Shown here: piece by piece, positions 1-64,000 of the stretch
How positions within the stretch are numbered: position 1 is the first letter of the stretch
How the letters are laid out: each line of letters begins with the position of its first letter
DNA from: Candidatus Multivorans sp.
GTDB lineage: Bacteria; Acidobacteriota; Thermoanaerobaculia; Multivoradales; Multivoraceae
DNA: 64,000 nucleotides
Reading direction: 5' to 3'
Assembly: GCA_965222875.1 (NCBI GenBank)
Contig: CBDCVC010000003.1
Coordinates: 1,921,788-1,985,787, forward strand
Notes under the pieces: generated by a model
What the model was told of the DNA's origin: nothing
Databases searched by the model: none
What the model saw: only the letters and a program-made list of their open reading frames with translations
Program-made: the position numbers and the translations under genes

Positions 1-2
1 CC

Positions 3-974
3 GCGTCCAAGGGGCGTGCCGCTGCAATCGGTGCCGCCGCGGTCGCCATCATCGGCGCCGTCACGATCTGGAGGTTCGGCTACTACGGCGCCCTGCTGCC
101 GAACTCGGTGGCCGCCAAGTCGGTGCTCTCCGCGGGACCGGAGGCGTTGCTGGCGAATCTCCTCGCGGGCCTCTCCTACACCGTCCGCTTCGAGATCGCG
201 CACGCGCCCCTGATCCTCGGCGCTGCGATCGCACTCGTCCTCAGGCCGACGAACCGGGCCTTGTGGTTCTCTCTGCTCGTCGTGGCGTCGGAGCTCCCGG
301 CCGTGCTCGTCAACGGCGGCGACTGGATGCCTCACTACCGGCTGCTCATGGTCTTCGTACCGGTGCTTGCGGCGCCCCTTGCCCTCTGTCTGTCGGAGAC
401 GTTCGAGAACTGGGAGCATCCGGGCCGCCAGCGACGGCGAGCGGCCTGGGTCCTCGTCGCGCTGACCGTCTGCGCCGCCTTCATGCTCAGCCGCAGTCCC
501 TGGCAGTCGTCACCCGGGCCGCGGTTCGAGTTCCACCCGATCGCGAACTGCTACCAGTTCATGGCCACGCGCCTCCGCCCCTACCTCGAGGCGGACGACA
601 TCGCCGCCTCCGAAGCGATCGGACTCTTCGGCTGGGTCCTCCAGGACACAAAGATCCACGATCCGCTCGGCCTGGTCAACACGCACCATGCGCGCCACGG
701 CGAGTACCACGGCCAGTGGGGCAAGACGGACTACACCCACCTCCACCAGGCCCGGCCGGCGGTCCTGGTCCTCCACGAGGGCTCGGTGGTCACGCCCGAG
801 AAGATCGACCGCGGCACGAACGGCGCCTTCAGCCGCGACTACTCGGCGTGGTTCGTCAGTCACCCACAGGCCTGCGCGCCGTACCGGCTGATCGTCTACA
901 TGGACAACCGCCACCTGGAGCAACTACGGCCGGCGCTCGACGGTCTGGTGATCGAGCCGCTGGGAGAAGAGTAG
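3..974 (+). CDS. Integral membrane protein, C-terminal portion (gene starts upstream of window); GT-C-like glycosyltransferase candidate
   Basis: Reading frame is open from window edge through 974. Hydrophobic segments and a YYGALLPNSVAAK motif reminiscent of GT-C membrane glycosyltransferases. Listed ORF 108..974 begins at an internal GTG. Confidence 0.45.
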   Translation, partial: ASKGRAAAIGAAAVAIIGAVTIWRFGYYGALLPNSVAAKSVLSAGPEALLANLLAGLSYTVRFEIAHAPLILGAAIALVLRPTNRALWFSLLVVASELPAVLVNGGDWMPHYRLLMVFVPVLAAPLALCLSETFENWEHPGRQRRRAAWVLVALTVCAAFMLSRSPWQSSPGPRFEFHPIANCYQFMATRLRPYLEADDIAASEAIGLFGWVLQDTKIHDPLGLVNTHHARHGEYHGQWGKTDYTHLHQARPAVLVLHEGSVVTPEKIDRGTNGAFSRDYSAWFVSHPQACAPYRLIVYMDNRHLEQLRPALDGLVIEPLGEE

Positions 975-977
975 CTC

Positions 978-1919
978 TCAGCCGGGCGGTAGCCGGCGGC
1001 GGCACCAGATCGAGCCGAAGTGGGTGTCGTAGTCCTCGACCTCGACCGGTCGGTAGCCCGGAATCGTCCGCTCAAGGAAGGCTTCGTCCGCGTGGCGGAT
1101 CATCGGCGCGGAGAGCACGACCTCGAACTCGCGGTTGAAGCTCAGAAAGGCCTGCAGGACCATCGCCTCCGTGCGGTAGAACGGCCACTTGGCGCGGAAG
1201 ATGTACTGCTCGGCCGGATACGGCGTGTTGTACGGGAAGTGGATGTCGTGAACGTGGACCACGACGCCGGGCCGCAGCCGCGGCAGCACCTCAAGAAACA
1301 GGAACGCGACATCGCCCCCCAGCTTGAGCACGTGGGTCGAGTCGATGAACAGCACGTCACCGGCGTCGAGCTCGGCGAAGACTCCTACGTCCGTCGCCTC
1401 GACCTTCGAAACCACGGCCTTCACGGCCGGCTCTTCCAGGTCCCGCAAGCGGCCGGTCGGAAACGGGTCGATGCAGGTCATGTCGCAGGGGCTGCCCTCC
1501 CGTCCGTTCGCCGCCGCCGCCAGCCACGCGTAGTAGGTCGAGAGTCCCGAGCCGATCTCGATGTACCGGGCAGGCCGCAGGTCACGCACCATGAGGTACG
1601 TGGTCAAGGCATCAATCACCGGGAAACCGGGCCCGTAACCCAGTGCCCGGATCTCACTGTGCGGCGGCAACGCCTCGAACTCGCCGCCATGAACCTCGAT
1701 CAGCGCCGAGAGCAGCGCCTTCATCGCCTTCAGGTCGTACCGTACCCCGACCAGCTCACTCGGCCGGTCCCACAACTCCCGAGTCGCCGCCACCTCCAAC
1801 AAGACCGGCAACGGCGAGTAGAAGTCGGCGGTCCGGGCCACGTTCCACCCCAGCCGGCGTAGAGCGGCAAACACCCCCGCATGGACGCGCCGATAGATCG
1901 TTCTGGCTACCTTGACCAT
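978..1919 (-). CDS. Class I SAM-dependent methyltransferase
   Basis: 313-aa ORF with a glycine-rich SAM-binding motif (IEIGSGLSTYY) followed by an acidic residue ~20 aa later. Typical fold I methyltransferase layout. Confidence 0.7.
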   Translation of the reverse strand: MVKVARTIYRRVHAGVFAALRRLGWNVARTADFYSPLPVLLEVAATRELWDRPSELVGVRYDLKAMKALLSALIEVHGGEFEALPPHSEIRALGYGPGFPVIDALTTYLMVRDLRPARYIEIGSGLSTYYAWLAAAANGREGSPCDMTCIDPFPTGRLRDLEEPAVKAVVSKVEATDVGVFAELDAGDVLFIDSTHVLKLGGDVAFLFLEVLPRLRPGVVVHVHDIHFPYNTPYPAEQYIFRAKWPFYRTEAMVLQAFLSFNREFEVVLSAPMIRHADEAFLERTIPGYRPVEVEDYDTHFGSIWCRRRLPPG

Positions 1920-2110
1920 CCCGGGGCCGACGATAACCTGACCCCGACGACGAAGGTGCGTCCCGGCCTGACGAAGCCGGGACCTCGAAGTAGACCTCGT
2001 CGAGGAGGTTTTCGATCCGCACGAATTGAAGAATCAGGCTGCGAGCGGGCATCGTAGCAGCGAGACCGCCGTCATCGAACCCGGACTGTGGCAGCGCCAT
2101 ACGACCTACA

Positions 2111-5100
2111 ATGACGTCCATGCGACACGCCACGGATTCCGGCGCACCCCGCCGCGGGCAGCAACTGTCGCTGCTCCTGGATCGGCCCGAGTCTCCAGTT
2201 CGCATCCACGCCTCGACCCGCCTCGAAACCCTCGCGGTCCGGCTCGCCGACCACATGGAGCGGCAACCCGCCGAGCCGCTCGAACCGGAACGAATCGTCG
2301 TCCCGGACCCCCTGATGGGCCAGTGGCTGCGGCTCGAGGTGGCGTCCCATCTCGGCGTCGCTGCCCACCTGCGAATCGAACGGCCAGCCGAGTTCGCCTG
2401 GGCCGCGATGCGCGAGCAGGTGGACGGACTCGCCGGTGAATCGGTCTACGGGCCGCCCCATCTCCGCTGGAGAATCTTCGACCATCTGAAGAACTGGAGC
2501 GGGGACGACGAGATCGCCCGCTACCTTGAGGACGGTGGCGCGCGCAAGCGTTTCGAGCTCGCTGACCGGCTCGCCGCCGCCTACGACCGGTGCCGCGTGT
2601 ATCGCCCGGACAGCATTCGCGCATGGCAGCAAGGCGGACCGCAAGACTGGCATGCGCGGCTGTGGGCAGACCTCGCGGCGGGCGAGACTGAGCAGCGGCA
2701 TTGGGTCGACGCCATCGACCGCTATCGCGACGCCCTGGCCGAACGGACAGCGACGGCGCCGCGCAAGAGGGTGAGCTTCTTCCACGTCGCCTCGATGTCG
2801 CCCACCTACGTCGAAATGCTGGCGCTGGCCGCCGGGGTGATGGATGTCCACCTGTACCTGCTCAGCCCCTCGCGCCGGTTCTGGGACGCGCAGCCCAGGC
2901 GCGACGACCGGGGCTACTACCAGGAGCACGACGATCTGCTCAGCGCCTGGGGCCGCCCGGCCCGCGACCTCCAGGTGCTGCTGGAGGCGGAGCTGGACGC
3001 CACCGCGGTCGTGGATCTTCCAGCCGCCGCAGACTCGCCGCGCGCCGCCACCTGTCTGGCCGCCCTGCAGCGCGACATCCTTGGCGTGCGCACCGACGGC
3101 GAACCACTCGAACGCGAACCGAAACGTCCGGATGAGTCGATCCAGGTCCACGTCTGCCACTCCCCCACGCGTGAAGTCGAGGTCCTGCACGACCGGCTGC
3201 TCGGCATCTTCGACGACCACGCCGACATCCAGCCCTCGGACGTGCTCGTCGTCACGCCGGACCTCAACACCTACGCGCCCCTGATCGAAGCGGTGTTCGG
3301 ATCGGCGGAGCAGATCGGCTTCAGCATCGGAAGACAGCGCCTGAAGGAAGGCGCCGCTCTGACCGCCTTCCTCGACCTCCTGGAACTGCCCGGATCGCGC
3401 TACGCGGCCAGCGACGTGCTGGCGCCACTGCTCGCGTCGTCGGTCCGCGGTTGCTTCGGCATCGACGATGCCGACCTGGCAGCGATTCGAGACGCGGTCG
3501 CCCGGGCCAGGGTCCGCTGGGGCCTCGACGAGGACCACCGCACCGAACTCGGCGTGCCGGCTTCCGAGAACCACAACTGGCGCCGCGGGCTGAATCGCCT
3601 GGTCCTCGGGTACGCGATGCAGGAAGGCGATGTGCTGATCGACGGCATCACGCCCTGCGCCCTCGACGGGCGGGGCTTCCGCACCGGCGCCAACGACTAC
3701 GAACTGTTGGGCCGGTTTCAGCGCTACTGCGAACTCGCGTTCGCGCTGAACGGCTGGGTCGAAGCCGAGTACACCTCGGACGGGTGGACCAGGCGCCTCC
3801 GGGCCGAAGTACTCGACGTGTTCTTCACCCGGGACCCGCGGCACGGAGTCGAGACCCTCCGGGAGGTCGACACCGTGGCCAGGCTCATCGACGAGTTCGA
3901 CGACCAGTGCACACGGGCGGGAGCCGCCCGGCCGATCCCTTTCACGGTGCTGCGGGACGTCCTGAAGGGACTCGCCGAAGAGGCGGTTCGCTCGGCGCCG
4001 CGACTGGCCGACGGGGTCGCGGTCGCCGACCTCGCTTCCGGCCAGATCTTTCCGGTCAAGGTGATCTGCGCGGTTGGCATGAACGACGGTTCCTTCCCCC
4101 GCCGCCCGCCGCCCGCGGCTTTCGACTTCCAGGTCAACCTCTTCGACGGCGAGGCCCGCAGGCCCGGCGACCGCGATCGCCGTGACGAGGACCGCTCAGC
4201 CTTCCTCGAGGCTCTGCTCGCGGCGCGGCAGTGCTTCGTGTTGACGTACACCGGCCGGGATCTCCAGGAAGACAAGCCCATTCCGCCGTCCATCGTCGTC
4301 AGCGAACTGACGCAGCGCCTCAAGCAGCGCTTCCCGGCGTTCAGAGAGGAACACTGGGCGCAACAACATCCCCTCCAACCGTTCAGCCCCCGCTACTTCC
4401 GGGACGACGATCGGGATCGGCCCGCGCTATTCAGCTACTCGCCGCCGATGGCCGCGGCGGCAACCACCATGGGAACGAGCCGCGAGGTCCCCGAGCGCTT
4501 CGAGGGCGAGGTGGCCACGAGCGGCCGGCAGGGGTTGGCCGAGGAACTCGAGCTGGAGGACCTCATCCGGTTCGCAGTCAGTCCGTCGAAGTACTTCGTC
4601 CGCAACCGGCTGGACATGGTCCTCGACACACGGGACGAGGACGTGGAGGACGACGAGCCCCTCGGCCTGAATGCGCTCGAGATCTGGCAACTGAAGAGCG
4701 ACCTGGCGGGGTTCGGCGACCTGGATGGAGACCGGACGCTCGAGCACGCCGCGGCCCGCGGCCTGCTGCCGCCAAGGAATCTCGGGCTTGTTCAGCACCG
4801 CGAGTCGGCCGCTCAGGTCAGGGGTCTCCTGGAAGCCCTGCATCCGTTTCAGGAGCACAGCAGTTCCCGACTCCAGCAAGTGGATGTCCTGTTCGCGGAG
4901 ACGCGCCTGGTCGGCGGGGTCGACCGGTTCCATGAAATGAAGAACGAGCTCCTGTGGTGGCGGATCGGCCGGATCCGGGCCAAGGACCAGATCGAAGTCT
5001 GGCTGCGGCTGCTGGCGCTCATCTGCGACCGCGAACAAACAGCCACGGCTCACCTGTTCGGCGTCAAGACGGAAGTCGAGAAGGTCACACTCACCGGCCC

Positions 5101-5371
5101 CGACGCGGCGGATGCCCGGCCGATGCTCAGCGACTGGATCGATCTCTGGCGGAACGGCCGGCGCAGGCCGCTGCCGTTCTTCGCCTCGACTTCCTGGGAG
5201 TGGATCGCCAGAAAGGAGTCGAGCGACGCCGCCCGCAAGAAGTGGAATAGCGACTTCGGTGACGGGAATGACTCCTGCCACCACCTGGTCTTCGGCGCCG
5301 ACCCCTGCAACGACGAGTTCGAGGCCCTCGCCCAGCGCCTGCTCGGCCCGCTGAAGGAGGCGAGTTCGTGA
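2111..5371 (+). CDS. recC: Exodeoxyribonuclease V gamma subunit RecC
   Basis: 1086-aa protein, RecC-like along its length. 4-bp overlap with the downstream recB start (GTGA), i.e. translational coupling. Confidence 0.88.
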   Translation: MTSMRHATDSGAPRRGQQLSLLLDRPESPVRIHASTRLETLAVRLADHMERQPAEPLEPERIVVPDPLMGQWLRLEVASHLGVAAHLRIERPAEFAWAAMREQVDGLAGESVYGPPHLRWRIFDHLKNWSGDDEIARYLEDGGARKRFELADRLAAAYDRCRVYRPDSIRAWQQGGPQDWHARLWADLAAGETEQRHWVDAIDRYRDALAERTATAPRKRVSFFHVASMSPTYVEMLALAAGVMDVHLYLLSPSRRFWDAQPRRDDRGYYQEHDDLLSAWGRPARDLQVLLEAELDATAVVDLPAAADSPRAATCLAALQRDILGVRTDGEPLEREPKRPDESIQVHVCHSPTREVEVLHDRLLGIFDDHADIQPSDVLVVTPDLNTYAPLIEAVFGSAEQIGFSIGRQRLKEGAALTAFLDLLELPGSRYAASDVLAPLLASSVRGCFGIDDADLAAIRDAVARARVRWGLDEDHRTELGVPASENHNWRRGLNRLVLGYAMQEGDVLIDGITPCALDGRGFRTGANDYELLGRFQRYCELAFALNGWVEAEYTSDGWTRRLRAEVLDVFFTRDPRHGVETLREVDTVARLIDEFDDQCTRAGAARPIPFTVLRDVLKGLAEEAVRSAPRLADGVAVADLASGQIFPVKVICAVGMNDGSFPRRPPPAAFDFQVNLFDGEARRPGDRDRRDEDRSAFLEALLAARQCFVLTYTGRDLQEDKPIPPSIVVSELTQRLKQRFPAFREEHWAQQHPLQPFSPRYFRDDDRDRPALFSYSPPMAAAATTMGTSREVPERFEGEVATSGRQGLAEELELEDLIRFAVSPSKYFVRNRLDMVLDTRDEDVEDDEPLGLNALEIWQLKSDLAGFGDLDGDRTLEHAAARGLLPPRNLGLVQHRESAAQVRGLLEALHPFQEHSSSRLQQVDVLFAETRLVGGVDRFHEMKNELLWWRIGRIRAKDQIEVWLRLLALICDREQTATAHLFGVKTEVEKVTLTGPDAADARPMLSDWIDLWRNGRRRPLPFFASTSWEWIARKESSDAARKKWNSDFGDGNDSCHHLVFGADPCNDEFEALAQRLLGPLKEASS

Positions 5372-8300
5372 CGGCCCAGGCCGCGGGCAACGATCCCCTC
5401 ACCAGATCACTCGACGGCGATCTGATCATCGAAGCCAGCGCGGGCACGGGCAAGACCTACACCCTGACCACACTGGTCGCCCGCCTGATCGTCGAAGCGG
5501 ACCGGAGCATCGACGAACTCCTGATCGTCACGTTCACGATCTCAGCCGCCGGCGAACTCCGGGAGCGGGTCTGGCGCACCTTGCAGGCGGCACGACGAAC
5601 TCTCGCCGAGCCAGACGCCCGAGTCGACGATCAGGCCCGCGAGCTGGCACGGCGCTGGCGGAGCGTCAACATTCGAGGCGCCGACGCGGCGAAACGGCTG
5701 ACCAGCGCCATTCGCGACTTCGACCGGGCCAACATCACGACCATCCACGGCTTCTGCCAGCGCGCGCTGTCCGAGTTCGCCCTCCATGCTGGCATCCCGT
5801 TCCGCTTCCAGGTCAGCGGCGATGACGCGCTGGCGGTCGCCGCGGCGACGCAGGACTTCTGGCGCCGGAAGATGGCGCCCGCGGAGATTCCGTTCCTCGA
5901 GTACGCAGAGGGCCACAACTTCGTTCCGAAGAAAGGACTCCCCTGGGGCGAGGACGCAACCACGTGGGTCGTCCGCTGCCACGCCAAGCAAAGCGACATC
6001 CGCGGCGCCGCCGACCCCGAGGAGGTCCAGCAGGCGCAGCAATCAGGTCGCGATCCCTGGCGCCAGGCGTTCCAGGCAGCACGTGCGGCGTGGAACGACG
6101 ACAGCCAGCGTCAGATCTTCCTTGAAGCGCTGGCCACACACAGGTGGAACAAGAACGAGAACGACGACCGACTCAACGAAGTCACCGCCGCATTCCGCGC
6201 CAACGATCCGGCGTTGCTTGCCCGGGAACACGCCGGCTACTTCGGCCGCGAATCGCTGACCGGCAAACTGAGGAAGACAACGCCTCGGCAGCAACTTCCG
6301 GCCATACTCCTCTACGACGCCTTCGACCGTCTGGGAAAGGCAGCAACGGAACTTCCGCAACTCTGGCTCGCCGGCCAGCGCAGCCTGCTTCTGGAGAACG
6401 TCCGGACGACTCTGCACCACGACGCCTGGGCGGACCGGCGCCTGAGCTTCAACGCCCTCCTGACCGAGTTGCACCGCGCGCTCGATGGCCAGTTCGGCAC
6501 GCCTCTGGCGGAGCGGATCCGCGCCCGATACCCGGTCGCCCTGATCGACGAGTTCCAGGATACGGATCGCCTGCAGGCCGACATCTTCGAGAAGATCTAC
6601 CCCGGCGGCGGCGCGCCGAACGGCAGCCTGCTCGTCGTCGGCGACCCCAAACAGTCCATCTACCGCTTCCGCGGCGCCGATGTCTTCGCCTACTTCGACG
6701 CCAAGAAACGCCTCTCGGGCACGAACCGCGAGTTGAAGCTCGAGAAGAACTACCGCTCGACACCCGGACTCGTCCGTGCCGTGAACGCCCTGTTCGAAAG
6801 ACCCAGGCCATTCGTCCTCCCTGATCCGGGGTTCCACTTCGAGGCAGCCGCCGCGGCCGGCTCCAACCGCGGTGAACTCGTCGTACCCGACCAGGACCAC
6901 GATGCCCGGCCCTTCGAGATCCAGTTGGTTCGAAGGGCAGATGGCAAGAAGTGGACGAAGGGGCAACTGAGACCAGCGACGGCCGAGCACACCGCCGGCG
7001 AGATCGCGCGCTTGCTGGCGCCGACGCGGAACGGAGGGGCTGCTGCGATCGTCTCAGAAGCTGGCAAGGCGCCCATCACCGACGGCGACATCGCCGTGCT
7101 CGTCCGCACGGGCGAGCAGGGCAGGGCAGTCGCCCAAGCGCTGCTGGGCTACGGCATCGACAGCATCGAGATGGGCGTCGACAACGTCTTCGACTCCCAC
7201 GAGGCTGCAGCCCTCTACCGGCTCCTGTACGCCCTGTGCACGGCCGAATCGGAGTACAACGCAACACCGCTGCTCCGCGGCGCGCTGGCGGCAGACCTGT
7301 TTGGCCTGAACTTGCAGGACCTCGCCAGCCTCCGGGACGAGGACGCCTTTTGGACAGACTGGCGCGACCAGGCTCGCGGCTCGCGCGGCTGGGCCCAGGT
7401 CTGGAAAGAGCAGGGCATCGCGGCTCTGATCCGGTACATCCTCTTCGCCAAGGAGTCCGACTGCGCCGCGAACCTTCTGGGCTACCCCGACGGCCCGCGC
7501 CGTCTGACGAACTACCTGCACCTCGCTGACCTGCTGCACGAGGCCGAGACCCGGCGCCGGCCGTCGCGCCACGGGCTCGTCGACTGGTTCAGGCGGTCGC
7601 GGGCCGAACCCAGCGGCGGCGACGAGACGTCACAGCTTCGTCTGGAGAGTGACGAGAGTCTGGTCAAGATCGTGACCGTCCATCGGGCCAAGGGGCTGGA
7701 GTTCCCTATTGTGTTCTGTCCTTTCACCTGGGACGGGCGCCAACCGAAGCCCCCCGAGATTGCCGAGTACTTCGACGCCGCGGAAGGAACGCCCGTACTC
7801 CATCTGCGCCCGTCGGACGACCATCGCGACCGCCAGCGCCTCGAAGAACACGCGGACGAGTTGCGCCTTCTCTACGTGGCATTGACCCGGGCGAAGTACC
7901 GCTGCGTGATGGGTTGGGCACGGGCGACAGCCGCCCAGCACGCACCGCTGGCCTGGCTCCTGCATCGTGGTGGCGGCGACGCCGGCGGCGATCAGAGCCC
8001 GATCGACGCGCTGAAGGAGAACGCCGAGAGGGTGGCCAAACTCGGCGCGGAGGAGTGGCGAGCGGACGTTCACCGCCTCGCCGGCAAGGCGCCGGACGCC
8101 ATCTCGGTCCGGGAGATCGACCTCGCTCTGCCCGACACCGCGGAACCGCTCCGCGGCGCCGAGCCCGAAGCCGGCGACAAACCCCTCCAGGCCCGCCAAC
8201 TCGGCCGCCAACTCGCCTCCATCCGCCAGCGCACCAGCTACTCCGCGCTGTCGACCAGCACCGGCGCCGCACAGTCCGAGATCGAGCATGAAGAAGCCGA

Positions 8301-9093
8301 ACGGCCCGATCACGACCCGGACGAACCGGACGCTTTCGCCGAGATCGCGGCCGCGGAGCGGCTGGCCGATGAGGACGAATTGACCGTCTTCACCTTCCCC
8401 AGCGGCAATCGACCCGGCAAGTGCCTGCACCAGATCTTCGAGAAGCGGCTGCAATCGGACCACGATCTCGTTTCGATCTGCCGGGACGCGCTGGCCAGGT
8501 ACGGCATCGACTCGAAGTGGGCGCCGGTCGTCCGCACGCTCATCCAAGACACGCTCGACACGCCGCTCACACAACCCGGCGAGGCGGGAGGCGTCTTCCG
8601 CGTCGCCGACCTTGAGCGACCGATCCCCGAGATGGAGTTTCACTTGCCGGTCCAGGGGCTCCAACAAGCGGAGCTCGCTGAACGCCTGCGTGAGCACGGC
8701 TACGGCCACTCGCTGCCCCACAGCCAGACCGCGATCAACGGCTTTCTGCACGGCTACATCGATGTCGTGGCCCGGAACGATCACCTCTGGTACGTCATGG
8801 ACTACAAGTCGAACTGGCTGGGACGCGACCTGTCCATGTACTCGGCCCAGGGTCTGGCGCAGGCCATGCGCCACCACGGCTACCACCTCCAATACCTTCT
8901 CTACCTCACGGCACTGCACCGCCTGCTGCGGCTGCGCCTGCCCGGGTACGACTACGACCGCCACATCGGCGGCGCGTTCTACCTCTTCGTGCGCGGCATG
9001 AGACCGAACGCGCCCGGTAGCGGCGTGTTCCACAACCGCCCATCCCGCGCCTGCATCGAGGCCATCGACGCCTGCCTCGGGGACCCGCGATGA
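5368..9093 (+). CDS. recB: Exodeoxyribonuclease V beta subunit RecB (UvrD-like helicase plus C-terminal PD-(D/E)xK nuclease)
   Basis: 1241 aa. N-terminal Walker A (ASAGTGKTYTL), UvrD/Rep helicase motifs and a C-terminal nuclease region. Sits between recC and recD with overlapping stop/start codons. Confidence 0.9.
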   Translation: MTAQAAGNDPLTRSLDGDLIIEASAGTGKTYTLTTLVARLIVEADRSIDELLIVTFTISAAGELRERVWRTLQAARRTLAEPDARVDDQARELARRWRSVNIRGADAAKRLTSAIRDFDRANITTIHGFCQRALSEFALHAGIPFRFQVSGDDALAVAAATQDFWRRKMAPAEIPFLEYAEGHNFVPKKGLPWGEDATTWVVRCHAKQSDIRGAADPEEVQQAQQSGRDPWRQAFQAARAAWNDDSQRQIFLEALATHRWNKNENDDRLNEVTAAFRANDPALLAREHAGYFGRESLTGKLRKTTPRQQLPAILLYDAFDRLGKAATELPQLWLAGQRSLLLENVRTTLHHDAWADRRLSFNALLTELHRALDGQFGTPLAERIRARYPVALIDEFQDTDRLQADIFEKIYPGGGAPNGSLLVVGDPKQSIYRFRGADVFAYFDAKKRLSGTNRELKLEKNYRSTPGLVRAVNALFERPRPFVLPDPGFHFEAAAAAGSNRGELVVPDQDHDARPFEIQLVRRADGKKWTKGQLRPATAEHTAGEIARLLAPTRNGGAAAIVSEAGKAPITDGDIAVLVRTGEQGRAVAQALLGYGIDSIEMGVDNVFDSHEAAALYRLLYALCTAESEYNATPLLRGALAADLFGLNLQDLASLRDEDAFWTDWRDQARGSRGWAQVWKEQGIAALIRYILFAKESDCAANLLGYPDGPRRLTNYLHLADLLHEAETRRRPSRHGLVDWFRRSRAEPSGGDETSQLRLESDESLVKIVTVHRAKGLEFPIVFCPFTWDGRQPKPPEIAEYFDAAEGTPVLHLRPSDDHRDRQRLEEHADELRLLYVALTRAKYRCVMGWARATAAQHAPLAWLLHRGGGDAGGDQSPIDALKENAERVAKLGAEEWRADVHRLAGKAPDAISVREIDLALPDTAEPLRGAEPEAGDKPLQARQLGRQLASIRQRTSYSALSTSTGAAQSEIEHEEAERPDHDPDEPDAFAEIAAAERLADEDELTVFTFPSGNRPGKCLHQIFEKRLQSDHDLVSICRDALARYGIDSKWAPVVRTLIQDTLDTPLTQPGEAGGVFRVADLERPIPEMEFHLPVQGLQQAELAERLREHGYGHSLPHSQTAINGFLHGYIDVVARNDHLWYVMDYKSNWLGRDLSMYSAQGLAQAMRHHGYHLQYLLYLTALHRLLRLRLPGYDYDRHIGGAFYLFVRGMRPNAPGSGVFHNRPSRACIEAIDACLGDPR

Positions 9094-10934
9094 ACGATCC
9101 AACGCGACTCGAGGCGTTGACCGAGCACGGCGTCCTGGCAGACATCGACCGCTACTTCGCTCTGCTGATGACGAAGCTCGGGGCCGCCGGAGATGTCGCC
9201 CTGGCAGCCGCGACCGCCAGCGCGATGCATCGCGCCGGACACACCTGCCTCGAACTCCGCAATCGCGGCGAGCGAATCGCCGACTTGGTGGAGCGGTCGG
9301 ACTCGGGCCCCAGCGCTCCGTTGCCCGACGAACTGGCGGAACTCCGTCTGCCGGACCGCGCGGTTCTGCGCGAAGCCCTCACCCTGAGTCCGGTCGTCGC
9401 CGCCGGTGAGGCGACCGAAGAGGTCCTGCCCCTGGTTCTCGATCGCGACCGCCTCTACCTGCACCGGTTGTTCGCCGCCGAAGGCCGGCTCGCCGAGCGC
9501 ATGCTCGCACTGGCGCGGCAGAACTCCCAGAAACCGGCGCTTCGCGCCGGATGCGGGCCAGAAGGCCCGCGCACCCAGTTTCCGCCGCGCAAGCTCCTGG
9601 CCAGAAGCCACGATTCGGACGCGACCACGGAGCACGTGACCGAGCGCGTGTTCGCCGAAGACGAGGATCGAACGGAGGAAGCCACGGCCGCCATCCGGGC
9701 CGCCCTCGGGCGACGGCTGTGCATCGTCACCGGAGGCCCCGGCACCGGCAAGACGACGCTCGCGGCCAAGCTGATCGCGGTTCTCGTCGCGGGCGGCGCC
9801 GCTGAGCCGCGTCGGATCGGACTGGCGGCGCCCACGGGAAAGGCAGCCTCTCGGCTCCAGGAATCCGTGCGCGGAAAGATGGACGAGAAGCCCCTGAACC
9901 AGGTGCGCCACCTGCGGGACTTTCCGGTCGAGGCACGGACGATCCACCGCCTTCTCGCGGATCGGAGCAGGCCGCTGGCGCGGCTTCAGGCCCTGGTTGT
10001 CGACGAATGCTCCATGGCCGACCTGTCGCTGATGGTCCGCCTCGTGACCGCCCTGCCCGAAGAGTGCCGGCTGATTCTGCTCGGCGACGCGAACCAGTTG
10101 TCCTCGGTGGAACCGGGCTCCGTGTTCAGCGATCTCTGCAAGGCCGGCAGCGACGGACCGCTCGCCCCGTGCGTCACCACTCTCACGAGGAACTACCGGT
10201 TCAGGGCCGACTCCGGGATCGGCCGACTCGCGACGGCCGTCGTTGCGGGCGATGCCGGCGGCGCCCTGCGCGTGCTCCGTGACGCGCTCGACGACAAGAC
10301 CGAACTGCGACCGCTCGAAACCGAAGCCGCGTTCGACGACTTCGCCCGCACAAGCGCCGCGGAATGGTCCGAGCACATGGCGGCACTCGAAGCGCACCCC
10401 GAGAGAACTCCTCCGTTCCCGGCCCACCGCGTCCTGTGCAGCCACCGTAGCGGCCCGTTCGGAATCGCCCGCTTCAACCGGCTCGTCGAGCGCCGCCTCG
10501 CCGAACTGGGACGTCGCAGCGCGGACGACGAGTTCTACGTCGGTCGACCGATCATCGTCAGCCGCAACGACCGGCAGACAGGGCTCTCCAACGGCGACAC
10601 CGGCGTGGTATTGCCCGACGGAGAAGGTGGACGCACGGTCTGGTTCCCCGACCTCGACCGCGACCAGGAGCGCTGCCTGGTCACACCGTCGCGCCTGCCT
10701 CAGCACGAGAGCTTCTTCGCCCTTACCGTCCACCGTGCCCAGGGCTCGGAGTACGACGAAGTCGTCTTCATCCCCGGCGACGCCGCCTCCCGCGTCAACA
10801 CGAAGGAACTCTTCTACACCGCGGTCACGCGGGCGCGAAAGAAGGTCACCGTGCTGGCAACCGAGCCCGCCGTCAGGGCGGCCGTGATGCGGACGACTTC
10901 CCGGGCGACCGGGCTGCTGGATCGGCTCCGCTAG
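9090..10934 (+). CDS. recD: Exodeoxyribonuclease V alpha subunit RecD
   Basis: 614 aa. Walker A (GGPGTGKTT) and SF1 helicase motifs. Overlaps the recB stop by 4 bp (ATGA). Confidence 0.88.
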   Translation: MNDPTRLEALTEHGVLADIDRYFALLMTKLGAAGDVALAAATASAMHRAGHTCLELRNRGERIADLVERSDSGPSAPLPDELAELRLPDRAVLREALTLSPVVAAGEATEEVLPLVLDRDRLYLHRLFAAEGRLAERMLALARQNSQKPALRAGCGPEGPRTQFPPRKLLARSHDSDATTEHVTERVFAEDEDRTEEATAAIRAALGRRLCIVTGGPGTGKTTLAAKLIAVLVAGGAAEPRRIGLAAPTGKAASRLQESVRGKMDEKPLNQVRHLRDFPVEARTIHRLLADRSRPLARLQALVVDECSMADLSLMVRLVTALPEECRLILLGDANQLSSVEPGSVFSDLCKAGSDGPLAPCVTTLTRNYRFRADSGIGRLATAVVAGDAGGALRVLRDALDDKTELRPLETEAAFDDFARTSAAEWSEHMAALEAHPERTPPFPAHRVLCSHRSGPFGIARFNRLVERRLAELGRRSADDEFYVGRPIIVSRNDRQTGLSNGDTGVVLPDGEGGRTVWFPDLDRDQERCLVTPSRLPQHESFFALTVHRAQGSEYDEVVFIPGDAASRVNTKELFYTAVTRARKKVTVLATEPAVRAAVMRTTSRATGLLDRLR

Positions 10935-10954
10935 CCGGCGCCGGTCGACCGGCG

Positions 10955-12364
10955 CTACTCGCCGCCGCTGACCGTTCCTTCGCTTCCCTCGCTGTCCGCG
11001 TTGCGCTGCCTCTGGCGGAAACGGCGGAACAACTTGCCCTGCTCCTCCTCGCTCAGCGAGTCCCAGTCGACTCCGAACTGATCCTTGATCCGCTTCTTGA
11101 AGGTCTCGGCATTGAACCGCTGGCCGCCCAGGAACCCGGCGTTCGACGGCTTGTAGCCGGCCTCGGCGTCCGCGTAGGACACGAAGCCGAACATCATCTC
11201 GGACGTGGTCGGACCACCGTAGACGACCGTCTCGGTCGGATCGGGGTTCGCCGGGTTGTCGGCCGAGTTGTCCCAGGCCATCGTCAGTTCGATCTCGGTA
11301 CCGGCCGGAATCCGCTTGCCGCCGGCCGCGTATTTGTAGTGCGTCTGCCAGTTGAAGTCGTAGCGCGGCACGTCCAGCAGCACCTCTTCGGTGCCGTCCG
11401 GGTACTTGGCCACGTAGCGGGCCGACTTGCCGCGCAGGTGCATGTGCGGCGTGTAACCGAGCAGCAGCGCGTCGCGGTCGAACTTCGCGCTCGTCGTGGC
11501 GACGTAGTTCGAATCGCCCGGCGGAATCTGGAAGTCGAACTTGCCCATCGCGTTGTTCTGCATCACGTAGGTCGGCTCGTAGTCCGCCGGGTAGAACCGT
11601 AGCGCCACCGAGGAGCGATCCCAGGCGCCGGTGCCCTGCCCCGGCTCCTTGTGGTAGTGCATCTGCCAGCGGATGGTGGTGCCTGGCTTGACGAGCGTGC
11701 CGAAGCCGTCGTTGTGGACCGTCGGGTCGTTGCCCGGGGCGATACCGCCGAAGGGGCGCGCGATGATGTGGTGCACCACCGGGCCGCCCGGACGGAACTC
11801 GACCGCCTTGATCCAGCGCGGTTCCGGCAGCATCTCCTCCGTGATCACGGTCTCGAAGTTGATGTACTGATCCTGGACGTCATCTTCAACGAAGTAGTCC
11901 TCGCCCATGTCCATGACCAGGTCTGGCTCGCCGATCGTCCAGCCGTCGGTGGCTTCCCAGACCTTGGCCGGCGGCGCATCGGCCGCGTCGCCCATCGGCG
12001 CACCGCCCTTGGCCCAGGCGATCAGGGTGGCCTTCTGCTCCTCGGTCAGGGAGCGCTCGTTCACGAACACGCCCGCATGCTGCGGAGCCGCATGCCACGG
12101 CGGCATCAGGCCGGCTTCGACCTGGCGGGCGATCGAACGCGCCCAGGGCCGTACTTCCTGGTAGCTGGTGAAGGCCATCGGCGCCACCATGCCGCCCAGG
12201 TTCGCGCCGTTCGGGCGATGGCAGGCCTGGCACTTCTCCTCCAGCACGGTTTGCACCGCGCCGTAGTAGGTCGGCGTCGCCGTCGGAGCGTCGTTGTTGT
12301 TGTTCGCGGCCGCTAGGGGTGCGGCCAGCGCGAGGATCAGCAGCAAAACGAGCGCCTGCTTCAT
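10955..12364 (-). CDS. Secreted c-type cytochrome domain fused to copper type II ascorbate-dependent monooxygenase-like (PHM/DBH-like) domain
   Basis: Signal peptide. N-terminal CQACH heme c binding motif. Downstream HH...H and HMH...M spacing resembles the CuH/CuM sites of PHM/DBH-type monooxygenases. Confidence 0.5.
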   Translation of the reverse strand: MKQALVLLLILALAAPLAAANNNNDAPTATPTYYGAVQTVLEEKCQACHRPNGANLGGMVAPMAFTSYQEVRPWARSIARQVEAGLMPPWHAAPQHAGVFVNERSLTEEQKATLIAWAKGGAPMGDAADAPPAKVWEATDGWTIGEPDLVMDMGEDYFVEDDVQDQYINFETVITEEMLPEPRWIKAVEFRPGGPVVHHIIARPFGGIAPGNDPTVHNDGFGTLVKPGTTIRWQMHYHKEPGQGTGAWDRSSVALRFYPADYEPTYVMQNNAMGKFDFQIPPGDSNYVATTSAKFDRDALLLGYTPHMHLRGKSARYVAKYPDGTEEVLLDVPRYDFNWQTHYKYAAGGKRIPAGTEIELTMAWDNSADNPANPDPTETVVYGGPTTSEMMFGFVSYADAEAGYKPSNAGFLGGQRFNAETFKKRIKDQFGVDWDSLSEEEQGKLFRRFRQRQRNADSEGSEGTVSGGE

Positions 12365-12539
12365 GGGTCGGGTTCTCCTCGGGTTGGGTTCTGTGGAGCG
12401 CTAACTGCAACACCGTACCACAAGCGATGCCGAACCGCCGGATCAAGGCGCCCGCTTCTGCCGCCGGAAACTGGCTTCACGGTGCTCCTCGTTCACCACG
12501 GCGAGCCGCGGAACCACCTACGCCCTGCCGACTGGTAGC

Positions 12540-13454
12540 TCAGCGGCTCGAAGCACCGGCGGCGCGACGGCCCGCATCCAGATCGGCGTGCATGGCGGCG
12601 ACCAGTGCGGCCACTTCGGGCCGAGTCAGCTTCGAGCCGGGGCCCTGCTCTTCCACCCGGTCCAGCGTCGCCCAGGCGAGACGCACCGGCAAGGCGGTGA
12701 AGCCGAGATAACCGCGCGGAGCGCCGGCCCTCTGCAGGTGATCCACGTACTCCCCGGCAATCGGGAGGTCCGCGCGAGCGAGCTCGAAGGCCAGCTTCCG
12801 GTCGCGAGCGCTTGGAATGAAGGTTCTGCCCTCGGCCGCGTCGGCAGTGGAGTCCTTCAGGATGTTCACGAGTTGCAGCGCTTCGCCGAAGATCGCGGCC
12901 CGGCGCCGGAGCGCTTCCGCGACCGGCGCCAGCGGAGCGCCGAGCAAGAACAACTCGGTCAGCATCTCGCCGACAATGCCGGCGACGACGTAGCAGTAAT
13001 CGCGGAGATCGGGGATCCCGGAAAGCTGGAGTTCGCCGGCACGGTCGGCGCGATTGACGATGTGCGTCATGCCTGCACAGGTGCGGCGCACGTGACGGCC
13101 GACTACCGACCGAGCCGCCGGGTCGAGAGCTTCATAGGCCGAGAGAACGTCGCCTGTCGCCTCGAGCAGTTCCAGGTACCCCTCGTGATGCGAAGGAGGA
13201 GTGTCGAGCCAGGACTCAACCGCAGCCGCCACGCCGTCCTCCCGCTCGCCCGCGTCCGTCAGCAAGTCCGCAAAGCGGAACAAGGCCTCGACCCGTTGCT
13301 CCCGGCTCCAGACCGCCGCGTCCTCGAGCGTGTCGGCGATCCGAAGCAGCAGATAGCCCAGCGTCACCTGTTGGCGAGTGGCGCCCTCGAGTTGGGGGAT
13401 CGAAAGAGCAAATGTCCTACTCGTCTTGACGAGCAGATCTTCAAGATCAGCCAT
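12540..13454 (-). CDS. Squalene/phytoene synthase family protein (HpnC/HpnD/CrtB-like)
   Basis: 304 aa. TSRTFALSI N-terminal signature, Asp-rich DTLED motif, YCYVVAGIVGEML motif and a second Asp-rich region. Trans-isoprenyl diphosphate synthase head-to-head family. Confidence 0.8.
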   Translation of the reverse strand: MADLEDLLVKTSRTFALSIPQLEGATRQQVTLGYLLLRIADTLEDAAVWSREQRVEALFRFADLLTDAGEREDGVAAAVESWLDTPPSHHEGYLELLEATGDVLSAYEALDPAARSVVGRHVRRTCAGMTHIVNRADRAGELQLSGIPDLRDYCYVVAGIVGEMLTELFLLGAPLAPVAEALRRRAAIFGEALQLVNILKDSTADAAEGRTFIPSARDRKLAFELARADLPIAGEYVDHLQRAGAPRGYLGFTALPVRLAWATLDRVEEQGPGSKLTRPEVAALVAAMHADLDAGRRAAGASSR

Positions 13455-13731
13455 GCGGGGAACGCAAGTCTACCGGCGGGGTCGACGAGGTGTCCGCCAG
13501 GGGGGATTATAATGCAAAGTTGACAAGGCGGTAGGCGCGACCTACACTTCTCACCGTCTAGCGCGAGCACACGGCCCCTGAGTCGGGCCGCTCGCCGAAT
13601 ACAAGAGCCGGGGCAGGTGGAGATGATCTCCGCCCCTGACGGTGAATAGGCGGGAGCCTCAGCCGTGTGCAGTGCGCTAGACACGGCCCGGCACCATTCC
13701 GGGGGCCGGAGCCTCAGCGAAAGGAGAGCCC

Positions 13732-14394
13732 ATGCTCTCTCTTGGAGCGAGCGTCGTCGCACTCGCTGCGGTGACTACTTTTGGCATGCCGACCGGAGCT
13801 CAATCGGACACGGAAGACGCCTCGCACGACGACAGGGCCGGATGCGATTACAGCCAAGCGGTTGGCGAAGTCAGACACTGGCCTCGAGGATTCGATGCCG
13901 AGAGCTTCTGGGTAGGTGTGGACTTCTGGGTAGAGCCGGGAGATCCAAGGGCGAGAGCCTGTCTGCTGGATTCCTACGGAGCCCCCAACTTGGCCTGGAC
14001 CGGCCCGTCGATGGTCTTCTACTTCTTCACGCCAGACAACGTTGAGGTGATCGTCAAGGTACTCGACGGGTGCAAGATCAACGGCTTCTTCTGGGTGTAC
14101 GCCGCCGGACTCACCGATATCCCTTGGAGGTTGGATATCTTGGTGCCGAGCCGCCTAACGTCCGCTGGACAACTCAAGAAGTCCTGGTACATCGAGCCCG
14201 GAGAACCCGTGATCCCGAAGCGCCTGTATCGAGACGACAACCCGCTCAATCCGTGGTCGCCCGATCTTCTTCAGGACAGCACCGGGGCGCTCTACCACCG
14301 ACTCAGTGAACGTGAACCACCGCCACGAAACATCGGCTTCTACGCCATCCAACAGGTCGCCGACAACGAAGCGATCGCTTGTCGGTCGCGGTGA
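13732..14394 (+). CDS. Hypothetical secreted protein (passenger gene of IS1595 element), 4 Cys
   Basis: 220 aa. Strong Shine-Dalgarno (AAAGGAGAG) 6 bp upstream. N-terminal signal peptide. No recognisable domain. Identical copy at 27522-28184 (-). Confidence 0.6.
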   Translation: MLSLGASVVALAAVTTFGMPTGAQSDTEDASHDDRAGCDYSQAVGEVRHWPRGFDAESFWVGVDFWVEPGDPRARACLLDSYGAPNLAWTGPSMVFYFFTPDNVEVIVKVLDGCKINGFFWVYAAGLTDIPWRLDILVPSRLTSAGQLKKSWYIEPGEPVIPKRLYRDDNPLNPWSPDLLQDSTGALYHRLSEREPPPRNIGFYAIQQVADNEAIACRSR

Positions 14395-14644
14395 CTTACA
14401 CCGGGCGCCCCTTCGGCGCGTTCTTGGAGAGCTGTAGGATTCAAGGATCCCCGGCACGTACTGTGCGGCGGCGTGAGCTACTGGAAGCGCTTTCGCCGTA
14501 GCGTTGCTCGCGGCCATCTTGAGGGACTGGACAGGCTTCGACTTCGGGGCGCTTGCGTTCGGGGCGCTCTTGTGGCTAGAGTCTCTAGCGAGATCTCCGT
14601 TCTTCATCACGAGGTCCTTTCTCGTTGTTGGATCGAAACCCCTT

Positions 14645-14677
14645 GGCCCGCGGCCCCAAGCCGCGGGTTTTGTGGTT
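14645..14677 (+). terminator. Rho-independent terminator-like hairpin inside IS1595 cargo region
   Basis: 8-bp GC stem (CCCGCGGC/GCCGCGGG) with a 5-nt loop, followed by TTTTGTGGTT. Mirror copy at ~27238-27270 on the other strand in copy B. Confidence 0.45.
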
Positions 14678-14687
14678 CTGGGAGCCG

Positions 14688-14800
14688 AACTCTACGCCAC
14701 GAGGTCCACGTACCGCAACCGCTTGCCGGCCATGCCACGGGCGATCCAGAGCATCTGTTCGACGGTGTCGAGGTCGCGAATGTTCCGCCTGCCGAGGCTC
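14688..14800 (-). pseudogene. Remnant of a second, diverged IS1595-type transposase 3' end (last ~32 codons)
   Basis: Reverse-strand translation gives RRNIRDLDTVEQMLWIARGMAGKRLRYVDLVA*. The intact transposase ends RRNVRDLDTAEQMVEMVRGMAGKRLRYADLVA*. Match truncates at a CTAG at ~14800. Confidence 0.6.
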
Positions 14801-14864
14801 TAGCCGGCCGCGACCTTCTCCTCCCGCTCGGTCGTGACGGTGGAGTAAGCAGGGTCGACGTGCG

Positions 14865-15170
14865 CTAGTAGCGTAGGCCCATACCGTCGAGAGCCTGCTC
14901 GCAGCGCCTGACGATCTCGCGTTGCGCCGCGGCTCCCTGCACCCATTCAACCAGTTCTTCCTGGGGCGGGTATTCGATCTCGGCTACTTCCGAGACGTGA
15001 AGATCCGGCCGAGGGCTCACGGCGTTCTGTATCCGGCCTACTTCGGCAAGCCGGTAGAACAGGCTCATGGCTCGACTGATCTTGGATTCGTAACAGGCCA
15101 GGAGCCGGAGGGCATCCGAGCGCTCAAGGAACAGCCGAGAGACTTCGGCGTTCTGCTCGTCCTTGCTCAT
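14865..15170 (-). CDS. Hypothetical protein, co-oriented immediately downstream of IS1595 transposase (passenger/accessory ORF)
   Basis: 101-aa ORF starting 10 bp after the transposase stop. Conserved identically in both copies (25525-25830 in copy B). No recognisable domain. Confidence 0.5.
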   Translation of the reverse strand: MSKDEQNAEVSRLFLERSDALRLLACYESKISRAMSLFYRLAEVGRIQNAVSPRPDLHVSEVAEIEYPPQEELVEWVQGAAAQREIVRRCEQALDGMGLRY

Positions 15171-15179
15171 GCCCGAACT

Positions 15180-16154
15180 CTACGCGACCAGATCCGCGTA
15201 CCGCAACCGCTTACCGGCCATGCCGCGGACCATCTCGACCATCTGCTCGGCGGTGTCCAGGTCGCGGACGTTGCGTCGCCACACGAACTCGTCGACGTAG
15301 GCGTGCAGGTGCTTGAAGCTCATCCGGTGGTACTTGCCGACGAAGCCGCGCTTGAACATCGACCAGAGGGACTCGATCGTGTTCGTATGCACGTCCACGC
15401 TGCGGACGTACTCGCCGAGGGAGTGCTTGACGGTCCGGTGCATGTAGGTCTCCATCAGGTCGCCGTAGCCGCCGTGATCGTCGGTGTAGACGCGGGCGCC
15501 GTGCTTGACGTGGGCCTCGACGAACCGGGTGAGAGTCTTGCCGTCCGTGGAGTCGATCGGCGCGGCCACGGCCTTGCCGTCGCGCTGGATGGCGCCGACG
15601 ACGGGCTTCTTGCCGAAGAACGAGGAGCTGCCGCCTCCGTCGCCGTCCCGGTACTTGTCGGCGTCCTTCTTGTGCCGGTTCTTCTGCTTCCCGCCGACGA
15701 ACATCTCGTCCACTTCGACGATGCCTTCGAGCTTCGAGAACGAGCCGTCCTTGAACGCGGCCCGGATGCGGTGGAGCATGAACCAGGCGGCCGGCTGGCT
15801 GATGTCGAGGGCGCGGTGCAGCTCCATGCTGGAGACGCCCTTGAGGTTCGCCGCTTCGAGGTAGATCGCGTAGGCCCACTTGCGGAGCGGGAGCTTCGAT
15901 CCCTCCATGACGGTGCCGACCTTGACGGAGAAGTAGGCGCGGCAGTCGGAGCACCAGTAGGGCATGGTCTTGTGCTTGGCCTCGCGGGTGCGATCGCCGC
16001 CGCAGCGTGGGCAGTGGATCGAGCCGCCCCACAGGGCGGCCTCGAACCAGCGGCGCGCGGCGTTCTCGTTCGGGAACATCCGCTCCAGCGCGAACAGCGA
16101 GATGCCGTTCCGGTGGGCCTGTCCAGGTGCGTTGTAGGTGGTCGAGTCGTTCAT
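15180..16154 (-). CDS. IS1595 family transposase (ISXO2-like; N-terminal zinc ribbon plus DDE_Tnp_IS1595)
   Basis: 324 aa. CPRCGG...CSDCRAYFSVKVGT zinc-ribbon, then a DDE region with DxxGGYxxL and a C-terminal RNxRDLDT motif typical of IS1595/ISXO2 transposases. Confidence 0.85.
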   Translation of the reverse strand: MNDSTTYNAPGQAHRNGISLFALERMFPNENAARRWFEAALWGGSIHCPRCGGDRTREAKHKTMPYWCSDCRAYFSVKVGTVMEGSKLPLRKWAYAIYLEAANLKGVSSMELHRALDISQPAAWFMLHRIRAAFKDGSFSKLEGIVEVDEMFVGGKQKNRHKKDADKYRDGDGGGSSSFFGKKPVVGAIQRDGKAVAAPIDSTDGKTLTRFVEAHVKHGARVYTDDHGGYGDLMETYMHRTVKHSLGEYVRSVDVHTNTIESLWSMFKRGFVGKYHRMSFKHLHAYVDEFVWRRNVRDLDTAEQMVEMVRGMAGKRLRYADLVA

Positions 16155-16291
16155 CGGTTCCTCCGTTGACTGGCGTATCCAGCCTACTGAGGATCCTAGC
16201 CCTTGTCAACTTTCCCTTATAATCCCCCCGCCAGGGACCGCGTGGTATCGTCCCACCCTCTTCCTGACAGCGAAGCTACGCTCCAACGCCC

Positions 16292-17824
16292 ATGAACTCC
16301 AAGAGGATTGTCTCGCTCTCGCTGGTTGCAGGGGCGCTCCTGGTCCCTGGCTGCTCCCTGGCGCCCCCTCCGGAACTCCCCGACCCGGCGGCGCAGATGC
16401 CGGCGGACTTCGAGCAAGGCCCTTATACCGGAGCCTACGAGCCGCTCCAGTGGTGGAAGGCGTTTGCCGACCCGGTGCTTGACCGGATCGTCGACTCCGC
16501 GCTGGCGTCCAACCTGGATATGGCCGCTGCGGTCGCTCACGTCCAGCAGGCCAGGGAGAGGGCCCGGATCGCCAAGGCCGCGATCCTGCCTGTTGTTGCG
16601 GCCGGCGCCGAAATACACGATCTGACCAACCCGACGAATGCGGGCTTCGGGGCCCAGATCCAGGAACTCGGGCTGGGAGAACTCGCGCCTGGATTCACAT
16701 TGCCCGAACGCCTGGGGATCACGACGTACTCACTGGGCGCTGACTTCTCCTACGAGATGGACTTCTGGGGGCGGGCCGAAAGTTCCGCACTCGCCGCCGG
16801 CGCCGAGTACCTCGCGTCGGAATCCGACTACCAGACCGCCAGGATCGGGATCCTTGCGGAGACCATCGGAACCTACTTCGAGATCGTCGACCTTCGCCGG
16901 CAGAGCACGATCACCCGGAACATGGTCGATGTCCTCCTGGAGCGCGAGGACGTCGCCTCCACGCGCTACGACCGCGGGCTGAGCGATTCCCTGGACCTCT
17001 ACCGCATTCGCCAGGATCTGCGGAACACCCAGGCCATCCTGCCGCAGCTCGACAACGGGCTGGCGAGCGCCGAGGGGCGCCTCGCCGTCCTTCTGGGGAG
17101 CTACCTGGACGATCTGGCCGAGATCCTGCCAGACGCCCTGTCGCCCGACACTGCGGCCGATCCGGTTCCAGCCGGGATTCCGGCCGACCTCCTGATGCAG
17201 CGGCCCGACGTGCGGGCAGCAAGACACCGGCTCGAGGCGGCCCGTTTCTCAATCGAAGCCCGCCGCGCCGAACTCCTGCCCACGCTCTCGTTCTCCGGTT
17301 CCATCGGGCTCCAGAGTTCGGAGATCGACGGACTGTTCAAGGTGGACCAGTGGTTCACCAACCTTGCATCCAACCTTCTCGCACCGGTCTTCGATGGCGG
17401 ACGGCTCCGAAGCAACGTGACGCTGGCCGAAGCCCGCTTCAGCGAACTCGCGGCGACCTATGGCCGCACGGCCGTGACGGCCGTCAACGAGGTAGAGACC
17501 GCTCTGGCCGTGCATCAGAACGAGGGCCGGCGCCACGCCCTGCTCTCTTCCCGACTCGAGGAAGCGCGCGCAACGGAGGAACTCCGCTCCCAGAGGTACG
17601 AAGCGGGCATAGGAGGCTACGCCGACGTTCTCGACGCGCTTCTCACCCGCTTGAACGTAGAGTCAGCCCTGGCAGGCGCCGAGCGGAATCTAGCACTCGC
17701 CAGGCTGACCGTCCACCGCGCCCTGGGAGGGGCCTGGACGCCTCCTAAAACGATGGGCGAAAACCCTGCGGCGCAGGTCCAGGCCCAATCACAACCACAA
17801 ACGTCAACCGGAATCACGAGCTGA
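16292..17824 (+). CDS. RND efflux system outer membrane factor lipoprotein (NodT/TolC family)
   Basis: 510 aa. Lipoprotein signal with lipobox (LVPGCSLA). Two repeated TolC-like halves. First gene of the OMF-MFP-RND operon. Confidence 0.82.
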   Translation: MNSKRIVSLSLVAGALLVPGCSLAPPPELPDPAAQMPADFEQGPYTGAYEPLQWWKAFADPVLDRIVDSALASNLDMAAAVAHVQQARERARIAKAAILPVVAAGAEIHDLTNPTNAGFGAQIQELGLGELAPGFTLPERLGITTYSLGADFSYEMDFWGRAESSALAAGAEYLASESDYQTARIGILAETIGTYFEIVDLRRQSTITRNMVDVLLEREDVASTRYDRGLSDSLDLYRIRQDLRNTQAILPQLDNGLASAEGRLAVLLGSYLDDLAEILPDALSPDTAADPVPAGIPADLLMQRPDVRAARHRLEAARFSIEARRAELLPTLSFSGSIGLQSSEIDGLFKVDQWFTNLASNLLAPVFDGGRLRSNVTLAEARFSELAATYGRTAVTAVNEVETALAVHQNEGRRHALLSSRLEEARATEELRSQRYEAGIGGYADVLDALLTRLNVESALAGAERNLALARLTVHRALGGAWTPPKTMGENPAAQVQAQSQPQTSTGITS

Positions 17825-17837
17825 ACTGAACGAGCAA

Positions 17838-19067
17838 ATGAGGCGACGAACCGGCTGGCTCATTGCCGGCATCATCCTGATCGGGTCCGGAGGCCTTGCC
17901 GCATTCCTTGTTTCGCTGCGGCCTGAGCCGGAGCGCACGCCTCCCCCATCGCAGGTTCCCTTCGTGGTCACCGCCCAAGTGGAGGCCGGAGAGGGCGCCA
18001 TCCCCGTCTTCGGCGCAGGCACCGTTCGGCCCCGGGCGGAGATCGACATCGCGGCCGAGGTCAGCGGCAAGGTGGTCTGGGTCGATCCGGCGTTGCAGAG
18101 CGGCGGGCGCGTGCAACAGGGGCAGGTCCTCTTCCGCATCGACGATGTCGACTACCGGAGCGGGGTGGAGAAATCGCGAGCCAACGTCGCGCTCCAGAGG
18201 GTCGAACTCCTGAAGGTAAGGGAAGAAGCCGAGGTTGCCCGCACGCAGTACGAGCACTTCAAGAAGCGCCAGGCGGACAGCGGAACGTCTTCCGAAGCGA
18301 GCCCCCTGGCGCTCTGGCAGCCTCAACTCCAGGCCGCCGAAGCCTCGCTGGCGAGAGACAGCGCCACGCTCGCGGAAGCCGAGCTGCACCTCTCGCGAAC
18401 GGCGGTCACGGCACCCTTCGCCGGCGTCGTTCGGACCGAGTCGGTCGACCTGGGGCAATTCGTGGCGGCAGGCCAGGGGGTGGCGCGCCTCTACGCCTCC
18501 GACGCGGTCGAAGTCGTCGTGCCGCTCTCGGACGGCGATGCCGCGCTCATCCCGGGTCTCTGGGATCTGAGGGCGGGCGACGGGAACCGGCAGGTGGGGG
18601 CCCGCGTGGTGGCGGACTACGGCGACCGGCGCTACGCCTGGGACGGCTACGTGGACCGGGTCGAAGGCGCCCTGGATGAGCAGACCCGCACTCTCGACGT
18701 GATCGTTCGCGTGCCAGGGCCTTTTCGCAGCGGTACGCCGGAAGCGGACGGCCCCGAAGACGGAGACGCGGACAGCAACGACGGCGGCCCGCCGCTCCTG
18801 GTCGGCAAGTTCGTCGACGTGGAACTCGAGGGCGTCGCGCCGGACACGTACTTCAAGGTCAGGCGGCCCGCGCTTCGACCCGGAAACGAGGTGTGGGCCG
18901 TGCGCGATGAGGAAGTGACCATCGTACCCGTCACCGTCCTGCAGCGAATCGACGACGAGGTCTACGTCACCGGCGCGCTGGAACCCGGTCAGGCGGTGGT
19001 CGTCGGCGCAATCCAGGTCGCAACCGAGGGCATGGCCGTGAGGACCGAAGCCGGAGCAGGTTCCTGA
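17838..19067 (+). CDS. Efflux RND transporter periplasmic adaptor subunit (membrane fusion protein, HlyD family)
   Basis: 409 aa. N-terminal TM anchor and coiled-coil/lipoyl/beta-barrel MFP-like regions. 14-bp gap from the OMF gene. Confidence 0.82.
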   Translation: MRRRTGWLIAGIILIGSGGLAAFLVSLRPEPERTPPPSQVPFVVTAQVEAGEGAIPVFGAGTVRPRAEIDIAAEVSGKVVWVDPALQSGGRVQQGQVLFRIDDVDYRSGVEKSRANVALQRVELLKVREEAEVARTQYEHFKKRQADSGTSSEASPLALWQPQLQAAEASLARDSATLAEAELHLSRTAVTAPFAGVVRTESVDLGQFVAAGQGVARLYASDAVEVVVPLSDGDAALIPGLWDLRAGDGNRQVGARVVADYGDRRYAWDGYVDRVEGALDEQTRTLDVIVRVPGPFRSGTPEADGPEDGDADSNDGGPPLLVGKFVDVELEGVAPDTYFKVRRPALRPGNEVWAVRDEEVTIVPVTVLQRIDDEVYVTGALEPGQAVVVGAIQVATEGMAVRTEAGAGS

Positions 19068-19114
19068 GTACGGACAGCGCGTCGGAGCTCGAACTGGGCG
19101 GACCGATCGCCTAC

Positions 19115-22100
19115 ATGGCGAAGAACGGGGTCGCCGCCAACCTGCTGATGTTCTTCATCGTGGCTGCCGGACTCGTGTCGCTGCCAGGCCTGGTCCAGGA
19201 GGCGTTTCCGGTGCTCTCCTTCGACTTCATCGAAGTCTCCGTCGCCTATCCCGGAGCGACACCGGACGAGGTGGAGCAATCGGTCGTCCTCAGGCTCGAG
19301 GAACAGATCGAAACGGTCGACGGCGTCAGGGAAGTAACTTCCGTCGCTTCCGAGGGACTTGCTTCCGTCATGGCCGGGTTGAAGACGGGTACCGACATCG
19401 GCCGTGCTCTGGACGAGGTGGAATCCGCGGTGAACCGGATTCAGACCTTTCCCGCGCAGGCCGAACGGCCAGAGATCCGGCAGATGACGAATCGTCAGAG
19501 CGTGATTCGGCTCGTGCTCTACGGCGACGTCTCGGAACGGGCGCTCAAGGAACTGGCCTACGAGGTCGAAGCCGAGATCGCTTCGCTACCGGCCGTCTCC
19601 TACGTCGCGACGAGCGGGGTCCGCGCCTACGAGATCTCGATCGAGACGCCGCTCCGCAGGCTCCGGGCTCTCGGCCTCACGGCCGAGGACATCTCGAACG
19701 CGGTTCGCACAGATTCCCTCGACGTGTCGGCGGGAAGCATAGAAACCCGCGACGCGGAGGTCCGGGTCCGGACCACCGGACGGCGTTACGACCAGTACGA
19801 CTTCGAGGACATCGTCGTCCTCAGCCGAACGGACGGGACCGTCGTGCGGCTGGGCGACATCGCAGAAGTCCGGGACGACTTCCAGGACGTCGACCTGATC
19901 ACGCGGTACAACGGTCGACGCGCCGCGTTCGTCGAGGTCTACCGGTCCGCGGGCGAACAGGTGCTCGACGTGGTCGCAGCGGTGGAAGCGCATCTGGAAC
20001 GGGAGATCGTTCCTTCCCTGCCCGCCGGCGTGTCGCTCGACATCTGGAACAACGACGCGGACATCTACGAGGACCGGCTCAAGCTGCTGCGCAAGAATGC
20101 ACTGCTGGGACTGGTCCTGGTGCTGGCGGCGCTGACGCTCTTCCTCCAGATTCGACTCGCGCTCTGGGTCGCGCTCGGGATCGCCATTTCCTTCATCGGC
20201 GCCGTCGCCCTGATGCTGGCGCTCGACGTCTCGATCAACACGATCACGCTGTTCGCGTTCATTCTGGCGGTTGGAATCGTGATCGACGACGCGATCGTCG
20301 TTGCCGAGCAGATCCACGCCGAGAGGTCGAAGGGGGTTCCGGGGCTGGTCGCGGCGATTCGCGGAACCCAGCGCGTCAAGCGACCGGTGATCTTCGCCGT
20401 TCTCACCACGATCGCTGCCTTCTTCCCGCTCATGTTCGTGCCCGGTCCCCTAGGCCGTGCGACGGGATCGATCGCGGTGATTCTGATCTCGATCCTCATC
20501 TTCTCCCTGATCGAGTCGCTGCTCATCCTGCCCAGGCATCTCTCCCATCTGCCCGGTCCCGGAGATCCCCCCGCCAATCCGGTCGAACGGTTCTTTTCCC
20601 GCGCCCACGCGGCGGTGGCCCTCGGGCTGACGAAGTTCACCGACGGCCCCCTCGACCGGGGCCTGCGGCTGGCCACCGCTCAACCCGCACTGGTGATCGC
20701 CGCGGGCATCGGCACGCTTGTCCTCTGCGCCGCCCTTGTCGGTTCGGGCGCCATCGGCGTCATCTTCGCCCAGCCGGTCGAGGCCGACATCGTGACCGCG
20801 AGCATCGAGATGGCCGAAGGAACCCCGGCGCGCCGGACCGCCGAACTGGCCACCGAACTCGAGCTGGCCGGCCACCGGGCCATCGAGCGGCTGTCCGGAG
20901 GAGAAACCGGCGAACGGGATGTCCTGCTGGTTGGCGTCAACTTCACGGTCGGCGCCAAGGCCAGGCCGCTGGGCGGCGCGCTCGCCCAGGAGGCCAGCCT
21001 GAATCCGCAGTCCAACATCGCGGCCGTCGAGTTCAAGCTGACGCCCTCCGAGCAGCGGAGCGTGACCTCCGGCGAGTTCCTGCAAACCTGGAGGGAGGAG
21101 GCGGGGCCGATGCCCGAGGCGCGCGGCCTGGCCTTTACGGCGGAACTCCTGAACCTGGGCGCTCCCGTACAGGTCCAGCTTTCCTACCGGGATCCGGGCC
21201 GGCTCGGCGAGATCGGCGACCATGTGGTCGCGTCGCTGCGCCGCTTCGACGGCGTCTTCGACGTCCAGTCCGACCATTCGGAGGGCCTGCAGGAAATCGA
21301 GCTCGCTTTGCGGCCGGAAGCGCGAACGCTCGGGCTCACGCTCGACGATCTCGGGCGCCAGGTACGGGCCGCCTTCTTCGGCGACGAGGCGCTCCGGGTG
21401 CAGCGGGGCCAGGAGGATGTGCGCGTTTACGTTCGCCTTCCGGAAGAGGACCGGGACACGATCGCGGACATCGAGAACTACCTCGTCCGTACGCCCGCGG
21501 GCGCCGAGGCCCCGCTCAGCCAGGTCGCCTCCGTCCGATTCGGGATCTCGCCGTCGTCAATCCGGCGGCGGGACGGCGAGAGAATCGTCACGATCACCGC
21601 CGACGTCGATCCGGCTGTCGTCACCGGCGCCGATGTCCTGGCCGCGCTGGAGACGACCGTGCTCGCCGATCTGAGCGACCGGTACCCGGGCCTCGGCTAC
21701 CGCTTCGGCGGCCAGCAGGAACAGCAACTCGAGTCGTTCGAGGCTCTGGGACGCGGCTTTCTCCTCGCACTGCTCCTGATCTTCGCGCTGCTCGCCATTC
21801 CACTCGGCTCCTACGCGCAGCCCCTGATCATCATGGCCGTCATCCCCTTCGGGATCGTCGGCGCTATCCTCGGCCACCTCATCATGGGGATCAGCCTCAG
21901 CATCACGTCGCTCTGGGGCATGGTCGCCCTGACTGGCGTCGTAGTGAACGACACTCTGGTGATGATCGACTTCATCAACGTCAAGCTGAAAGAAAGAGCC
22001 CCGACAAGAACTGCGATCATGGAAGGCGCGAAGGCCCGTTTCCGTCCCATCCTCATCACCTCGTTGACGACGTTTCTGGGCTTCGCGCCGCTCATCTTCG

Positions 22101-22282
22101 AGCGCAGCGTTCAGGCTCAGTTCTTGATCCCGCTGGGCGTGTCGATGGGCTTCGGCCTCGTCTTCGCCACCTTCGTGCTCATGCTGATGACGCCAGCCAT
22201 GGCGACGGTGTACTTCGGCGCCGGGGGACGAGGGCCGGTGCAGGCATCGAGTCACACGGCTGCTTCCAGAGCCTTGCCATGA
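19115..22282 (+). CDS. Efflux RND transporter permease subunit (AcrB/CzcA superfamily)
   Basis: 1055 aa. 12-TM RND topology with two large periplasmic loops. N-terminus MAKNGVAANLLMFFI is AcrB-like. Confidence 0.88.
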   Translation: MAKNGVAANLLMFFIVAAGLVSLPGLVQEAFPVLSFDFIEVSVAYPGATPDEVEQSVVLRLEEQIETVDGVREVTSVASEGLASVMAGLKTGTDIGRALDEVESAVNRIQTFPAQAERPEIRQMTNRQSVIRLVLYGDVSERALKELAYEVEAEIASLPAVSYVATSGVRAYEISIETPLRRLRALGLTAEDISNAVRTDSLDVSAGSIETRDAEVRVRTTGRRYDQYDFEDIVVLSRTDGTVVRLGDIAEVRDDFQDVDLITRYNGRRAAFVEVYRSAGEQVLDVVAAVEAHLEREIVPSLPAGVSLDIWNNDADIYEDRLKLLRKNALLGLVLVLAALTLFLQIRLALWVALGIAISFIGAVALMLALDVSINTITLFAFILAVGIVIDDAIVVAEQIHAERSKGVPGLVAAIRGTQRVKRPVIFAVLTTIAAFFPLMFVPGPLGRATGSIAVILISILIFSLIESLLILPRHLSHLPGPGDPPANPVERFFSRAHAAVALGLTKFTDGPLDRGLRLATAQPALVIAAGIGTLVLCAALVGSGAIGVIFAQPVEADIVTASIEMAEGTPARRTAELATELELAGHRAIERLSGGETGERDVLLVGVNFTVGAKARPLGGALAQEASLNPQSNIAAVEFKLTPSEQRSVTSGEFLQTWREEAGPMPEARGLAFTAELLNLGAPVQVQLSYRDPGRLGEIGDHVVASLRRFDGVFDVQSDHSEGLQEIELALRPEARTLGLTLDDLGRQVRAAFFGDEALRVQRGQEDVRVYVRLPEEDRDTIADIENYLVRTPAGAEAPLSQVASVRFGISPSSIRRRDGERIVTITADVDPAVVTGADVLAALETTVLADLSDRYPGLGYRFGGQQEQQLESFEALGRGFLLALLLIFALLAIPLGSYAQPLIIMAVIPFGIVGAILGHLIMGISLSITSLWGMVALTGVVVNDTLVMIDFINVKLKERAPTRTAIMEGAKARFRPILITSLTTFLGFAPLIFERSVQAQFLIPLGVSMGFGLVFATFVLMLMTPAMATVYFGAGGRGPVQASSHTAASRALP

Positions 22283-23658
22283 CCGCCGTGCACCCCAACG
22301 GCCCGGTGCCCCGGACGCCGCCGGGTCCCAAGGGCCAGCGCCTCAAGCACCTCCGCGGGCGCTTCCAGGACTGCGAGAACATGCTGACGGGGTTCCGCAG
22401 CGAGTACGGCGACGTCGTCTCCTGGCAGCTTCCGGCCATCGACTGCTGTGCCGTCTTCGACGCCGATCTGATCCATGAGATCCTCACCGATCAGCGTCCG
22501 TACTTCCCGAGGATCCTGAAGTTCGCGACCCGAATTCCGACGATACCGAACCCTGGCTTGTCCAGGCTCAGTGGCGCCGCCCATCAACGCAAGCTGGGGC
22601 CGGTCAACGCGGTGTTCTCCAAGGAACGCCTGCTCCCCTACGCCGACCTCATGATCCGGCACTTCGAGAAAACGACGGACTCCTGGCGTCCGGGCGAAGC
22701 GATCCAGGCCAAGGAAGAGATGTATCGCGTCACGGCGTCCATCCTGGGGGACGCAGCGTTCGGCGAGGACATGAGCCCGGGCGAGGTTCTGCTCAGAAAG
22801 GCGCTCAAGACCGTCAAATGGGACTTCGCGGTAGACTTGATGCCGTTCAAGGCGCTGATCCGGAAACTGCCCCTGCCCCAGAATCTGGCGCTGTGGCGAT
22901 CTTTCGGGGAGCTGCACGAGATCGTCGCCGAATCGATGCGTCGAGCCCGCGAACCTGCCAGCGAGCGGACGGACTGGATCGCCCACATGGTCAGGGACGC
23001 GGCCGATGCCCCTGTCGACCCGCCGTTCACCGACGAAGAGATCCGCGACGAGGTGCTCGACATGCTGTTGGCCAACCTGGACACAACGGCTCTGTCCCTC
23101 AGTTGGGCACTCGGTCGCCTTTGCCGGAACCCCGCGGTAGCGGCGCGGCTGGAGAAGGAAGTGGACGAGGTGCTGGGAGACCGTCCGATGACCGCCGCGG
23201 ACTTCGACCGGCTCCCCTACGCGCGGGCCGTCTACCTCGAAACGTTGCGCCTGGGGATGCCACAGTTCTTCATCGAGCGCGAGGTGACCGAAGACCGCGT
23301 GATCGGCGGCCGGCATCTGATTCGCAAAGGCACGCTGGTGCAACTGTGCCGGGGCGTCGTCTACCGCGACGACAGGTACTTCGATCGCACCGGGGAGTTC
23401 GCGCCGGAGCGCTGGCTCAAGGGGGGCCCTCCCGGGTGTCCGGCGCATGTTTTCGTGCCATTCAACGAGGAACCGCACCGGTGCCCGGCGTGGCAGTTCA
23501 ACACGATGGCAGGCGTCTTCCTCGTCGCGAGCGTCGCCCGGAAGGTCCGGCTCCAGCCGGCTTCGAAGGAACCGCTCGAATCGGACTTCAAATTCCTCTT
23601 CGCCCCCAAGGGCCCCGTACCGGTTCGAGTGACCGAGCGCGACCCCCGAACCCACTAG
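22279..23658 (+). CDS. Cytochrome P450
   Basis: 459 aa. I-helix AN(L)DTT-like motif, EXXR (ETLRLG) and a Cys-ligand loop FNEEPHRCPAWQF, which is a variant of FxxGxRxCxG. Start overlaps the RND permease stop by 4 bp. Confidence 0.75.
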   Translation: MTAVHPNGPVPRTPPGPKGQRLKHLRGRFQDCENMLTGFRSEYGDVVSWQLPAIDCCAVFDADLIHEILTDQRPYFPRILKFATRIPTIPNPGLSRLSGAAHQRKLGPVNAVFSKERLLPYADLMIRHFEKTTDSWRPGEAIQAKEEMYRVTASILGDAAFGEDMSPGEVLLRKALKTVKWDFAVDLMPFKALIRKLPLPQNLALWRSFGELHEIVAESMRRAREPASERTDWIAHMVRDAADAPVDPPFTDEEIRDEVLDMLLANLDTTALSLSWALGRLCRNPAVAARLEKEVDEVLGDRPMTAADFDRLPYARAVYLETLRLGMPQFFIEREVTEDRVIGGRHLIRKGTLVQLCRGVVYRDDRYFDRTGEFAPERWLKGGPPGCPAHVFVPFNEEPHRCPAWQFNTMAGVFLVASVARKVRLQPASKEPLESDFKFLFAPKGPVPVRVTERDPRTH

Positions 23659-23722
23659 CGGCGAGCCGCGGCCTCGCCTACCCCCGAGCTATGGTCAAAT
23701 TTCGTGTATGGGCGGTTGATCA

Positions 23723-24362
23723 TCAGGCGGCGTTCCTGGTCTGATCGGCGTCCTCGGTTTGTTCGATGCCGTCAACGAAACGGACATCGCGGATCACTTT
23801 GGCGACCTTGTCGAAGCCTCGCAGGCGCCGCCAGCGGGCTTGTGCGCAGGTTCCGAGCTTGAAGATCATGGCCAGCATGGTGTTTCGGCTGACGCAGCCC
23901 TTGGTGCGGGCGGTGCGGTGGCGAATCGTGGCGAAGGTCGACTCGATCGGATTCGTGGTGCGCAGATGCACCCAGTGCTCGGCGGGGAAGTCGTAGAAGG
24001 CGAGGAGTTCCTCGCGGTCCTTGAGCAGGCAGTTCGTCGCCTTCGGGTACTTGGCCTCGTAGCGCCTCTGCCAGGCCGCGGCGGTCCTCGATCCGGCCCG
24101 TCTCCCGGTGCTGCCGGATCAGCCGCGTCACCTGCGACTCGGACTTCCCGGTCATCTTCATCAGGTAGCGCCGAATCATGCCCTTGTCGCGCCTCACAAG
24201 CGCCCGGTAGCGGAACCTGACCAGCGTCTCACGGAGAACTCGTACGCCGATCCGCGGTCCACCAGCACCAGGTCCACCGCCTCGTTGCCGGACGTTGCCG
24301 GACAGGAAAAGATGAACCTCGTCAAGTGTCTGAAGTCGGTGGGCCTGCAGCGTCACGATCAT
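23723..24362 (-). pseudogene. IS256-family (Mutator-like) transposase remnant, truncated and frameshifted
   Basis: C-terminal fragment NPIESTFATIRHRTARTKG...WRRLRG matches the IS256 transposase C-terminus. Upstream portion is in other frames. Truncated at the IS1595 copy B insertion site. Confidence 0.55.
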
Positions 24363-24540
24363 CCTCCGATGATCCCCAACACACCCTCAGGCTCATCTCT
24401 CGTGGGATTGACATCGCTCCTTCAGGCTCATCTCACATGGGACAAGGCTCTGTGCCGTGCGACTTGCGGGGATTATAAGGGAAAGTTGACAAGGGCTAGG
24501 ATCCTCAGTAGGCTGGATACGCCAGTCAACGGAGGAACCG

Positions 24541-25515
24541 ATGAACGACTCGACCACCTACAACGCACCTGGACAGGCCCACCGGAACGGCATCTCGCTG
24601 TTCGCGCTGGAGCGGATGTTCCCGAACGAGAACGCCGCGCGCCGCTGGTTCGAGGCCGCCCTGTGGGGCGGCTCGATCCACTGCCCACGCTGCGGCGGCG
24701 ATCGCACCCGCGAGGCCAAGCACAAGACCATGCCCTACTGGTGCTCCGACTGCCGCGCCTACTTCTCCGTCAAGGTCGGCACCGTCATGGAGGGATCGAA
24801 GCTCCCGCTCCGCAAGTGGGCCTACGCGATCTACCTCGAAGCGGCGAACCTCAAGGGCGTCTCCAGCATGGAGCTGCACCGCGCCCTCGACATCAGCCAG
24901 CCGGCCGCCTGGTTCATGCTCCACCGCATCCGGGCCGCGTTCAAGGACGGCTCGTTCTCGAAGCTCGAAGGCATCGTCGAAGTGGACGAGATGTTCGTCG
25001 GCGGGAAGCAGAAGAACCGGCACAAGAAGGACGCCGACAAGTACCGGGACGGCGACGGAGGCGGCAGCTCCTCGTTCTTCGGCAAGAAGCCCGTCGTCGG
25101 CGCCATCCAGCGCGACGGCAAGGCCGTGGCCGCGCCGATCGACTCCACGGACGGCAAGACTCTCACCCGGTTCGTCGAGGCCCACGTCAAGCACGGCGCC
25201 CGCGTCTACACCGACGATCACGGCGGCTACGGCGACCTGATGGAGACCTACATGCACCGGACCGTCAAGCACTCCCTCGGCGAGTACGTCCGCAGCGTGG
25301 ACGTGCATACGAACACGATCGAGTCCCTCTGGTCGATGTTCAAGCGCGGCTTCGTCGGCAAGTACCACCGGATGAGCTTCAAGCACCTGCACGCCTACGT
25401 CGACGAGTTCGTGTGGCGACGCAACGTCCGCGACCTGGACACCGCCGAGCAGATGGTCGAGATGGTCCGCGGCATGGCCGGTAAGCGGTTGCGGTACGCG
25501 GATCTGGTCGCGTAG
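24541..25515 (+). CDS. IS1595 family transposase (identical to 15180-16154)
   Basis: Identical 324-aa product. Confidence 0.85.
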   Translation: MNDSTTYNAPGQAHRNGISLFALERMFPNENAARRWFEAALWGGSIHCPRCGGDRTREAKHKTMPYWCSDCRAYFSVKVGTVMEGSKLPLRKWAYAIYLEAANLKGVSSMELHRALDISQPAAWFMLHRIRAAFKDGSFSKLEGIVEVDEMFVGGKQKNRHKKDADKYRDGDGGGSSSFFGKKPVVGAIQRDGKAVAAPIDSTDGKTLTRFVEAHVKHGARVYTDDHGGYGDLMETYMHRTVKHSLGEYVRSVDVHTNTIESLWSMFKRGFVGKYHRMSFKHLHAYVDEFVWRRNVRDLDTAEQMVEMVRGMAGKRLRYADLVA

Positions 25516-25524
25516 AGTTCGGGC

Positions 25525-25830
25525 ATGAGCAAGGACGAGCAGAACGCCGAAGTCTCTCGGCTGTTCCTTGAGCGCTCGGATGCCCTCCGGCTCCTGGCCT
25601 GTTACGAATCCAAGATCAGTCGAGCCATGAGCCTGTTCTACCGGCTTGCCGAAGTAGGCCGGATACAGAACGCCGTGAGCCCTCGGCCGGATCTTCACGT
25701 CTCGGAAGTAGCCGAGATCGAATACCCGCCCCAGGAAGAACTGGTTGAATGGGTGCAGGGAGCCGCGGCGCAACGCGAGATCGTCAGGCGCTGCGAGCAG
25801 GCTCTCGACGGTATGGGCCTACGCTACTAG
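25525..25830 (+). CDS. Hypothetical protein (identical to 14865-15170), accessory ORF of IS1595 element
   Basis: Identical 101-aa product, same position relative to the transposase. Confidence 0.5.
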   Translation: MSKDEQNAEVSRLFLERSDALRLLACYESKISRAMSLFYRLAEVGRIQNAVSPRPDLHVSEVAEIEYPPQEELVEWVQGAAAQREIVRRCEQALDGMGLRY

Positions 25831-25894
25831 CGCACGTCGACCCTGCTTACTCCACCGTCACGACCGAGCGGGAGGAGAAGGTCGCGGCCGGCTA

Positions 25895-27113
25895 GTGTCA
25901 TGTCACACGTCTTATGCCGTATGAATCGTAGTAGGCTCCTTGCCGTTCGACAACGGCAAGGAGTCTGGCATGAAGCGGTATGTGGTGGAGTTGGAGGCGC
26001 AGGAGCGCGAGGCGTTGGCGACGATGACGCGCAAGGGTTCGCATCGGTCGCAGAAGGTGATCAACGCCTTGATTCTGCTCAACTGCGACGAGGGCGAGTT
26101 CAACGGGCGTCGGCCGACCGGCGAGACGATCGCCGGGGTCTTGCGGATCAGTGCGCGCAGGGTGGATCGTGTGAAGAAGCGGTTTGTGGAGGACGGTCTG
26201 GAGGCGGCGCTCGGCAGTCGGCAGGGGCGTCGTCCGAAGTACCTGCGCAAGGCGGATGGCGAGTTCGAGGCGCGGCTGGTCGCGCTGAGTTGCGGCGAGC
26301 CGCCCGAAGGGCGTTCGCAGTGGTCTCTGCGTCTGTTGGCGGACCGTGCGGTGGAGCTCGGCTATATCGACAGCGTCTCGCACGAGACGGTGCGGCGGGT
26401 GCTAAAAAAAACGCTCTCAAACCGTGGCGCCGCGTCGGCTGGGTGATTCCGCCGCAATGCAACGCCGACTTCGCGGCGAACATGGAGCGGGTGCTCGACG
26501 TCTATCGGCGTCCGCACGACGCGAACTTCCCGGTGGTGTGCATGGACGAGACGCCGCGGCAGTTGATCGCCGAGACACGGGCGCCCATCCCGCAGGCCCC
26601 TGGACGGGAGGTCCGCGAAGACTACGAGTACCGACGCTGCGGCACCTGCAACGTGTTCATGGCGACCGAACCGCTGGCCGGGCGGCGTCTGACCAAGGTC
26701 ACCGAGCGCAGGACCAAGACCGACTGGGCGCGTTTCCTGGAAGACATCGCCGGGCAGTATCCCGACGCCACCCGAATCACGCTGGTGATGGACAACCTCA
26801 ACACCCACCGCCCCGGCGCGCTCTACGAGACCTTCGACCCGGCCCGGGCCAAGGCGCTGTGGGACCGCTTCGAGTTCGTCTATACCCCCAAGCACGGCAG
26901 TTGGCTGAACGTCGCCGAGGTCGAACTCAGCGTGATGATCCGACAGTGCCTCAACCGCCGCATCGACTCCATCGACACCCTACGCGCCGAAGTCGGCGCC
27001 TGGCAGGACGCCAGAGACCGGATCCAAGCCAAGGTCAACTGGCACTTCACCACCGACGACGCACGAGTCAAACTCAAGCGCCTCTATCCGACTTTTGACG
27101 AGTGACACGACAC
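25895..27113 (+). mobile_element. IS630-family insertion sequence, copy 1 (1,219 bp), nested inside IS1595 copy B
   Basis: Flanked by duplicated TA (25893-94 and 27114-15). Terminal inverted repeats GTGTCATGTCACACGTC and, reverse-complemented, GTGTCGTGTCACTCGTC. Inserted at the CTAG that corresponds to 14797-14800 in the uninterrupted copy A. Confidence 0.8.
25940..27105 (+). CDS. IS630-family transposase OrfAB (HTH N-terminal domain plus DDE domain), requires -1 frameshift
   Basis: OrfA 25940-26446 (HTH-like, 168 aa). It continues in the -1 frame to 27105 with a DDE domain (DETP...D...E). Slippery A8 run at 26404-26411 lies just before the OrfA stop. Combined product ~390 aa. Confidence 0.75.
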
Positions 27114-27115
27114 TA

Positions 27116-27230
27116 GAGCCTCGGCAGGCGGAACATTCGCGACCTCGACACCGTCGAACAGATGCTCTGGATCGCCCGTGGCATGGCCGGCAAGCGGTTG
27201 CGGTACGTGGACCTCGTGGCGTAGAGTTCG
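27116..27230 (+). pseudogene. Transposase 3' remnant (mirror of 14688-14800), here split from its other flank by the IS630 insertion
   Basis: Reverse complement of the copy A remnant. IS630 sits exactly at its truncation point. Confidence 0.55.
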
Positions 27231-27521
27231 GCTCCCAGAACCACAAAACCCGCGGCTTGGGGCCGCGGGCCAAGGGGTTTCGATCCAACAACGAGAAAGG
27301 ACCTCGTGATGAAGAACGGAGATCTCGCTAGAGACTCTAGCCACAAGAGCGCCCCGAACGCAAGCGCCCCGAAGTCGAAGCCTGTCCAGTCCCTCAAGAT
27401 GGCCGCGAGCAACGCTACGGCGAAAGCGCTTCCAGTAGCTCACGCCGCCGCACAGTACGTGCCGGGGATCCTTGAATCCTACAGCTCTCCAAGAACGCGC
27501 CGAAGGGGCGCCCGGTGTAAG

Positions 27522-28184
27522 TCACCGCGACCGACAAGCGATCGCTTCGTTGTCGGCGACCTGTTGGATGGCGTAGAAGCCGATGTTTCGTGGCGGTGGT
27601 TCACGTTCACTGAGTCGGTGGTAGAGCGCCCCGGTGCTGTCCTGAAGAAGATCGGGCGACCACGGATTGAGCGGGTTGTCGTCTCGATACAGGCGCTTCG
27701 GGATCACGGGTTCTCCGGGCTCGATGTACCAGGACTTCTTGAGTTGTCCAGCGGACGTTAGGCGGCTCGGCACCAAGATATCCAACCTCCAAGGGATATC
27801 GGTGAGTCCGGCGGCGTACACCCAGAAGAAGCCGTTGATCTTGCACCCGTCGAGTACCTTGACGATCACCTCAACGTTGTCTGGCGTGAAGAAGTAGAAG
27901 ACCATCGACGGGCCGGTCCAGGCCAAGTTGGGGGCTCCGTAGGAATCCAGCAGACAGGCTCTCGCCCTTGGATCTCCCGGCTCTACCCAGAAGTCCACAC
28001 CTACCCAGAAGCTCTCGGCATCGAATCCTCGAGGCCAGTGTCTGACTTCGCCAACCGCTTGGCTGTAATCGCATCCGGCCCTGTCGTCGTGCGAGGCGTC
28101 TTCCGTGTCCGATTGAGCTCCGGTCGGCATGCCAAAAGTAGTCACCGCAGCGAGTGCGACGACGCTCGCTCCAAGAGAGAGCAT
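27522..28184 (-). CDS. Hypothetical secreted protein (identical to 13732-14394), IS1595 passenger
   Basis: Identical 220-aa product. Confidence 0.6.
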   Translation of the reverse strand: MLSLGASVVALAAVTTFGMPTGAQSDTEDASHDDRAGCDYSQAVGEVRHWPRGFDAESFWVGVDFWVEPGDPRARACLLDSYGAPNLAWTGPSMVFYFFTPDNVEVIVKVLDGCKINGFFWVYAAGLTDIPWRLDILVPSRLTSAGQLKKSWYIEPGEPVIPKRLYRDDNPLNPWSPDLLQDSTGALYHRLSEREPPPRNIGFYAIQQVADNEAIACRSR

Positions 28185-28422
28185 GGGCTCTCCTTTCGCT
28201 GAGGCTCCGGCCCCCGGAATGGTGCCGGGCCGTGTCTAGCGCACTGCACACGGCTGAGGCTCCCGCCTATTCACCGTCAGGGGCGGAGATCATCTCCACC
28301 TGCCCCGGCTCTTGTATTCGGCGAGCGGCCCGACTCAGGGGCCGTGTGCTCGCGCTAGACGGTGAGAAGTGTAGGTCGCGCCTACCGCCTTGTCAACTTT
28401 GCATTATAATCCCCCGACTTGC

Positions 28423-29960
28423 CGCCGTCTGGTATACTCGGCGCGATTCCGGCTCTAGCCGAAACTCCCAGGAGTCCCCGGAAACCATTGAGCACAAAGG
28501 CCCTAGCAGCCCGTGGTGAAAGTCGTCCGTGAGGTTCGTCGATGCAGGACAGCTCGCGTTGTTCTTGGGGGGGTCAGTGCCGAGCGGCCATGACGGGCTG
28601 GAAACGGAGGCGATTTTGCTGCCATCGAGCGAGGATCTTGAAGTAGAGCACGACGAGAAGCCGGCAGATGCCGCCATGTTGGCCAACGAGAGCATTGCCG
28701 GCGGCCACAGAGCGCCCCTGAAGGCTCCGCGGCGTCCCGATTCCCAGACGTGTACGCATCAGGAGCCCAAGGTTGCAGGCGCTGGCGTGAACATACGCCC
28801 GCTTGAGGACGTTCGTGAGGCCGCGCAGGTGCAGGCGCCGCATGCCGCCGGTCTCGTACTGGTGAGCGAAGGGCCGTTCAAGCCGTTCGCCTCGCTGGCG
28901 CTGCATCCGCTTGCCGCGATTCCCCCGGTTCCGCCGACGGTTCGCGTACACGATCTTCTGCAGGTCCTTCCTGCCCTTCCAACGACGCCGACCGCGGTTC
29001 GGCTCCGCGATGTAGCTGCGAAGCCCCAACTCGTCGATGTCCGCGAGGACCTGGTTGCTGTGGTACCCCTTGTCCGCAACCAACTCCTGGATCGCCGCGT
29101 CGTCCCCGGTCACTGCCTCCACCTGCTCGAACACCTCTTCCAGCGTCTCCTGAACCGACTCCGTGTCCCCGGTCGACCCGCCCTGAATCGTGAGCCCCAG
29201 GATCACCCCGGACTCGAGGTCCACCGCATGCTCGGCCTTGTACGCGAAGTGCGTGCGACCGTCCTTCATCTTCGTGATCTCCGCATCCGGGTCATGCGGA
29301 TTCTCCCAGTCCGCGTTCGACAGCTTCTTCTTCCGCTTCCGGTCGAAACGGACCAATGCCGCACGCGTCGGCGTCTCCACGCCCGAAGCCTCCGCCAAAC
29401 CACGCACGAACGTGTCGTAGTCCTCATCCGTGTCCCGCCGCACGATGCTGCGCAACGCCGCATTCGCCTCCAGCGTCGTCGCGTCGACACCCACCGTCTT
29501 GCCGGACACCAGCTCCGACTCCTCCAGACGAGACAGCACCCATGTGAACACGCTCCGGTGCGTCTCCACAGCGATCCGACGACGCGTACGGGAAATCGTC
29601 GAATGATCTGGACACGACTCGCTCAGACCCAGCCCCAGAAACCGGCGGATACTCAGCGAGTCCTGAGCACGCCACGCAATCCCACGCTCCGAGTCCAGAC
29701 CCTCGAAGTAACCCAACAGCAGCAGACGAAAATACTGCCCAGGAGGAAGACCCGGACGACCCATCCGCTTCGCGTAGAACTCCGCGCACTCCGACTCCGC
29801 GAACTCGTCGAACCCCGCTGACTCCAGAATGCCGTTCAACCGGTCATAGAACGGGTGACCAGCACTCCGCGGCAGATCCGCTCCCGACACCCACAGAGGC
29901 TCCTGACTGCAACGACTACTCTTCTTGCCCATCGCCATGACGCCATCCTATATCGACGCC
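28423..29960 (-). mobile_element. IS1182/IS5-like element, approximate extent
   Basis: Transposase gene lies between the right TSD of IS1595 copy B (28422) and the first plausible start of the MpaB-like gene (29966). Terminal repeats were not resolved by eye. Confidence 0.35.
28574..29938 (-). CDS. IS5/IS1182-like transposase (InsH N-terminal DUF772 plus DDE domain)
   Basis: 454 aa. N-terminal region with GRPGLPPGQYFRLLLLGYFEGLDSER (IS5-type N-domain). DDE region with VADKGYHSNQ (DKGY motif of IS4/IS5 superfamily). Size fits the IS1182 group. Confidence 0.65.
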   Translation of the reverse strand: MAMGKKSSRCSQEPLWVSGADLPRSAGHPFYDRLNGILESAGFDEFAESECAEFYAKRMGRPGLPPGQYFRLLLLGYFEGLDSERGIAWRAQDSLSIRRFLGLGLSESCPDHSTISRTRRRIAVETHRSVFTWVLSRLEESELVSGKTVGVDATTLEANAALRSIVRRDTDEDYDTFVRGLAEASGVETPTRAALVRFDRKRKKKLSNADWENPHDPDAEITKMKDGRTHFAYKAEHAVDLESGVILGLTIQGGSTGDTESVQETLEEVFEQVEAVTGDDAAIQELVADKGYHSNQVLADIDELGLRSYIAEPNRGRRRWKGRKDLQKIVYANRRRNRGNRGKRMQRQRGERLERPFAHQYETGGMRRLHLRGLTNVLKRAYVHASACNLGLLMRTRLGIGTPRSLQGRSVAAGNALVGQHGGICRLLVVLYFKILARWQQNRLRFQPVMAARH

Positions 29961-29965
29961 ATGCC

Positions 29966-31195
29966 ATGAACCGACTTTCACCACAGGCTGATAGCTCCCT
30001 CACGCGCAGGAAATCAATAGTGGACATCCCGTCATGCTACGTCGACGGCTACGAGGCCGCTCGCAAAGTGCATCCCGAGCTGGCGGACATGTACATCCGC
30101 TACACGACCCTCGGCGATCCCGTGGCCGATGCGGTATGCACCGAGCTGGCAGAAACTGCGGATCCGGGCGACGTGCACCGGATCATTGCCACCACCGTCA
30201 ATCATCACGATGACCCGCCGAAGGACACGCTGGAGTCGCTGTTGAACCTGATCGGGGAAGCGAAGATCGTCCCCGAGTGGTTCGACCCTGATCTGGCCCT
30301 GAAGGGCACGCGCGCCTTCATCCGCAACTCGGACATGGTATTGGGCGGGCTCGTGGGTGGAGCGATCATCGAGGGTTTCTCAACGCTGATCAGCAAGTCC
30401 TTCCGCATCAGAAGCCGGATCACGCTGAACGGCGTCCGGCGCCTCAAGCAGAACCTCCTGCAGTTGGTGGAACAGTTCATGCCCGGCGGACTGGAGCCGG
30501 GAGGAGACGCCTGGAGACTGAACCTTCGAATCCGTCTCGTTCACGCCCAGGCCAGGATGCTGATCAAGGACTCCCCGGAATGGGATGGTCGAACCTACGG
30601 GCTGCCGCTCAGCACGGCGCACATGCTGTTGGGGGCCGCCGCCTTCTCCGCGCGTCTCATGGACCATGTGGCCAATCTCGGCGGCGACTTCACGGACGAG
30701 GAACGGGAGGCATACATCCATGTGTGGAGGTACACCGCGTTGATCATGGGCGTACCCGAATCGATCCTGTTCACGGACTACGCATCGGCGATGCGAATAT
30801 TCGAGATCGGCACAATCTGCGAGCCGCCTCCGGACGACGACGCGATCATTATGGCGAACAGCATCGTCAACAGCGCACCGATCGTGCTGGGATTCGCCGA
30901 AACCAATGAGCGACGCGCCAAGGCAGCGTTCATGTACCAGGTTTCTCGGGACCTGATCGGCGACAAGATGGCCGACGACTTCCGGTTCCCTCGGTCGCGA
31001 TGGCTCAGGGAGGTTCCTCTGCTGCGTCTGCGGAACCGCGCGAACAGGGTGGCCTCGCGTCTCCTTCCCGGATGGGGCTCGCGTCAGGCGAGGAACAAGT
31101 TCAGCGACATGCTGAGCGTCTCGAACCTGGGCAACTACGACCTCTCCTACGCCTTGCCGACTTCGGTCTATGACGAAGACTCGCGTGAGTGGTAG
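29966..31195 (+). CDS. Oxygenase MpaB family protein (DUF2236)
   Basis: ~410 aa soluble protein with DUF2236/MpaB-like conserved blocks. The upstream in-frame extension overlaps the IS transposase, so the internal ATG at 29966 was taken as start. Confidence 0.5.
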   Translation: MNRLSPQADSSLTRRKSIVDIPSCYVDGYEAARKVHPELADMYIRYTTLGDPVADAVCTELAETADPGDVHRIIATTVNHHDDPPKDTLESLLNLIGEAKIVPEWFDPDLALKGTRAFIRNSDMVLGGLVGGAIIEGFSTLISKSFRIRSRITLNGVRRLKQNLLQLVEQFMPGGLEPGGDAWRLNLRIRLVHAQARMLIKDSPEWDGRTYGLPLSTAHMLLGAAAFSARLMDHVANLGGDFTDEEREAYIHVWRYTALIMGVPESILFTDYASAMRIFEIGTICEPPPDDDAIIMANSIVNSAPIVLGFAETNERRAKAAFMYQVSRDLIGDKMADDFRFPRSRWLREVPLLRLRNRANRVASRLLPGWGSRQARNKFSDMLSVSNLGNYDLSYALPTSVYDEDSREW

Positions 31196-31208
31196 GCAGT
31201 CCGGCAGC

Positions 31209-31823
31209 TCAGGTTGAATCGGCCGCCTGCGCCTTCTGGAACGCCGGCCTCGCCATGCAGCGATCAGCGTAGGTCTCAAGCACCGGCGATTCGGGAAGCA
31301 TCCCGAACATGCGCAGGAAAACCGCGCTGCTGCCGAGCATCACGTCGGCGGCGCTGAACTCGTCGCCCAGAATCCAGGGGCCGTCACCAAGACCATCCTC
31401 CCAGGTCTCGATGGTCTTCGCGAAGCTGCCCCAGCCGAGCCGGCCCGGGTTGAACGCCTCCGCCTGGTGTTCCTCGGGCACAACGGTCCGAAGACCGGAC
31501 TCGAACATCGCCGGTTCGATCATGCCGGGCGCGAAGATCAGCCACTGCACGAAGCGGGCCCGGAGCGGATCGTCCAGCTTCGGCGCCAGCCTGCCGGAGG
31601 CGTAGCGATCCGCCACATACAGGCAGATCGACGCTGAGTCCCACATTCGCACTTCGCCATCTTCGAGCGCCGGCACCTTGCCCATCGGGCTTGCGGCGAG
31701 GTGTTCCGGGCTGCGTTCCGGCTTCGTCACGTCCACGCGCACCAGTTCGTAGTCGACCCCGGCCTCCTCGAGCATCCAGACCGCGCGGCTGGAACGGGTC
31801 TGAGGGAACCAGTAGAGCTTCAT
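31209..31823 (-). CDS. Glutathione S-transferase
   Basis: Product MKLYWFPQTRSSRAVWMLEEAGVDYELVRVD... has a thioredoxin-like GST N-domain and a helical C-domain. The longer annotated ORF is an N-terminal over-extension. Confidence 0.75.
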   Translation of the reverse strand: MKLYWFPQTRSSRAVWMLEEAGVDYELVRVDVTKPERSPEHLAASPMGKVPALEDGEVRMWDSASICLYVADRYASGRLAPKLDDPLRARFVQWLIFAPGMIEPAMFESGLRTVVPEEHQAEAFNPGRLGWGSFAKTIETWEDGLGDGPWILGDEFSAADVMLGSSAVFLRMFGMLPESPVLETYADRCMARPAFQKAQAADST

Positions 31824-32446
31824 TCGTAGGCCTCCGAGTCCTGATGTTCCGTGCCTGCCGGGGCGCGGCCGATCTCCTTCATTCCGGTGTAGAAACCGCG
31901 CACGTCGAGTTCGATGGTGACCGGCGAGTCGTTGTCGTTGCGCCAGAACCAGCCGTGGTTGCCGGAGTAGCCGGCGGTCAAGCCGCCCCGGCCGCCCGTG
32001 ATGTCGAACTCTTCCGCGTAGCGAACCGGCTCGTCGTCCAGGTCGTTGAAGGGGTCGGCATGAAAGTCCGAGTACAGCGCGCCGCCTTCCGTCTGCCACG
32101 AGTAGACGATGGTCATCCCTTCGATCATCTGCAGCTTGTACTCCATCTGCTCGTTGGCGCCGATCTCTATCGTGACCGTCTCGGCCCGCAGTTCCCGGCT
32201 GCCGGCCATTTGCGCGGACAGTCCGGCTTCGGCCTCGGCCATCGGCTCGGTGCCGGCCGCCTCGTAGAGCCGGTCGAGGCCGAGCAGGCCGCCGATCCGG
32301 GTCGGGTCGATGCCGTACTCGGCCGGCAGGATGACGACCACGAACACGGCGGCCCCGGCGGCGAGCGTGATCGCCAGCGTCTTCAGCAGCCTGCGAAGCG
32401 GCGGCGTTCCCAGATCGCCGCCGGGAGGGGAAGAGGAATCCGTCAT
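31820..32446 (-). CDS. Hypothetical membrane-anchored periplasmic protein
   Basis: 208 aa. One N-terminal TM helix then a soluble domain. Stop/start overlaps with HupE upstream and GST downstream suggest co-transcription. Confidence 0.45.
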   Translation of the reverse strand: MTDSSSPPGGDLGTPPLRRLLKTLAITLAAGAAVFVVVILPAEYGIDPTRIGGLLGLDRLYEAAGTEPMAEAEAGLSAQMAGSRELRAETVTIEIGANEQMEYKLQMIEGMTIVYSWQTEGGALYSDFHADPFNDLDDEPVRYAEEFDITGGRGGLTAGYSGNHGWFWRNDNDSPVTIELDVRGFYTGMKEIGRAPAGTEHQDSEAYE

Positions 32447-33135
32447 GACAAGAAGTACCCCGTCAACTGGTAGGCCACGAGCAGAAAGCCGACCGTCATC
32501 AGCACCGCGTTGGCCGCGTAGCCGTGAGACTGGAAGCGTCCGCTTGCGCGCCAGAGGTTGAAGCTCAGCAAGATGATGGCGAGAGCGGCGAACTGCCCCA
32601 ACTCGACGCCGACGTTGAAAGAGACGATGTTGCCGACCAGGCCGCTGCCCGAGATCTCCACCGGCTGCAGCTTCGTCGCCAGGCCGAAGCCGTGGAACAG
32701 ACCGAACACGAGCACTGCTGCGCGGGTATCGATGCGCACACCGAGCGTCCGGAATCCTCCGAGGTTCTCGAACGCCTTGTACGCCACCGACAGGCCGACC
32801 ACCGCATCGATGAGAAACGGGTTCGCGTGGATGCCGCCCAGCACCCCGACCAGCAGGGTCACGCTGTGGCCGATCGCGAACAGGGTGACGTAGAGGGCTA
32901 CGTCGCGGAACCGATAGAGGAAGAAGATGACGCCCGCCAGAAACGCGAGATGGTCGTACCCGGTGACCATGTGCTTGGCGCCCAGGTACATGTACGGGCC
33001 GACCGCCAACCCCTCGTTGTTGGTCAGGAAGAGCTCGTCCTGGTCGGCTACGCCGTGGGCCCAAAGGCCCGAGGCGAGGAACAGGGCGGCCGCGGCCAGC
33101 AACACCGCGCGCATCGGGGTTCCGGAAGGCTCCAT
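32443..33135 (-). CDS. HupE/UreJ family metal (Ni/Co) transporter
   Basis: 230 aa. Signal peptide followed by HGxxD-like motif and six TM helices. FGLFHGFGLA motif typical of HupE/UreJ. Confidence 0.75.
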   Translation of the reverse strand: MEPSGTPMRAVLLAAAALFLASGLWAHGVADQDELFLTNNEGLAVGPYMYLGAKHMVTGYDHLAFLAGVIFFLYRFRDVALYVTLFAIGHSVTLLVGVLGGIHANPFLIDAVVGLSVAYKAFENLGGFRTLGVRIDTRAAVLVFGLFHGFGLATKLQPVEISGSGLVGNIVSFNVGVELGQFAALAIILLSFNLWRASGRFQSHGYAANAVLMTVGFLLVAYQLTGYFLS

Positions 33136-33252
33136 CGAACCGGGGATGGTAACAGTCGGACGCCGGTGGAGTTCCAGGCAGAATGCGGGCAGGATGCCCG
33201 CGTTCCCAGGTTATCGGCCGCCCGACCCCGGGCCATCAAAGGCTCGACCCGT

Positions 33253-35610
33253 TCAGAGTCGCAACCGTAGCGAGGCCCGGAACGCACGCGGCTCGGCAGG
33301 GCTCAGGAAGCGCGGATTCTCGAAGCCGTCCCCGAGCACTTCGTCCGGTTCGCCGAGAGCGCCGAACGTCGCGTACTCGCGGTCTGTCACGTTGGTCACT
33401 CCGAGGTCCAGATCGAGCGACGGGCTCAGCTCGATCCGGCTCCACAGATCAGCCCGCCACGCCGACCCGACCGGTTCGAGCAGGTTCGCCTCGTCGCCCC
33501 GCAGGTAGCGGCCGGAGTCACCGAGCACACGGGCGCCGAGCACCACCCGATCCGCGATCCGCACGTCCGCGCCGGCCCGGAACTGGCGCCGCGGCACGCC
33601 CGGAATGAAGTCGCCGGGTTCGACCTCGATCTCACCATCCTCCGCCATCGGATGCGCCGGGCTCGGCAGAGTGAGCCGATCCTGGAAGGTCGCATCGAGC
33701 AGCGTGTACGAGGCATCCCAGTTCACCGGGCCGCTCCGACCGCGAATCCACAACTCCAGCCCCTGCCGGCGGGTCGCGTCGATGTTGGTGAAGTACCCGG
33801 CGCTGGTGCCGGCGCCGCTGGAGACGAAGATGATGTCCTCGGCGCTGTCGCTATGAAAGAGGGCAGCGCTCCAGCGCACCGAGCCGCTCCGGCCGCGCAG
33901 GCCGATCTCGGCACTCGTCGTCACCACCTGGTCGAGCGGCGGATCGGCTACGAAGGCGTTCGGCAGCCGGCACGGGTCGTCCGGGTCCGCGCAAGTGAGC
34001 TCCACCGGCGTCGGCACCCTGGCCGACTGCGAGACGTTGCCGAACAACAGGAGAGTCGAGCGTTCCCGCGTGCTCGCCTCCCAGACGAAACCGGCCGAAG
34101 GCACGAGGCGCGAGTACGCGTGATCGCCGTCAAGCGCCGTCCCCAGACGGTCGTCCAGTTCGACCGAGCTGTCGTTGTAGCGGGCCTGGAGGGTCCAGGT
34201 CAGCCGGCCGCCGGTCGTCGTCCAGTGTCGCATCGCCCACAGGCCGTAGTGTCCCGTCTCGGCGCGCAAGCCCACTTCCGAACCCGGGAGTAGCCTGCCG
34301 CTGCCAACGGTGGTCCTGCTCGGCGTCAGCTCGGCGAGTTCGGTGTCGAAGGCGAAGTCTGCGCGTCCCCCGTCCCACGACGCGCCGGCCAACCAGCGGC
34401 CGGAGTCCGTCAGCCCAGCGAGTTGGAGCGAGCCGCCCCAGCCCTCCTGCTCGGTGCGGCTCCTGTTGTTCACGGCATCGAATTCGTCGAAGTCGACGCC
34501 GTCCATGCCGTCGTCGTCCTGATCCACGCGGCCATCGTCGCCGTCACCGCCGATTTCGTCGCGATGGTCGTCATCGTCGCCCTCGAAGGCGTCCGCGTTG
34601 TAGGTGTCGACGTCGTTCACCCGCAGGTAGACGGACGCCTCGAGCTCCAGGTTCGGACCGAACTGCCGCCCGATCCGCAGCCGCGGGAAGAAGAGGTCGT
34701 TCCGGGTGCGGTCGGGGTGGGTGAAGACCTCCGAGCGACCTGTTTCGAGCAGCTCCACGGGCGTCGCGCCATTGCCGATCAGTTCGTTGTCCGCGGCGCC
34801 CACGGTCAACGCGAGATGGCCACGCTCACCGCGCTGCGAGAGCTTCGCCAACACCTGGCGAAGCGAACTGGGCGAGAAGTCGCGCCAGCCATCCTCCTCG
34901 TACGACCGCGCCGCCACGAACCAACCAAGACCGTCCTCCGAGCCGAAGACGCCGCCGGCACTCAGCTCGCCCGACCGGCGGCCGAACGATCCGCCCTCCA
35001 GGTTCAGGTTCAGCCGCTCCGAGTCGAAACCGCTGCGCGTATTCAGGGCAAGCGCACCACCGAGAGTGTTCAGACCGAACATCGGATTCGCGCCCGGCAG
35101 CAGTTCGATCCGCTCCGCCGCGAACACCGGCACGAGATCCCAGGCCACGATGTCGCCGAAGACCTCGTTGACGCGCACACCGTCCTCGTACAGCGACAGC
35201 CCCTGATTGGCGCCCAGGAGGGGCGACGCGCCAAAGCCGCGGTAGAGCACATCGGCCTGGAGGGAACTGCCCTGAGCCGCCGACAGGTGAACGCCCGGCA
35301 GCTCGGCTTCGAGCAGGACACCGGCGCCACCGGCAACTCCTCGCTCCAGGGCTTCTGAAGAAACGCGATGGACCGTCCAGGGCACGCGGTCCGACGACTC
35401 ACCCAGATGATCCAGGGGAGCAAGGCCTATGACCTCGATCTCCTCTCCGAACGCGCCTTCCGCGTGCGAGTTCTCCTCCTCGCCGCCGGCATGGTCGTGT
35501 TCACCGTCGCGCGGTTGCTCCTGCGCGGACAGATGAGCGCTCCCCGCCCAACACAGGAAGCCGGCCAAACCCAGGGACAGAAGCCGGCGCCGGGACCAGG
35601 ATTCACTCAT
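33253..35610 (-). CDS. TonB-dependent receptor
   Basis: Signal peptide, plug domain (VIGLAPLDHLGESSDRVPWTVHRVSSEAL...) and a 22-strand barrel-length C-terminal region. Contains an unusual Asp-rich insert (DDDDHRDEIGGDGDDGRVDQDDDGMDGVDFDEFD). Confidence 0.82.
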   Translation of the reverse strand: MSESWSRRRLLSLGLAGFLCWAGSAHLSAQEQPRDGEHDHAGGEEENSHAEGAFGEEIEVIGLAPLDHLGESSDRVPWTVHRVSSEALERGVAGGAGVLLEAELPGVHLSAAQGSSLQADVLYRGFGASPLLGANQGLSLYEDGVRVNEVFGDIVAWDLVPVFAAERIELLPGANPMFGLNTLGGALALNTRSGFDSERLNLNLEGGSFGRRSGELSAGGVFGSEDGLGWFVAARSYEEDGWRDFSPSSLRQVLAKLSQRGERGHLALTVGAADNELIGNGATPVELLETGRSEVFTHPDRTRNDLFFPRLRIGRQFGPNLELEASVYLRVNDVDTYNADAFEGDDDDHRDEIGGDGDDGRVDQDDDGMDGVDFDEFDAVNNRSRTEQEGWGGSLQLAGLTDSGRWLAGASWDGGRADFAFDTELAELTPSRTTVGSGRLLPGSEVGLRAETGHYGLWAMRHWTTTGGRLTWTLQARYNDSSVELDDRLGTALDGDHAYSRLVPSAGFVWEASTRERSTLLLFGNVSQSARVPTPVELTCADPDDPCRLPNAFVADPPLDQVVTTSAEIGLRGRSGSVRWSAALFHSDSAEDIIFVSSGAGTSAGYFTNIDATRRQGLELWIRGRSGPVNWDASYTLLDATFQDRLTLPSPAHPMAEDGEIEVEPGDFIPGVPRRQFRAGADVRIADRVVLGARVLGDSGRYLRGDEANLLEPVGSAWRADLWSRIELSPSLDLDLGVTNVTDREYATFGALGEPDEVLGDGFENPRFLSPAEPRAFRASLRLRL

Positions 35611-35707
35611 CTCGGCGGCAATGTTCCACTTCCAGTGTTTCGCCGTGTCCACAGACGGTCAACGCTAGCGCGGCAGCGCCGCGCAGACTCGTGGCTACAC
35701 TCAAGCC

Positions 35708-35895
35708 ATGATCCACCGCCACATTCGACCGTCGACTCACGCACTGGCGATGACCGCTCTCGGCCTTGTATCGCTGTCGCACGCGAGTGCCCAACCGCCC
35801 CGCATCAACACCGACGATCTGCCGCGGCTTGAAGCGTTCTCCCACGCGACCCGCGTCGGCGACCTGATCTTCGTTGCCGGCACGCTCGGCACCAC
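35708..35895 (+). pseudogene. RidA/YjgF-like gene fragment (N-terminal ~60 codons only)
   Basis: FSHATRVGDLIFVAGTLGT resembles the RidA N-terminal strand. The frame then dissolves into the hydrolase reading frames. Confidence 0.4.
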
Positions 35896-36617
35896 CGATC
35901 TACTACGAGGTCACCGGCGACGGCGAACCCCTGCGCTGGCGGCAACCACGCGATCTGGTTCGAGCAGGTGGCCTTCTTCGCCCGGCGCTACAAGGTCATC
36001 ACCTGGGACCAGCGCTCGTTCGGCAACTCCACGGATCACGCCGGACGCCACAACGCGGAGGCCTTCGCGGCCGACCTGCTGGCGCTTCTCGACCATCTGG
36101 AAATCGACAAGGCGCATGTGGCGGGCCAGTCGATGGGCGGCTGGACCACCGTGCGCTTCGCCCTGGACCACCCGGATCGCGTCCGATCGGTGATCCTCGC
36201 CGACACGACCGGCGGCATCGTCACCGAAGAGGTTCGGGCGGACTACGAGCGGCTCCGCTCAGGGAGGCCCGCGCCGAGGCCGAGCGGGCCCGTGCCGAAG
36301 GTCGTCTCGACGAGGATCCGATGCGGGCCTTTCTCTACGGCCAGATCAGCAGCCTGAACGGAGAGCGCCCGATGGACATCGGCGCCATGCTGTTCGGCGT
36401 CGACTACGCACCGCGCGCCGACGAGCTCACGATGCCGGTGCTGATGATCGTCGGCTCGGAAGACCCGCTGTTCCGGCCGCCGTCGATCCGCACGATCGCC
36501 GACCTGCTGCCGAACGTCCGCGTCGTCGAGATCCCCGGCGCCGGCCACTCGCCGTACTTCTACCAGCCAGACCAGTGGAACCGGGTCGTCCTGGAGTTTC
36601 TGCGCGAGCAGGACTAG
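35874..36617 (+). pseudogene. Alpha/beta hydrolase, disrupted (frameshift/deletion near 35930 and a second frame change near 36250-36360)
   Basis: Frame 1 (35968-36357) encodes HAIWFEQVAFFARRYKVITWDQRSFGNS...AGQSMGGW, i.e. the nucleophile elbow GQSMG. The C-terminal third (...VGSEDPLF...PGAGHSPYF...) is in the frame of 35874. The expected HGxGG region appears deleted (EPL-RWRQP). Confidence 0.6.
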
Positions 36618-37835
36618 TGTCATGTCACACGTCCTCTGCCGTATGAATCGTAGTAGGCTCCTTGCCGTTCGACAACGGCAAGGAGTCTGGCATGAAGCGG
36701 TATGTGGTGGAGTTGGAGGCGCAGGAGCGCGAGGCGTTGGCGACGATGACGCGCAAGGGTTCGCATCGGTCGCAGAAGGTGATCAACGCCTTGATTCTGC
36801 TCAACTGCGACGAGGGCGAGTTCAACGGGCGTCGGCCGACCGGCGAGACGATCGCCGGGGTCTTGCGGATCAGTGCGCGCAGGGTGGATCGTGTGAAGAA
36901 GCGGTTTGTGGAGGACGGTCTGGAGGCGGCGCTCGGCAGTCGGCAGGGGCGTCGTCCGAAGTACCTGCGCAAGGCGGATGGCGAGTTCGAGGCGCGGCTG
37001 GTCGCGCTGAGTTGCGGCGAGCCGCCCGAAGGGCGTTCGCAGTGGTCTCTGCGTCTGTTGGCGGACCGTGCGGTGGAGCTCGGCTATATCGACAGCGTCT
37101 CGCACGAGACGGTGCGGCGGGTGCTAAAAAAAACGCTCTCAAACCGTGGCGCCGCGTCGGCTGGGTGATTCCGCCGCAATGCAACGCCGACTTCGCGGCG
37201 AACATGGAGCGGGTGCTCGACGTCTATCGGCGTCCGTACGACGCGAACTTCCCGGTGGTGTGCATGGACGAGACGCCGCGGCAGTTGATCGCCGAGACAC
37301 GGGCGCCCATCCCGCCGGCCCCTGGACGGGAGGTCCGCGAAGACTACGAGTACCGACGCTGCGGCACCTGCAACGTGTTCATGGCGACCGAACCGCTGGC
37401 CGGGCGGCGTCTGACCAAGGTCACCGAGCGCAGGACCAAGACCGACTGGGCGCGTTTCCTGGAAGACATCGCCGGGCAGTATCCCGACGCCACCCGAATC
37501 ACGCTGGTGATGGACAACCTCAACACCCACCGCCCCGGCGCGCTCTACGAGACCTTCGACCCGGCCCGGGCCAAGGCGCTGTGGGACCGCTTCGAGTTCG
37601 TCTATACCCCCAAGCACGGCAGTTGGCTGAACGTCGCCGAGGTCGAACTCAGCGTGATGATCCGCCAGTGCCTCAACCGCCGCATCGACTCCATCGACAT
37701 CCTGCGCACCGAAGTCGGCGCCTGGCAGGACGCCAGAGACCGAATCCAAGCCAAGGTCAACTGGCACTTCACCACCGACGACGCTCGCGTCAAACTCAAG
37801 CGCCTCTATCCGACTTTTGACGAGTGACACGGCAC
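36617..37835 (+). mobile_element. IS630-family insertion sequence, copy 2 (1,219 bp)
   Basis: TA duplication (36615-16 and 37836-37). Same terminal inverted repeats as copy 1. Inserted into the TA of the hydrolase TAG stop codon. Confidence 0.8.
36662..37827 (+). CDS. IS630-family transposase OrfAB with A8 -1 frameshift site (37126-37133)
   Basis: Near-identical to copy 1 (three amino-acid differences seen: H/Y, Q/P, TLRA/ILRT). Confidence 0.75.
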
Positions 37836-37853
37836 TAGCCAATGGGTGCGCCG

Positions 37854-38711
37854 CTAGCGCCAGCGGCGGTGGCCCCAGAGGTACTGGTCGGGGTCGCGGC
37901 GGACCGCCTCTTCGAGGTGCGTGTTCAGCGTGACGAGGATCGCCTCCACGTCGGCGTTCCGGTCGCCGCTCCGCTTCTGCTCGATCAACGGCGACAGGGT
38001 CAGCTCGAAGGTCATCGGCGCCGCGCGCCGGCAGGTCGCGAAACACAGCGGCGCCCGGGTCACCAGGTGCAGCATCGCGGCGGTCGCGTGCGTCTTCGCC
38101 GGATGACCGAAGAACGGAACGTCGACGCCCCGGCGCGCGTGCTGATCGACGAGAAGGGCCAGGATCTCGCCGTCGCCGAGGAGCCTGATGAACCGCCCCG
38201 GATCGGGGTCGTACTTGGGGATCATCCGGAACTCGCGCCGCGGCCGCCGGCTGAGCGCTAGCTGCTCGACCCGGGGGTTGTTCATCGGCCGCGAGATGCC
38301 GGCGACCGGTTTGTACCGGGACAGCCACTGGCCGGCGAGTTCCCAGTTGCCGAAGTGACCGGAGACGACGATCAGGCCGCGTTCGGGATCGTCGAGCACC
38401 GCCTGCACGTCGTCCGGTATCCGGACCCTGACCCGGTCCGGGTCGTCGAGCACCAGCGCCGATTTCATCGACTCGACCAGCACCATCCCCATGTGGCGGG
38501 CGGCGGCCCGACCAATGGCCCGCGCCTCCCCCGTGTCGCCGGCCACGCCGGCCCGCAGAATGTTGGAGGTCGCCACCCGGCGCCGCGGCCGGTCGGCGGT
38601 CCACCACAGAGTCCCCAACCAGCCCGCCCAGCGCGAAGCAGCAGCCGGCGGCAGCAGATCGACGCCGAGCAACGCCAGTCGCGCGGCCCAGTATTCGAGA
38701 AGGTGAAGCAC
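37854..38711 (-). CDS. Lipid A biosynthesis late acyltransferase (LpxL/HtrB/LpxXL-like, LPLAT superfamily)
   Basis: 285 aa. N-terminal TM segment and an HX4E motif (SGHFGNWE). Confidence 0.75.
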   Translation of the reverse strand: MLHLLEYWAARLALLGVDLLPPAAASRWAGWLGTLWWTADRPRRRVATSNILRAGVAGDTGEARAIGRAAARHMGMVLVESMKSALVLDDPDRVRVRIPDDVQAVLDDPERGLIVVSGHFGNWELAGQWLSRYKPVAGISRPMNNPRVEQLALSRRPRREFRMIPKYDPDPGRFIRLLGDGEILALLVDQHARRGVDVPFFGHPAKTHATAAMLHLVTRAPLCFATCRRAAPMTFELTLSPLIEQKRSGDRNADVEAILVTLNTHLEEAVRRDPDQYLWGHRRWR

Positions 38712-38754
38712 CCGGGCCGCTGGAGAAACGGAGCGCCTTCGGCGGCGACCGCGG

Positions 38755-39009
38755 TCAGGCTCCGTTCTGTTGCAGCAGGTCGATGATCTCGCCGACGGTA
38801 CGAGTCTTGACGACCTGCTTCGGCTCCAGGGCGATCTCGAACTCCTCCTCCACGTCGTAGAGCACGTCGAGGATGGTCAGGGAGTCGAAGCCCAGAGACT
38901 CGATCGTGGTTTCCGGAGTGACTGCATCCCAGTCCCGCTCCTCGACCGCGCTGTCGCGCAGCACGTCCCGCAGCCGGGCGAGGATCTCCGCCGTGCCGTT
39001 GCCGTCCAT
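38755..39009 (-). CDS. Acyl carrier protein (specialised ACP)
   Basis: 84 aa, acidic, with an LGFDSL phosphopantetheine attachment motif. Confidence 0.8.
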   Translation of the reverse strand: MDGNGTAEILARLRDVLRDSAVEERDWDAVTPETTIESLGFDSLTILDVLYDVEEEFEIALEPKQVVKTRTVGEIIDLLQQNGA

Positions 39010-39138
39010 TGGGCGGCTAGGCTATCGCCGATCCCGCCACCACGGCCCGCTGCAACAGAAAGTCGTTCCAACAGGCTCGATCACCTTTGCGGCCTTTCTG
39101 CTTTACGTATAGCGTAAAGCCCACTATGGTCACGCTCA

Positions 39139-39417
39139 ATGATCCGGAGCTTCAGCGGTCGGGCGACCCAGCGCTTCTTCGAAGGACATCGAGTCGCTGC
39201 CTTCCAAGCGTGCGCCGACCAGGCCGCACGGCGGCTCACGATACTCGACAACGCCGAGTCTCTACAGGATCTGGCCGCCCTGCCAAGCAACAGACTAGAG
39301 GCACTGAAAGGCGACAGGGCCGGTGAATTCAGTATCCGGATCAACGTGCAGTGGCGAATCTGCTTCCGGTGGGGCCAAGACGGGCCCTACGACGTCGGAA
39401 TCGTCGACTACCACTGA
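39139..39417 (+). CDS. higB: Type II toxin HigB (RelE/ParE superfamily, HigB_toxin)
   Basis: 92 aa. MIRSF...FEGHR...SIRINVQWRICFRW matches the HigB 'plasmid maintenance system killer' signature. The toxin precedes the antitoxin, as in higBA. Confidence 0.8.
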   Translation: MIRSFSGRATQRFFEGHRVAAFQACADQAARRLTILDNAESLQDLAALPSNRLEALKGDRAGEFSIRINVQWRICFRWGQDGPYDVGIVDYH

Positions 39418-39419
39418 GG

Positions 39420-39737
39420 ATGGCTAAGGAAATGACCCCGAGAAACGGAATGAAGCCCGTTCATCCCGGAGAGATCCTCCGAGAGGAACTCGACGAACTA
39501 GGCCTCTCAGCCAACGCACTCTCCAAGGCGTTGGACGTACCAGTGAACCGCATAACGGCGATTCTCAACGGCCAGCGAGGCGTCACAGCGAACACCGCGT
39601 TGCGCTTGGCTCGCTACTTCGGGACCACGCCCCAGCTTTGGCTCAACCTGCAAAAAACGTGGGAACTGCGCCGGGCAGAGATCGAAGCCGGAAGCCGAAT
39701 CGCCAAGCGTGTCAAGCCCCGGCGGACCGTGGCGTAG
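39420..39737 (+). CDS. higA: Antitoxin HigA (XRE-type HTH)
   Basis: 105 aa from ATG 39420, 2 bp after the HigB stop. HTH with LSANALSKALDVPVNRITAILNG... Confidence 0.78.
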   Translation: MAKEMTPRNGMKPVHPGEILREELDELGLSANALSKALDVPVNRITAILNGQRGVTANTALRLARYFGTTPQLWLNLQKTWELRRAEIEAGSRIAKRVKPRRTVA

Positions 39738-39776
39738 CGGCCGCCGCTGAAGCCGCCTTCGGAGCCCGGCGCCGAC

Positions 39777-39880
39777 AGCCGGATGCGGACAGGATGCCCG
39801 CATTCCATCCGCGCGCCCGATGACGGCGCACGGAGTGGTTCGCGGGTGGCGCGGATCGCGCCACCCGGGTTGCCAGGGGC
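39777..39880. repeat. Intergenic repeat family A (~105 bp, two hairpins), copy 1
   Basis: GGATGCGGACAGGATGCCCGCATTCCATCC...GTGGCGCGGATCGCGCCAC. ~92% identical to 57170-57283. A partial 24-bp match (GAATGCGGGCAGGATGCCCGCGTTCC) is at 33180-33205. Confidence 0.6.
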
Positions 39881-39890
39881 GGCACCCGCG

Positions 39891-41132
39891 CTACTCCCCG
39901 GGTCCCAGCACCAGCACGCCGTTGCTGCCACCGAAGCCGAAGCTGTTCTTCATCACCAGGGGCCGTTCGAGGGGCTCCGGTTCGCCAGCCACAAGCCGCA
40001 CGTTGCATTCGGGATCGGGGTTCTCCAGGTTCAGGTTCGGCGGCAGCACGCCACGTTCGATGCCGAGCAGCGCCGCGATCGCCTCGATCGCGCCGGACGC
40101 GCCCAGGGCGTGGCCGAAGTAGGACTTGTTCGCCGAGACCGCGACCCGGTCCGCTGCGTCGCCGAGCACGGCGCGGATCGACTCGCTCTCGCAGAGGTCG
40201 TTGGCACGGGTGGCGGTGCCGTGGGCATTCACCGCGCCGAGGTCGGCCGGTTCGATCCCGGCCGACTCGAGGGCTGAGCGCATCGCTACCGCCTGGCCCT
40301 CGGCACTCGGGCTGGTCAGGTGGCTGGCGTCGGACGACTCGCCGTAGCCGACGACCTCGCCGCGTATCCGCGCCCCGCGGCTGCGGGCGCGGTCCCACGA
40401 CTCGACGACCAGCATGCCGGCGCCCTCGCCGAACACGGTGCCGTCGCGATCGGCGTCGAAGGGCCGGCACGCGCGGGCCGGATCCGGGTTCTCCGACATC
40501 ACGCCGAGGTTGTTCCAGACTCCGAAGTAGAACGGGTCGAAGAAGCCGTCCGCGCCGCCGCTGAGCACGGTGTCGGCGTAGCCGTCGCGCACCATCCGGT
40601 ACGCCATGCCGATCGCGTTGGTCGCGGACGTGCAGGCCGAGACGACGACGTAGTTGATGCCGGTCAGCTTGAAGTGGATCGAGACCCCGGCCGAGATCGA
40701 GTTGTACATGCACCGCGGCACGGTCGATGGCCGCAGGCCCCGCACGCCGCGCTCATGGAAGCGTTGCTGGCCGGTGGTGTGGCTCTCGGCCGAACCGGCG
40801 CCGGTGCCGAGAATGACCGCCACCGGCTGCGGTTCGTAGGGCGGCGCCCCGTCGATGAGGCCAGCCTGCTCAAGCGCGTCGGCCGCGGCGACCAGCCCCA
40901 GGTCGACGGCGCGGTCCGTCGGGCGCCGGCGCAGGCGTTTCAGCCCGGCGCGCACAGCATCCGCATCGACCTCCGCGCCGATGCCGACCTTGAGCGCCGA
41001 CGTGTCGAGGGATTGCAGCTTGCCGATGCCGCCGCGGCCGGCGACCAGGCTGTCCCAGAAGGACTCGATGTCCGTGCCGACGGCGCAGGCGACGCCGAGT
41101 CCGGTGACGGCTACTCGACGTGGCTCAGCCAT
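39891..41132 (-). CDS. Beta-ketoacyl-ACP synthase II-like (FabF/KAS family)
   Basis: 413 aa, VAVTGLGVACAVG N-terminus. KAS architecture with catalytic Cys and HH region. Confidence 0.85.
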   Translation of the reverse strand: MAEPRRVAVTGLGVACAVGTDIESFWDSLVAGRGGIGKLQSLDTSALKVGIGAEVDADAVRAGLKRLRRRPTDRAVDLGLVAAADALEQAGLIDGAPPYEPQPVAVILGTGAGSAESHTTGQQRFHERGVRGLRPSTVPRCMYNSISAGVSIHFKLTGINYVVVSACTSATNAIGMAYRMVRDGYADTVLSGGADGFFDPFYFGVWNNLGVMSENPDPARACRPFDADRDGTVFGEGAGMLVVESWDRARSRGARIRGEVVGYGESSDASHLTSPSAEGQAVAMRSALESAGIEPADLGAVNAHGTATRANDLCESESIRAVLGDAADRVAVSANKSYFGHALGASGAIEAIAALLGIERGVLPPNLNLENPDPECNVRLVAGEPEPLERPLVMKNSFGFGGSNGVLVLGPGE

Positions 41133-41868
41133 ACATCGACAACCCGCCGTTGACGTGGAGCACCTGCCCGGTCACGTAGGACGATTCCGACGACAGCAGG
41201 AACATGACCACAGCGGCGACTTCGGCCGGCGTTCCCAGGCGTCCGAGCGGCACGCGCAGTCTCTGCCGCTGGTCTTCGGTGAGCTCGACCGTCATGTCGG
41301 TTTCGATGAAGCCGGGCGACACCGCGTTGCAGCGGACTCCGAAACGGGCCGCCTCAAGGGCGAGACTGCGGGTGAGGCTGACCAGGCCGGCCTTGGAGGC
41401 TGCGTAGTCGGCGCCCATCCACCCTCCCGGACCGTGTGCCGCGAGAGACGCCATGTTCACGATGCTGCCGCTTTTCGCCTTGCGCATCACCCGGTAGGCA
41501 GCCCGCGCGGCGGCGAACGAGGCTTCGAGGTTCACGCGCTGGGTCGCGCGCCAGGAGTCGAGGTCGAGGCCTCGAAACGCGACGGCGCGGCCGCCGCCGG
41601 CGTTGTTCACCAGACCGTCGATGCGGCCGCAACGATCGACGACCTGCTCCACCAGCGCCGCCGCGTTCTCGGGCTCGTCGAGATCGGCGGCCAGCGGGAG
41701 CGCGCTGTCACTGCCGAGGTCGCGGCACACCGCCTCCACCTGGGCCAAGTCCCGTCCGTGAACGGCGACCGTTGCGCCGAGTTCGGCGGCGGCTTCGGCC
41801 GTCGCCCGGCCGATGCCGCGCGTCGAGCCGGTGACCAGGACCACTTGGCCGGAGAGTGAGGCAGTCAT
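41125..41868 (-). CDS. 3-oxoacyl-ACP reductase FabG-like (SDR family)
   Basis: 247 aa. TGSTRGIG Rossmann motif and YxxxK catalytic motif (YAASK). Confidence 0.82.
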   Translation of the reverse strand: MTASLSGQVVLVTGSTRGIGRATAEAAAELGATVAVHGRDLAQVEAVCRDLGSDSALPLAADLDEPENAAALVEQVVDRCGRIDGLVNNAGGGRAVAFRGLDLDSWRATQRVNLEASFAAARAAYRVMRKAKSGSIVNMASLAAHGPGGWMGADYAASKAGLVSLTRSLALEAARFGVRCNAVSPGFIETDMTVELTEDQRQRLRVPLGRLGTPAEVAAVVMFLLSSESSYVTGQVLHVNGGLSMYG

Positions 41869-41927
41869 CGTGCGGGCCGCAATGGTAGCGCCGCGCGGAG
41901 ATCGCGCGGTGCGCGTACGATTCGGTC

Positions 41928-44762
41928 GTGACTCGGGTACGGGTAGACGGACAGTCGATCGAGGCTCAGCCCGGAGACAGCCTGCTGGTGGCCTTGCTGC
42001 GGGCCGGCCTGCATCCGACTGGAGGCGGCTGCCTGTGCCTGGGCGGCGACTGCCCGCATTGCCTGACGACGGTCGACGGCGCCGCCTACACCCGTAGCTG
42101 CCAGGTGCGCGCGGAGGCCGGCATGGTGGTGCGCCGGGATCACGCCGGAGGCGAGGCGCCGCCGCTGCTGCCCCACGTCGACGCCGTGCGGACCGCCAAC
42201 ATCGAGCCGGCGCCCGCCCACCACATCCACTGCGACACAGTGGTCATCGGCCAGGGCGACTCGGGCCGCCGGGCCGCCGCGGACGCCCGTGCCGCGGGGC
42301 AGGACATGATCACCCTCGACGCCCGGGAGGGGCAGCACGTCACCGGCGTCTACCCGGGCCCTCTCGTCGTCGCGCTCGACGACGCCGGGCGCGTGCTCCA
42401 CGTTCATCCGAAGCGGGAGATCGTGGTTGCCACCGGCGCCGCGGAAGTCCAACCGGTTGTACTCGGCAGCGACCTCGAAGGCCTGATGACCGTCCGCGCC
42501 GCGGCCGAACTTGTCGCGGCCGGCATCGACCTCGGTCTAGTCGTCTCGCTGGGCGAGGCGCTGCCCGACCTGCCGGCGGGCACCTTTGGCCGCCACCTCC
42601 CGCTCGACGCGGACGGTTGGGACCTCATTCGTTTCGAGGGCCGGCGCCGCATCGAGGCGGTCGTCGTCCGTCCCCATGGCGACCAGGACGCGCCAGAGCG
42701 ACGGATCGAGTGCGACACGGCGATCCTCGGCCTCGGCCGCCAACCCCGTAGCGCCCTGGCACGGATGGCCTCCGACCTGCCGGTCCGAGCCGTCGGCAGC
42801 GCCGCGGAGGAATCCGAGTTGCCGCCCTGCCCGCGCGAAGGGACCGTCTGCCCGTGCAACGGCGTCACCGTCGCCGATCTCGACAGCGTGTGGGACCGCG
42901 GCTTCCGCGAGATGGAGCTGCTGAAGCGCGCCACCCTGGCCGGCACCGGCGCCTGCCAGGGCGGCGTCTGCCTGCCCTACCTGCGGAGCTTCCTGCTGGA
43001 GCGGGGCGGCCGGCGCCAACCCGCGTTCACCGCGCGGCCGCTCAACCGGCAACTGACCGTGCGCGAGCTCGCCGCCGGGGCGCATACAGCAGTGACCGCC
43101 CGCTCGCCTCTCCACGACGAGCACTTGCGACTCGGCGCGCGGATGGACCGTGCCGGGGGCTGGTGGCGGCCCTGGACCTACGGCGAGCGGGACCAGGAGT
43201 ACGCCGCCGTACGCGAATGCGTCTCGCTCGGGGACGTGAGTTCGCTCGGCAAGGTGGCGATCGCCGGCCCGGACGCCGAGGCCTTCCTGGAACGGATCGT
43301 TCCGACCCGGGTCGCGACGCTCCGGCCCGGCCGCTGGCGCTACGTCGTCATGCTGGATGAGCGCGGCTACCTGCTCGACGACGGGATGCTCTGCCGCGAA
43401 GCGGCGCAAGACGACGGCGACCGCTTCTTTCTGACCTCGACGTCGGGCGGGTCGAGCTTCTTCGAACTGTGGCTCCGGGACTGGGCCGAGGCCTTCGGCT
43501 TCGATGTCCGCATCCTGAACCAGGCCGCCTCTCTGGCCGCGATCAACGTCACCGGACCCTGGGCGGCCAGGCTGCTCGCGCGGGCCGGCGCGCGGAAACT
43601 GCCGGGGTTCAGTCGCCACCGGCGCCTGCGCATTGCCGGCATCGACTGCCGGGTCGTGCGATTGAGCTTCACCGGCGAACTGTCCTACGAGCTTCACCAC
43701 GCGGCAGCCGACGCGGTCGACCTGTGGCGGCGGCTGCTTGCGGTCGGCGGCGAGCTGAGCGTCCGTCCCCACGGTTTGGAGACGCTGCTCCACCTGCGGC
43801 TCGAGAAGGGCCACATCGTGATCGGCCAGGACACCGACTACGACTCGACTCCGCGCCGGCTCGGCTGCGAGTGGGCGGTCGACCTGAACAAGGGCGACTT
43901 CATCGGCCGTCAGGCCATCCTGCGAACGAACAGGCAACCGCTCGATCGGCGGCTGGTCGCGCTCTGGATGGACAATCCGCCACGCCGGGAACGTGGCGCT
44001 TCCTCCGCCGAGGGTTCGGCGATCCACGACGGCGACCGCTATGCGGGATACGTGACGTCGGACGCAGGCCCGGGACCGAGAGGCGGCCGGCAGCAAGCCG
44101 GAGGGGGCATCCCGATGCTCGGTTGGCTCTACCTGGACTCGGAAGGCAGCCTTCCCCGGGAGGTGACGATCGACGGCCGGGCGGCTCGCCGGGTCGACGG
44201 CCCAACCTACGACCCGGAGGGCAAGCGGGCGCGCGTGACGGTCGACCTCGCGAACGAGGCGCCCGAAGATGCAAGGGAGTTCGAGCCCGAGCGCCCCGAA
44301 CCGACCGATCTGGCAGCCACGGCGCCGGCGGGCCCGCCGCAAGACCATCCGCTCGAAGCAGCCCGGGTCGCAGCCGCGCCGGCCGCGCTCGACGCCTTGG
44401 TCGCGCAGCCGCCCTGGCCCGGCGAGGCGCTCGCGTTCCGAACCGCCCCCGACGAACTCCTGGTCGCGGCACGATCGGACTTCGAGGTTGCCGGCGACCC
44501 CCACGCAATCGTCGAGCGCGAGACCGGCTTCTCCTACGTCTGGCTCGACGCCGCCGACGCCGAAACGCTGCTCGACCGCGAGTGCGACTGGAAACGGCCG
44601 AGCGCCCGGCCGGCCCTGGCCCAGGGCGCGGTCGCCGGCATCCCGGTCAAGCTGTGGTTCGCAGCCGAGAGGACCTTGATCCTCATGCCGGCCCCCTCTG
44701 CCGCAGCGTTCCAGCGCCGCCTGAGCAGCGCTCTCGGCCGGAACGACGGGGCCGCGCCATGA
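41928..44762 (+). CDS. soxA: Sarcosine oxidase alpha subunit family protein (N-terminal 2Fe-2S-like, FAD/NAD binding, C-terminal GcvT-like folate-binding domain)
   Basis: 944 aa. N-terminal Cys cluster (CLCLGGDCPHC), nucleotide-binding region and a C-terminal aminomethyltransferase-like domain. Confidence 0.7.
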   Translation: MTRVRVDGQSIEAQPGDSLLVALLRAGLHPTGGGCLCLGGDCPHCLTTVDGAAYTRSCQVRAEAGMVVRRDHAGGEAPPLLPHVDAVRTANIEPAPAHHIHCDTVVIGQGDSGRRAAADARAAGQDMITLDAREGQHVTGVYPGPLVVALDDAGRVLHVHPKREIVVATGAAEVQPVVLGSDLEGLMTVRAAAELVAAGIDLGLVVSLGEALPDLPAGTFGRHLPLDADGWDLIRFEGRRRIEAVVVRPHGDQDAPERRIECDTAILGLGRQPRSALARMASDLPVRAVGSAAEESELPPCPREGTVCPCNGVTVADLDSVWDRGFREMELLKRATLAGTGACQGGVCLPYLRSFLLERGGRRQPAFTARPLNRQLTVRELAAGAHTAVTARSPLHDEHLRLGARMDRAGGWWRPWTYGERDQEYAAVRECVSLGDVSSLGKVAIAGPDAEAFLERIVPTRVATLRPGRWRYVVMLDERGYLLDDGMLCREAAQDDGDRFFLTSTSGGSSFFELWLRDWAEAFGFDVRILNQAASLAAINVTGPWAARLLARAGARKLPGFSRHRRLRIAGIDCRVVRLSFTGELSYELHHAAADAVDLWRRLLAVGGELSVRPHGLETLLHLRLEKGHIVIGQDTDYDSTPRRLGCEWAVDLNKGDFIGRQAILRTNRQPLDRRLVALWMDNPPRRERGASSAEGSAIHDGDRYAGYVTSDAGPGPRGGRQQAGGGIPMLGWLYLDSEGSLPREVTIDGRAARRVDGPTYDPEGKRARVTVDLANEAPEDAREFEPERPEPTDLAATAPAGPPQDHPLEAARVAAAPAALDALVAQPPWPGEALAFRTAPDELLVAARSDFEVAGDPHAIVERETGFSYVWLDAADAETLLDRECDWKRPSARPALAQGAVAGIPVKLWFAAERTLILMPAPSAAAFQRRLSSALGRNDGAAP

Positions 44763-45967
44763 ACGAGTTCGTCGAGCGCCAGATGAAGCTGACGTGGCGA
44801 CCGCCGAGGAAGGCCTACGACGTGGTGATCGTCGGCGCCGGCGGCCACGGACTCGCCACCGCGTACTACCTGGCGACCCGCCATGGAATCACGAATGTCG
44901 GGGTCTTCGAGCGCGGCTACATCGGCGGCGGCAACTCGGGACGCAACACGACGATCATCCGCGCCAACTACGGCATCCCGGCCGCGGTCCGCTTCTACCA
45001 GCGCAGCGTCGACCTCTACCGCGGCCTGGAGGAGGAGACGGGGCGCGGGCTGATGCACCAGCAGAAGGGCCTGCTATGGATGGCGCACACCGAAGCGGCC
45101 GCGCGGGCCGAACGGATGCGTGCGAAGCTGAACACCGAGTTCCGCGCCGAGACCGAGTTCGTGGAGGGGTGCCGGATCCTGGAGATCTGCCCGCAACTCG
45201 ACCTCACGGGCGGCGGCCGCTGGCCCGTGCTCGGCGCCTCCTACCATCCGGCGGGCGCCACCGCCCGCCACGACCGGGTGGTCTGGGCGCTCGCCGAGGG
45301 CGCGATGGAGCGTGGCGTTCACGTCCATCAGAACCTGCCGGTCGAGGGCCTGGTCAAGGACGGCGATCGGGTCGTCGGCGTTCGCACCCGAACCGGCGAC
45401 ATCTCAGCCGGCGTCGTCGTCTCCGCGGTCGGCGGCCACGTCAGCCGGATCGCCGCGATGGCCGGCGTGCGCCTGCCGATCCGCACCCACCGCCTGCAGG
45501 CCTTCGTGACGAACCACTACCAACGGCAGTTCCAGCCCATCGTCGCCTCCTCGGAGCTCTTCTTCTACGCCTCACAAACCGCCCGCGGCGAGATGATCCT
45601 GGGCGCTGAGATCGATCCGCAGCCGAGCTTCTCCTACCGCTCGAGCCACGACTTCGTGCAGCACGTCTGCCGGCGGGCGCTGTGCCTGCTGCCGTTCATG
45701 GCCGACCTGCGCGTACTCCGCCAATGGACCGGCGTCTGCGACATGAGCCCCGACTACTCACCCATTCTGGGGCCCACCGGCGTCGACGGCTTCCTGATCA
45801 CGACCGGCTGGGGTACCTGGGGCTTCAAGGCGATCCCGGCCGGCGGCGAGCAGATGGCGCAACTCATCGCCACCGGCGAGATGCCGGATCTCATCGCCCC
45901 GTTCGGGCTCGACCGCTTCGCCCGCGACCGGACGATGGCCGACCGCGGCTCCGCAGGAACGCACTAG
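44759..45967 (+). CDS. soxB: Sarcosine oxidase beta subunit family FAD-dependent oxidoreductase
   Basis: 402 aa. YDVVIVGAGGHGLATAY dinucleotide-binding motif. Start overlaps the soxA stop (ATGA). The 832-aa ORF in the track is an upstream over-extension of this frame. Confidence 0.75.
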   Translation: MNEFVERQMKLTWRPPRKAYDVVIVGAGGHGLATAYYLATRHGITNVGVFERGYIGGGNSGRNTTIIRANYGIPAAVRFYQRSVDLYRGLEEETGRGLMHQQKGLLWMAHTEAAARAERMRAKLNTEFRAETEFVEGCRILEICPQLDLTGGGRWPVLGASYHPAGATARHDRVVWALAEGAMERGVHVHQNLPVEGLVKDGDRVVGVRTRTGDISAGVVVSAVGGHVSRIAAMAGVRLPIRTHRLQAFVTNHYQRQFQPIVASSELFFYASQTARGEMILGAEIDPQPSFSYRSSHDFVQHVCRRALCLLPFMADLRVLRQWTGVCDMSPDYSPILGPTGVDGFLITTGWGTWGFKAIPAGGEQMAQLIATGEMPDLIAPFGLDRFARDRTMADRGSAGTH

Positions 45968-45969
45968 CC

Positions 45970-46218
45970 ATGAGCCTCCGCATCCCCTGCCCCAACTGCG
46001 GCGCCCGCTCGGTCCACGAGTTTGTGCATGGCGAGATCCGGCGCGCGCCCCAGCACCTGACCGACCCGGACGAGCGCGACCTCGACCTCGCCTTCATGCA
46101 CGACAACGAGGAAGGCGTCGTCACCGAACGCTGGTTCCACGCCGCCGGCTGCCGGCGCTGGTTCGAGATCCGGCGCGACACGACGACCGACCGGATCGTC
46201 GAGCCGGGCGAATCCTGA
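45970..46218 (+). CDS. soxD: Sarcosine oxidase delta subunit
   Basis: 82 aa. CPNCG N-terminal motif typical of SoxD. Starts 3 bp after the soxB stop. Confidence 0.65.
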   Translation: MSLRIPCPNCGARSVHEFVHGEIRRAPQHLTDPDERDLDLAFMHDNEEGVVTERWFHAAGCRRWFEIRRDTTTDRIVEPGES

Positions 46219-46270
46219 ACGGCCGGCCAGTTTGCGGCTACAATCCGCGCCTACTCGACTTGGAGGACGC

Positions 46271-47074
46271 ATGAACGCCCGACGCACCCTGACTCTCTTG
46301 ACTCTCCTCGCCGTGGCGGCCTCCAGCGCCGTGCTCGCGGCCGACGACATCCCCCGCCGGCCCGACGGCAAGTACCGCACCTCGATCATCACCGAGCCGG
46401 CGAACGGCCGGATGCCGGCGCTCACCGACGCCGCCAAGCAACGGATGGCCGCAGGGGCGGCCTTCCGTCACGAGAACACCGGCACCGCCTGGTGGATCGA
46501 CCGCGAGTCCGGCCCGTACGACGATCCCGAGCTTCGTCCGCACGCCGAGCGCTGCCTGCTCGGCTTCGGCTCCACCGCCGGACCGCCGGCAATGCCCGTC
46601 ATGTACAACAACATGAAGCGGATCGTGCAGACCGACACCCACGTGATGATCCTGGTCGAGATGAACCACGACGCCCGGATCATCCGCATCGACTCCGAGC
46701 ACGACGACAACGTCGAGAGCTGGCTCGGCGAGTCGGTCGGCCGCTGGGAAGGCGACACGCTGGTCGTCACGACAAAGAACTTCGGCGATGACTACAGCTT
46801 CACCCAGGGCTCGAAGGACATGGTGATCACCGAGCGCTTCAGCCGCATCGACAACGGCACCCTGCTCTACAAGTTCACCGTCGACGACCCGAACACCTGG
46901 ACCGAGCCCTGGGGTGGCGAGTACCCGTGGCCGGCCAGCACCAACAAGGTCTACGAGTACGCCTGCCACGAAGGCAACTACGCCCTCGGCGGCATCCTCC
47001 GCGGCGCCCGCCTCCTCGAGGAAGAAGCCCTCGAAGGCGACGCCGCTTCCACCGGCGGCGGCGGCTCCGAGTAA
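46271..47074 (+). CDS. Secreted protein of unrecognised family (paralog 1)
   Basis: Signal peptide. Conserved blocks YRTSIITEPANGRMP, HAERC..GFGST, VMILVEMNHDAR, KVYEYACHEGNYA. Clear paralog of 57295-58437. Confidence 0.6.
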   Translation: MNARRTLTLLTLLAVAASSAVLAADDIPRRPDGKYRTSIITEPANGRMPALTDAAKQRMAAGAAFRHENTGTAWWIDRESGPYDDPELRPHAERCLLGFGSTAGPPAMPVMYNNMKRIVQTDTHVMILVEMNHDARIIRIDSEHDDNVESWLGESVGRWEGDTLVVTTKNFGDDYSFTQGSKDMVITERFSRIDNGTLLYKFTVDDPNTWTEPWGGEYPWPASTNKVYEYACHEGNYALGGILRGARLLEEEALEGDAASTGGGGSE

Positions 47075-47094
47075 CGGCGTCGGCGCGACGACGC

Positions 47095-47195
47095 TGGCGC
47101 AACGCCTGGGTTGCACCCGCCCGGTTCGGGTTCCGGGGGGCGCCCTCCAGGCACCGTTCGCGCTTGGTCGGATATGGGGGAGTTGGCGCTCACTA
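47095..47195. repeat. Intergenic repeat family B, copy 1 (downstream of paralog 1)
   Basis: CTGGGTTGCACCCGCCCGG...CTCCAGGCACCGTTCGCGCTTGGTCGGATATGGGGGAGTTGGCGCTC. Related copies at 51035-51130 (inverted) and a 19-bp partial at 50551-50569. Confidence 0.5.
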
Positions 47196-47520
47196 CTTTC
47201 CGCTCGGAATCTACCGAAGCACCAGAGAACACAGGTACTTGTGGCAGGTGACAGCTAGGGCTAGGGATTGTCCCCCAACATGGTCCCGCTTGCTAAGCGA
47301 CGCACACGAAGGCCCGGTCTTTCCTCGCCGCACTACTGGCGACCCGCCGCCGACGGCGCACCACGGTCGACATCCACTGAGAGCACTCCAGGACCTCACG
47401 GTGCTTCGTCGGACGTGGCGCACGCGAGCGAGGCGCACCCAAGACCAAGGGGCCGTAGCACCCAGGACTGTCGTATAGTCGTCAAGTGATCAACGTTTCG
47501 GCCCGCAACCCGCAGTTCTC

Positions 47521-48063
47521 TTGGCATTCTTCCTAGGGTGCTTAGTGGATCACCCAGGAGGCTCCGTGACCAACAGGAATCATGGCGGGGGAGCAGGACG
47601 GCGCCTCCATCGAGAGGCTGCCTGTAGCAAGGTTGCCGGCCCGTCCCGCGCCAATCCGTCACTCTACACGCGGGGACGCCTGCGGTTGTTGCCTGCAACA
47701 GCGGTCGTGGCCCTTCTGGCTGGATGCGGCAGCCTCGCCGTTCTCAATCCCCACTACGCGCCGGTCGAACGGCTCAAAGAGGCCCGAGAACGCGCGCTCG
47801 ATCTACTGGCGACGATGCCTGACGAGTACCCCTGCCGGGAGGACTGGAAGCAAGTGGTTGTCGCCGCGGATCACGCGCTGCGGACAATGCACCAGTGGCA
47901 GCAGGCCGGGGTTGGCTGGCACTGGAACCAGACCGAGGCCTTCGACCGACAGGTGGGCTCCCTGGTGCTCGCCGCGAACGACTGCACCCAGCGCCGCGGC
48001 GTGAGCCTGGGCGACCTGGTCGATGCCGAGGTAGAGCGACGCCGACAGTCTCCGAAGAACTGA
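47521..48063 (+). CDS. Hypothetical lipoprotein (start uncertain, probably an internal TTG/GTG near 47686)
   Basis: Lipobox LLAGCGS after a hydrophobic stretch. Rest has no recognisable domain. Confidence 0.4.
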   Translation: MAFFLGCLVDHPGGSVTNRNHGGGAGRRLHREAACSKVAGPSRANPSLYTRGRLRLLPATAVVALLAGCGSLAVLNPHYAPVERLKEARERALDLLATMPDEYPCREDWKQVVVAADHALRTMHQWQQAGVGWHWNQTEAFDRQVGSLVLAANDCTQRRGVSLGDLVDAEVERRRQSPKN

Positions 48064-48146
48064 AAGCAGAAGGCCGCCAGATAGCACTGGCGGCCCAACC
48101 ATCAACTTTCAAGGGTAGCCAGCCCCGAAAGGAGGAATCGTCGCTT

Positions 48147-48398
48147 ATGCCCGACGACAGGAGTAGTGTAGTTGATCAACACGAGCGAGACGACGAACGT
48201 ATCCTCGCCGCCCTGTTCAGCCTGCGACGGATCGCTGACCGCGACGTGGTGGCGACGATGCTCGAAGAGTTCCTGAACTACTGCGAGCAGGACCCCGAAG
48301 GCGCATTCGACCGCTTCTGGCGCGACGACGACGATTCGGACGACGACGACGATCTGGACGACGACGATGGGCCGGACGACTCGAACACCCCGTTCTAA
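48147..48398 (+). CDS. Small hypothetical protein with poly-Asp C-terminal tail
   Basis: 84 aa. Strong SD (AAAGGAGGA) 8-10 bp upstream. Tail DDDDSDDDDDLDDDDGPDD is encoded by a GAC-rich tract. Confidence 0.5.
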   Translation: MPDDRSSVVDQHERDDERILAALFSLRRIADRDVVATMLEEFLNYCEQDPEGAFDRFWRDDDDSDDDDDLDDDDGPDDSNTPF

Positions 48399-48408
48399 GC
48401 AGGATCAC

Positions 48409-48684
48409 ATGAGCGATCAAGCTTCACTGATGTTTGCAACGGTGGCGGCACAGCTTCTCTACGAATCGCACAACCCCGAGCCCACGCCACGAAACGATGA
48501 ATTGGCCAAAGCGGTGTTTCAGAGGATCGGTGAACTCCGGGATTGGGTGGTGAACCCAAGCGGTGAACCCAATCCCACGCCCGACGAGATAGCCGCTCTT
48601 GATGCCATGCTGTCGATGTTCGCCGGCGTGTTCTCCGCTCGGTGTGGGGTTCCGCCACCCGCGCCACCACAGTCGCTGAACTGA
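48409..48684 (+). CDS. Small hypothetical protein
   Basis: 91 aa beginning MSDQASLMF, 11 bp after the previous stop. No recognisable domain. Confidence 0.4.
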   Translation: MSDQASLMFATVAAQLLYESHNPEPTPRNDELAKAVFQRIGELRDWVVNPSGEPNPTPDEIAALDAMLSMFAGVFSARCGVPPPAPPQSLN

Positions 48685-48849
48685 CCGTCACGGGGTTCAG
48701 GGCAACCGTTGGAGGCGTTTTGGACCGAAGTTCTGCGGCTTTCAAGGTACGCGGCGCGCCGGAGACCGTTGCGGGGCTTGAGCTTCCGGTTGTCCGCGGA
48801 GAGTTTCTCTCTGCCGTTTGTAGCCATGTAGTATCGTGATTTACGGTAT

Positions 48850-50500
48850 ACATTTGCTCGCAGTTCGACTACAATGAGAAGTCATGTACATCGAACGAGT
48901 GCCCAATCGCAACTCACCCCCGGCCGTGCTCCTGAGAGAGTCCTACCGACAGGACGGAAAGGTCCGCAAACGCACCCTCGCCAACCTCTCCAAGTGGCCG
49001 GACCACATCGTCGAAGGACTGCGCACGCTCCTCAAGGGCGGCGTCGCCCTGCCGGCGCTCGACGCGGCCTTCGAGATCCTCCGCTCCAGACCCCACGGAC
49101 ACGTCGCCGCCACCCTCGGGGCCCTGCGCAGCCTCGGACTCGAACGACTCCTCGACCGCCGACCCTCCCGCGAACGGGCGCTGGCCGTCGCCATGATCGT
49201 CGCACGCATCCTGGAACCGGCCTCCAAGCTCGCTGTCGCCCGTGGACTCGCAAACGAGACCATGAGGCACACCCTGGGCGAAGAACTGGGTGTCGAGGAG
49301 GCGGACGCCGACGAACTCTACGCCGCCATGGACTGGCTGCTCCGACGCCAGGAACGCATCGAGCGGCGACTCGCCGAGAGGCATCTCGAAGACGGCGCCC
49401 TGGTCCTGTGCGACGTGACCTCGGTCTACTTCGAAGGCTCGAAGTGCCCGCTCTCCCGGCGCGGGTACTCCAAGGACGGCAAGCCGGGAAAGGCCCAGAT
49501 CGTCTTCGGCCTGCTGTGCAACCGCGAGGGCTGCCCGGTCGCGGTGGAGGTCTTCGAGGGCAGTACGGCCGATCCTTCGACCCTGAGCGCCCAGGTGCAC
49601 AAACTCAAGGAACGCTTCTCGCTGGAGAGGATCGTCGTGGTCGGCGACCGCGGCCTGCTCACCTGCGCGCGCATTCGCGAGGACCTCGAACCCGCCGGGC
49701 TGTCGTGGATCACCTCCCTGCGGGCGCCTGCGGTCCGCAAGCTGGCGCAGGAGGGCCACCTGCAACTGTCGCTCTTCGATGAGCGGGACATGGCCGAGAT
49801 CAGCGTCCCGGAGCTGTATCCCGGCGAGCGCCTGATCGTGTGCCGAAACCCGCTGCTGGCGGCGGAGAGGACCCGCAAGCGCCTGGAACTGCTCGACGCC
49901 ACCGAACGCCGGCTTCAGGCCGTCGCCGAAGCGACAAGGCGCCGAAAACGCCCTCTGAGGGGAGAGAAGGAGATCGCCGTGCGCGCCGACCGCGCCCTTT
50001 CCGCCAAGAAGGTCGGAAAGCACTTCGACATCGAGATCGAAGACGACGGATTCCGCTACTCGCGCAACCAGGAGCGCATCGACGCCGAAGCCGCTCTCGA
50101 CGGCTTCTACGTCATCCGCACCAACGTCTGCGAAGACCGCCTCGCCGCCGACGAAGCGGTCCGCTCATACAAGAGCCTCAGCTGCGTCGAACGAGCCTTC
50201 CGAAGCTTCAAGAGCGTCGACCTCAAGGTGCGGCCCGTCCACCACCGCCTCGCCGGACGCGTCCGATGCCACGTCTTCCTGTGCATGCTCGCCTACTACG
50301 TCGAGTGGCACATGCGACGCTTGCTCGCGCCGCTGCTCTTCGACGACCACGACCACCGGGACGAACGCAACTCGCCCGTGGAACCGGCCCGCCGCTCGCA
50401 GGCCGCCCGCACCAAGGCCGGCCGCTAACGAACAACGGACGGACTCCCCGTACAAAGCTTCCAGACTCTGCTCGCCGACCTCGCCACCCTGACCAGGAAC
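48850..50500 (+). mobile_element. IS1634-family element (approximate extent)
   Basis: Lower-GC left end immediately upstream of the transposase ATG. Right boundary placed before the paralog-tail remnant at 50520. Ends not resolved by eye. Confidence 0.35.
48884..50428 (+). CDS. IS1634-family (IS4 superfamily) transposase
   Basis: 514 aa. N-terminus MYIERVPNRNSPPAVLLRESYRQDGKVRKRTLANLSKW is the characteristic IS1634-group start. DDE region further on. Confidence 0.75.
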   Translation: MYIERVPNRNSPPAVLLRESYRQDGKVRKRTLANLSKWPDHIVEGLRTLLKGGVALPALDAAFEILRSRPHGHVAATLGALRSLGLERLLDRRPSRERALAVAMIVARILEPASKLAVARGLANETMRHTLGEELGVEEADADELYAAMDWLLRRQERIERRLAERHLEDGALVLCDVTSVYFEGSKCPLSRRGYSKDGKPGKAQIVFGLLCNREGCPVAVEVFEGSTADPSTLSAQVHKLKERFSLERIVVVGDRGLLTCARIREDLEPAGLSWITSLRAPAVRKLAQEGHLQLSLFDERDMAEISVPELYPGERLIVCRNPLLAAERTRKRLELLDATERRLQAVAEATRRRKRPLRGEKEIAVRADRALSAKKVGKHFDIEIEDDGFRYSRNQERIDAEAALDGFYVIRTNVCEDRLAADEAVRSYKSLSCVERAFRSFKSVDLKVRPVHHRLAGRVRCHVFLCMLAYYVEWHMRRLLAPLLFDDHDHRDERNSPVEPARRSQAARTKAGR

Positions 50501-50519
50501 CGCGTAAGCACGCCCAACG

Positions 50520-50569
50520 CCGGCGGCGGCGGCTCCGAGTAGCCGACTCCTGGGTTGCACCCGCCCGGC
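50520..50569 (+). repeat. Remnant of a third paralog 3' end plus repeat-B head
   Basis: CCGGCGGCGGCGGCTCCGAGTAG matches the last 23 nt of paralog 1 (...TGGGGSE*) apart from the stop codon. It is followed 7 bp later by CTGGGTTGCACCCGCCCGG, the first 19 nt of repeat B. Confidence 0.5.
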
Positions 50570-50932
50570 TTCCCGGGTCGGCCGTAAGGCTTGGATCCCT
50601 TCCGATAGCATCGAGAGGCAGGCACTCCTATGTGGAAGGGCCCGAGCCCCAAACTCCCAGTGACAGCGTTCTTCATCTTCAGCCTCCTCGTTTCGGTGGG
50701 GTTTCTGCTGATGATCACAATCGATTTGGCGCGTGACATCCGACCGCCGAAAGATCGCCGGTCGTTGTGGTCGTGGCGAGGTGCGCGAAAGAAGCCACGG
50801 AAGCTGCGCCGCTAGGGACAGCTTGACTGGACACGCCGGATAGCTGTCGGTGTGGCCCCCCAGTGCGGCGGGGACAGTTGCCGCATGCCCTGGCTCGTCG
50901 GAGAAGGTGCGATGGTCCTACGCCGTCCAGCC

Positions 50933-51130
50933 CGTGCAGGGGTCTGAGGGGTCAACTCCAGGTGGCTCGGAACGAGCGACGGCCGGCGCCCTCACAGGAA
51001 CCGACGACCAACCGGAGCGAGTGGGGTGAAGCGAGCGCCAACTCCCCCATATCCGATCAAGCGCGAGCGGCACCTGGAGGTTGACCCCTCAGGCCCCGGA
51101 ACGGGCGGGTGCAACCTCCAGCCGCGGCCA
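50933..51130. repeat. Repeat family B copy 2 with MITE-like internal 22-bp inverted repeats
   Basis: TGAGGGGTCAACTCCAGGTG at 50933-50955 and CACCTGGAGGTTGACCCCTCAGG at 51064-51086 are inverted. 51035-51125 matches the 47095-47195 repeat in reverse complement. Confidence 0.45.
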
Positions 51131-51195
51131 CAGCCCACTCCAGCCGTAGCCACCGGCTGCTATGGTCGGCGGCTCAACTCCCTGGAGGACAATCG

Positions 51196-51681
51196 ATGCG
51201 CCGCACTCTCTTTGTTCTGTTGATCGCTATTCTTCTGTCCGTGACTGGCGTCGCTGCCGACAACCACGGGCCCAAGGTCGCCGACCTGGCCTGGATGACC
51301 GGGACCTGGAGCGGCGGCATCGGTCAGGGCTCCCTGGAGGAGAACTGGGCAGTGCCGAAGAACGGCTCGATGGCGGCGCTGGTGCGGGGTTTCTCGCCTG
51401 ACGGCACAACGAACATGATCGAACTGATCTCGATCGAGGAAGAGAACGATTCCCTGGTGCTGCGTCTCAAGCAGTGGAACCCGGGCATGACGCCACGCGC
51501 CGAGGGCTTCCAGGTCATGAAGCTCGTTGAGTCGAAGGACCGGATGGTCAGGTTCGAGAACATCGGCGAGCGCGGCCTGGCCAAGCTCGGCTACAGCCGG
51601 CCTGCCGACGACACATTCGTGATCTCGATCGAAACCCCCACCGGTCAGGCGTTCGACATCGAGCTCACCGCGGTCAAGTAG
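51196..51681 (+). CDS. Hypothetical secreted protein (lipocalin-like DUF candidate)
   Basis: Signal peptide. WMTGTWSG...EENW motif. ~160 aa mature domain. Confidence 0.45.
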   Translation: MRRTLFVLLIAILLSVTGVAADNHGPKVADLAWMTGTWSGGIGQGSLEENWAVPKNGSMAALVRGFSPDGTTNMIELISIEEENDSLVLRLKQWNPGMTPRAEGFQVMKLVESKDRMVRFENIGERGLAKLGYSRPADDTFVISIETPTGQAFDIELTAVK

Positions 51682-51692
51682 AAACCGCGGTC

Positions 51693-52364
51693 GTGACCAT
51701 GGCTCGGAGCCGGCTGGTACCGCTGGCGTCCGTGGCGCTGTTTGTAGCGGGCGTCGAGTTGTTCGCGGGCAGCAGCGCCGTCGCCCAGCGGAAGCCGGCC
51801 AGCCCCGCCGGCGAGGCCGCGGCGCAGATCGGCGGAGTCTTCGATCCCCGCTCCGGCTACGTCAACGGCGGCTGGATCGAGGTCAAGTTCGGCCGGCCGC
51901 TCCGCCGCGGCCGGGACATCTTCGGACCGCCGGACTTCATCGCCTTCCTGAACGACGGCGCACCGGTCTGGCGTGCCGGCGCGAACTACACGACCCGGCT
52001 GATCACGGAGTTGCCGCTCGTCATCGCCGACATACGGCTCGAGCCGGGCGAGTACACGCTGTTCATCCAGGTCGGCCCGGAACGATGGATCCTGATCATC
52101 TCGACGTGGCCGGCGCAGGAGACCTACGACTACCAGGAACGGGAAGCGCTGTTCGGCGCCTACGGCTACACCCCGGACAGGGACCTGCTGCGCACCGACA
52201 TGACGCTCCAACCCCTGCCGATCTCCTTCGAGCAGTTGTCGTGGCAGTTTCTCGACGTGACCCCGGAGGGAGGTCGGTTGGCACTCCTCTGGGACCGGCA
52301 GATGGCGTCCGTGCCATTCCAGGTGGTCGGCCCGGCGGCCGAGTCCGCAGCCCCACCTGAGTAG
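51693..52364 (+). CDS. DUF2911 domain-containing secreted protein
   Basis: Signal peptide. Blocks QIGGV...GGWIEVKFGRP..RGRDIFG...VWRAGANYTT...EPGEYTLFI match the DUF2911 pattern. Confidence 0.6.
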   Translation: MTMARSRLVPLASVALFVAGVELFAGSSAVAQRKPASPAGEAAAQIGGVFDPRSGYVNGGWIEVKFGRPLRRGRDIFGPPDFIAFLNDGAPVWRAGANYTTRLITELPLVIADIRLEPGEYTLFIQVGPERWILIISTWPAQETYDYQEREALFGAYGYTPDRDLLRTDMTLQPLPISFEQLSWQFLDVTPEGGRLALLWDRQMASVPFQVVGPAAESAAPPE

Positions 52365-52372
52365 CGCGATCA

Positions 52373-52816
52373 ATGAGCGAAACCGCAGCTACGGGTCAGA
52401 GAATGCGCGGCCGGTGCCTGTGCGGCGCGGTGCAGTTCGAGGTCGACGTGCCGGAGCGCACCTACAGCGTCTGCCACTGCGGCATGTGCCGGCGCTGGTC
52501 CGGCGGGCCGCTGATGTCCGTCCACTGCCCCGAGCCCCGGACGGAGTGGCTGAACGACGAGGGGCTGACCTGGTACCAGGGAACGCCCTGGGCCCAGCGG
52601 GGCTTCTGCTCCCGCTGCGGATCGAGCCTGTTCTGGCGGCTCGCGCAGCAGCCGGAAGGCATGTTGGTCGTCAGCGTCGACGCGCTGGAGGATGCCGACG
52701 GGTTCCAGCTCGACCGCCACATCTACAGCGACGCCAAGCCCGACCGCTACGACTTCGCGGACGATCGGCCGCGGTTGACGGAGGCGGAAGTGCTGAAGGA
52801 AGTGGGGCTGGGTTAG
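52373..52816 (+). CDS. GFA family protein (glutathione-dependent formaldehyde-activating enzyme/CENP-V fold)
   Basis: 147 aa with CLCGAVQF...CHCGMCRRWSGGP and CSRCGSSLF zinc-binding Cys motifs. Confidence 0.7.
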   Translation: MSETAATGQRMRGRCLCGAVQFEVDVPERTYSVCHCGMCRRWSGGPLMSVHCPEPRTEWLNDEGLTWYQGTPWAQRGFCSRCGSSLFWRLAQQPEGMLVVSVDALEDADGFQLDRHIYSDAKPDRYDFADDRPRLTEAEVLKEVGLG

Positions 52817-52850
52817 CGGAGCCCGACCTTACTGCCACGGTGCGACTGAT

Positions 52851-55800
52851 CTAGCCGAGCAAGCGCTCTTCAAGCACCTTGATCGCGTCGATCGCACTGG
52901 TCCCAAGGGCAGCATCATCCTTGTAGCCTCTCAGAAGGCGTCGGTCCGTGCTGTTTCCAAGGCGCGCCAAGACATCCATGGCGAAAGGGAGGTTCTGTCG
53001 CTCGTCGTAGCTTGAACCACTCCCGAAGTAGCCAATCTGGCTCGACGGGTCGGTCAGAGCGTGGCGACAGACTTCAACGGCCTCGGCCGGAAAAGCACTT
53101 ACGATCGATAGTTCCGGCGATGTCGCTCCGGCAGGCCCCTTCAAGTTCTCAGCCAGTCCCCACCTCCGAAGTTCGTGCTCGCAATGCCGGATCACGTCGA
53201 GCGCAGCACCGCGGTCATGCCGGAGCAGGAGCTGAAGGGGTGCCTCGCAAGAACGCCGCCGCGTTATCTCGTCCAGATCGTGGCGGTTGAGCCAATAGAG
53301 AATCGCCCCGCAAGCAGCCAACGCTTCCGCTGAGTACCCGTCGCCCCCCGTTTGGTCAGGTAGAGGGCAACCGAGTCGACCGAGAACAACGTGAGCGACC
53401 GCGAAGACCACAATCGCTTCCTGCGGCATGAAGCTGTCGGTCGGCGGCAAAGCGGTCCACAGCGAGAAGCAATCCCCGCTGTCAGGGTCGCCGAATGCCG
53501 CCAACTCCAGGAGAAGAGGCAGCAGGAAGCCCATCGTGTCCGGAACACCCTTCGCCGCCATCATGAGGAGGGTCTTGCGGTCGTGTTCCGGAAGCTCGGT
53601 GATCGCCTCGCTGTACGCTCCGCGATAGGGGTGAAGGTCGAGTCGCTTCGCGTAGAGACCATACGCCTGTAGGCGACGACTCGCGTCTTCGGGACCGGCG
53701 AGACACCGACTGATCTGTTGCCGGACCACTGCTACATGCTCGCCTTCGGAGTCTTCAAAGGCACCGAGGATCTGCAGCGTCTCTCCAATCGAGGATGCGA
53801 TAAGCGCATTCCTCGGTTGGGGCAACTCCGCAATCGTCGCAATCAGAACCGCCCTAGCGTTCTCCTCAGATGGTTGAGACGTCGCCGCGCCGTGCAAGAG
53901 GTCGAGCTTCAAGTGATAGGGCGCGTGTGTCCAGTGCGACTCAATCGCTCCGATCAGGAACGGGACCGCAAGGTCGGCACCCTGGCTCAGCATCAGAAGC
54001 AGGTAAACCTGTCCGGGCGACAAGGTCTCGACCTCCTGACTCTTCCGGATGGTCCGGCTGACAGCATCGGATGGCCTGTCAACGAAGCAACCGTGCAGGC
54101 GCGCGCAGATGTGCGAAACGCCCGCCCACGCACTCTGTGGGCCAACGGGGCTGACATAGGCGTTTGCGAACAAGGCGTCTCTCAGCGAGACCTTCAGTTC
54201 CCGAGCGCCCTCACGAAGGCGTATCTCTTCCTCGGCGATCCTCTGGTCCAGGACACCGATCGCCTCAAGGGCCTCCCCCAAGTACCGCCCCTCGCCGATC
54301 AGCTTAGGCATTGCCGCCAAGAGGGCGCGTTCCAAGCGGGTCCAGGGCCTCAGTGTCTTCTCCTCAAAGGAGGCCTTCCACCACGCGTCGTCCGACAGTC
54401 CGAAACTCACCCCCAACGCCTCCGCCCGAAGAGCCTTCCAAAGCGCTGAATAACGGGCTTCCGCCCATTCCCGTGCTTCCTGACCGCATTCGCCGCGGAC
54501 ACACGCAACAACGGACTCCACATCGGTCAACCCTTCCAGGACCTCATGTCGGAGGAGATCGTCGTCTATGGCACCTATGATCAGTGCCTTGCGGCCTGCA
54601 TGTGGCGGGGATTCCAGCGCCTTCAGCACGCGCCCGGCCAGGCCGTCAGCACGGCGAAGCACGTTCTCCGCCGCGAAAGCATCGAAGAACATCTCGTGCG
54701 CGAAGCTGACCCTGTTGCCACGCGACACCATGAATCCGCCGTCTGCAAGGCGGACGCTGTCCCCTGAGGCGCGCTGCTCGTCAGCCTGTCGATCGAAATC
54801 CCGGCGTGACAAGCTGAACGCCACCCGATCCGAGAGCCAGCCTGCCAAGTGCGAGAGTAAAGGGATCCCCTCGGTAGCAGAATCGCCCAGCCGTTTTCGC
54901 GCGTACCCGTAGAACAATGCATGGCGGCTACTGCCGGGCTCCATCTCCTGACCGATTTCCCCGATCATCCTGGCCTCCAGACCGGACGTAACTGCTTCAA
55001 GCAGGTCCTCCGATTGCTTCGGCAGCGCGGCGCCGCCGGTCCAGCTCAGAGCGATGGCCACCTTCGTCTCCCTATCGGGCGCCCGCACTTCGACTTCACG
55101 AAGCCTCAACCTGTCTCCCCGCACCAAGGGGATCTGCGAGGTAACTACAACGCCTCCCCGGTACATTCGGGCCAGCGCAGCCACCCTGCGCGTGAGAAAG
55201 GCTCGATCCGCTTCCGCGCATTCGTTGTAACCGTCAACGACGAACACGAGGGGTCGGTTCAGAGCTCGCGCCGCCCTCAGCAGCTTTACCGCCGGTGAAT
55301 CAACCAAGGTCCTGACTTCGCGCTCAAGGACCGCTTTCGCGTTTCCAGCGTAGTCCTTGACGGGAATCAGGACTGGGATCCCATCGAGTTCCGTCAGTGC
55401 GAGCGCAGCCTTCGCGGCCAAGAGGGACTTGCCGCAGCCGGATGGTCCCTTGATCAGGACATCGGTCCGTTCCTCGCCGATCAGACGGCGTACTTGCCCG
55501 GAAGACACGTCCTTGCCTTCCACTCGGCAGTTGAACGGAATCATCGCCCCCGGCCGCATCTGGTCGCGGCGGAAGGCCGTCACGTACTGCCGAAGAAGAT
55601 TCTCCGCTTCGAACAGCGCCGAATCACACGCGCTCTCAAGCCCAGAAACCGCGGTAAGGCGATGGCGCTCGGCGAGAGCCTCCCAGTCATCGAGCGATGG
55701 GCCGCCCTCCTGCCTCTGTCGCAACAACCCATCCAGGTCATTCAGCCCTCCCACTGAGACCTTGAAGTCGCCCTCGCAGGCCTTGGAGCCATCCGGAATG

Positions 55801-56312
55801 CCCCGTGTGAAGATGACGGCCGCATCCGGGTACGGGACCTCGCTTCCGACGATTGAGCCCATCGCGTCCCTCACCTTGTTCTTGGCGTCAAGGGCCTGAA
55901 GGTAGGGATTCCGGAAGTTCACCCAGTCACCGGAAGCCGCTTGGTACTGCCATAGCCCGTTCCTGCCACCCCGGATCGGTCGAGAGTGACCCTTGGCCTC
56001 GATGACCAGGGCCATCTCCTCCAGGCCCACGATGAGGTCTATCTGACGCCCTCCGAGGTTCACATTCGCGAGGACCACCGCGTCCCGTTTGTCACGCCCG
56101 AGCAGCGATAGGACCCGTTCGAGCGCAGCCCGATCGGACCCGTGGGCAACCCGATCTCCAATGTAGAGGCTCGTCACGGACAGCTCGCGGGACAGCGTGG
56201 CTGCTGTAGGCGAGACGACACAGCGACAGACACCGGAACGCGCTGGATGCCCGGCTGCTAGGCCCGCCGGCCCTCGTTGATCCGCCGACTGAGGCAAGCG
56301 GGGCACATGCAC
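52851..56312 (-). CDS. NERD nuclease-related domain, NACHT/STAND P-loop NTPase and long alpha-helical repeat (HEAT/ARM-like) protein; candidate defence NTPase
   Basis: N-terminal NERD signature (IDLIVGLEEMALVIEAKGHS...NPYLQAL). Walker A LIKGPSGCGKSLLA. NACHT-type Walker B LVFVVDGYNECAEAD. ~700 aa of helical repeats. True start probably internal, at GTG/ATG ~56150-56250. Confidence 0.6.
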   Translation of the reverse strand: MHVPRLPQSADQRGPAGLAAGHPARSGVCRCVVSPTAATLSRELSVTSLYIGDRVAHGSDRAALERVLSLLGRDKRDAVVLANVNLGGRQIDLIVGLEEMALVIEAKGHSRPIRGGRNGLWQYQAASGDWVNFRNPYLQALDAKNKVRDAMGSIVGSEVPYPDAAVIFTRGIPDGSKACEGDFKVSVGGLNDLDGLLRQRQEGGPSLDDWEALAERHRLTAVSGLESACDSALFEAENLLRQYVTAFRRDQMRPGAMIPFNCRVEGKDVSSGQVRRLIGEERTDVLIKGPSGCGKSLLAAKAALALTELDGIPVLIPVKDYAGNAKAVLEREVRTLVDSPAVKLLRAARALNRPLVFVVDGYNECAEADRAFLTRRVAALARMYRGGVVVTSQIPLVRGDRLRLREVEVRAPDRETKVAIALSWTGGAALPKQSEDLLEAVTSGLEARMIGEIGQEMEPGSSRHALFYGYARKRLGDSATEGIPLLSHLAGWLSDRVAFSLSRRDFDRQADEQRASGDSVRLADGGFMVSRGNRVSFAHEMFFDAFAAENVLRRADGLAGRVLKALESPPHAGRKALIIGAIDDDLLRHEVLEGLTDVESVVACVRGECGQEAREWAEARYSALWKALRAEALGVSFGLSDDAWWKASFEEKTLRPWTRLERALLAAMPKLIGEGRYLGEALEAIGVLDQRIAEEEIRLREGARELKVSLRDALFANAYVSPVGPQSAWAGVSHICARLHGCFVDRPSDAVSRTIRKSQEVETLSPGQVYLLLMLSQGADLAVPFLIGAIESHWTHAPYHLKLDLLHGAATSQPSEENARAVLIATIAELPQPRNALIASSIGETLQILGAFEDSEGEHVAVVRQQISRCLAGPEDASRRLQAYGLYAKRLDLHPYRGAYSEAITELPEHDRKTLLMMAAKGVPDTMGFLLPLLLELAAFGDPDSGDCFSLWTALPPTDSFMPQEAIVVFAVAHVVLGRLGCPLPDQTGGDGYSAEALAACGAILYWLNRHDLDEITRRRSCEAPLQLLLRHDRGAALDVIRHCEHELRRWGLAENLKGPAGATSPELSIVSAFPAEAVEVCRHALTDPSSQIGYFGSGSSYDERQNLPFAMDVLARLGNSTDRRLLRGYKDDAALGTSAIDAIKVLEERLLG

Positions 56313-57039
56313 CCCGAGTTCCCGAGCTCCTTGTGAGCCAGCCCGTGAACGACGCCGTCTTCTGCGTCGAACTTGCTCGCGATGCGGTCGAAGTATTGCG
56401 CGTCCCCAGCTTGATATCGACGAAAGACCGCGTAGGCCACATGGTCAGCTAGCTGAATCACCCGAGAAGCTCGCGAGTCAACGAAGAGCGGCGTATCCGC
56501 CAAGCGCCTGATGACGCCCCACCGTGTGCCCAGGGTGCGAAACCCAACAGACATCCGCTGAAGAGTCGTCTCATAGGCACTCTTGTCGAGGATCACGAGT
56601 CCCCGCTGCCTGTCGCCTTCGGCTTGCAGCCGCCCCAGGTAGCGATCGAATCGAATCGGCTGCAGAGGTCCTCGAACGCGATCTCCATCGGGTCTCGATT
56701 CGGGAACGAAGCCTTGTGGACCACACAGGCAAACGCTCGTGCCGTGTCATAGGCGCTTGCCAACACGTCGAGAACAGACTTGATCGAGCCCCTGGCTTCC
56801 TCCTGACTCAGTCCCTTCCACGGCGCACTTCGTCGAGAGTAGATCTCCGAGGCGTGAAACTCGATGCCGTGGGGATCACCCGCGTCGATGCTCTCCGCGA
56901 GTTTGTCCAGCTCCTTGGTGATCCAGTGCGACTGCGCCTCGTAGACCGACACTCCACCGAGGACGAGGTAGTCCTCCTTGACGTTGCCGGCGGAGCCAGA
57001 GTCGTCGAGGTAGAGCAGATGCACGGTCGTGGCACTCAA
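56258..57039 (-). CDS. DUF3800 family protein, split into two overlapping ORFs (56593-57039 N-terminal part; 56258-56596 C-terminal part)
   Basis: N-terminal LYLDDSGS (the DESG motif) and C-terminal VIQLADHVAYA (the QxxD motif) are the two hallmarks of DUF3800. The ORFs overlap by ATGA at 56593-56596, so this is a frameshifted gene or two coupled pieces. Confidence 0.5.
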
Positions 57040-57169
57040 AGAAAAAGCAGCCGGGTGAGCTAGTGCTCAGCGGACCGCCGAGGCAGCCCTCCCAACCGCT
57101 TCAAAGATCCTGACCGATGTGGACCACCGTTGTCAATGACCCACGGAGCACGGGGACCAAGTTCGGCTG

Positions 57170-57283
57170 CACACCGGATGCGGGCAGGATGCCCGCGTAC
57201 CATCCGTGCGCCCGATGACGGGCACACGGAGTGGTTCGCGTGTGGCGCGGGTCGCGCCACACGGGTTCCCAGGGGTCCCCGTC
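57170..57283. repeat. Intergenic repeat family A, copy 2 (immediately 3' of paralog 2)
   Basis: GGATGCGGGCAGGATGCCCGCGTACCATCC...GTGGCGCGGGTCGCGCCAC. See 39777-39880. Confidence 0.6.
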
Positions 57284-57294
57284 CTCCGGTCCTG

Positions 57295-58437
57295 CTAGCC
57301 GCCCTCGCCGCCGCCGGTGGTCTCGGCGGCTGCCGCCAGGGCCTCTGCCTCCAGCAGCCGCGCGCCGCGCATGATGTTGCCCATCGCGTAGTTGCCTTCG
57401 TGGCAGGCGTACTCGTAGACCTTGTTCGAGGTCTGCGGCCAGGTGTAGTCGCCCTTCCAGGGCAGGGTCCAGGTCGACGGGTCCTCGACGGTGAACTCGT
57501 AGTGGAGCGTGTCTGCGTCGAGGCGGGTGAAGCGCTCGGTGACGTGCAGGTCCCGTGACGCGGAACTCAGTCCCGGCCGGTCGCCGAAGTTCTTCGTGCT
57601 GACCACCAGGGTGTCGCCTTCCCACCAGCCGATCGAGTCGCCGAGCCACTTGCGGACGCCCGAGTCGTCGTGCTCCGAGTTCAGGCGGATCACCCGCGCG
57701 TCGTGGTTCATCTCGACCAGGATCATCACGTGGTTCTGCGTCTGCACGATCCGCTTGTGATTGTTGTAGAGCGCCGGCAGCATCGGCGGTCCTTGGGTGG
57801 AGCCGAAGCCCATGATGCAGCGCTCGGCGTGCGGCCGTTGTTCGATGTCGTCGTACGGCCCCGGCGCGTCGGCTCCTCCTTCCTGAATCCACCAGGCGAC
57901 ACCCTTGTTGGGCCGGAACGGCGTCAACGCTCGGCGAGCGGCGCGGCGCGCCCTGGCCGCGTCGGTGATCGGCGGCATCCGGCCGTTCGCGGGCTCCGAG
58001 ATGATCGAGGTCCGATAGGCGCCGTCGATGGACACAGCGCTTGAGCCGCGGTCGATCCAGAACGCGTTGTAGCCGCCGACATTGCCCGCGCCCAGGTTCT
58101 CGCGCCGAGAGTCGTCGAAGCCGACCGGGGGCGCGCCCGTATCGGACGGAGCGGCGCGATTCGGGTCGCTCCTCTCGTTGGCCTTGGCCAGCAACGTCTG
58201 CTCTTCCTCCTCGATTGCCTTCGCCTCCTCGGCGGTCAGGAACAGGTTGTCGCCGTACTTCGCCGGCCGCTGGAGCGGCGTCAGCGTGGCGATGTTGTAA
58301 ACGCCCGAGAGATCAGGCTTGCCGTCCGCGGTGCGCGGGACGCCGTCCTGGGCGGCAACCGCCGGGACGGCGATCAGAGCCGCGAGGCCCAGGGTGAACG
58401 CGGGGCGGAGCAACATTGCCGAGACGGTGTTGTCCAT
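57295..58437 (-). CDS. Secreted protein of unrecognised family (paralog 2, longer N-terminal region)
   Basis: Signal peptide. Shares most positions with paralog 1 over ~250 aa (YRTSIISEPANGRMP, HAERC.MGFGST, VMILVEMNHDAR, KVYEYACHEGNYAMG, TGGGEGG tail). Confidence 0.6.
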   Translation of the reverse strand: MDNTVSAMLLRPAFTLGLAALIAVPAVAAQDGVPRTADGKPDLSGVYNIATLTPLQRPAKYGDNLFLTAEEAKAIEEEEQTLLAKANERSDPNRAAPSDTGAPPVGFDDSRRENLGAGNVGGYNAFWIDRGSSAVSIDGAYRTSIISEPANGRMPPITDAARARRAARRALTPFRPNKGVAWWIQEGGADAPGPYDDIEQRPHAERCIMGFGSTQGPPMLPALYNNHKRIVQTQNHVMILVEMNHDARVIRLNSEHDDSGVRKWLGDSIGWWEGDTLVVSTKNFGDRPGLSSASRDLHVTERFTRLDADTLHYEFTVEDPSTWTLPWKGDYTWPQTSNKVYEYACHEGNYAMGNIMRGARLLEAEALAAAAETTGGGEGG

Positions 58438-58608
58438 CGATCTTCCTCCGACTGTTTCGAACTCTTGACGCGCCGGCGATCGTACCAACGGAGACGGGCG
58501 GCCGAGCCCTCGCCGGCGGGCCTTTGCCCGTCAGCATCCCGCTATGCTCCGCGCCAACAACGGATCAGGCAGGTACCCCTCTGCCATGGAGCGGGGAGCG
58601 AGCGTGAC

Positions 58609-60846
58609 ATGAGTTCGAACCATGTACCGGGCGACGTGCGACTCACGAGCGCAGTGGCTGTTGCGGCGCTCCTGGGGCTCCTGGCCTCGGGCGCAACCCT
58701 CGGCCAGTCCGGCCCACTGATCGAGCCGGTCACCGACGCCGAACTCGCCGCCACGCCCGACGGCGACTGGTTGAGCTTTCGCGGCAACCTGTCGGCCTGG
58801 GCCTACACCGCGCTCGACGCGGTGAACACGGAGACGGTCGGGCAACTCGACTTCGCCTGGGCGGCCCCGATGGAGGCCGGCCCCAACGAAGCGACGCCCC
58901 TGGCGCGAGGCGGCATCGTCTACCTGCCGCAAACGGGCGACGTGATCCACGCGCTCGATGCGCGTACCGGAGACCTGATCTGGGAGTACCGCCGCGAACA
59001 CAACTACCTGGATCCCGAGGGCGCCGACCCGGAACGGCGCTTCGCCCAGGGCCTGGGTCGGATCACCCGCAACATCGCCATATGGCAGGACGGCCTGTTC
59101 GTCGCCACGATGGACGCCCACATCATCCGCCTGGACGCGAACACCGGCGAGCTGGTGTGGGAGACCCGGGTCGGCGACAGCCGCATCGCCCACTCCTCCG
59201 GCCCGATCATCGCGAACGGCAAGGTGATCAGCGGCCGCTCCTGCAACATGTCCGTGGACGGAGGCTGCTTCCTCGCCGCCCACGACGCCGAGGACGGCCG
59301 CGAGTTGTGGCGCTTCTACACGATCCCCCGACCCGGCGAGCCGGGCGACGAGACCTGGGGCGGTCTGCCGCTCGAGCGCCGCTACCACGTCGGCGCCTGG
59401 CACGTCGGCTCCTACGATCCCGAACTCGACCTCATCTACTGGGGCACGTCGGTACCCGCTCCTTCGCCGGAGGTTCTGCGGGGCAGCGGCGCCGGGTCGC
59501 TCCTCTACTCGAACAGCACCCTGGCGCTCCGTCCCGACACCGGCGAACTGGCCTGGTACTTCCAGCATCTTCCCCGGGACAACTGGGATCTGGACCATCC
59601 CTTCGAGCGCATCCTGGTCGATCTGGAGATGGAACCGAACGAGGACGTTGCCTGGTCCATCAATCCGGCGCTCGAACGCGGCGAGCGGCGCCGGGTGATG
59701 ACCGGCTTCCCCGGCAAGACCGCCATCCTCTGGACCCTGGACCGTGAGACCGGCGAGTTCCTGTGGGCGCGTGAGACCGTCTTCCAGAACGTGATCACGC
59801 ACATCGATCCGCACACCGGGGCGGTCACGGTCAACGAGGAAGTCATCCCGAAGGCCCGCGACGAGGAGTACGGCGTCGTCTGCCCTGCGGCGAGCGGCGG
59901 CAAGGACTGGCCCACCGCGGCCTACAGTCCCCTGACCGAGGCCGTTTACGCGCCTCTGCAGGACGTCTGCATGTCGCCGATCATCACCGGCACCGGCGTT
60001 GGGCCGCCCCAGGGCTACGGCATCAACTTCCGCATGCAGTTGGCGCCAAACAAGGCGACGGTCGGGCGCCTGGACGCAGTTTCGGCGCGCACCGGCGAAT
60101 GCCTGTGGCGGTTCGAGGAACCCGCCGGGACGATGTCGGTCATGACGACGGGCGGCGGGCTCGTCTTCGCCGGCAACACGAACCGGCGGTTCCGGGCCTT
60201 CGACGCGACGACCGGCGACATCCTCTGGGAGACGGTGCTGGGCGGACCGGTCACCGGCTTCCCGGTCAGCTTCGCCGTGGACGGCGAGCAGTACGTGGCG
60301 GTCACCGCGGGCGGCGGCGATCTGTTGAGCGGTCTCTTCAACCGCTTGTCGAACCTGACCGTCCGCTCCGGCTCGAACATGCTCTACGCCTTCAAGCTGT
60401 CGGACACCGCGGGGCGCGCGCCAGTCGCACAGCCGGTGGTAGCCGACGCGGCCACAGCCGAACCGCGGCCGATGATCATGATCGACGCCCCGCTGCTCGA
60501 GACGTCAGAGCCCTGTGCGACCTTCGCCGCGCATCAGGCCGAGCGCGGCGCAGCCCTCTACCAGGAACACTGCACCGAGTGCCACGGGCCCACGCTGCGC
60601 GGCGGCGCCCAAGGCGCGGCTCTCGCCGGCCGCAGCTTCACGAGCTACTGGCAGAACCGCGCCGCCAGCGGGCTCTACCGGACGATCCGCGAGACGATGC
60701 CCCAGGGTAAGGAAGGGACGATCGGCCCCGCGGCCTCAGCCGACCTGGTCGCCTTCCTGCTGCGCGAGAACGGCGCCGAGGCCACCGGCGAGTTCGGCGC
60801 GGACGTCGAAACGCTCGACGGCCAGCGCACCTGCTTCCGGCAGTAG
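58609..60846 (+). CDS. PQQ-dependent quinohemoprotein dehydrogenase (PQQ beta-propeller plus C-terminal cytochrome c domain)
   Basis: Signal peptide. Repeated W-containing propeller motifs (GDLIWEY, GELVWET, GRELWRF, GEFLWAR, GECLWRF, GDILWET). C-terminal CTECHG heme-binding motif. Confidence 0.75.
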   Translation: MSSNHVPGDVRLTSAVAVAALLGLLASGATLGQSGPLIEPVTDAELAATPDGDWLSFRGNLSAWAYTALDAVNTETVGQLDFAWAAPMEAGPNEATPLARGGIVYLPQTGDVIHALDARTGDLIWEYRREHNYLDPEGADPERRFAQGLGRITRNIAIWQDGLFVATMDAHIIRLDANTGELVWETRVGDSRIAHSSGPIIANGKVISGRSCNMSVDGGCFLAAHDAEDGRELWRFYTIPRPGEPGDETWGGLPLERRYHVGAWHVGSYDPELDLIYWGTSVPAPSPEVLRGSGAGSLLYSNSTLALRPDTGELAWYFQHLPRDNWDLDHPFERILVDLEMEPNEDVAWSINPALERGERRRVMTGFPGKTAILWTLDRETGEFLWARETVFQNVITHIDPHTGAVTVNEEVIPKARDEEYGVVCPAASGGKDWPTAAYSPLTEAVYAPLQDVCMSPIITGTGVGPPQGYGINFRMQLAPNKATVGRLDAVSARTGECLWRFEEPAGTMSVMTTGGGLVFAGNTNRRFRAFDATTGDILWETVLGGPVTGFPVSFAVDGEQYVAVTAGGGDLLSGLFNRLSNLTVRSGSNMLYAFKLSDTAGRAPVAQPVVADAATAEPRPMIMIDAPLLETSEPCATFAAHQAERGAALYQEHCTECHGPTLRGGAQGAALAGRSFTSYWQNRAASGLYRTIRETMPQGKEGTIGPAASADLVAFLLRENGAEATGEFGADVETLDGQRTCFRQ

Positions 60847-61984
60847 CCCCTGGGAACCCGGGCGTCTCGCCCGCACCTGGGAACGCGGGCGTCTCGCCCG
60901 CATCCGCCGCATGATCATCCATGATCGTGGCCGTCCTCGTCATCACCGTCGTGACCGGCCTCGTCATGGTCATCGTGGCCAGCCCCGTCATCGCCCCGGC
61001 CTCGCCATGGTCGTCGTGACCAGCCTCGTCATCGCCGTCGTGGCCAGCCTCGTCATGATCGTCGTGACCAGCCTCGTCATGGTCATGCTGCTCATGCTGC
61101 ACACCGTGATCGTGACCATCGTGCCCGTCGCCGGTGTGCGGATGCTGATGCCAGAGGCCGAGCACCGCCATCGTGCCAATGCCGATCAGCACAAGCGCGA
61201 ACTTGAGCGACCGGTCCTTGTCCCGCTCGGGCATCGGAACGTCGTCGTCACCGATCAACGCGCTTCGCACGTAGTGCGCAATCCGGTCCCGTTCCCGGGA
61301 GAGTTCGGCATCGAGCACGTCCATCACCGCCACGTAGATGAAGGTGCCCGCCGCAATCGCGTTGAAGCTGCCCTCGAAGAGGATCGCCGTTCTCCCCTCG
61401 AACACTTCTCCCGCCACGGTGCCGAGCAAGATCCCGAGAGGCGTCATGACCGAGAAGAACGCCAGTGTCTGCCATAGCGCCCGGTTGCCCGCGGCGTGGG
61501 CGGTCACGATCAGGGCGAACGCGGCAGAGCCCTTGTGGAAAAGGATGCCGAACATCACGACCAGTACGGCCGCGGCTTCGGGCTGAAGACCCAGGGCCAT
61601 CCCCGCGATGATCGAGTGCACCGACAGCACGATGAGCAGGACGAAGGCGTAGAACGGCGGTCTCGTAGGCTCTCCCTCCTCGCCGAGCCTCGAGTTCCGG
61701 CCTTCCAGAAGGACCCGATCGATCAGGAGCAGCAGGCCGACCCCCAGGGCCGCGAGCAGAGGGGCCAGGGGATAGTCGACCACTCCCCTGAGCGCTTCAT
61801 CGGCTTCGGGCAGCAGGTGAACGAAGCCGACGCCGAGGAAGATGCCCCCCGCGAGCGCATTCCCCAAGGAAAGGTACCGGCGGCTCGCCCGTTGCTTCGC
61901 GACCAGGATGGGAATCGCGCCGCCCACAAAGGCGATCGCCAGGATCGCCAGGCCGGCGATGATCTTGATGGCAAGCGGGGACAT
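60638..61984 (-). CDS. ZIP family metal transporter with C-terminal His/Asp-rich tail (true stop uncertain; last ~90 codons overlap the PQQ gene antisense and are probably not real)
   Basis: Eight TM helices with ZIP signatures (HSIIAGMALG in TM4, HKGSAAFALI in TM5). Tail HQHPHTGDGHDGHDHGVQHEQHDHDEAGHDDHDEAGHDGDDEAGHDDHGE. Confidence 0.6.
   Translation of the reverse strand: MSPLAIKIIAGLAILAIAFVGGAIPILVAKQRASRRYLSLGNALAGGIFLGVGFVHLLPEADEALRGVVDYPLAPLLAALGVGLLLLIDRVLLEGRNSRLGEEGEPTRPPFYAFVLLIVLSVHSIIAGMALGLQPEAAAVLVVMFGILFHKGSAAFALIVTAHAAGNRALWQTLAFFSVMTPLGILLGTVAGEVFEGRTAILFEGSFNAIAAGTFIYVAVMDVLDAELSRERDRIAHYVRSALIGDDDVPMPERDKDRSLKFALVLIGIGTMAVLGLWHQHPHTGDGHDGHDHGVQHEQHDHDEAGHDDHDEAGHDGDDEAGHDDHGEAGAMTGLATMTMTRPVTTVMTRTATIMDDHAADAGETPAFPGAGETPGFPGATAGSRCAGRRAFRRPRRTRRWPRRRSRAAGRRPGRLRPRGRSSLPYPGASSRGSSGRARWRRGSASSS
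60930..61100. repeat. Imperfect 24-bp tandem repeat (~6 units) encoding the His/Asp-rich metal-binding tail
   Basis: Units such as CGTCATCGCCGTCGTGGCCAGCCT and CGTCATGATCGTCGTGACCAGCCT repeat head-to-tail. Coding sense is the minus strand. Confidence 0.55.
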
Positions 61985-62015
61985 CAGGGGGCTCCTCCTC
62001 TATCGTCTCGACCGT

Positions 62016-62732
62016 TCAGGGTGACCCGCCGGCCGCCGCGGACTCGCCGTCAGCCAGGGACGGCGGCAGCAGCTCCGGCCTCGCGTAGAAGTTCGCTTGC
62101 GTGGCGCGCACGTAGGCCGGGCGAGCGTTGAGCCGCTCCCGGTAGGCCGCGAGCCGCGGCCCGATCGGCTCGCCGTAGGCAACCGCCCAATCGAGGCAAC
62201 TGCCGAGCAGGATGTCCACGCCCGTGAAGCGGTCGCCGAGCAGGAACTCCCTGCCGTCGGCGAACTCGAGTTCCGCCACCGCCGACTGCTTCGTGAACCC
62301 CTCCGACGCCGCCTGGATCGCCGCCGGCGCCTCGCCGTACAGGTGAGCGAGGTCGCGGTGCTTGCGGATGATGTAGAGCGTGTGGGCGTCGAGTTCCATC
62401 ATCACGAAGAACGCCCACTGGTCGTACCGCGCCCGGGCGTCGGTGCCCGCGGCCGGCATCAGGCCGTCCGGCTCGCCGTACTTCTCGGCGAGGTAGTTCA
62501 CGATCGCCGCGCTCTCCGCGAGCGTCAGATCGCCGTCCTGGAGCAGCGGGATCTTCTGACGCGGATTGAGCCGCGTGAACTCTTCCGTCTGCGTCTCCCC
62601 GGTGCGGGGACCGATCGTCCGGTGCTCGTAGTCGAGCCCCAACTCCGCCAGCGCCCAGTGCGCGCGCAGCGTCCGCGCCGTGCTGCAGCCCCAAAGCACC
62701 CGCAGTGAGGCCGTACTCCGCTCGTCTGTCAT
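62016..62732 (-). CDS. Glutathione S-transferase
   Basis: 238 aa. GST N-terminal thioredoxin-like and C-terminal helical domains. Confidence 0.72.
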   Translation of the reverse strand: MTDERSTASLRVLWGCSTARTLRAHWALAELGLDYEHRTIGPRTGETQTEEFTRLNPRQKIPLLQDGDLTLAESAAIVNYLAEKYGEPDGLMPAAGTDARARYDQWAFFVMMELDAHTLYIIRKHRDLAHLYGEAPAAIQAASEGFTKQSAVAELEFADGREFLLGDRFTGVDILLGSCLDWAVAYGEPIGPRLAAYRERLNARPAYVRATQANFYARPELLPPSLADGESAAAGGSP

Positions 62733-62878
62733 GGGGCTGACCGAGAATGTCAGAAATGGCGGGGGATGGGAACGGCGGAACGTTGCCCAGGACCGAAGCT
62801 AGCGGCCGACGTCAGGCTGCAGGCTGCGCGCACCGCGTGATATCTCCGAGGACGACATAGTGATACTATCCCCGTACA

Positions 62879-63442
62879 GTGCCGACATCGACACCGACCT
62901 CCACAAAGTCCGGCCGCTTCCTGCTCCGGATGCCCCCCTCGCTCCACACGGCACTCAACGGCGCGGCGCGAGCCGCCAGCTTATCTCTCAACGAGTACTG
63001 CATCCGCCGCCTGGCCTCGGCGGGAGCCTGTCATGACGATGCAGCCGCGCTTCTCACCCGTGCTTCGACAGTCGCGGGCAACGCGCTGAATGCGATTGTC
63101 CTCCACGGTTCCTGGGTCCGCGGCGAGGCGACGGCGGCGTCGGATGTCGACGCGCTCATCGTTGTCGACCAAGGCGCTCAGCTCGGCCGCGAGCTGTACC
63201 GCCTCTGGGATGCCGAACCGGTGACATGGCAGGGCCACCCGGTCGATCCGCATTTCGTCCACCCGGCCGAGGACGAGACCTTCACCGGGTTGTGGTCAGA
63301 AGTCGCGGTCGACGGCCAGGTGCTCTTCGATCGCTACGGCTCGGTGCACAAGCACCTGGTCCGTGTCCGCCAAGCGATCGCGGAAGGACGGCTCGTGCGG
63401 CGCGTCGTCCACGGCCAGCCCTACTGGATCGAGGCCGCCTGA
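62879..63442 (+). CDS. Nucleotidyltransferase (MNT-type) with N-terminal ribbon-helix-helix-like segment; antitoxin-like partner of HEPN
   Basis: LHGSWVRGEATAASDVDALIVVD is the minimal nucleotidyltransferase GS...DxD motif. N-terminal RFLLRMPPSLHTALNGAARAASLSLNEYCIRRLA resembles HicB/Arc-type RHH. Start uncertain. Confidence 0.6.
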   Translation: MPTSTPTSTKSGRFLLRMPPSLHTALNGAARAASLSLNEYCIRRLASAGACHDDAAALLTRASTVAGNALNAIVLHGSWVRGEATAASDVDALIVVDQGAQLGRELYRLWDAEPVTWQGHPVDPHFVHPAEDETFTGLWSEVAVDGQVLFDRYGSVHKHLVRVRQAIAEGRLVRRVVHGQPYWIEAA

Positions 63443-63849
63443 TGCGGAATCCGGCCCTGGCCGCCGACCACATGAGACGCGCCCAGGCCCGACTTCGCGC
63501 ACTCGACGTGCTCTACGAGGTTGAGAGCTGGGCCGATGTCGTCCGTGAATCGCAGGAAGTCGTCGAACTAGCCCTGAAGGGACTCCTGTACGCGGTCGGG
63601 GTCGACCCGCCGCGGGTGCACGACGTGGCGGATGTCCTGGAAGCCGAACGGGACCGGTTGCCGCCGGCGTTGGCCGACGATGTGGAGCGCCTCGCAGCCG
63701 CCTCCAGAAGTCTTCGCCGTGACCGCGAGCTGGCGTTCTACGGCGCGCCGGACATCGTGCCGTACGACTTCTACAAGGAGGGGGACGCGTCGGACGCGCG
63801 GGAGGCGGCGCGGTTCGTTGTGGCAAGCGTCGCGCCGAGGACCAAGTGA
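63442..63849 (+). CDS. HEPN domain protein (toxin-like partner of MNT)
   Basis: 135 aa, all-helical. Start overlaps the MNT stop (TGATG). HEPN/MNT gene pairing. Confidence 0.55.
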   Translation: MRNPALAADHMRRAQARLRALDVLYEVESWADVVRESQEVVELALKGLLYAVGVDPPRVHDVADVLEAERDRLPPALADDVERLAAASRSLRRDRELAFYGAPDIVPYDFYKEGDASDAREAARFVVASVAPRTK

Positions 63850-64000
63850 CGCAGGCTTTCTACCTGGGTTCCGTCATGAGCCCCGTCGCGCCCCGCGATT
63901 GCCCACCACTACGAGGTCAGCGACTCCAAGACGGCTTCCGGTGTCTGCTCAACCGACGCAAACGGATCGATGACCCGCACCGGCCCAAAGTTCTGGCAGT

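Follow-up and report, generated by a model that had tools for sequence, protein, structure and literature searches.

In a genome assembled as Candidatus Multivorans sp., a 2.7-kb segment holds one IS1595-family transposase gene, a gene for a predicted exported protein and the 3′ end of a second transposase gene, raising the question of whether all of this moves as one unit and how the passenger gene came to lie inside it. Coordinates below refer to the window, that is, the whole 64,000-nt stretch of DNA that was analysed. A first-pass annotation of its letters had described an IS1595-family element present in two copies, and the terminal inverted repeats (TIRs), target-site duplications (TSDs), ORFs, Shine–Dalgarno sequence, terminator and transposase 3′ fragment that it listed were all confirmed where it had placed them. 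The features are as follows:

13494–13501, no strand: left TSD of copy A (CCGCCAGG), read directly, same as 16228–16235
13502–13528, + strand: copy A TIR on the cargo side (GGGGATTATAATGCAAAGTTGACAAGG), one of only four matches in the window, with a chance expectation of 0
13520–13548, + strand: promoter-like site directed inward to the cargo, TTGACA (within the TIR), 17 nt, TACACT; 10 of 12 consensus matches
13549–13731, + strand: long structured 5′ leader of the cargo, ending in the Shine–Dalgarno sequence AAAGGAG; MFE −99.5 kcal/mol, z = −4.1
13732–14394, + strand: passenger gene for a 220-aa predicted exported protein with signal peptide, four conserved Cys and a predicted beta-sandwich core
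14645–14679, + strand: intrinsic-terminator-like hairpin (14645–14669; 10 pairs, 8 of them G–C) and T tract
14685–14787, − strand: 3′ end left over from a second, related IS1595 transposase gene (~32 final codons, stop and 7 nt beyond), 83% identical to 15173–15275
14788–14864, no strand: junction segment, similar to no fetched locus, with the CTAG (14800–14803) used by IS630 in copy B
14865–15170, − strand: 101-aa ORF, 9 nt downstream of the transposase stop; an orphan of uncertain gene status
15180–16154, − strand: IS1595-family transposase, 324 aa, zinc ribbon and full DDE domain (PF12762, PF12760, NF033547)
16201–16227, − strand: copy A TIR on the transposase side (GGGGATTATAAGGGAAAGTTGACAAGG), from the TIR scan
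16228–16235, no strand: right TSD of copy A (CCGCCAGG), read directly
24460–24467, no strand: TSD of copy B (CGACTTGC), read directly
24468–25894, + strand: transposase half of copy B (TIR 24468–24494, transposase 24541–25515, 101-aa ORF 25525–25830), 100% identical to copy A
25895–27113, + strand: IS630-family element, nested in and foreign to the IS1595 element; 1,219 bp, an HTH ORF and a DDE_3 ORF
27114–28414, − strand: cargo half of copy B (transposase fragment 27129–27231, cargo 27522–28184, TIR 28388–28414), 100% identical to copy A
28415–28422, no strand: TSD of copy B (CGACTTGC), read directly

Copies, ends and target-site duplications

The two copies seen, both within the window, lie in inverted relative orientation between unrelated flanks: copy A spans 13502–16227 (2,726 bp) and copy B 24468–28414 (3,947 bp), the extra length being the nested IS630-family element only. 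They are 100% identical over 2,726 bp, since 24468–25895 is the reverse complement of 14800–16227 and 27113–28415 that of 13501–14803, each at 100% identity, and this identity ends exactly at the TIRs. Both copies are bounded by the same 27-bp repeats, whose two ends agree at 25 of 27 bp, with GGGGATTATAATGCAAAGTTGACAAGG at 13502–13528 and 28388–28414 (− strand) and GGGGATTATAAGGGAAAGTTGACAAGG at 16201–16227 (− strand) and 24468–24494. A perfect 8-bp TSD, different for each copy, lies on either side: CCGCCAGG for copy A (13494–13501 and 16228–16235) and CGACTTGC for copy B (24460–24467 and 28415–28422). A scan of the whole window allowing up to three mismatches returned four TIR matches, which are the four element ends (0 expected from 100 shuffles), and no internal TIR, including at 14700–14900. 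With no internal repeat end, it is the whole unit that moves, and because the copies are 100% identical, at least two whole-unit transpositions appear to have occurred very recently in this genome. The first-pass claim that the unit had transposed at least twice with its passengers on board is borne out by the separate TSDs. Its view of the two copies as one and the same unit agrees with their complete identity, but overlooked the 1,219-bp IS630-family element in copy B. That element carries an A8 run near 26405 and duplicated TA within a CTAG target corresponding to 14800–14803 of copy A; it would have entered copy B after the transpositions of the IS1595 element. A second copy of this IS630-family element starts near 36617.

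We considered whether the mobile unit might be smaller, an ordinary IS1595 element of ~1.3 kb lying beside unrelated DNA that ends in a solo TIR, with the cargo outside. The transposase gene and the 101-aa ORF together span only 1.36 kb, and plain 1.16-kb ISs occur in the same clade (L024, L025, L028 and L030). This reading is nevertheless very improbable, as it is contradicted by the identity of all 2,726 bp out to the TIRs, by TSDs that enclose the full unit in both copies, by the lack of anything TIR-like near 14700–14900 at three mismatches and by the same architecture in the sibling element L054 described below. The first-pass annotation had pointed to copies with the outer TIRs and no cargo as evidence that would tell against its interpretation; none were found. 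Nor do we give real credence to the idea that the copies arose by segmental duplication or metagenome misassembly, even though the contig has low coverage (ctg816843_5x_l) and exact repeats are prone to mis-assembly. The copies are inverted, have unrelated flanks and distinct perfect TSDs, and differ in the IS630-family element of copy B. The copy B arrangement was found again in a second assembly (ERZ26695579, L003), and short-read unitigs from two other runs (L004, L005 and L008) break exactly at the TIR and the CTAG site. For neither insertion did an empty-site allele turn up, and an exact-protein look-up of the flanking squalene/phytoene synthase returned the occupied site only; the predicted empty-site joins are GTGTCCGCCAGG + GACCGCGTGG for copy A and TGCGACTTGC + CGCCGTCTGG for copy B.

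Transposase, family membership and relatives

The 324-aa protein is, by its domain content, a complete IS1595 transposase, in agreement with the first-pass assignment. It matches PF12762 (DDE_Tnp_IS1595, ISXO2-like; Pfam) with E = 2.3e-38 over positions 1–153 of 153 and NF033547 (NCBIfam) with E = 5.7e-56 over positions 2–215 of 215, and residues 28–73 match the PF12760 zinc ribbon (E = 7e-07; 29.5 bits, cutoff 25.4). The DDE_Tnp_IS1595 domain, the N-terminal zinc ribbon, the TIRs at both ends and the 8-bp TSD are together the features that define an IS1595 element. Among the IS1595 transposases on 72,556 plasmids, none reaches 60% identity to this one, and the best place there gave 33–43%; identities of 87–94% were reached only by metagenomic relatives.

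These relatives share the architecture, and the more distant among them have the same ends. L054, from another metagenome, is 2,287 bp long, lies between copies of an 8-bp TSD of its own (CGGCGGAC) and encodes a transposase that shares 94% identity with that of the window element. Its layout is transposase, terminator and a homologous, likewise convergent cargo gene; the cargo-side TIR is the same, and both the 101-aa ORF and the duplicated transposase end are absent. It thus provides an independent sibling for the passenger arrangement first described in the window. L011 (transposase 87% identical, TSD GGGGCGGC) carries a methylase-HNH passenger. Seven more elements of the same clade, 2.1–5.1 kb long, have 8-bp TSDs, and an eighth (L039, 3.5 kb) begins at a contig end where its TSD is unreadable; the cargo of these eight comprises methylase-nuclease fusions or a SocA/Panacea antitoxin in six and ORFs with no family match in two. 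Besides the window copies, L054 and L011, eleven further relatives also have 8-bp TSDs. A metagenome scan with the pattern GGGGATTATAA-N6-GTTGACA returned 17 loci, of which only the LXNI01 contigs were tied to a real element of the clade; the other twelve yielded no transposase or cargo homolog and are probably chance matches, because the pattern contains both sigma-70 promoter hexamers.

Transporter ISs (tISs) are an established category, described as restricted to the IS1595 and IS66 families (TnCentral preprint, bioRxiv 10.1101/2021.05.26.445724; PMC3129680), and those of the IS1595 family were described by Siguier, Gagnevin and Chandler 2009, as cited in PMC3129680. Like them, the present element combines a single zinc-ribbon and DDE transposase, one TIR pair and an 8-bp TSD with unrelated passengers inside, at the 2–5 kb of such units as against ~1 kb; unlike the known tISs, it is a new element by transposase identity and holds an unusual internal remnant of a second transposase gene. 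Its passengers lie inside the TIRs (13502–16227), its copies have differing TSDs, and it is not bounded by two complete ISs. We therefore read it, with a probability of roughly 0.9, as an IS1595-family tIS in which one transposase gene and genes unrelated to transposition lie within a single pair of 27-bp TIRs. The zinc-ribbon and DDE transposase would recognise the two TIRs and mobilise everything between them, and staggered cuts 8 bp apart at insertion would generate the 8-bp duplications. Within the family, members of the ISNwi1 subgroup (ISfinder) have the end consensus ggnnatTAT, and those that carry passengers measure 1.75–4.75 kb. The ends GGGGATTAT presumably fit this consensus, and the E-x6-K in HTNTIESLWSMFKR, the 8-bp TSD and the size presumably fit as well, which makes ISNwi1 a lead for the subgroup assignment.

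Transposase remnant and probable mosaic history

The remaining question is what the second transposase gene, of which 103 nt are left, says about the origin of the element. In sequence, the remnant (tblastn, 78% over 32 aa) comes nearest to the 3′ end of the transposase gene in L054, which is intact there. Lying between the 101-aa ORF and the cargo and derived from a second, 83%-identical gene, it could mark a decayed compound or nested transposon, in which two IS1595 copies once bracketed the cargo and made it mobile only through fusion of the pair. As in compound transposons, a transposase encoded by an IS moves the cargo and a second IS gene has left a trace; unlike them, each copy has only one intact transposase gene and two TIRs, and in L054 a second IS has left no trace. 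Two complete ISs, each with its own TIR pair and together flanking the cargo, are not found here. The remnant lacks a TIR, and there is no internal TIR. L054, moreover, has an intact transposase gene at the position of the remnant, with the same terminator, a homologous cargo gene, a single TIR pair and its own TSD, an arrangement which implies that a single IS was already carrying the cargo; in relatives whose cargo differs (L011, L017, L015 and L039) there is likewise just one transposase gene. An origin in a bracketing pair thus seems quite unlikely. The first-pass proposal of a former IS pair does account for the transposase fragment and the 101-aa ORF, but not for the presence of the cargo, which the layout of L054 places in a single-transposase element.

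Sequence comparison suggests instead that both the transposase gene and the present tIS are mosaics. Against L054, the transposase gene is 96–100% identical in its first 650 nt and 85–91% identical thereafter, and its last part is 90–92% identical to L011 over most of its length. The junction of the remnant with the terminator and cargo is exactly that formed by the intact transposase gene in L054, which again argues that an element with a single transposase gene already carried the cargo. We infer the following order of events: an ancestor would have had the simple layout of transposase, terminator and cargo that persists in L054; recombination with a related IS1595 element would then have supplied the final third of the transposase gene as it now stands, together with the 101-aa ORF, leaving behind 103 nt of the old transposase gene. 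In the alternative order, an ancestor resembling the window element could have given rise to L054 through a deletion between the 103-nt repeats, but such a deletion alone would not account for transposase identity already falling from ~230 nt upstream of the repeat. The 101-aa ORF, with GC contents of 0.71/0.40/0.74 by codon position, is not present in L054 or L011 and matched only itself among 5.8 billion protein clusters.

The cargo gene and its relatives

The cargo gene appears to come with its own expression signals, of which the promoter and terminator calls are consensus matches alone. Transcription would probably start from the inward promoter, with its −35 box inside the cargo-side TIR, and run through the long structured leader, and the hairpin would halt it short of the convergent transposase gene, so avoiding a collision. 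L054 has TTGACA, 18 nt and TAGGCT at the promoter-like position, conserved sequence blocks in the leader and 87–93% nucleotide identity around the terminator (14443–14798). The Shine–Dalgarno sequence AAAGGAG lies 5 nt upstream of the ATG of the 220-aa ORF. A search of Rfam over 13400–16300 at E ≤ 1 returned no match, for the leader or elsewhere. The TIR was also considered as an outward-facing promoter, for which the hexamers are in the wrong order; only the inward reading fits.

Searches of Pfam, NCBIfam, PHROGs and PADLOC assigned no family to the cargo, its homologs or the 101-aa ORF; the PADLOC and PHROG profiles for anti-phage defence and phage proteins had no match in the cargo, four homologs or the 101-aa ORF, and Pfam and NCBIfam showed no transposition-related domain in the 220-aa protein or the 101-aa ORF. 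A structure model built from a 41-sequence alignment reached a moderate mean pLDDT of 66.8, with 75–90 in the core (a 2-sequence alignment gave a useless model, pLDDT 40). The model had no informative structural neighbour, and searching PDB sequences with a profile gave no hits. The cargo is predicted to be a disulfide-containing beta-sandwich protein that would be exported. The signal peptide and cysteines noted at first pass proved to be family traits, as all members have four invariant cysteines and a signal-peptide-like N terminus. In a limited literature search we found no description of an exported Cys-rich beta-sandwich protein as IS cargo.

Full-length members of the cargo family number only six among 5.8 billion protein clusters. 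Two lie in IS1595 tISs and two adjoin phage terminase genes; of the others, one is found in an integrase island, where a decayed TIR lies beside it, and one neighbours CRISPR–Cas. The closest full-length relatives (56% identity over the mature part) are lone opposite-strand genes beside the terminase genes, on two related ~35-kb phage contigs from different samples. No TIR relic was found beside the phage-borne homolog at up to three mismatches, and the cargo had no match among IMG/VR viral contigs or, by tblastn, in 50,697 deposited phage genomes. The cargo resembles phage morons in that it seems to have its own promoter, leader and terminator (as consensus matches) and has relatives beside terminase genes; it differs in that its vehicle here is an insertion sequence, and the phage loci have no TIR. 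The cargo alleles of the window element and L054 are only 49% identical, although the transposases are 94% identical, and each allele is nearer to a copy outside both elements than to the other, which points to cassette exchange or strong diversifying selection. One could speculate that the 220-aa proteins form a very rare accessory family, chiefly swappable mobile-element cargo, and, because related cargo slots mostly hold restriction-modification-like fusions and a toxin-antitoxin gene, that they act at the envelope in phage exclusion or host interaction and that this IS clade is specialised in moving defence genes around in the genomes of symbionts; we consider this proposal doubtful.

The locus is thus a real, recently active 2.7-kb IS1595 mobile element, new as an element and belonging to a cargo-carrying category already known. 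It leaves the understanding of the transposition mechanism unchanged and provides a clean case of an insertion sequence that moves a gene unrelated to transposition. Annotation should benefit, as units of 2–5 kb are usually split into ‘transposase’ and ‘hypothetical protein’. The analysis also flags a rare exported protein family common to insertion sequences and phages, as well as a widespread extracellular domain, matched by the cargo core and found in >6,500 representative proteins, for which no curated family exists. In the close relatives of the element, the TIRs, transposase and terminator form a conserved chassis, the cargo slot is exchangeable and there are signs of recombination between related elements.

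Anatomy and mobility of the two copies

The inverted repeats, duplications and genes described in the first-pass annotation are present in the window at the positions listed here, in two copies (A and B) of one IS1595-family element whose passenger gene encodes the 220-aa cargo protein.

Features of the element in the window
13494–13501 and 16228–16235: 8-bp target-site duplication (TSD) of copy A, CCGCCAGG, read directly
13502–13528, + strand: cargo-side terminal inverted repeat (TIR) of copy A, by pattern scan
Cargo-side TIR: promoter-like site (TTGACA, 17 nt, TACACT) with its −35 box within the TIR
13549–13731: cargo 5′ leader, ~180 nt, upstream of the cargo ORF
13732–14394, + strand: cargo gene, 220 aa, convergent with the transposase gene
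14645–14669, + strand: terminator-like hairpin, 10 base pairs and a T tail
14685–14787: transposase remnant, 83% identical to the transposase gene 3′ end, including 7 nt past the stop codon
Between the remnant and the 101-aa ORF: junction of about 75 nt, following that ORF and preceding the remnant
14865–15170: 101-aa ORF, beginning nine bases past the transposase stop codon
15180–16154, − strand: complete IS1595-type transposase, 324 aa
16201–16227, − strand: transposase-side TIR of copy A, by pattern scan
24460–24467 and 28415–28422: TSD of copy B, CGACTTGC
24468–24494, + strand: transposase-side TIR of copy B, by pattern scan
25895–27113: nested IS630-family element, 1,219 bp, with a helix-turn-helix ORF, an A8 run and a DDE_3 ORF
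28388–28414, − strand: cargo-side TIR of copy B, by pattern scan

No fifth TIR was found anywhere in the window with three mismatches allowed, zero matches are expected by chance (100 dinucleotide-preserving shuffles). Between the opposite ends of one element, 2 of the 27 positions are mismatched. In ends and size, the element is presumably in keeping with the passenger-carrying ISNwi1 subgroup of ISfinder. The 324-aa ORF matches PF12762 (2.3e-38, full profile covered), PF12760 (IS1595 zinc ribbon) and NF033547 (5.7e-56). The 101-aa ORF, a putative gene with coding-like GC by codon position (0.71/0.40/0.74), has no family match and no relatives among 5.8 billion protein clusters. AAAGGAG precedes the cargo ORF, and the leader, which has no Rfam match, is predicted to fold far more stably than shuffled controls (MFE −99.5 kcal/mol, z = −4.1).

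Copies A and B are inverted relative to each other and 100% identical: 24468–25895 is the reverse complement of 14800–16227, and 27113–28415 that of 13501–14803. The four bases common to both blocks, CTAG, mark the site that in copy B is occupied by the nested IS630-family element, which accounts for the 3,947-bp length of this copy. The nested element has terminal repeats GTGTCATGTCACACG and GTGTCGTGTCACTCG and duplicated TA within its CTAG target, and the A8 run near 26405, between the helix-turn-helix and DDE_3 ORFs, is likely a site of programmed frameshifting. A second, 99% identical IS630-family copy starts at about 36617, 10.7 kb downstream of the nested one.

An assembly artefact as the source of the duplicate copies is argued against by the unrelated flanks of A and B, by the recurrence of the copy B arrangement in a second assembly (L003) and by short-read unitigs from two other runs that end exactly at the TIR and the CTAG site (L004, L005, L008). 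The two copies are identical up to the TIR boundaries and no further, a separate 8-bp TSD flanks each of them, and no internal TIR exists; on these grounds the entire unit between the outer TIRs moves, as the first-pass annotation had proposed.

Copy A is flanked by a squalene/phytoene synthase gene on one side and an efflux-pump operon on the other; copy B lies among IS remnants. These remains, spanning 23723–24362 and 28574–29938, include, besides an unassigned 196-aa ORF, a C-terminal transposase remnant that looks IS256-type by eye (23723–23971, − strand) and a transposase gene of IS5/IS1182-like type (DUF772 and DDE_Tnp_1). Other repeats in the window, unrelated to the IS1595 element, pair 39779–39879 with 57174–57275 and 46363–47206 with 57306–58027 (direct at 91–92% identity, inverted at 78–87%).

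A DDE transposase binds the TIRs, and target cuts staggered by 8 bp yield the duplications. Transcription of the cargo gene would begin at the promoter within the TIR, with possible regulation by the leader, and the terminator would insulate the cargo from the convergent transposase gene; the protein is predicted to be exported via the Sec pathway.

A sibling element and a probable mosaic history

The most informative relative is L054, a 5.9-kb contig from a different assembly (ERZ25072076), with a 2,287-bp element (1167–3453) that has near-identical TIRs, its own 8-bp TSD, CGGCGGAC, and a transposase 94% identical to that of the window. Its layout is simple, comprising the transposase, a terminator region and a convergent cargo gene whose 233-aa product is homologous to the 220-aa protein; neither the 101-aa ORF nor a duplicated transposase end is present in this element. 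The two leaders share conserved blocks and, in this comparison of two sequences, one hairpin apparently kept with changed sequence.

In global alignment, the window element equals the L054 element plus a single 488-bp insertion; at its 3′ end, the L054 transposase gene agrees with the window remnant instead of the corresponding part of the intact window gene. The first 650 nt of the window transposase gene are 96–100% identical to L054 and the remainder 85–91%; most of this remainder is 90–92% identical to L011, an element from a Holophagales metagenome-assembled genome that has the same end type, a transposase 87% identical to that of the window and the TSD GGGGCGGC. From the L054 layout, the 3′-end match and the switch in identity, we infer that the cargo already rode a single-transposase element, and that a related IS1595 element afterwards supplied, by recombination, the final third of the transposase gene and the 101-aa ORF, while the old transposase 3′ end stayed behind as the remnant. 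The former IS pair, tandem or nested, suggested by the first-pass annotation thus explains the remnant but not cargo carriage, since the cargo would already have been the passenger of a single-transposase element, as in L054.

Passengers of related elements

The architecture is kept in relatives. The passenger of L011 differs: it encodes a fusion of a DNA methylase and an HNH nuclease. Directly upstream of this gene lies a (GTCCCGC)n heptanucleotide tandem repeat (L011 7255–7385), interrupted by an assembly gap, that could serve as a phase-variation switch for the passenger.

More distant relatives have GGGnATTAT ends and transposases 40–50% identical. Seven elements of this kind (2.1–5.1 kb) have perfect 8-bp TSDs; the eighth, L039 (3.5 kb), begins at a contig end, so its TSD is unreadable. 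Recognisable passengers occur in six of the eight, and L016 and L020 hold ORFs without any family match.

Passengers of the distant relatives
L015, L022: Eco57I-like methylases
L017: methylase–Mrr fusion
L039: methylase–HNH fusion
L018, L019: SocA/Panacea antitoxin and a partner gene

Passenger carriage is thus common in this IS1595 clade. Plain 1.16-kb ISs were found as four copies in one Leptonemataceae genome. A single genome holds both L018 and L019, copies that differ in TSD and also contain a nested IS4-like transposase gene; L015, L017, L018/L019, L020, L022 and L039 measure 2.5–5.1 kb, and several lie in Arenicellales metagenome-assembled genomes.

The cargo protein family

Scanned in full with HMMER, 1.84 billion representative proteins gave 6,512 matches (E ≤ 0.001), nearly all restricted to a core of roughly 45–80 residues (FFxPDNxExxVKVLDGCxxNGxxWVFxAGLTD) that has no model in Pfam or NCBIfam. 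Among the best-scoring matches the core usually occurs in at least two copies per protein, and the few large proteins that were scanned combine it with metalloprotease, CARDB, DUF11 or Ig-like (He_PIG) domains. As sampled in proteins P0005–P0151, the core is a widespread extracellular domain, in more than 6,500 representative proteins. Only six full-length family members were found; each has a signal-peptide-like N terminus, and four cysteines (C38, C77, C114 and C217) are invariant among them.

Contexts of the full-length members
Window protein: IS1595 transporter IS
P0155 (L054): sibling transporter IS
P0003 (L055/L056): integrase island, with a degenerate TIR, GGGGACTACAAACGAGAGTTGACAAGG, 84 nt upstream of the gene
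P0002, P0156: lone opposite-strand genes adjoining terminase genes in a pair of related phage contigs (~35 kb each, different samples), with no TIR at either locus
P0004 (L057): adjoining a type I CRISPR–Cas locus

In the L055/L056 island, which has a phage integrase gene, the degenerate TIR lies at 4917–4943 and short IS1595 transposase remnants at 9264–9392 and 2213–2305. These are probably what is left of a decayed element from this lineage.

By pairwise identity of the mature part, the window allele is nearest the phage alleles (56%) and the L054 allele nearest the island allele (67%). The window and L054 cargo alleles are only 49% identical, yet their transposases are 94% identical, which indicates that the cargo cassette was exchanged rather than diverged in place. 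The cargo has no match to defence or phage families in PADLOC or PHROG; its genomic associations lead us to hypothesize that it acts at the envelope in phage exclusion or host interaction.

Transporter ISs, that is, ISs with passenger genes, were defined from the IS1595 family, as PMC3129680 states, citing Siguier et al. 2009. The element is a recently active new member of this described class and not a new kind, and the first-pass interpretation was essentially right. The finding holds: the anatomy, the identity of the copies, the TSDs, the family of the transposase and the kept architecture in relatives are all shown. Its interest is modest and lies in a mosaic history traceable through a sibling element; in an exchangeable cargo slot; in a very rare exported protein family common to insertion sequences and phages; and in the passengers of related elements, which are mainly restriction-modification-like and toxin–antitoxin genes.

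Follow-up and report, generated by a model that had tools for sequence, protein, structure and literature searches.

Restriction-endonuclease-fold effectors joined to a NACHT module and a repeat sensor have already been described in bNACHT25 (Kibby et al., bioRxiv 10.1101/2022.07.19.500537; PMC12169576). Such REase-NACHT proteins and the nuclease-bearing Avs3 and Avs4 protect against phage (bioRxiv 10.1101/2022.07.19.500537; PMC13581612). A nuclease effector, a STAND module and a large alpha-helical sensor are combined in Avs3 and Avs4 (PDB 8dgc, 8dgf) and in the wider Avs families (Lee et al. 2026, PMC13581612), in which effectors are exchanged within a family and defence islands are the genomic setting. 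[quoted passage not shown] A different kind of partnership is formed by the RNA motifs DUF3800-I to DUF3800-XI, which lie next to DUF3800 genes (Weinberg et al. 2017, PMC5737381; RF02915).

The 64,000-nucleotide stretch of Candidatus Multivorans sp. DNA analysed here (the window) contains a gene for a 1108-aa protein that is probably a single-gene, NLR-like antiviral STAND of the Avs/bNACHT type, and the DUF3800-RNA unit upstream of it is best regarded as separate (Table 1). The protein has a tripartite order of N-terminal effector, central STAND and large C-terminal presumed sensor. As in bNACHT25-type proteins, a PD-(D/E)xK-superfamily nuclease precedes a NACHT-type STAND and a C-terminal sensor within a single gene; the effector is Mrr-like in bNACHT25 and NERD here. 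Given this precedent, the architecture is less unusual than the preliminary description, which did not recognise the domain order as described, had assumed. With Avs3, Avs4 and the wider Avs families it shares the nuclease effector, the STAND and the large alpha-helical sensor, as well as effector exchange and the defence-island setting of its family. With Mokosh type I, Nhi-like proteins, PglW and DndF it has the Pfam NERD domain in common, which those proteins combine with a helicase or kinase, whereas here it is followed by a NACHT-like STAND and a helical sensor.

Table 1. Features of the NERD-STAND and DUF3800 genes in the window
Feature	Position	Strand	Basis or remark
DUF3800-VI RNA motif (Rfam RF02915)	57048..57098	-	cmscan; a U-rich tract lies between it and the DUF3800 start codon
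DUF3800 gene, disrupted, RNase H2-like fold	56258..57024	-	5' frame to premature TGA 56593-56595, then +2 frame to stop 56258
5-bp tandem duplication CGATT CGATT	56649..56658	-	frameshifts DUF3800
NERD-STAND-helical sensor gene	52851..56177	-	1108 aa from the most likely start, GTG 56177; range includes stop codon
NERD PD-(D/E)xK nuclease domain, residues 1-160	55698..56177	-	Pfam PF08378
NACHT-like STAND NTPase module, residues 216-512	54642..55532	-	nucleotide-binding domain, helical domain, winged helix
C-terminal all-alpha domain, residues 513-1108, presumed ligand sensor	52851..54641	-	AF2 model

Domain architecture of the 1108-aa protein

The maximal ORF of the gene (52851..56312, minus strand) encodes the 1153 aa that had originally been taken as the protein. 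The most likely start is, however, the GTG given in Table 1, because an identical database protein (P0001), which comes from an independent contig, is called from there and the alignments of homologues begin there. Upstream of this start the long ORF adds 45 aa, and this extension overlaps the end of DUF3800. The family is widespread, with 653 clusters (50% identity) matching its profile at E<=1e-30.

The N-terminal domain, of alpha/beta type with a pLDDT around 90 in the AlphaFold2 model, matches the Pfam NERD family (PF08378) with 31.5 bits (gathering score 22.1) over residues 65-151 of the long ORF, which bears out its initial assignment as a NERD PD-(D/E)xK nuclease. D47 (in QIDL) and the E60-A-K62 stretch (in IEAKG) are invariant across 26 NERD-type relatives and are the putative catalytic residues. 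A sequence search for a relative of this part with a solved structure found none.

The NTPase carries a Walker A motif (GPSGCGKS, residues 244-251), a Walker B motif (VVDGYNEC, with D315) and a TSQ motif (346-348). Walker A fits GxxxxGK[ST], and its residues G244, G247, C248, G249 and K250 are invariant in 95 sequences; D315, G316, N318 and E319 of the Walker B motif (hhhhDGYNEC) are invariant among relatives. The signature D[GAS]hDE, described for the NACHT Walker B motif and found in bNACHT (bioRxiv 10.1101/2022.07.19.500537), is matched at four of its five positions, with Asn in place of the D of the final DE in every family member, which leaves DGYNE. The STAND succession of nucleotide-binding domain, helical domain and winged helix is present, and the winged helix contains SFAHEMFFDAFAAE with an invariant histidine, H494, presumably equivalent to the position used to hyperactivate bNACHT25. 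TSR is expected at the NACHT position that is occupied here by TSQ. Given the DGYNE Walker B and the TSQ in place of TSR, NTP hydrolysis may differ from that of a usual NACHT.

Unlike bNACHT, the window protein stays below the Pfam threshold for NACHT (PF05729; 19.1 bits, gathering score 26.7). Relatives score 24.0, 26.0 and 28.0 bits, a precomputed PF05729 match is found in about 20 among the 120 relatives listed, and the family as a whole lies close to the limit of what the Pfam model detects. The STAND/NACHT-like assignment therefore rests on structure comparison. NLRP3, NOD2, NLRC4 and Avs3/4 are the best structural matches of the NTPase; NACHT/NLR and Avs structures gave both the best matches and the longest alignments. 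Animal NACHT domains are the best fold matches, a likeness to bNACHT, and Foldseek ranks Avs4 and Avs3 near the top. The NACHT-type P-loop first proposed thus stands as far as the conserved Walker motifs are concerned, its NACHT character is a structural assignment, and the ATPase is a STAND rather than a non-STAND P-loop protein.

The remaining, C-terminal part of about 600 aa consists almost entirely of helices, with a pLDDT mostly above 85 in a model that reaches a pLDDT of 89.2 and a pTM of 0.78 for the whole protein. The helical nature of this part had been recognised before, at an extent of about 700 aa that is now reduced. No match to it was found in Pfam, PADLOC or PDB sequences; this sensor without a detectable sequence relative among solved structures is a further difference from bNACHT.

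The upstream DUF3800 gene and its RNA element

The DUF3800 gene shows the Pfam match (PF12686), an N-terminal DDSG, a C-terminal QxxD and an RNase H-like fold; earlier work (PMC7736814, PMC10910872) is in line with a fold of the RNase H2 kind. It appears as two ORFs (56593..57039 and 56258..56596). The split was already noted in the preliminary description, but the frame changes at the 5-bp duplication (Table 1), not at the ATGA overlap in 56590-56600. Deletion of one CGATT copy restores a single DUF3800 ORF, and in an independent metagenomic contig with 99% identity (L001) the duplication is absent and the DUF3800 gene, of 253 aa, is intact; the two sequences differ in exactly that 5-bp indel and in nothing else across the aligned stretch. 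Judged from the sequence, the DUF3800 gene is inactivated in the window by the duplication.

A DUF3800-VI RNA at 57048-57098 had been overlooked earlier. The full-length model of RF02915 was matched by cmscan with 63.5 bits (gathering score 35, E 4e-11), and in 6/6 other loci checked the RNA likewise lies 5' of DUF3800. The aligned copies vary in their inner hairpins, still score above threshold and are followed by a U-tract. The DUF3800 gene and its 51-nt element are an exact match to the known pairing of DUF3800 and RNA motif (PMC5737381), although the DUF3800 of the window is frameshifted, unlike that of the known pairs.

Relatives and genomic settings

The NTPase and helical domain are common to relatives that carry other N-terminal domains, namely SMEK, HNH, TIR and DUF4062. 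Scores of these domains are 220 bits for a ThsB-like TIR, 110 for SMEK_N, 75 for TIR_2 and 72.9 for DUF4062, and HNH domains and, separately, an extra nSTAND3 module also occur on this NTPase and sensor. In short-pAgo defence systems, SMEK and HNH serve as nuclease effectors (PMC10810196). PADLOC 2.0 (Avs1-5, bNACHT01/09 and others), whose use had been proposed at the outset, and the NCBIfam anti-phage models do not recognise the NERD-STAND protein, which in contrast to bNACHT matches no model of a named system; there were only weak partial matches to PDC-M16A (18.7 bits, the sole PADLOC match to the NERD part), mad8 (18.4 bits) and DS8_antiphage (11.5 bits, cutoff 790).

A genome scan yielded 44 STAND loci in many phyla with a patchy distribution. 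In raw counts, HamA/HamB (Hachiman) adjoins the STAND homologue in 12/45 loci and GajA/GajB (Gabija) in 5-6 of 45, with integrases in 8/45 and a TrwC relaxase in 3/45. A CapP-like M78 peptidase (CapP-like regulators) and AbiJ_NTD4 recur as immediate neighbours. Eleven plasmids carry STAND homologues, some beside toxin-antitoxin genes, and a search of viral contigs found no copy of the family. The homologues do not stand in a core-genome context but occur in islands, on plasmids and next to defence genes, and the Avs/bNACHT logic suggested for the protein from the outset gains support from the swapped effectors, from the Hachiman, Gabija, integrase, CapP-like and AbiJ-like neighbours and from the plasmids.

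The immediate neighbours in the window are metabolic genes, not defence genes (GFA, DUF2911, DUF6265, PQQ dehydrogenase). The GC content is 0.62-0.64 over 52-57 kb versus 0.67-0.70 in the flanks. The IS1634 element and inverted paralogs reported earlier are both there, the former as a DDE transposase gene at 48884-50428.

Proposed function and alternatives

By analogy with described STAND receptors, the 1108-aa protein would be a nucleotide-bound, autoinhibited monomer in the uninfected cell. Its helical C-terminal domain would bind a conserved phage protein or an infection-altered host factor, which would free the NACHT-like NTPase for oligomerisation. Oligomers would then gather and activate the N-terminal NERD nuclease domains, and cleavage of DNA by these would halt phage replication and sacrifice the cell (abortive infection).

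It is conceivable that DUF3800 and the NERD-STAND gene form one two-gene defence operon, as was first proposed, with DUF3800 and its RNA acting as co-effector, regulator or antitoxin. The two genes lie on the same strand 80 bp apart, the arrangement is kept in two related genomes (L001, L011) with 84-99% nucleotide identity, and DUF3800 has been tied to defence in retron type VII (PMC7736814), Cas12a2/a3 (PMC10910872, PMC13594972) and Cas13 CASK (bioRxiv 10.64898/2026.08.25.746378). Such an operon is nevertheless highly improbable. DUF3800 is found beside the STAND gene in 2/46 loci only, those of the two closest relatives, both of the Ca. Multivorans-like lineage, and is absent from the other 44. 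Conversely, close DUF3800 homologues (70-82% identity) in three other, unrelated contexts, for which five contigs were read, have no STAND neighbour (0/3 independent contexts) and all carry their own DUF3800-VI RNA, a conserved partner wherever checked. Conserved co-occurrence, for which a search had been suggested, is thus lacking. In addition, each gene is found broken without the other, DUF3800 here and STAND in L011, and the DUF3800 family is far larger and far better conserved than the STAND family, its conservation across phyla being unusual. DUF3800 and the DUF3800-VI RNA therefore appear to be a separate, widely distributed RNA-plus-RNase-H-like unit outside the STAND system, which happens to adjoin the STAND gene in the Ca. 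Multivorans lineage.

Two further explanations concern the STAND gene itself. The locus might be a decaying remnant in which the gene has lost function or expression and persists as a mere ORF. Besides the frameshift in the adjacent DUF3800, the orthologue of the nearest species (L011) has a frameshift at residue 634, 6/45 related loci, the closest species included, have a disrupted copy, and a scan for sigma-70-type promoters alone found no promoter-like site. The STAND family is indeed often decaying; assembly errors may, however, account for some frameshifts in long-read MAGs. In the window the ORF is full length with every invariant motif residue intact, an identical protein is known from the independent contig, and comparison with a 75%-identical homologue gives a dN/dS of 0.25 (about 0.25 in each of the three parts), which points to purifying selection and long-term constraint, so that decay of this copy is unlikely. 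Quite improbable, too, is a role outside immunity, as a signalling or regulatory NTPase or as a maintenance (addiction) factor of plasmids or islands instead of a phage sensor. In its favour, STAND clades unrelated to defence are numerous and intermingle with defence clades (PMC13581612), members of this family are found on plasmids beside toxin-antitoxin genes, and the C-terminal sensor is about as conserved as the NTPase and not hypervariable. Against such a role stand the lack of a DNA-binding or transcription-factor output domain, the N-terminal modules, which are all conflict-type effectors (NERD, SMEK, HNH, TIR, DUF4062), the repeated Hachiman, Gabija and CapP-like neighbours and the patchy spread across phyla.

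If the reading as a single-gene antiviral STAND is confirmed, bacteria would have one more family of NLR-like receptors, with a NERD nuclease as output and an uncharacterised sensor, and the family would be a candidate in which to find a new phage trigger. More tentatively, and with some doubt, the NERD/SMEK/HNH/TIR family may be a distinct, unnamed Avs-like family whose sensor perhaps responds to a cue new to STAND immunity and whose motifs perhaps form a binding-only switch. This cue, of phage or host origin, might be one that no STAND is yet known to respond to, and DGYNE together with TSQ might allow switching on by nucleotide binding without hydrolysis. More speculatively still, the Ca. 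Multivorans lineage may have co-opted the neighbouring DUF3800-RNA unit as a modulator. The search for a new trigger is made practical by culturable Mesorhizobium, Bradyrhizobium, Xanthomonas and Agrobacterium strains that have homologues. DUF3800 and STAND, seemingly one system, are now separated, and the loci provide clean examples of the pair of DUF3800-VI RNA and DUF3800, known since 2017. In RefSeq, family members are named only 'NERD domain-containing protein', a label that conceals their STAND immune-type architecture.

Domain make-up of the large protein

Three features follow one another on the reverse strand at 52.8-57.1 kb of the window, namely a structured RNA motif, a DUF3800 gene and a large gene encoding a NERD-STAND-helical sensor protein (hereafter the STAND gene). 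GC content is 0.62-0.64 at 52-57 kb versus 0.67-0.70 on both flanks. The protein of 1153 residues reported in the preliminary description corresponds to a genuine ORF, but its additional 45 codons run over the DUF3800 3' end. Translation most likely starts at GTG 56177, which would yield 1108 residues, because P0001, an identical protein in a public collection, is called at this length from this codon and all full-length homologues in the alignments start within a few residues of it. A promoter/terminator scan was uninformative, with no promoter-like site and with terminator-like sites not exceeding the shuffled expectation.

Features of the locus and of its setting, in coordinates of the window
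Feature	Coordinates	Strand	Remark
Structured RNA motif	57048-57098	-	51 nt; first of the three features
DUF3800 gene	56258-57024	-	two frames; second of the three features
STAND gene	52851-56177	-	third feature; 80-bp gap to DUF3800
Maximal ORF of the STAND gene	52851-56312	-	1153 aa; mechanical ORF list
DUF3800 pieces	56593-57039, 56258-56596	-	mechanical ORF list
Tandem duplication CGATT-CGATT	56649-56658		5 bp
Transposase gene	48884-50428		DDE_Tnp_1
Block with transposase gene and several small ORFs	~47083-51145		~47.1-51.1 kb
Left inverted paralogous segment	46363-47063	+	inside ORF 46232-47074
Right inverted paralogous segment	57306-58027	-	inside 397-aa ORF 57295-58488
REP-like short repeat	47102-47124, 50546-50568, 51085-51116		direct and inverted copies
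Tandem repeat	48324-48380		tail of ORF 47895-48398
Membrane-protein-like ORF	60638-61984	-	448 aa

The combination of a NERD domain, a P-loop NTPase and a helical C-terminus, recognised earlier from the sequence, was confirmed. In a Pfam scan NERD reached 31.5 bits (gathering score 22.1), and NACHT, AAA_16, NPHP3_N and nSTAND3 gave sub-threshold matches only, around the P-loop. Catalytic and nucleotide-binding residues are intact: the PD-(D/E)xK residues D47, E60 and K62 do not vary across 26 aligned relatives (41-75% identity), and the Walker A GPSGCGK, the Walker B DGYNEC and a histidine within the motif SFAHEMFFDAFAAE are likewise invariant in the alignments. This histidine, H494, may correspond to that of bNACHT25 and NLRC4. 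A confident AlphaFold2 model (pLDDT 89.2, pTM 0.78; input of 95 sequences) has a STAND fold, in which an N-terminal alpha/beta domain (residues 1-160) is followed by the P-loop domain at 216-365, the helical domain at 369-450 and, at 455-510, a winged helix that bears a beta-hairpin; about 600 residues of C-terminal helices complete the model. When the family profile, the NERD segment and DUF3800 were each searched by sequence against the PDB, they returned P-loop matches and a weak NLRC4 match only, or none.

The large protein is a divergent NACHT. NACHT proteins are expected to carry a TSR motif, which reads TSQ at the corresponding position here. The published signature D[GAS]hDE (bioRxiv 10.1101/2022.07.19.500537) reads DGYNE. 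Both deviations are kept family-wide, and the Walker B Asn and the Gln of the TSQ motif may point to weak NTP hydrolysis. The gene is under purifying selection, with a dN/dS of about 0.25 in each of its NERD, NTPase and sensor parts; conservation of the sensor is slightly below that of the NTPase.

A family with exchangeable effectors in defence surroundings

A word-indexed search returned 372 relatives, the best 120 of which are 40-100% identical, and a profile search run exhaustively over 1.84 billion representatives gave 1562 cluster representatives at E<=1e-3 and 653 at E<=1e-30. The family is real, though of modest size. Its effector is modular: many relatives align only from about residue 185 on and carry another N-terminal module on the shared NTPase and sensor. 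These modules include a ThsB-like TIR (220 bits in PADLOC; Pfam TIR_2), a second TIR_2 type (75 bits), DUF4062 (72.9 bits), SMEK_N (110 bits, in many members) and HNH, together with a weak Cap4-nuclease match and N-terminal sequences that look Mrr-like by eye and have no Pfam match. SMEK and HNH likewise act as the nucleases of defence systems built on short Argonautes (PMC10810196). The hallmark of Avs and bNACHT proteins is a constant chassis on which conflict-type effectors are swapped. In three relatives of about 1400 residues (P0076, P0091 and P0110), the shared NACHT-like NTPase and sensor are preceded by an added nSTAND3 module (74 bits) and by more N-terminal sequence, so that each polypeptide holds two STAND NTPases.

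Scanning one genome for each species yielded 44 loci, whose hosts belong to the Alpha-, Beta- and Gammaproteobacteria, Acidobacteriota, Actinomycetota, Bacteroidota, Verrucomicrobiota, Chlamydiota, Spirochaetia, Planctomycetota and Obscuribacterales, a patchy pattern of horizontal transfer. Neighbouring ORFs were clustered and the cluster representatives annotated. Hachiman (HamA and HamB; PADLOC E=0 and 5e-112) adjoins the STAND gene in 12 of 45 loci and Gabija (GajA and GajB) in five to six; phage-type integrases occur in eight of these loci and a TrwC relaxase in three. HamA/B, UvrD/GajB and integrases also recur among the 131 immediate neighbours (<=1.25 kb) annotated with Pfam and PADLOC; CapP-like M78 peptidases were found there four times and AbiJ_NTD4 proteins twice. 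Homologues also occur on eleven plasmids, where the annotation goes no further than 'NERD domain-containing protein'; the one in Xanthomonas hortorum adjoins an AbiJ-NTD4 gene, and the one in Agrobacterium fabrum lies beside a nucleotidyltransferase/DUF6602 pair and about 6.5 kb from toxin-antitoxin genes. The nearest homologue outside the lineage (75% identical) is flanked by two integrase genes and adjoined by a DNA methylase. No relative of the STAND gene was found in the viral contigs scanned.

The CapP-like peptidase gene lies just 5' of the STAND gene at L006:8383-9309 (PADLOC capP, E 3e-72) and in three other loci, which suggests that in some relatives transcription responds to DNA damage. 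Directly 3' of the STAND gene, three closer relatives share a conserved same-strand ORF of 204-214 residues (L006:13315-13929, L007:13431-14075, L008:13324-13956) that could be a clade-specific accessory gene; neither Pfam nor PADLOC matched its representative from L006.

The STAND gene is disrupted by frameshifts or an insertion in six of 45 related loci (L011, L030, L035, L036, L038 and L046). In L011, from the nearest species, the gene (L011:10001-13322) is frameshifted at residue 634, and in L036 (Mesorhizobium newzealandense) about 1 kb is inserted at residue 663. Errors in long-read assembly may account for some of these disruptions.

If the protein works like Avs3/Avs4, bNACHT25 and animal NLRs, its helical C-terminal domain would bind either a conserved protein of the phage or a host factor that infection has altered, ligand binding would free the NTPase for oligomerisation, and the clustered NERD domains would cut nucleic acid and thereby abort infection. 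A REase-fold effector joined to NACHT and a repeat sensor is an established anti-phage architecture, as in bNACHT25 and Avs3/4. The Avs/bNACHT-like reading stood in so far as the protein is an immune-type STAND. The domain order is less unusual than the preliminary description supposed, in that REase-NACHT-sensor proteins are already established; literature searches for NERD with NACHT, STAND or Avs found no description of NERD-NACHT. PADLOC, proposed earlier as a check, and NCBIfam gave weak partial matches only for the large protein. Since no named-system profile fits and the searches found no paper on NERD-NACHT, the protein is best filed as an uncharacterised representative of a known architecture, outside every named Avs or bNACHT family. 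Lee et al. 2026 (PMC13581612) have a 589-clade tree and 198 defence-associated STAND clades, among which the NERD-STAND family may already be counted; NERD is absent from the main text of that article. Experimental work on the family is a credible prospect, since culturable hosts carry it, but it will not surprise a specialist.

DUF3800, its RNA and the question of a two-gene module

The preliminary description had joined a split DUF3800 gene and the STAND gene into one candidate defence module. Both DUF3800 pieces are real, but the frame does not change at their ATGA overlap: a three-frame translation reads as DUF3800 in the second frame (RFDRYLGRLQAEGDRQRGLVILDKS...) already from about 56650, next to a 5-bp tandem duplication, and removal of one copy restores a single ORF. 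L001, an independent metagenomic contig 99% identical to 51067-57873 of the window, lacks exactly these five bases and encodes an intact DUF3800 protein of 253 residues. A shift at the ATGA overlap and programmed frameshifting are therefore rejected, and the split is either a mutation of very recent date or an error of the assembly. Decay of the two genes is independent within this lineage: it has struck DUF3800 in the window and the STAND gene in L011.

The module itself was examined by a phmmer search of every ORF in 49 loci with the intact DUF3800 protein as query, by neighbour-ORF clustering and by Pfam/PADLOC annotation of the 131 immediate neighbours. The co-occurrence is limited to L001 and L011 (Candidatus Multivorans sp.; Acidobacteriota, Thermoanaerobaculia), both syntenic with the window at 84-99% nucleotide identity; DUF3800 has fewer than two members in the Pfam scan of immediate neighbours. 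More than 1600 relatives of the DUF3800 protein were found, the top 120 being 67-91% identical and their named sources including Sumerlaeia and Planctomycetes MAGs, making this a family far larger and far better conserved than that of the STAND gene. Three DUF3800 relatives were placed on contigs, none near a STAND gene: one downstream of a tRNA, with an integrase fragment and a methylase-REase fusion as neighbours, one adjoining AAA_22 and SocA_Panacea genes, and one between the housekeeping genes for SpoU methylase and GcpE.

The RNA motif is the sole Rfam gathering-level match in the whole window, a full-length match to the DUF3800-VI RNA (RF02915; 63.5 bits, gathering score 35). The motif stands immediately 5' of the DUF3800 start, has a U-rich tract after it and precedes DUF3800 in all six other loci tested (L001, L011, L050, L053, L054 and L055). 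In the aligned copies the inner hairpins vary, the scores remain above threshold and the U-rich tract follows. This RNA-gene association was described by Weinberg et al. (PMC5737381). Because DUF3800 is sparse beside STAND genes and keeps its own RNA across contexts, DUF3800 and the RNA form a self-contained unit that stands beside a STAND gene only in this lineage, and the two-gene module is rejected.

Local setting in the window

An accessory island had also been proposed. The transposase gene (then called IS1634) and the inverted paralogs (78-87% complementary) are real, but the immediate neighbours of the pair are metabolic (GFA, DUF2911, DUF6265 and PQQ dehydrogenase), and the island is therefore essentially the 5-kb pair itself. 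The block around the transposase gene is missing from both L001 and L011 and is a strain-specific insertion. Similar paralogs are carried by L011; the 397-aa ORF has no Pfam match.

Copies of the REP-like repeat GGTTGCACCCGCCCGG surround the transposase block. Tandem repeats of the GACGACGAC type encode the Asp-rich tail of an ORF without Pfam match. The membrane-protein-like ORF contains a long His/Asp/Glu-rich run (HDGHDHG...DHDEAGHDDHDEAGHD) that hints at a metal transporter loop.
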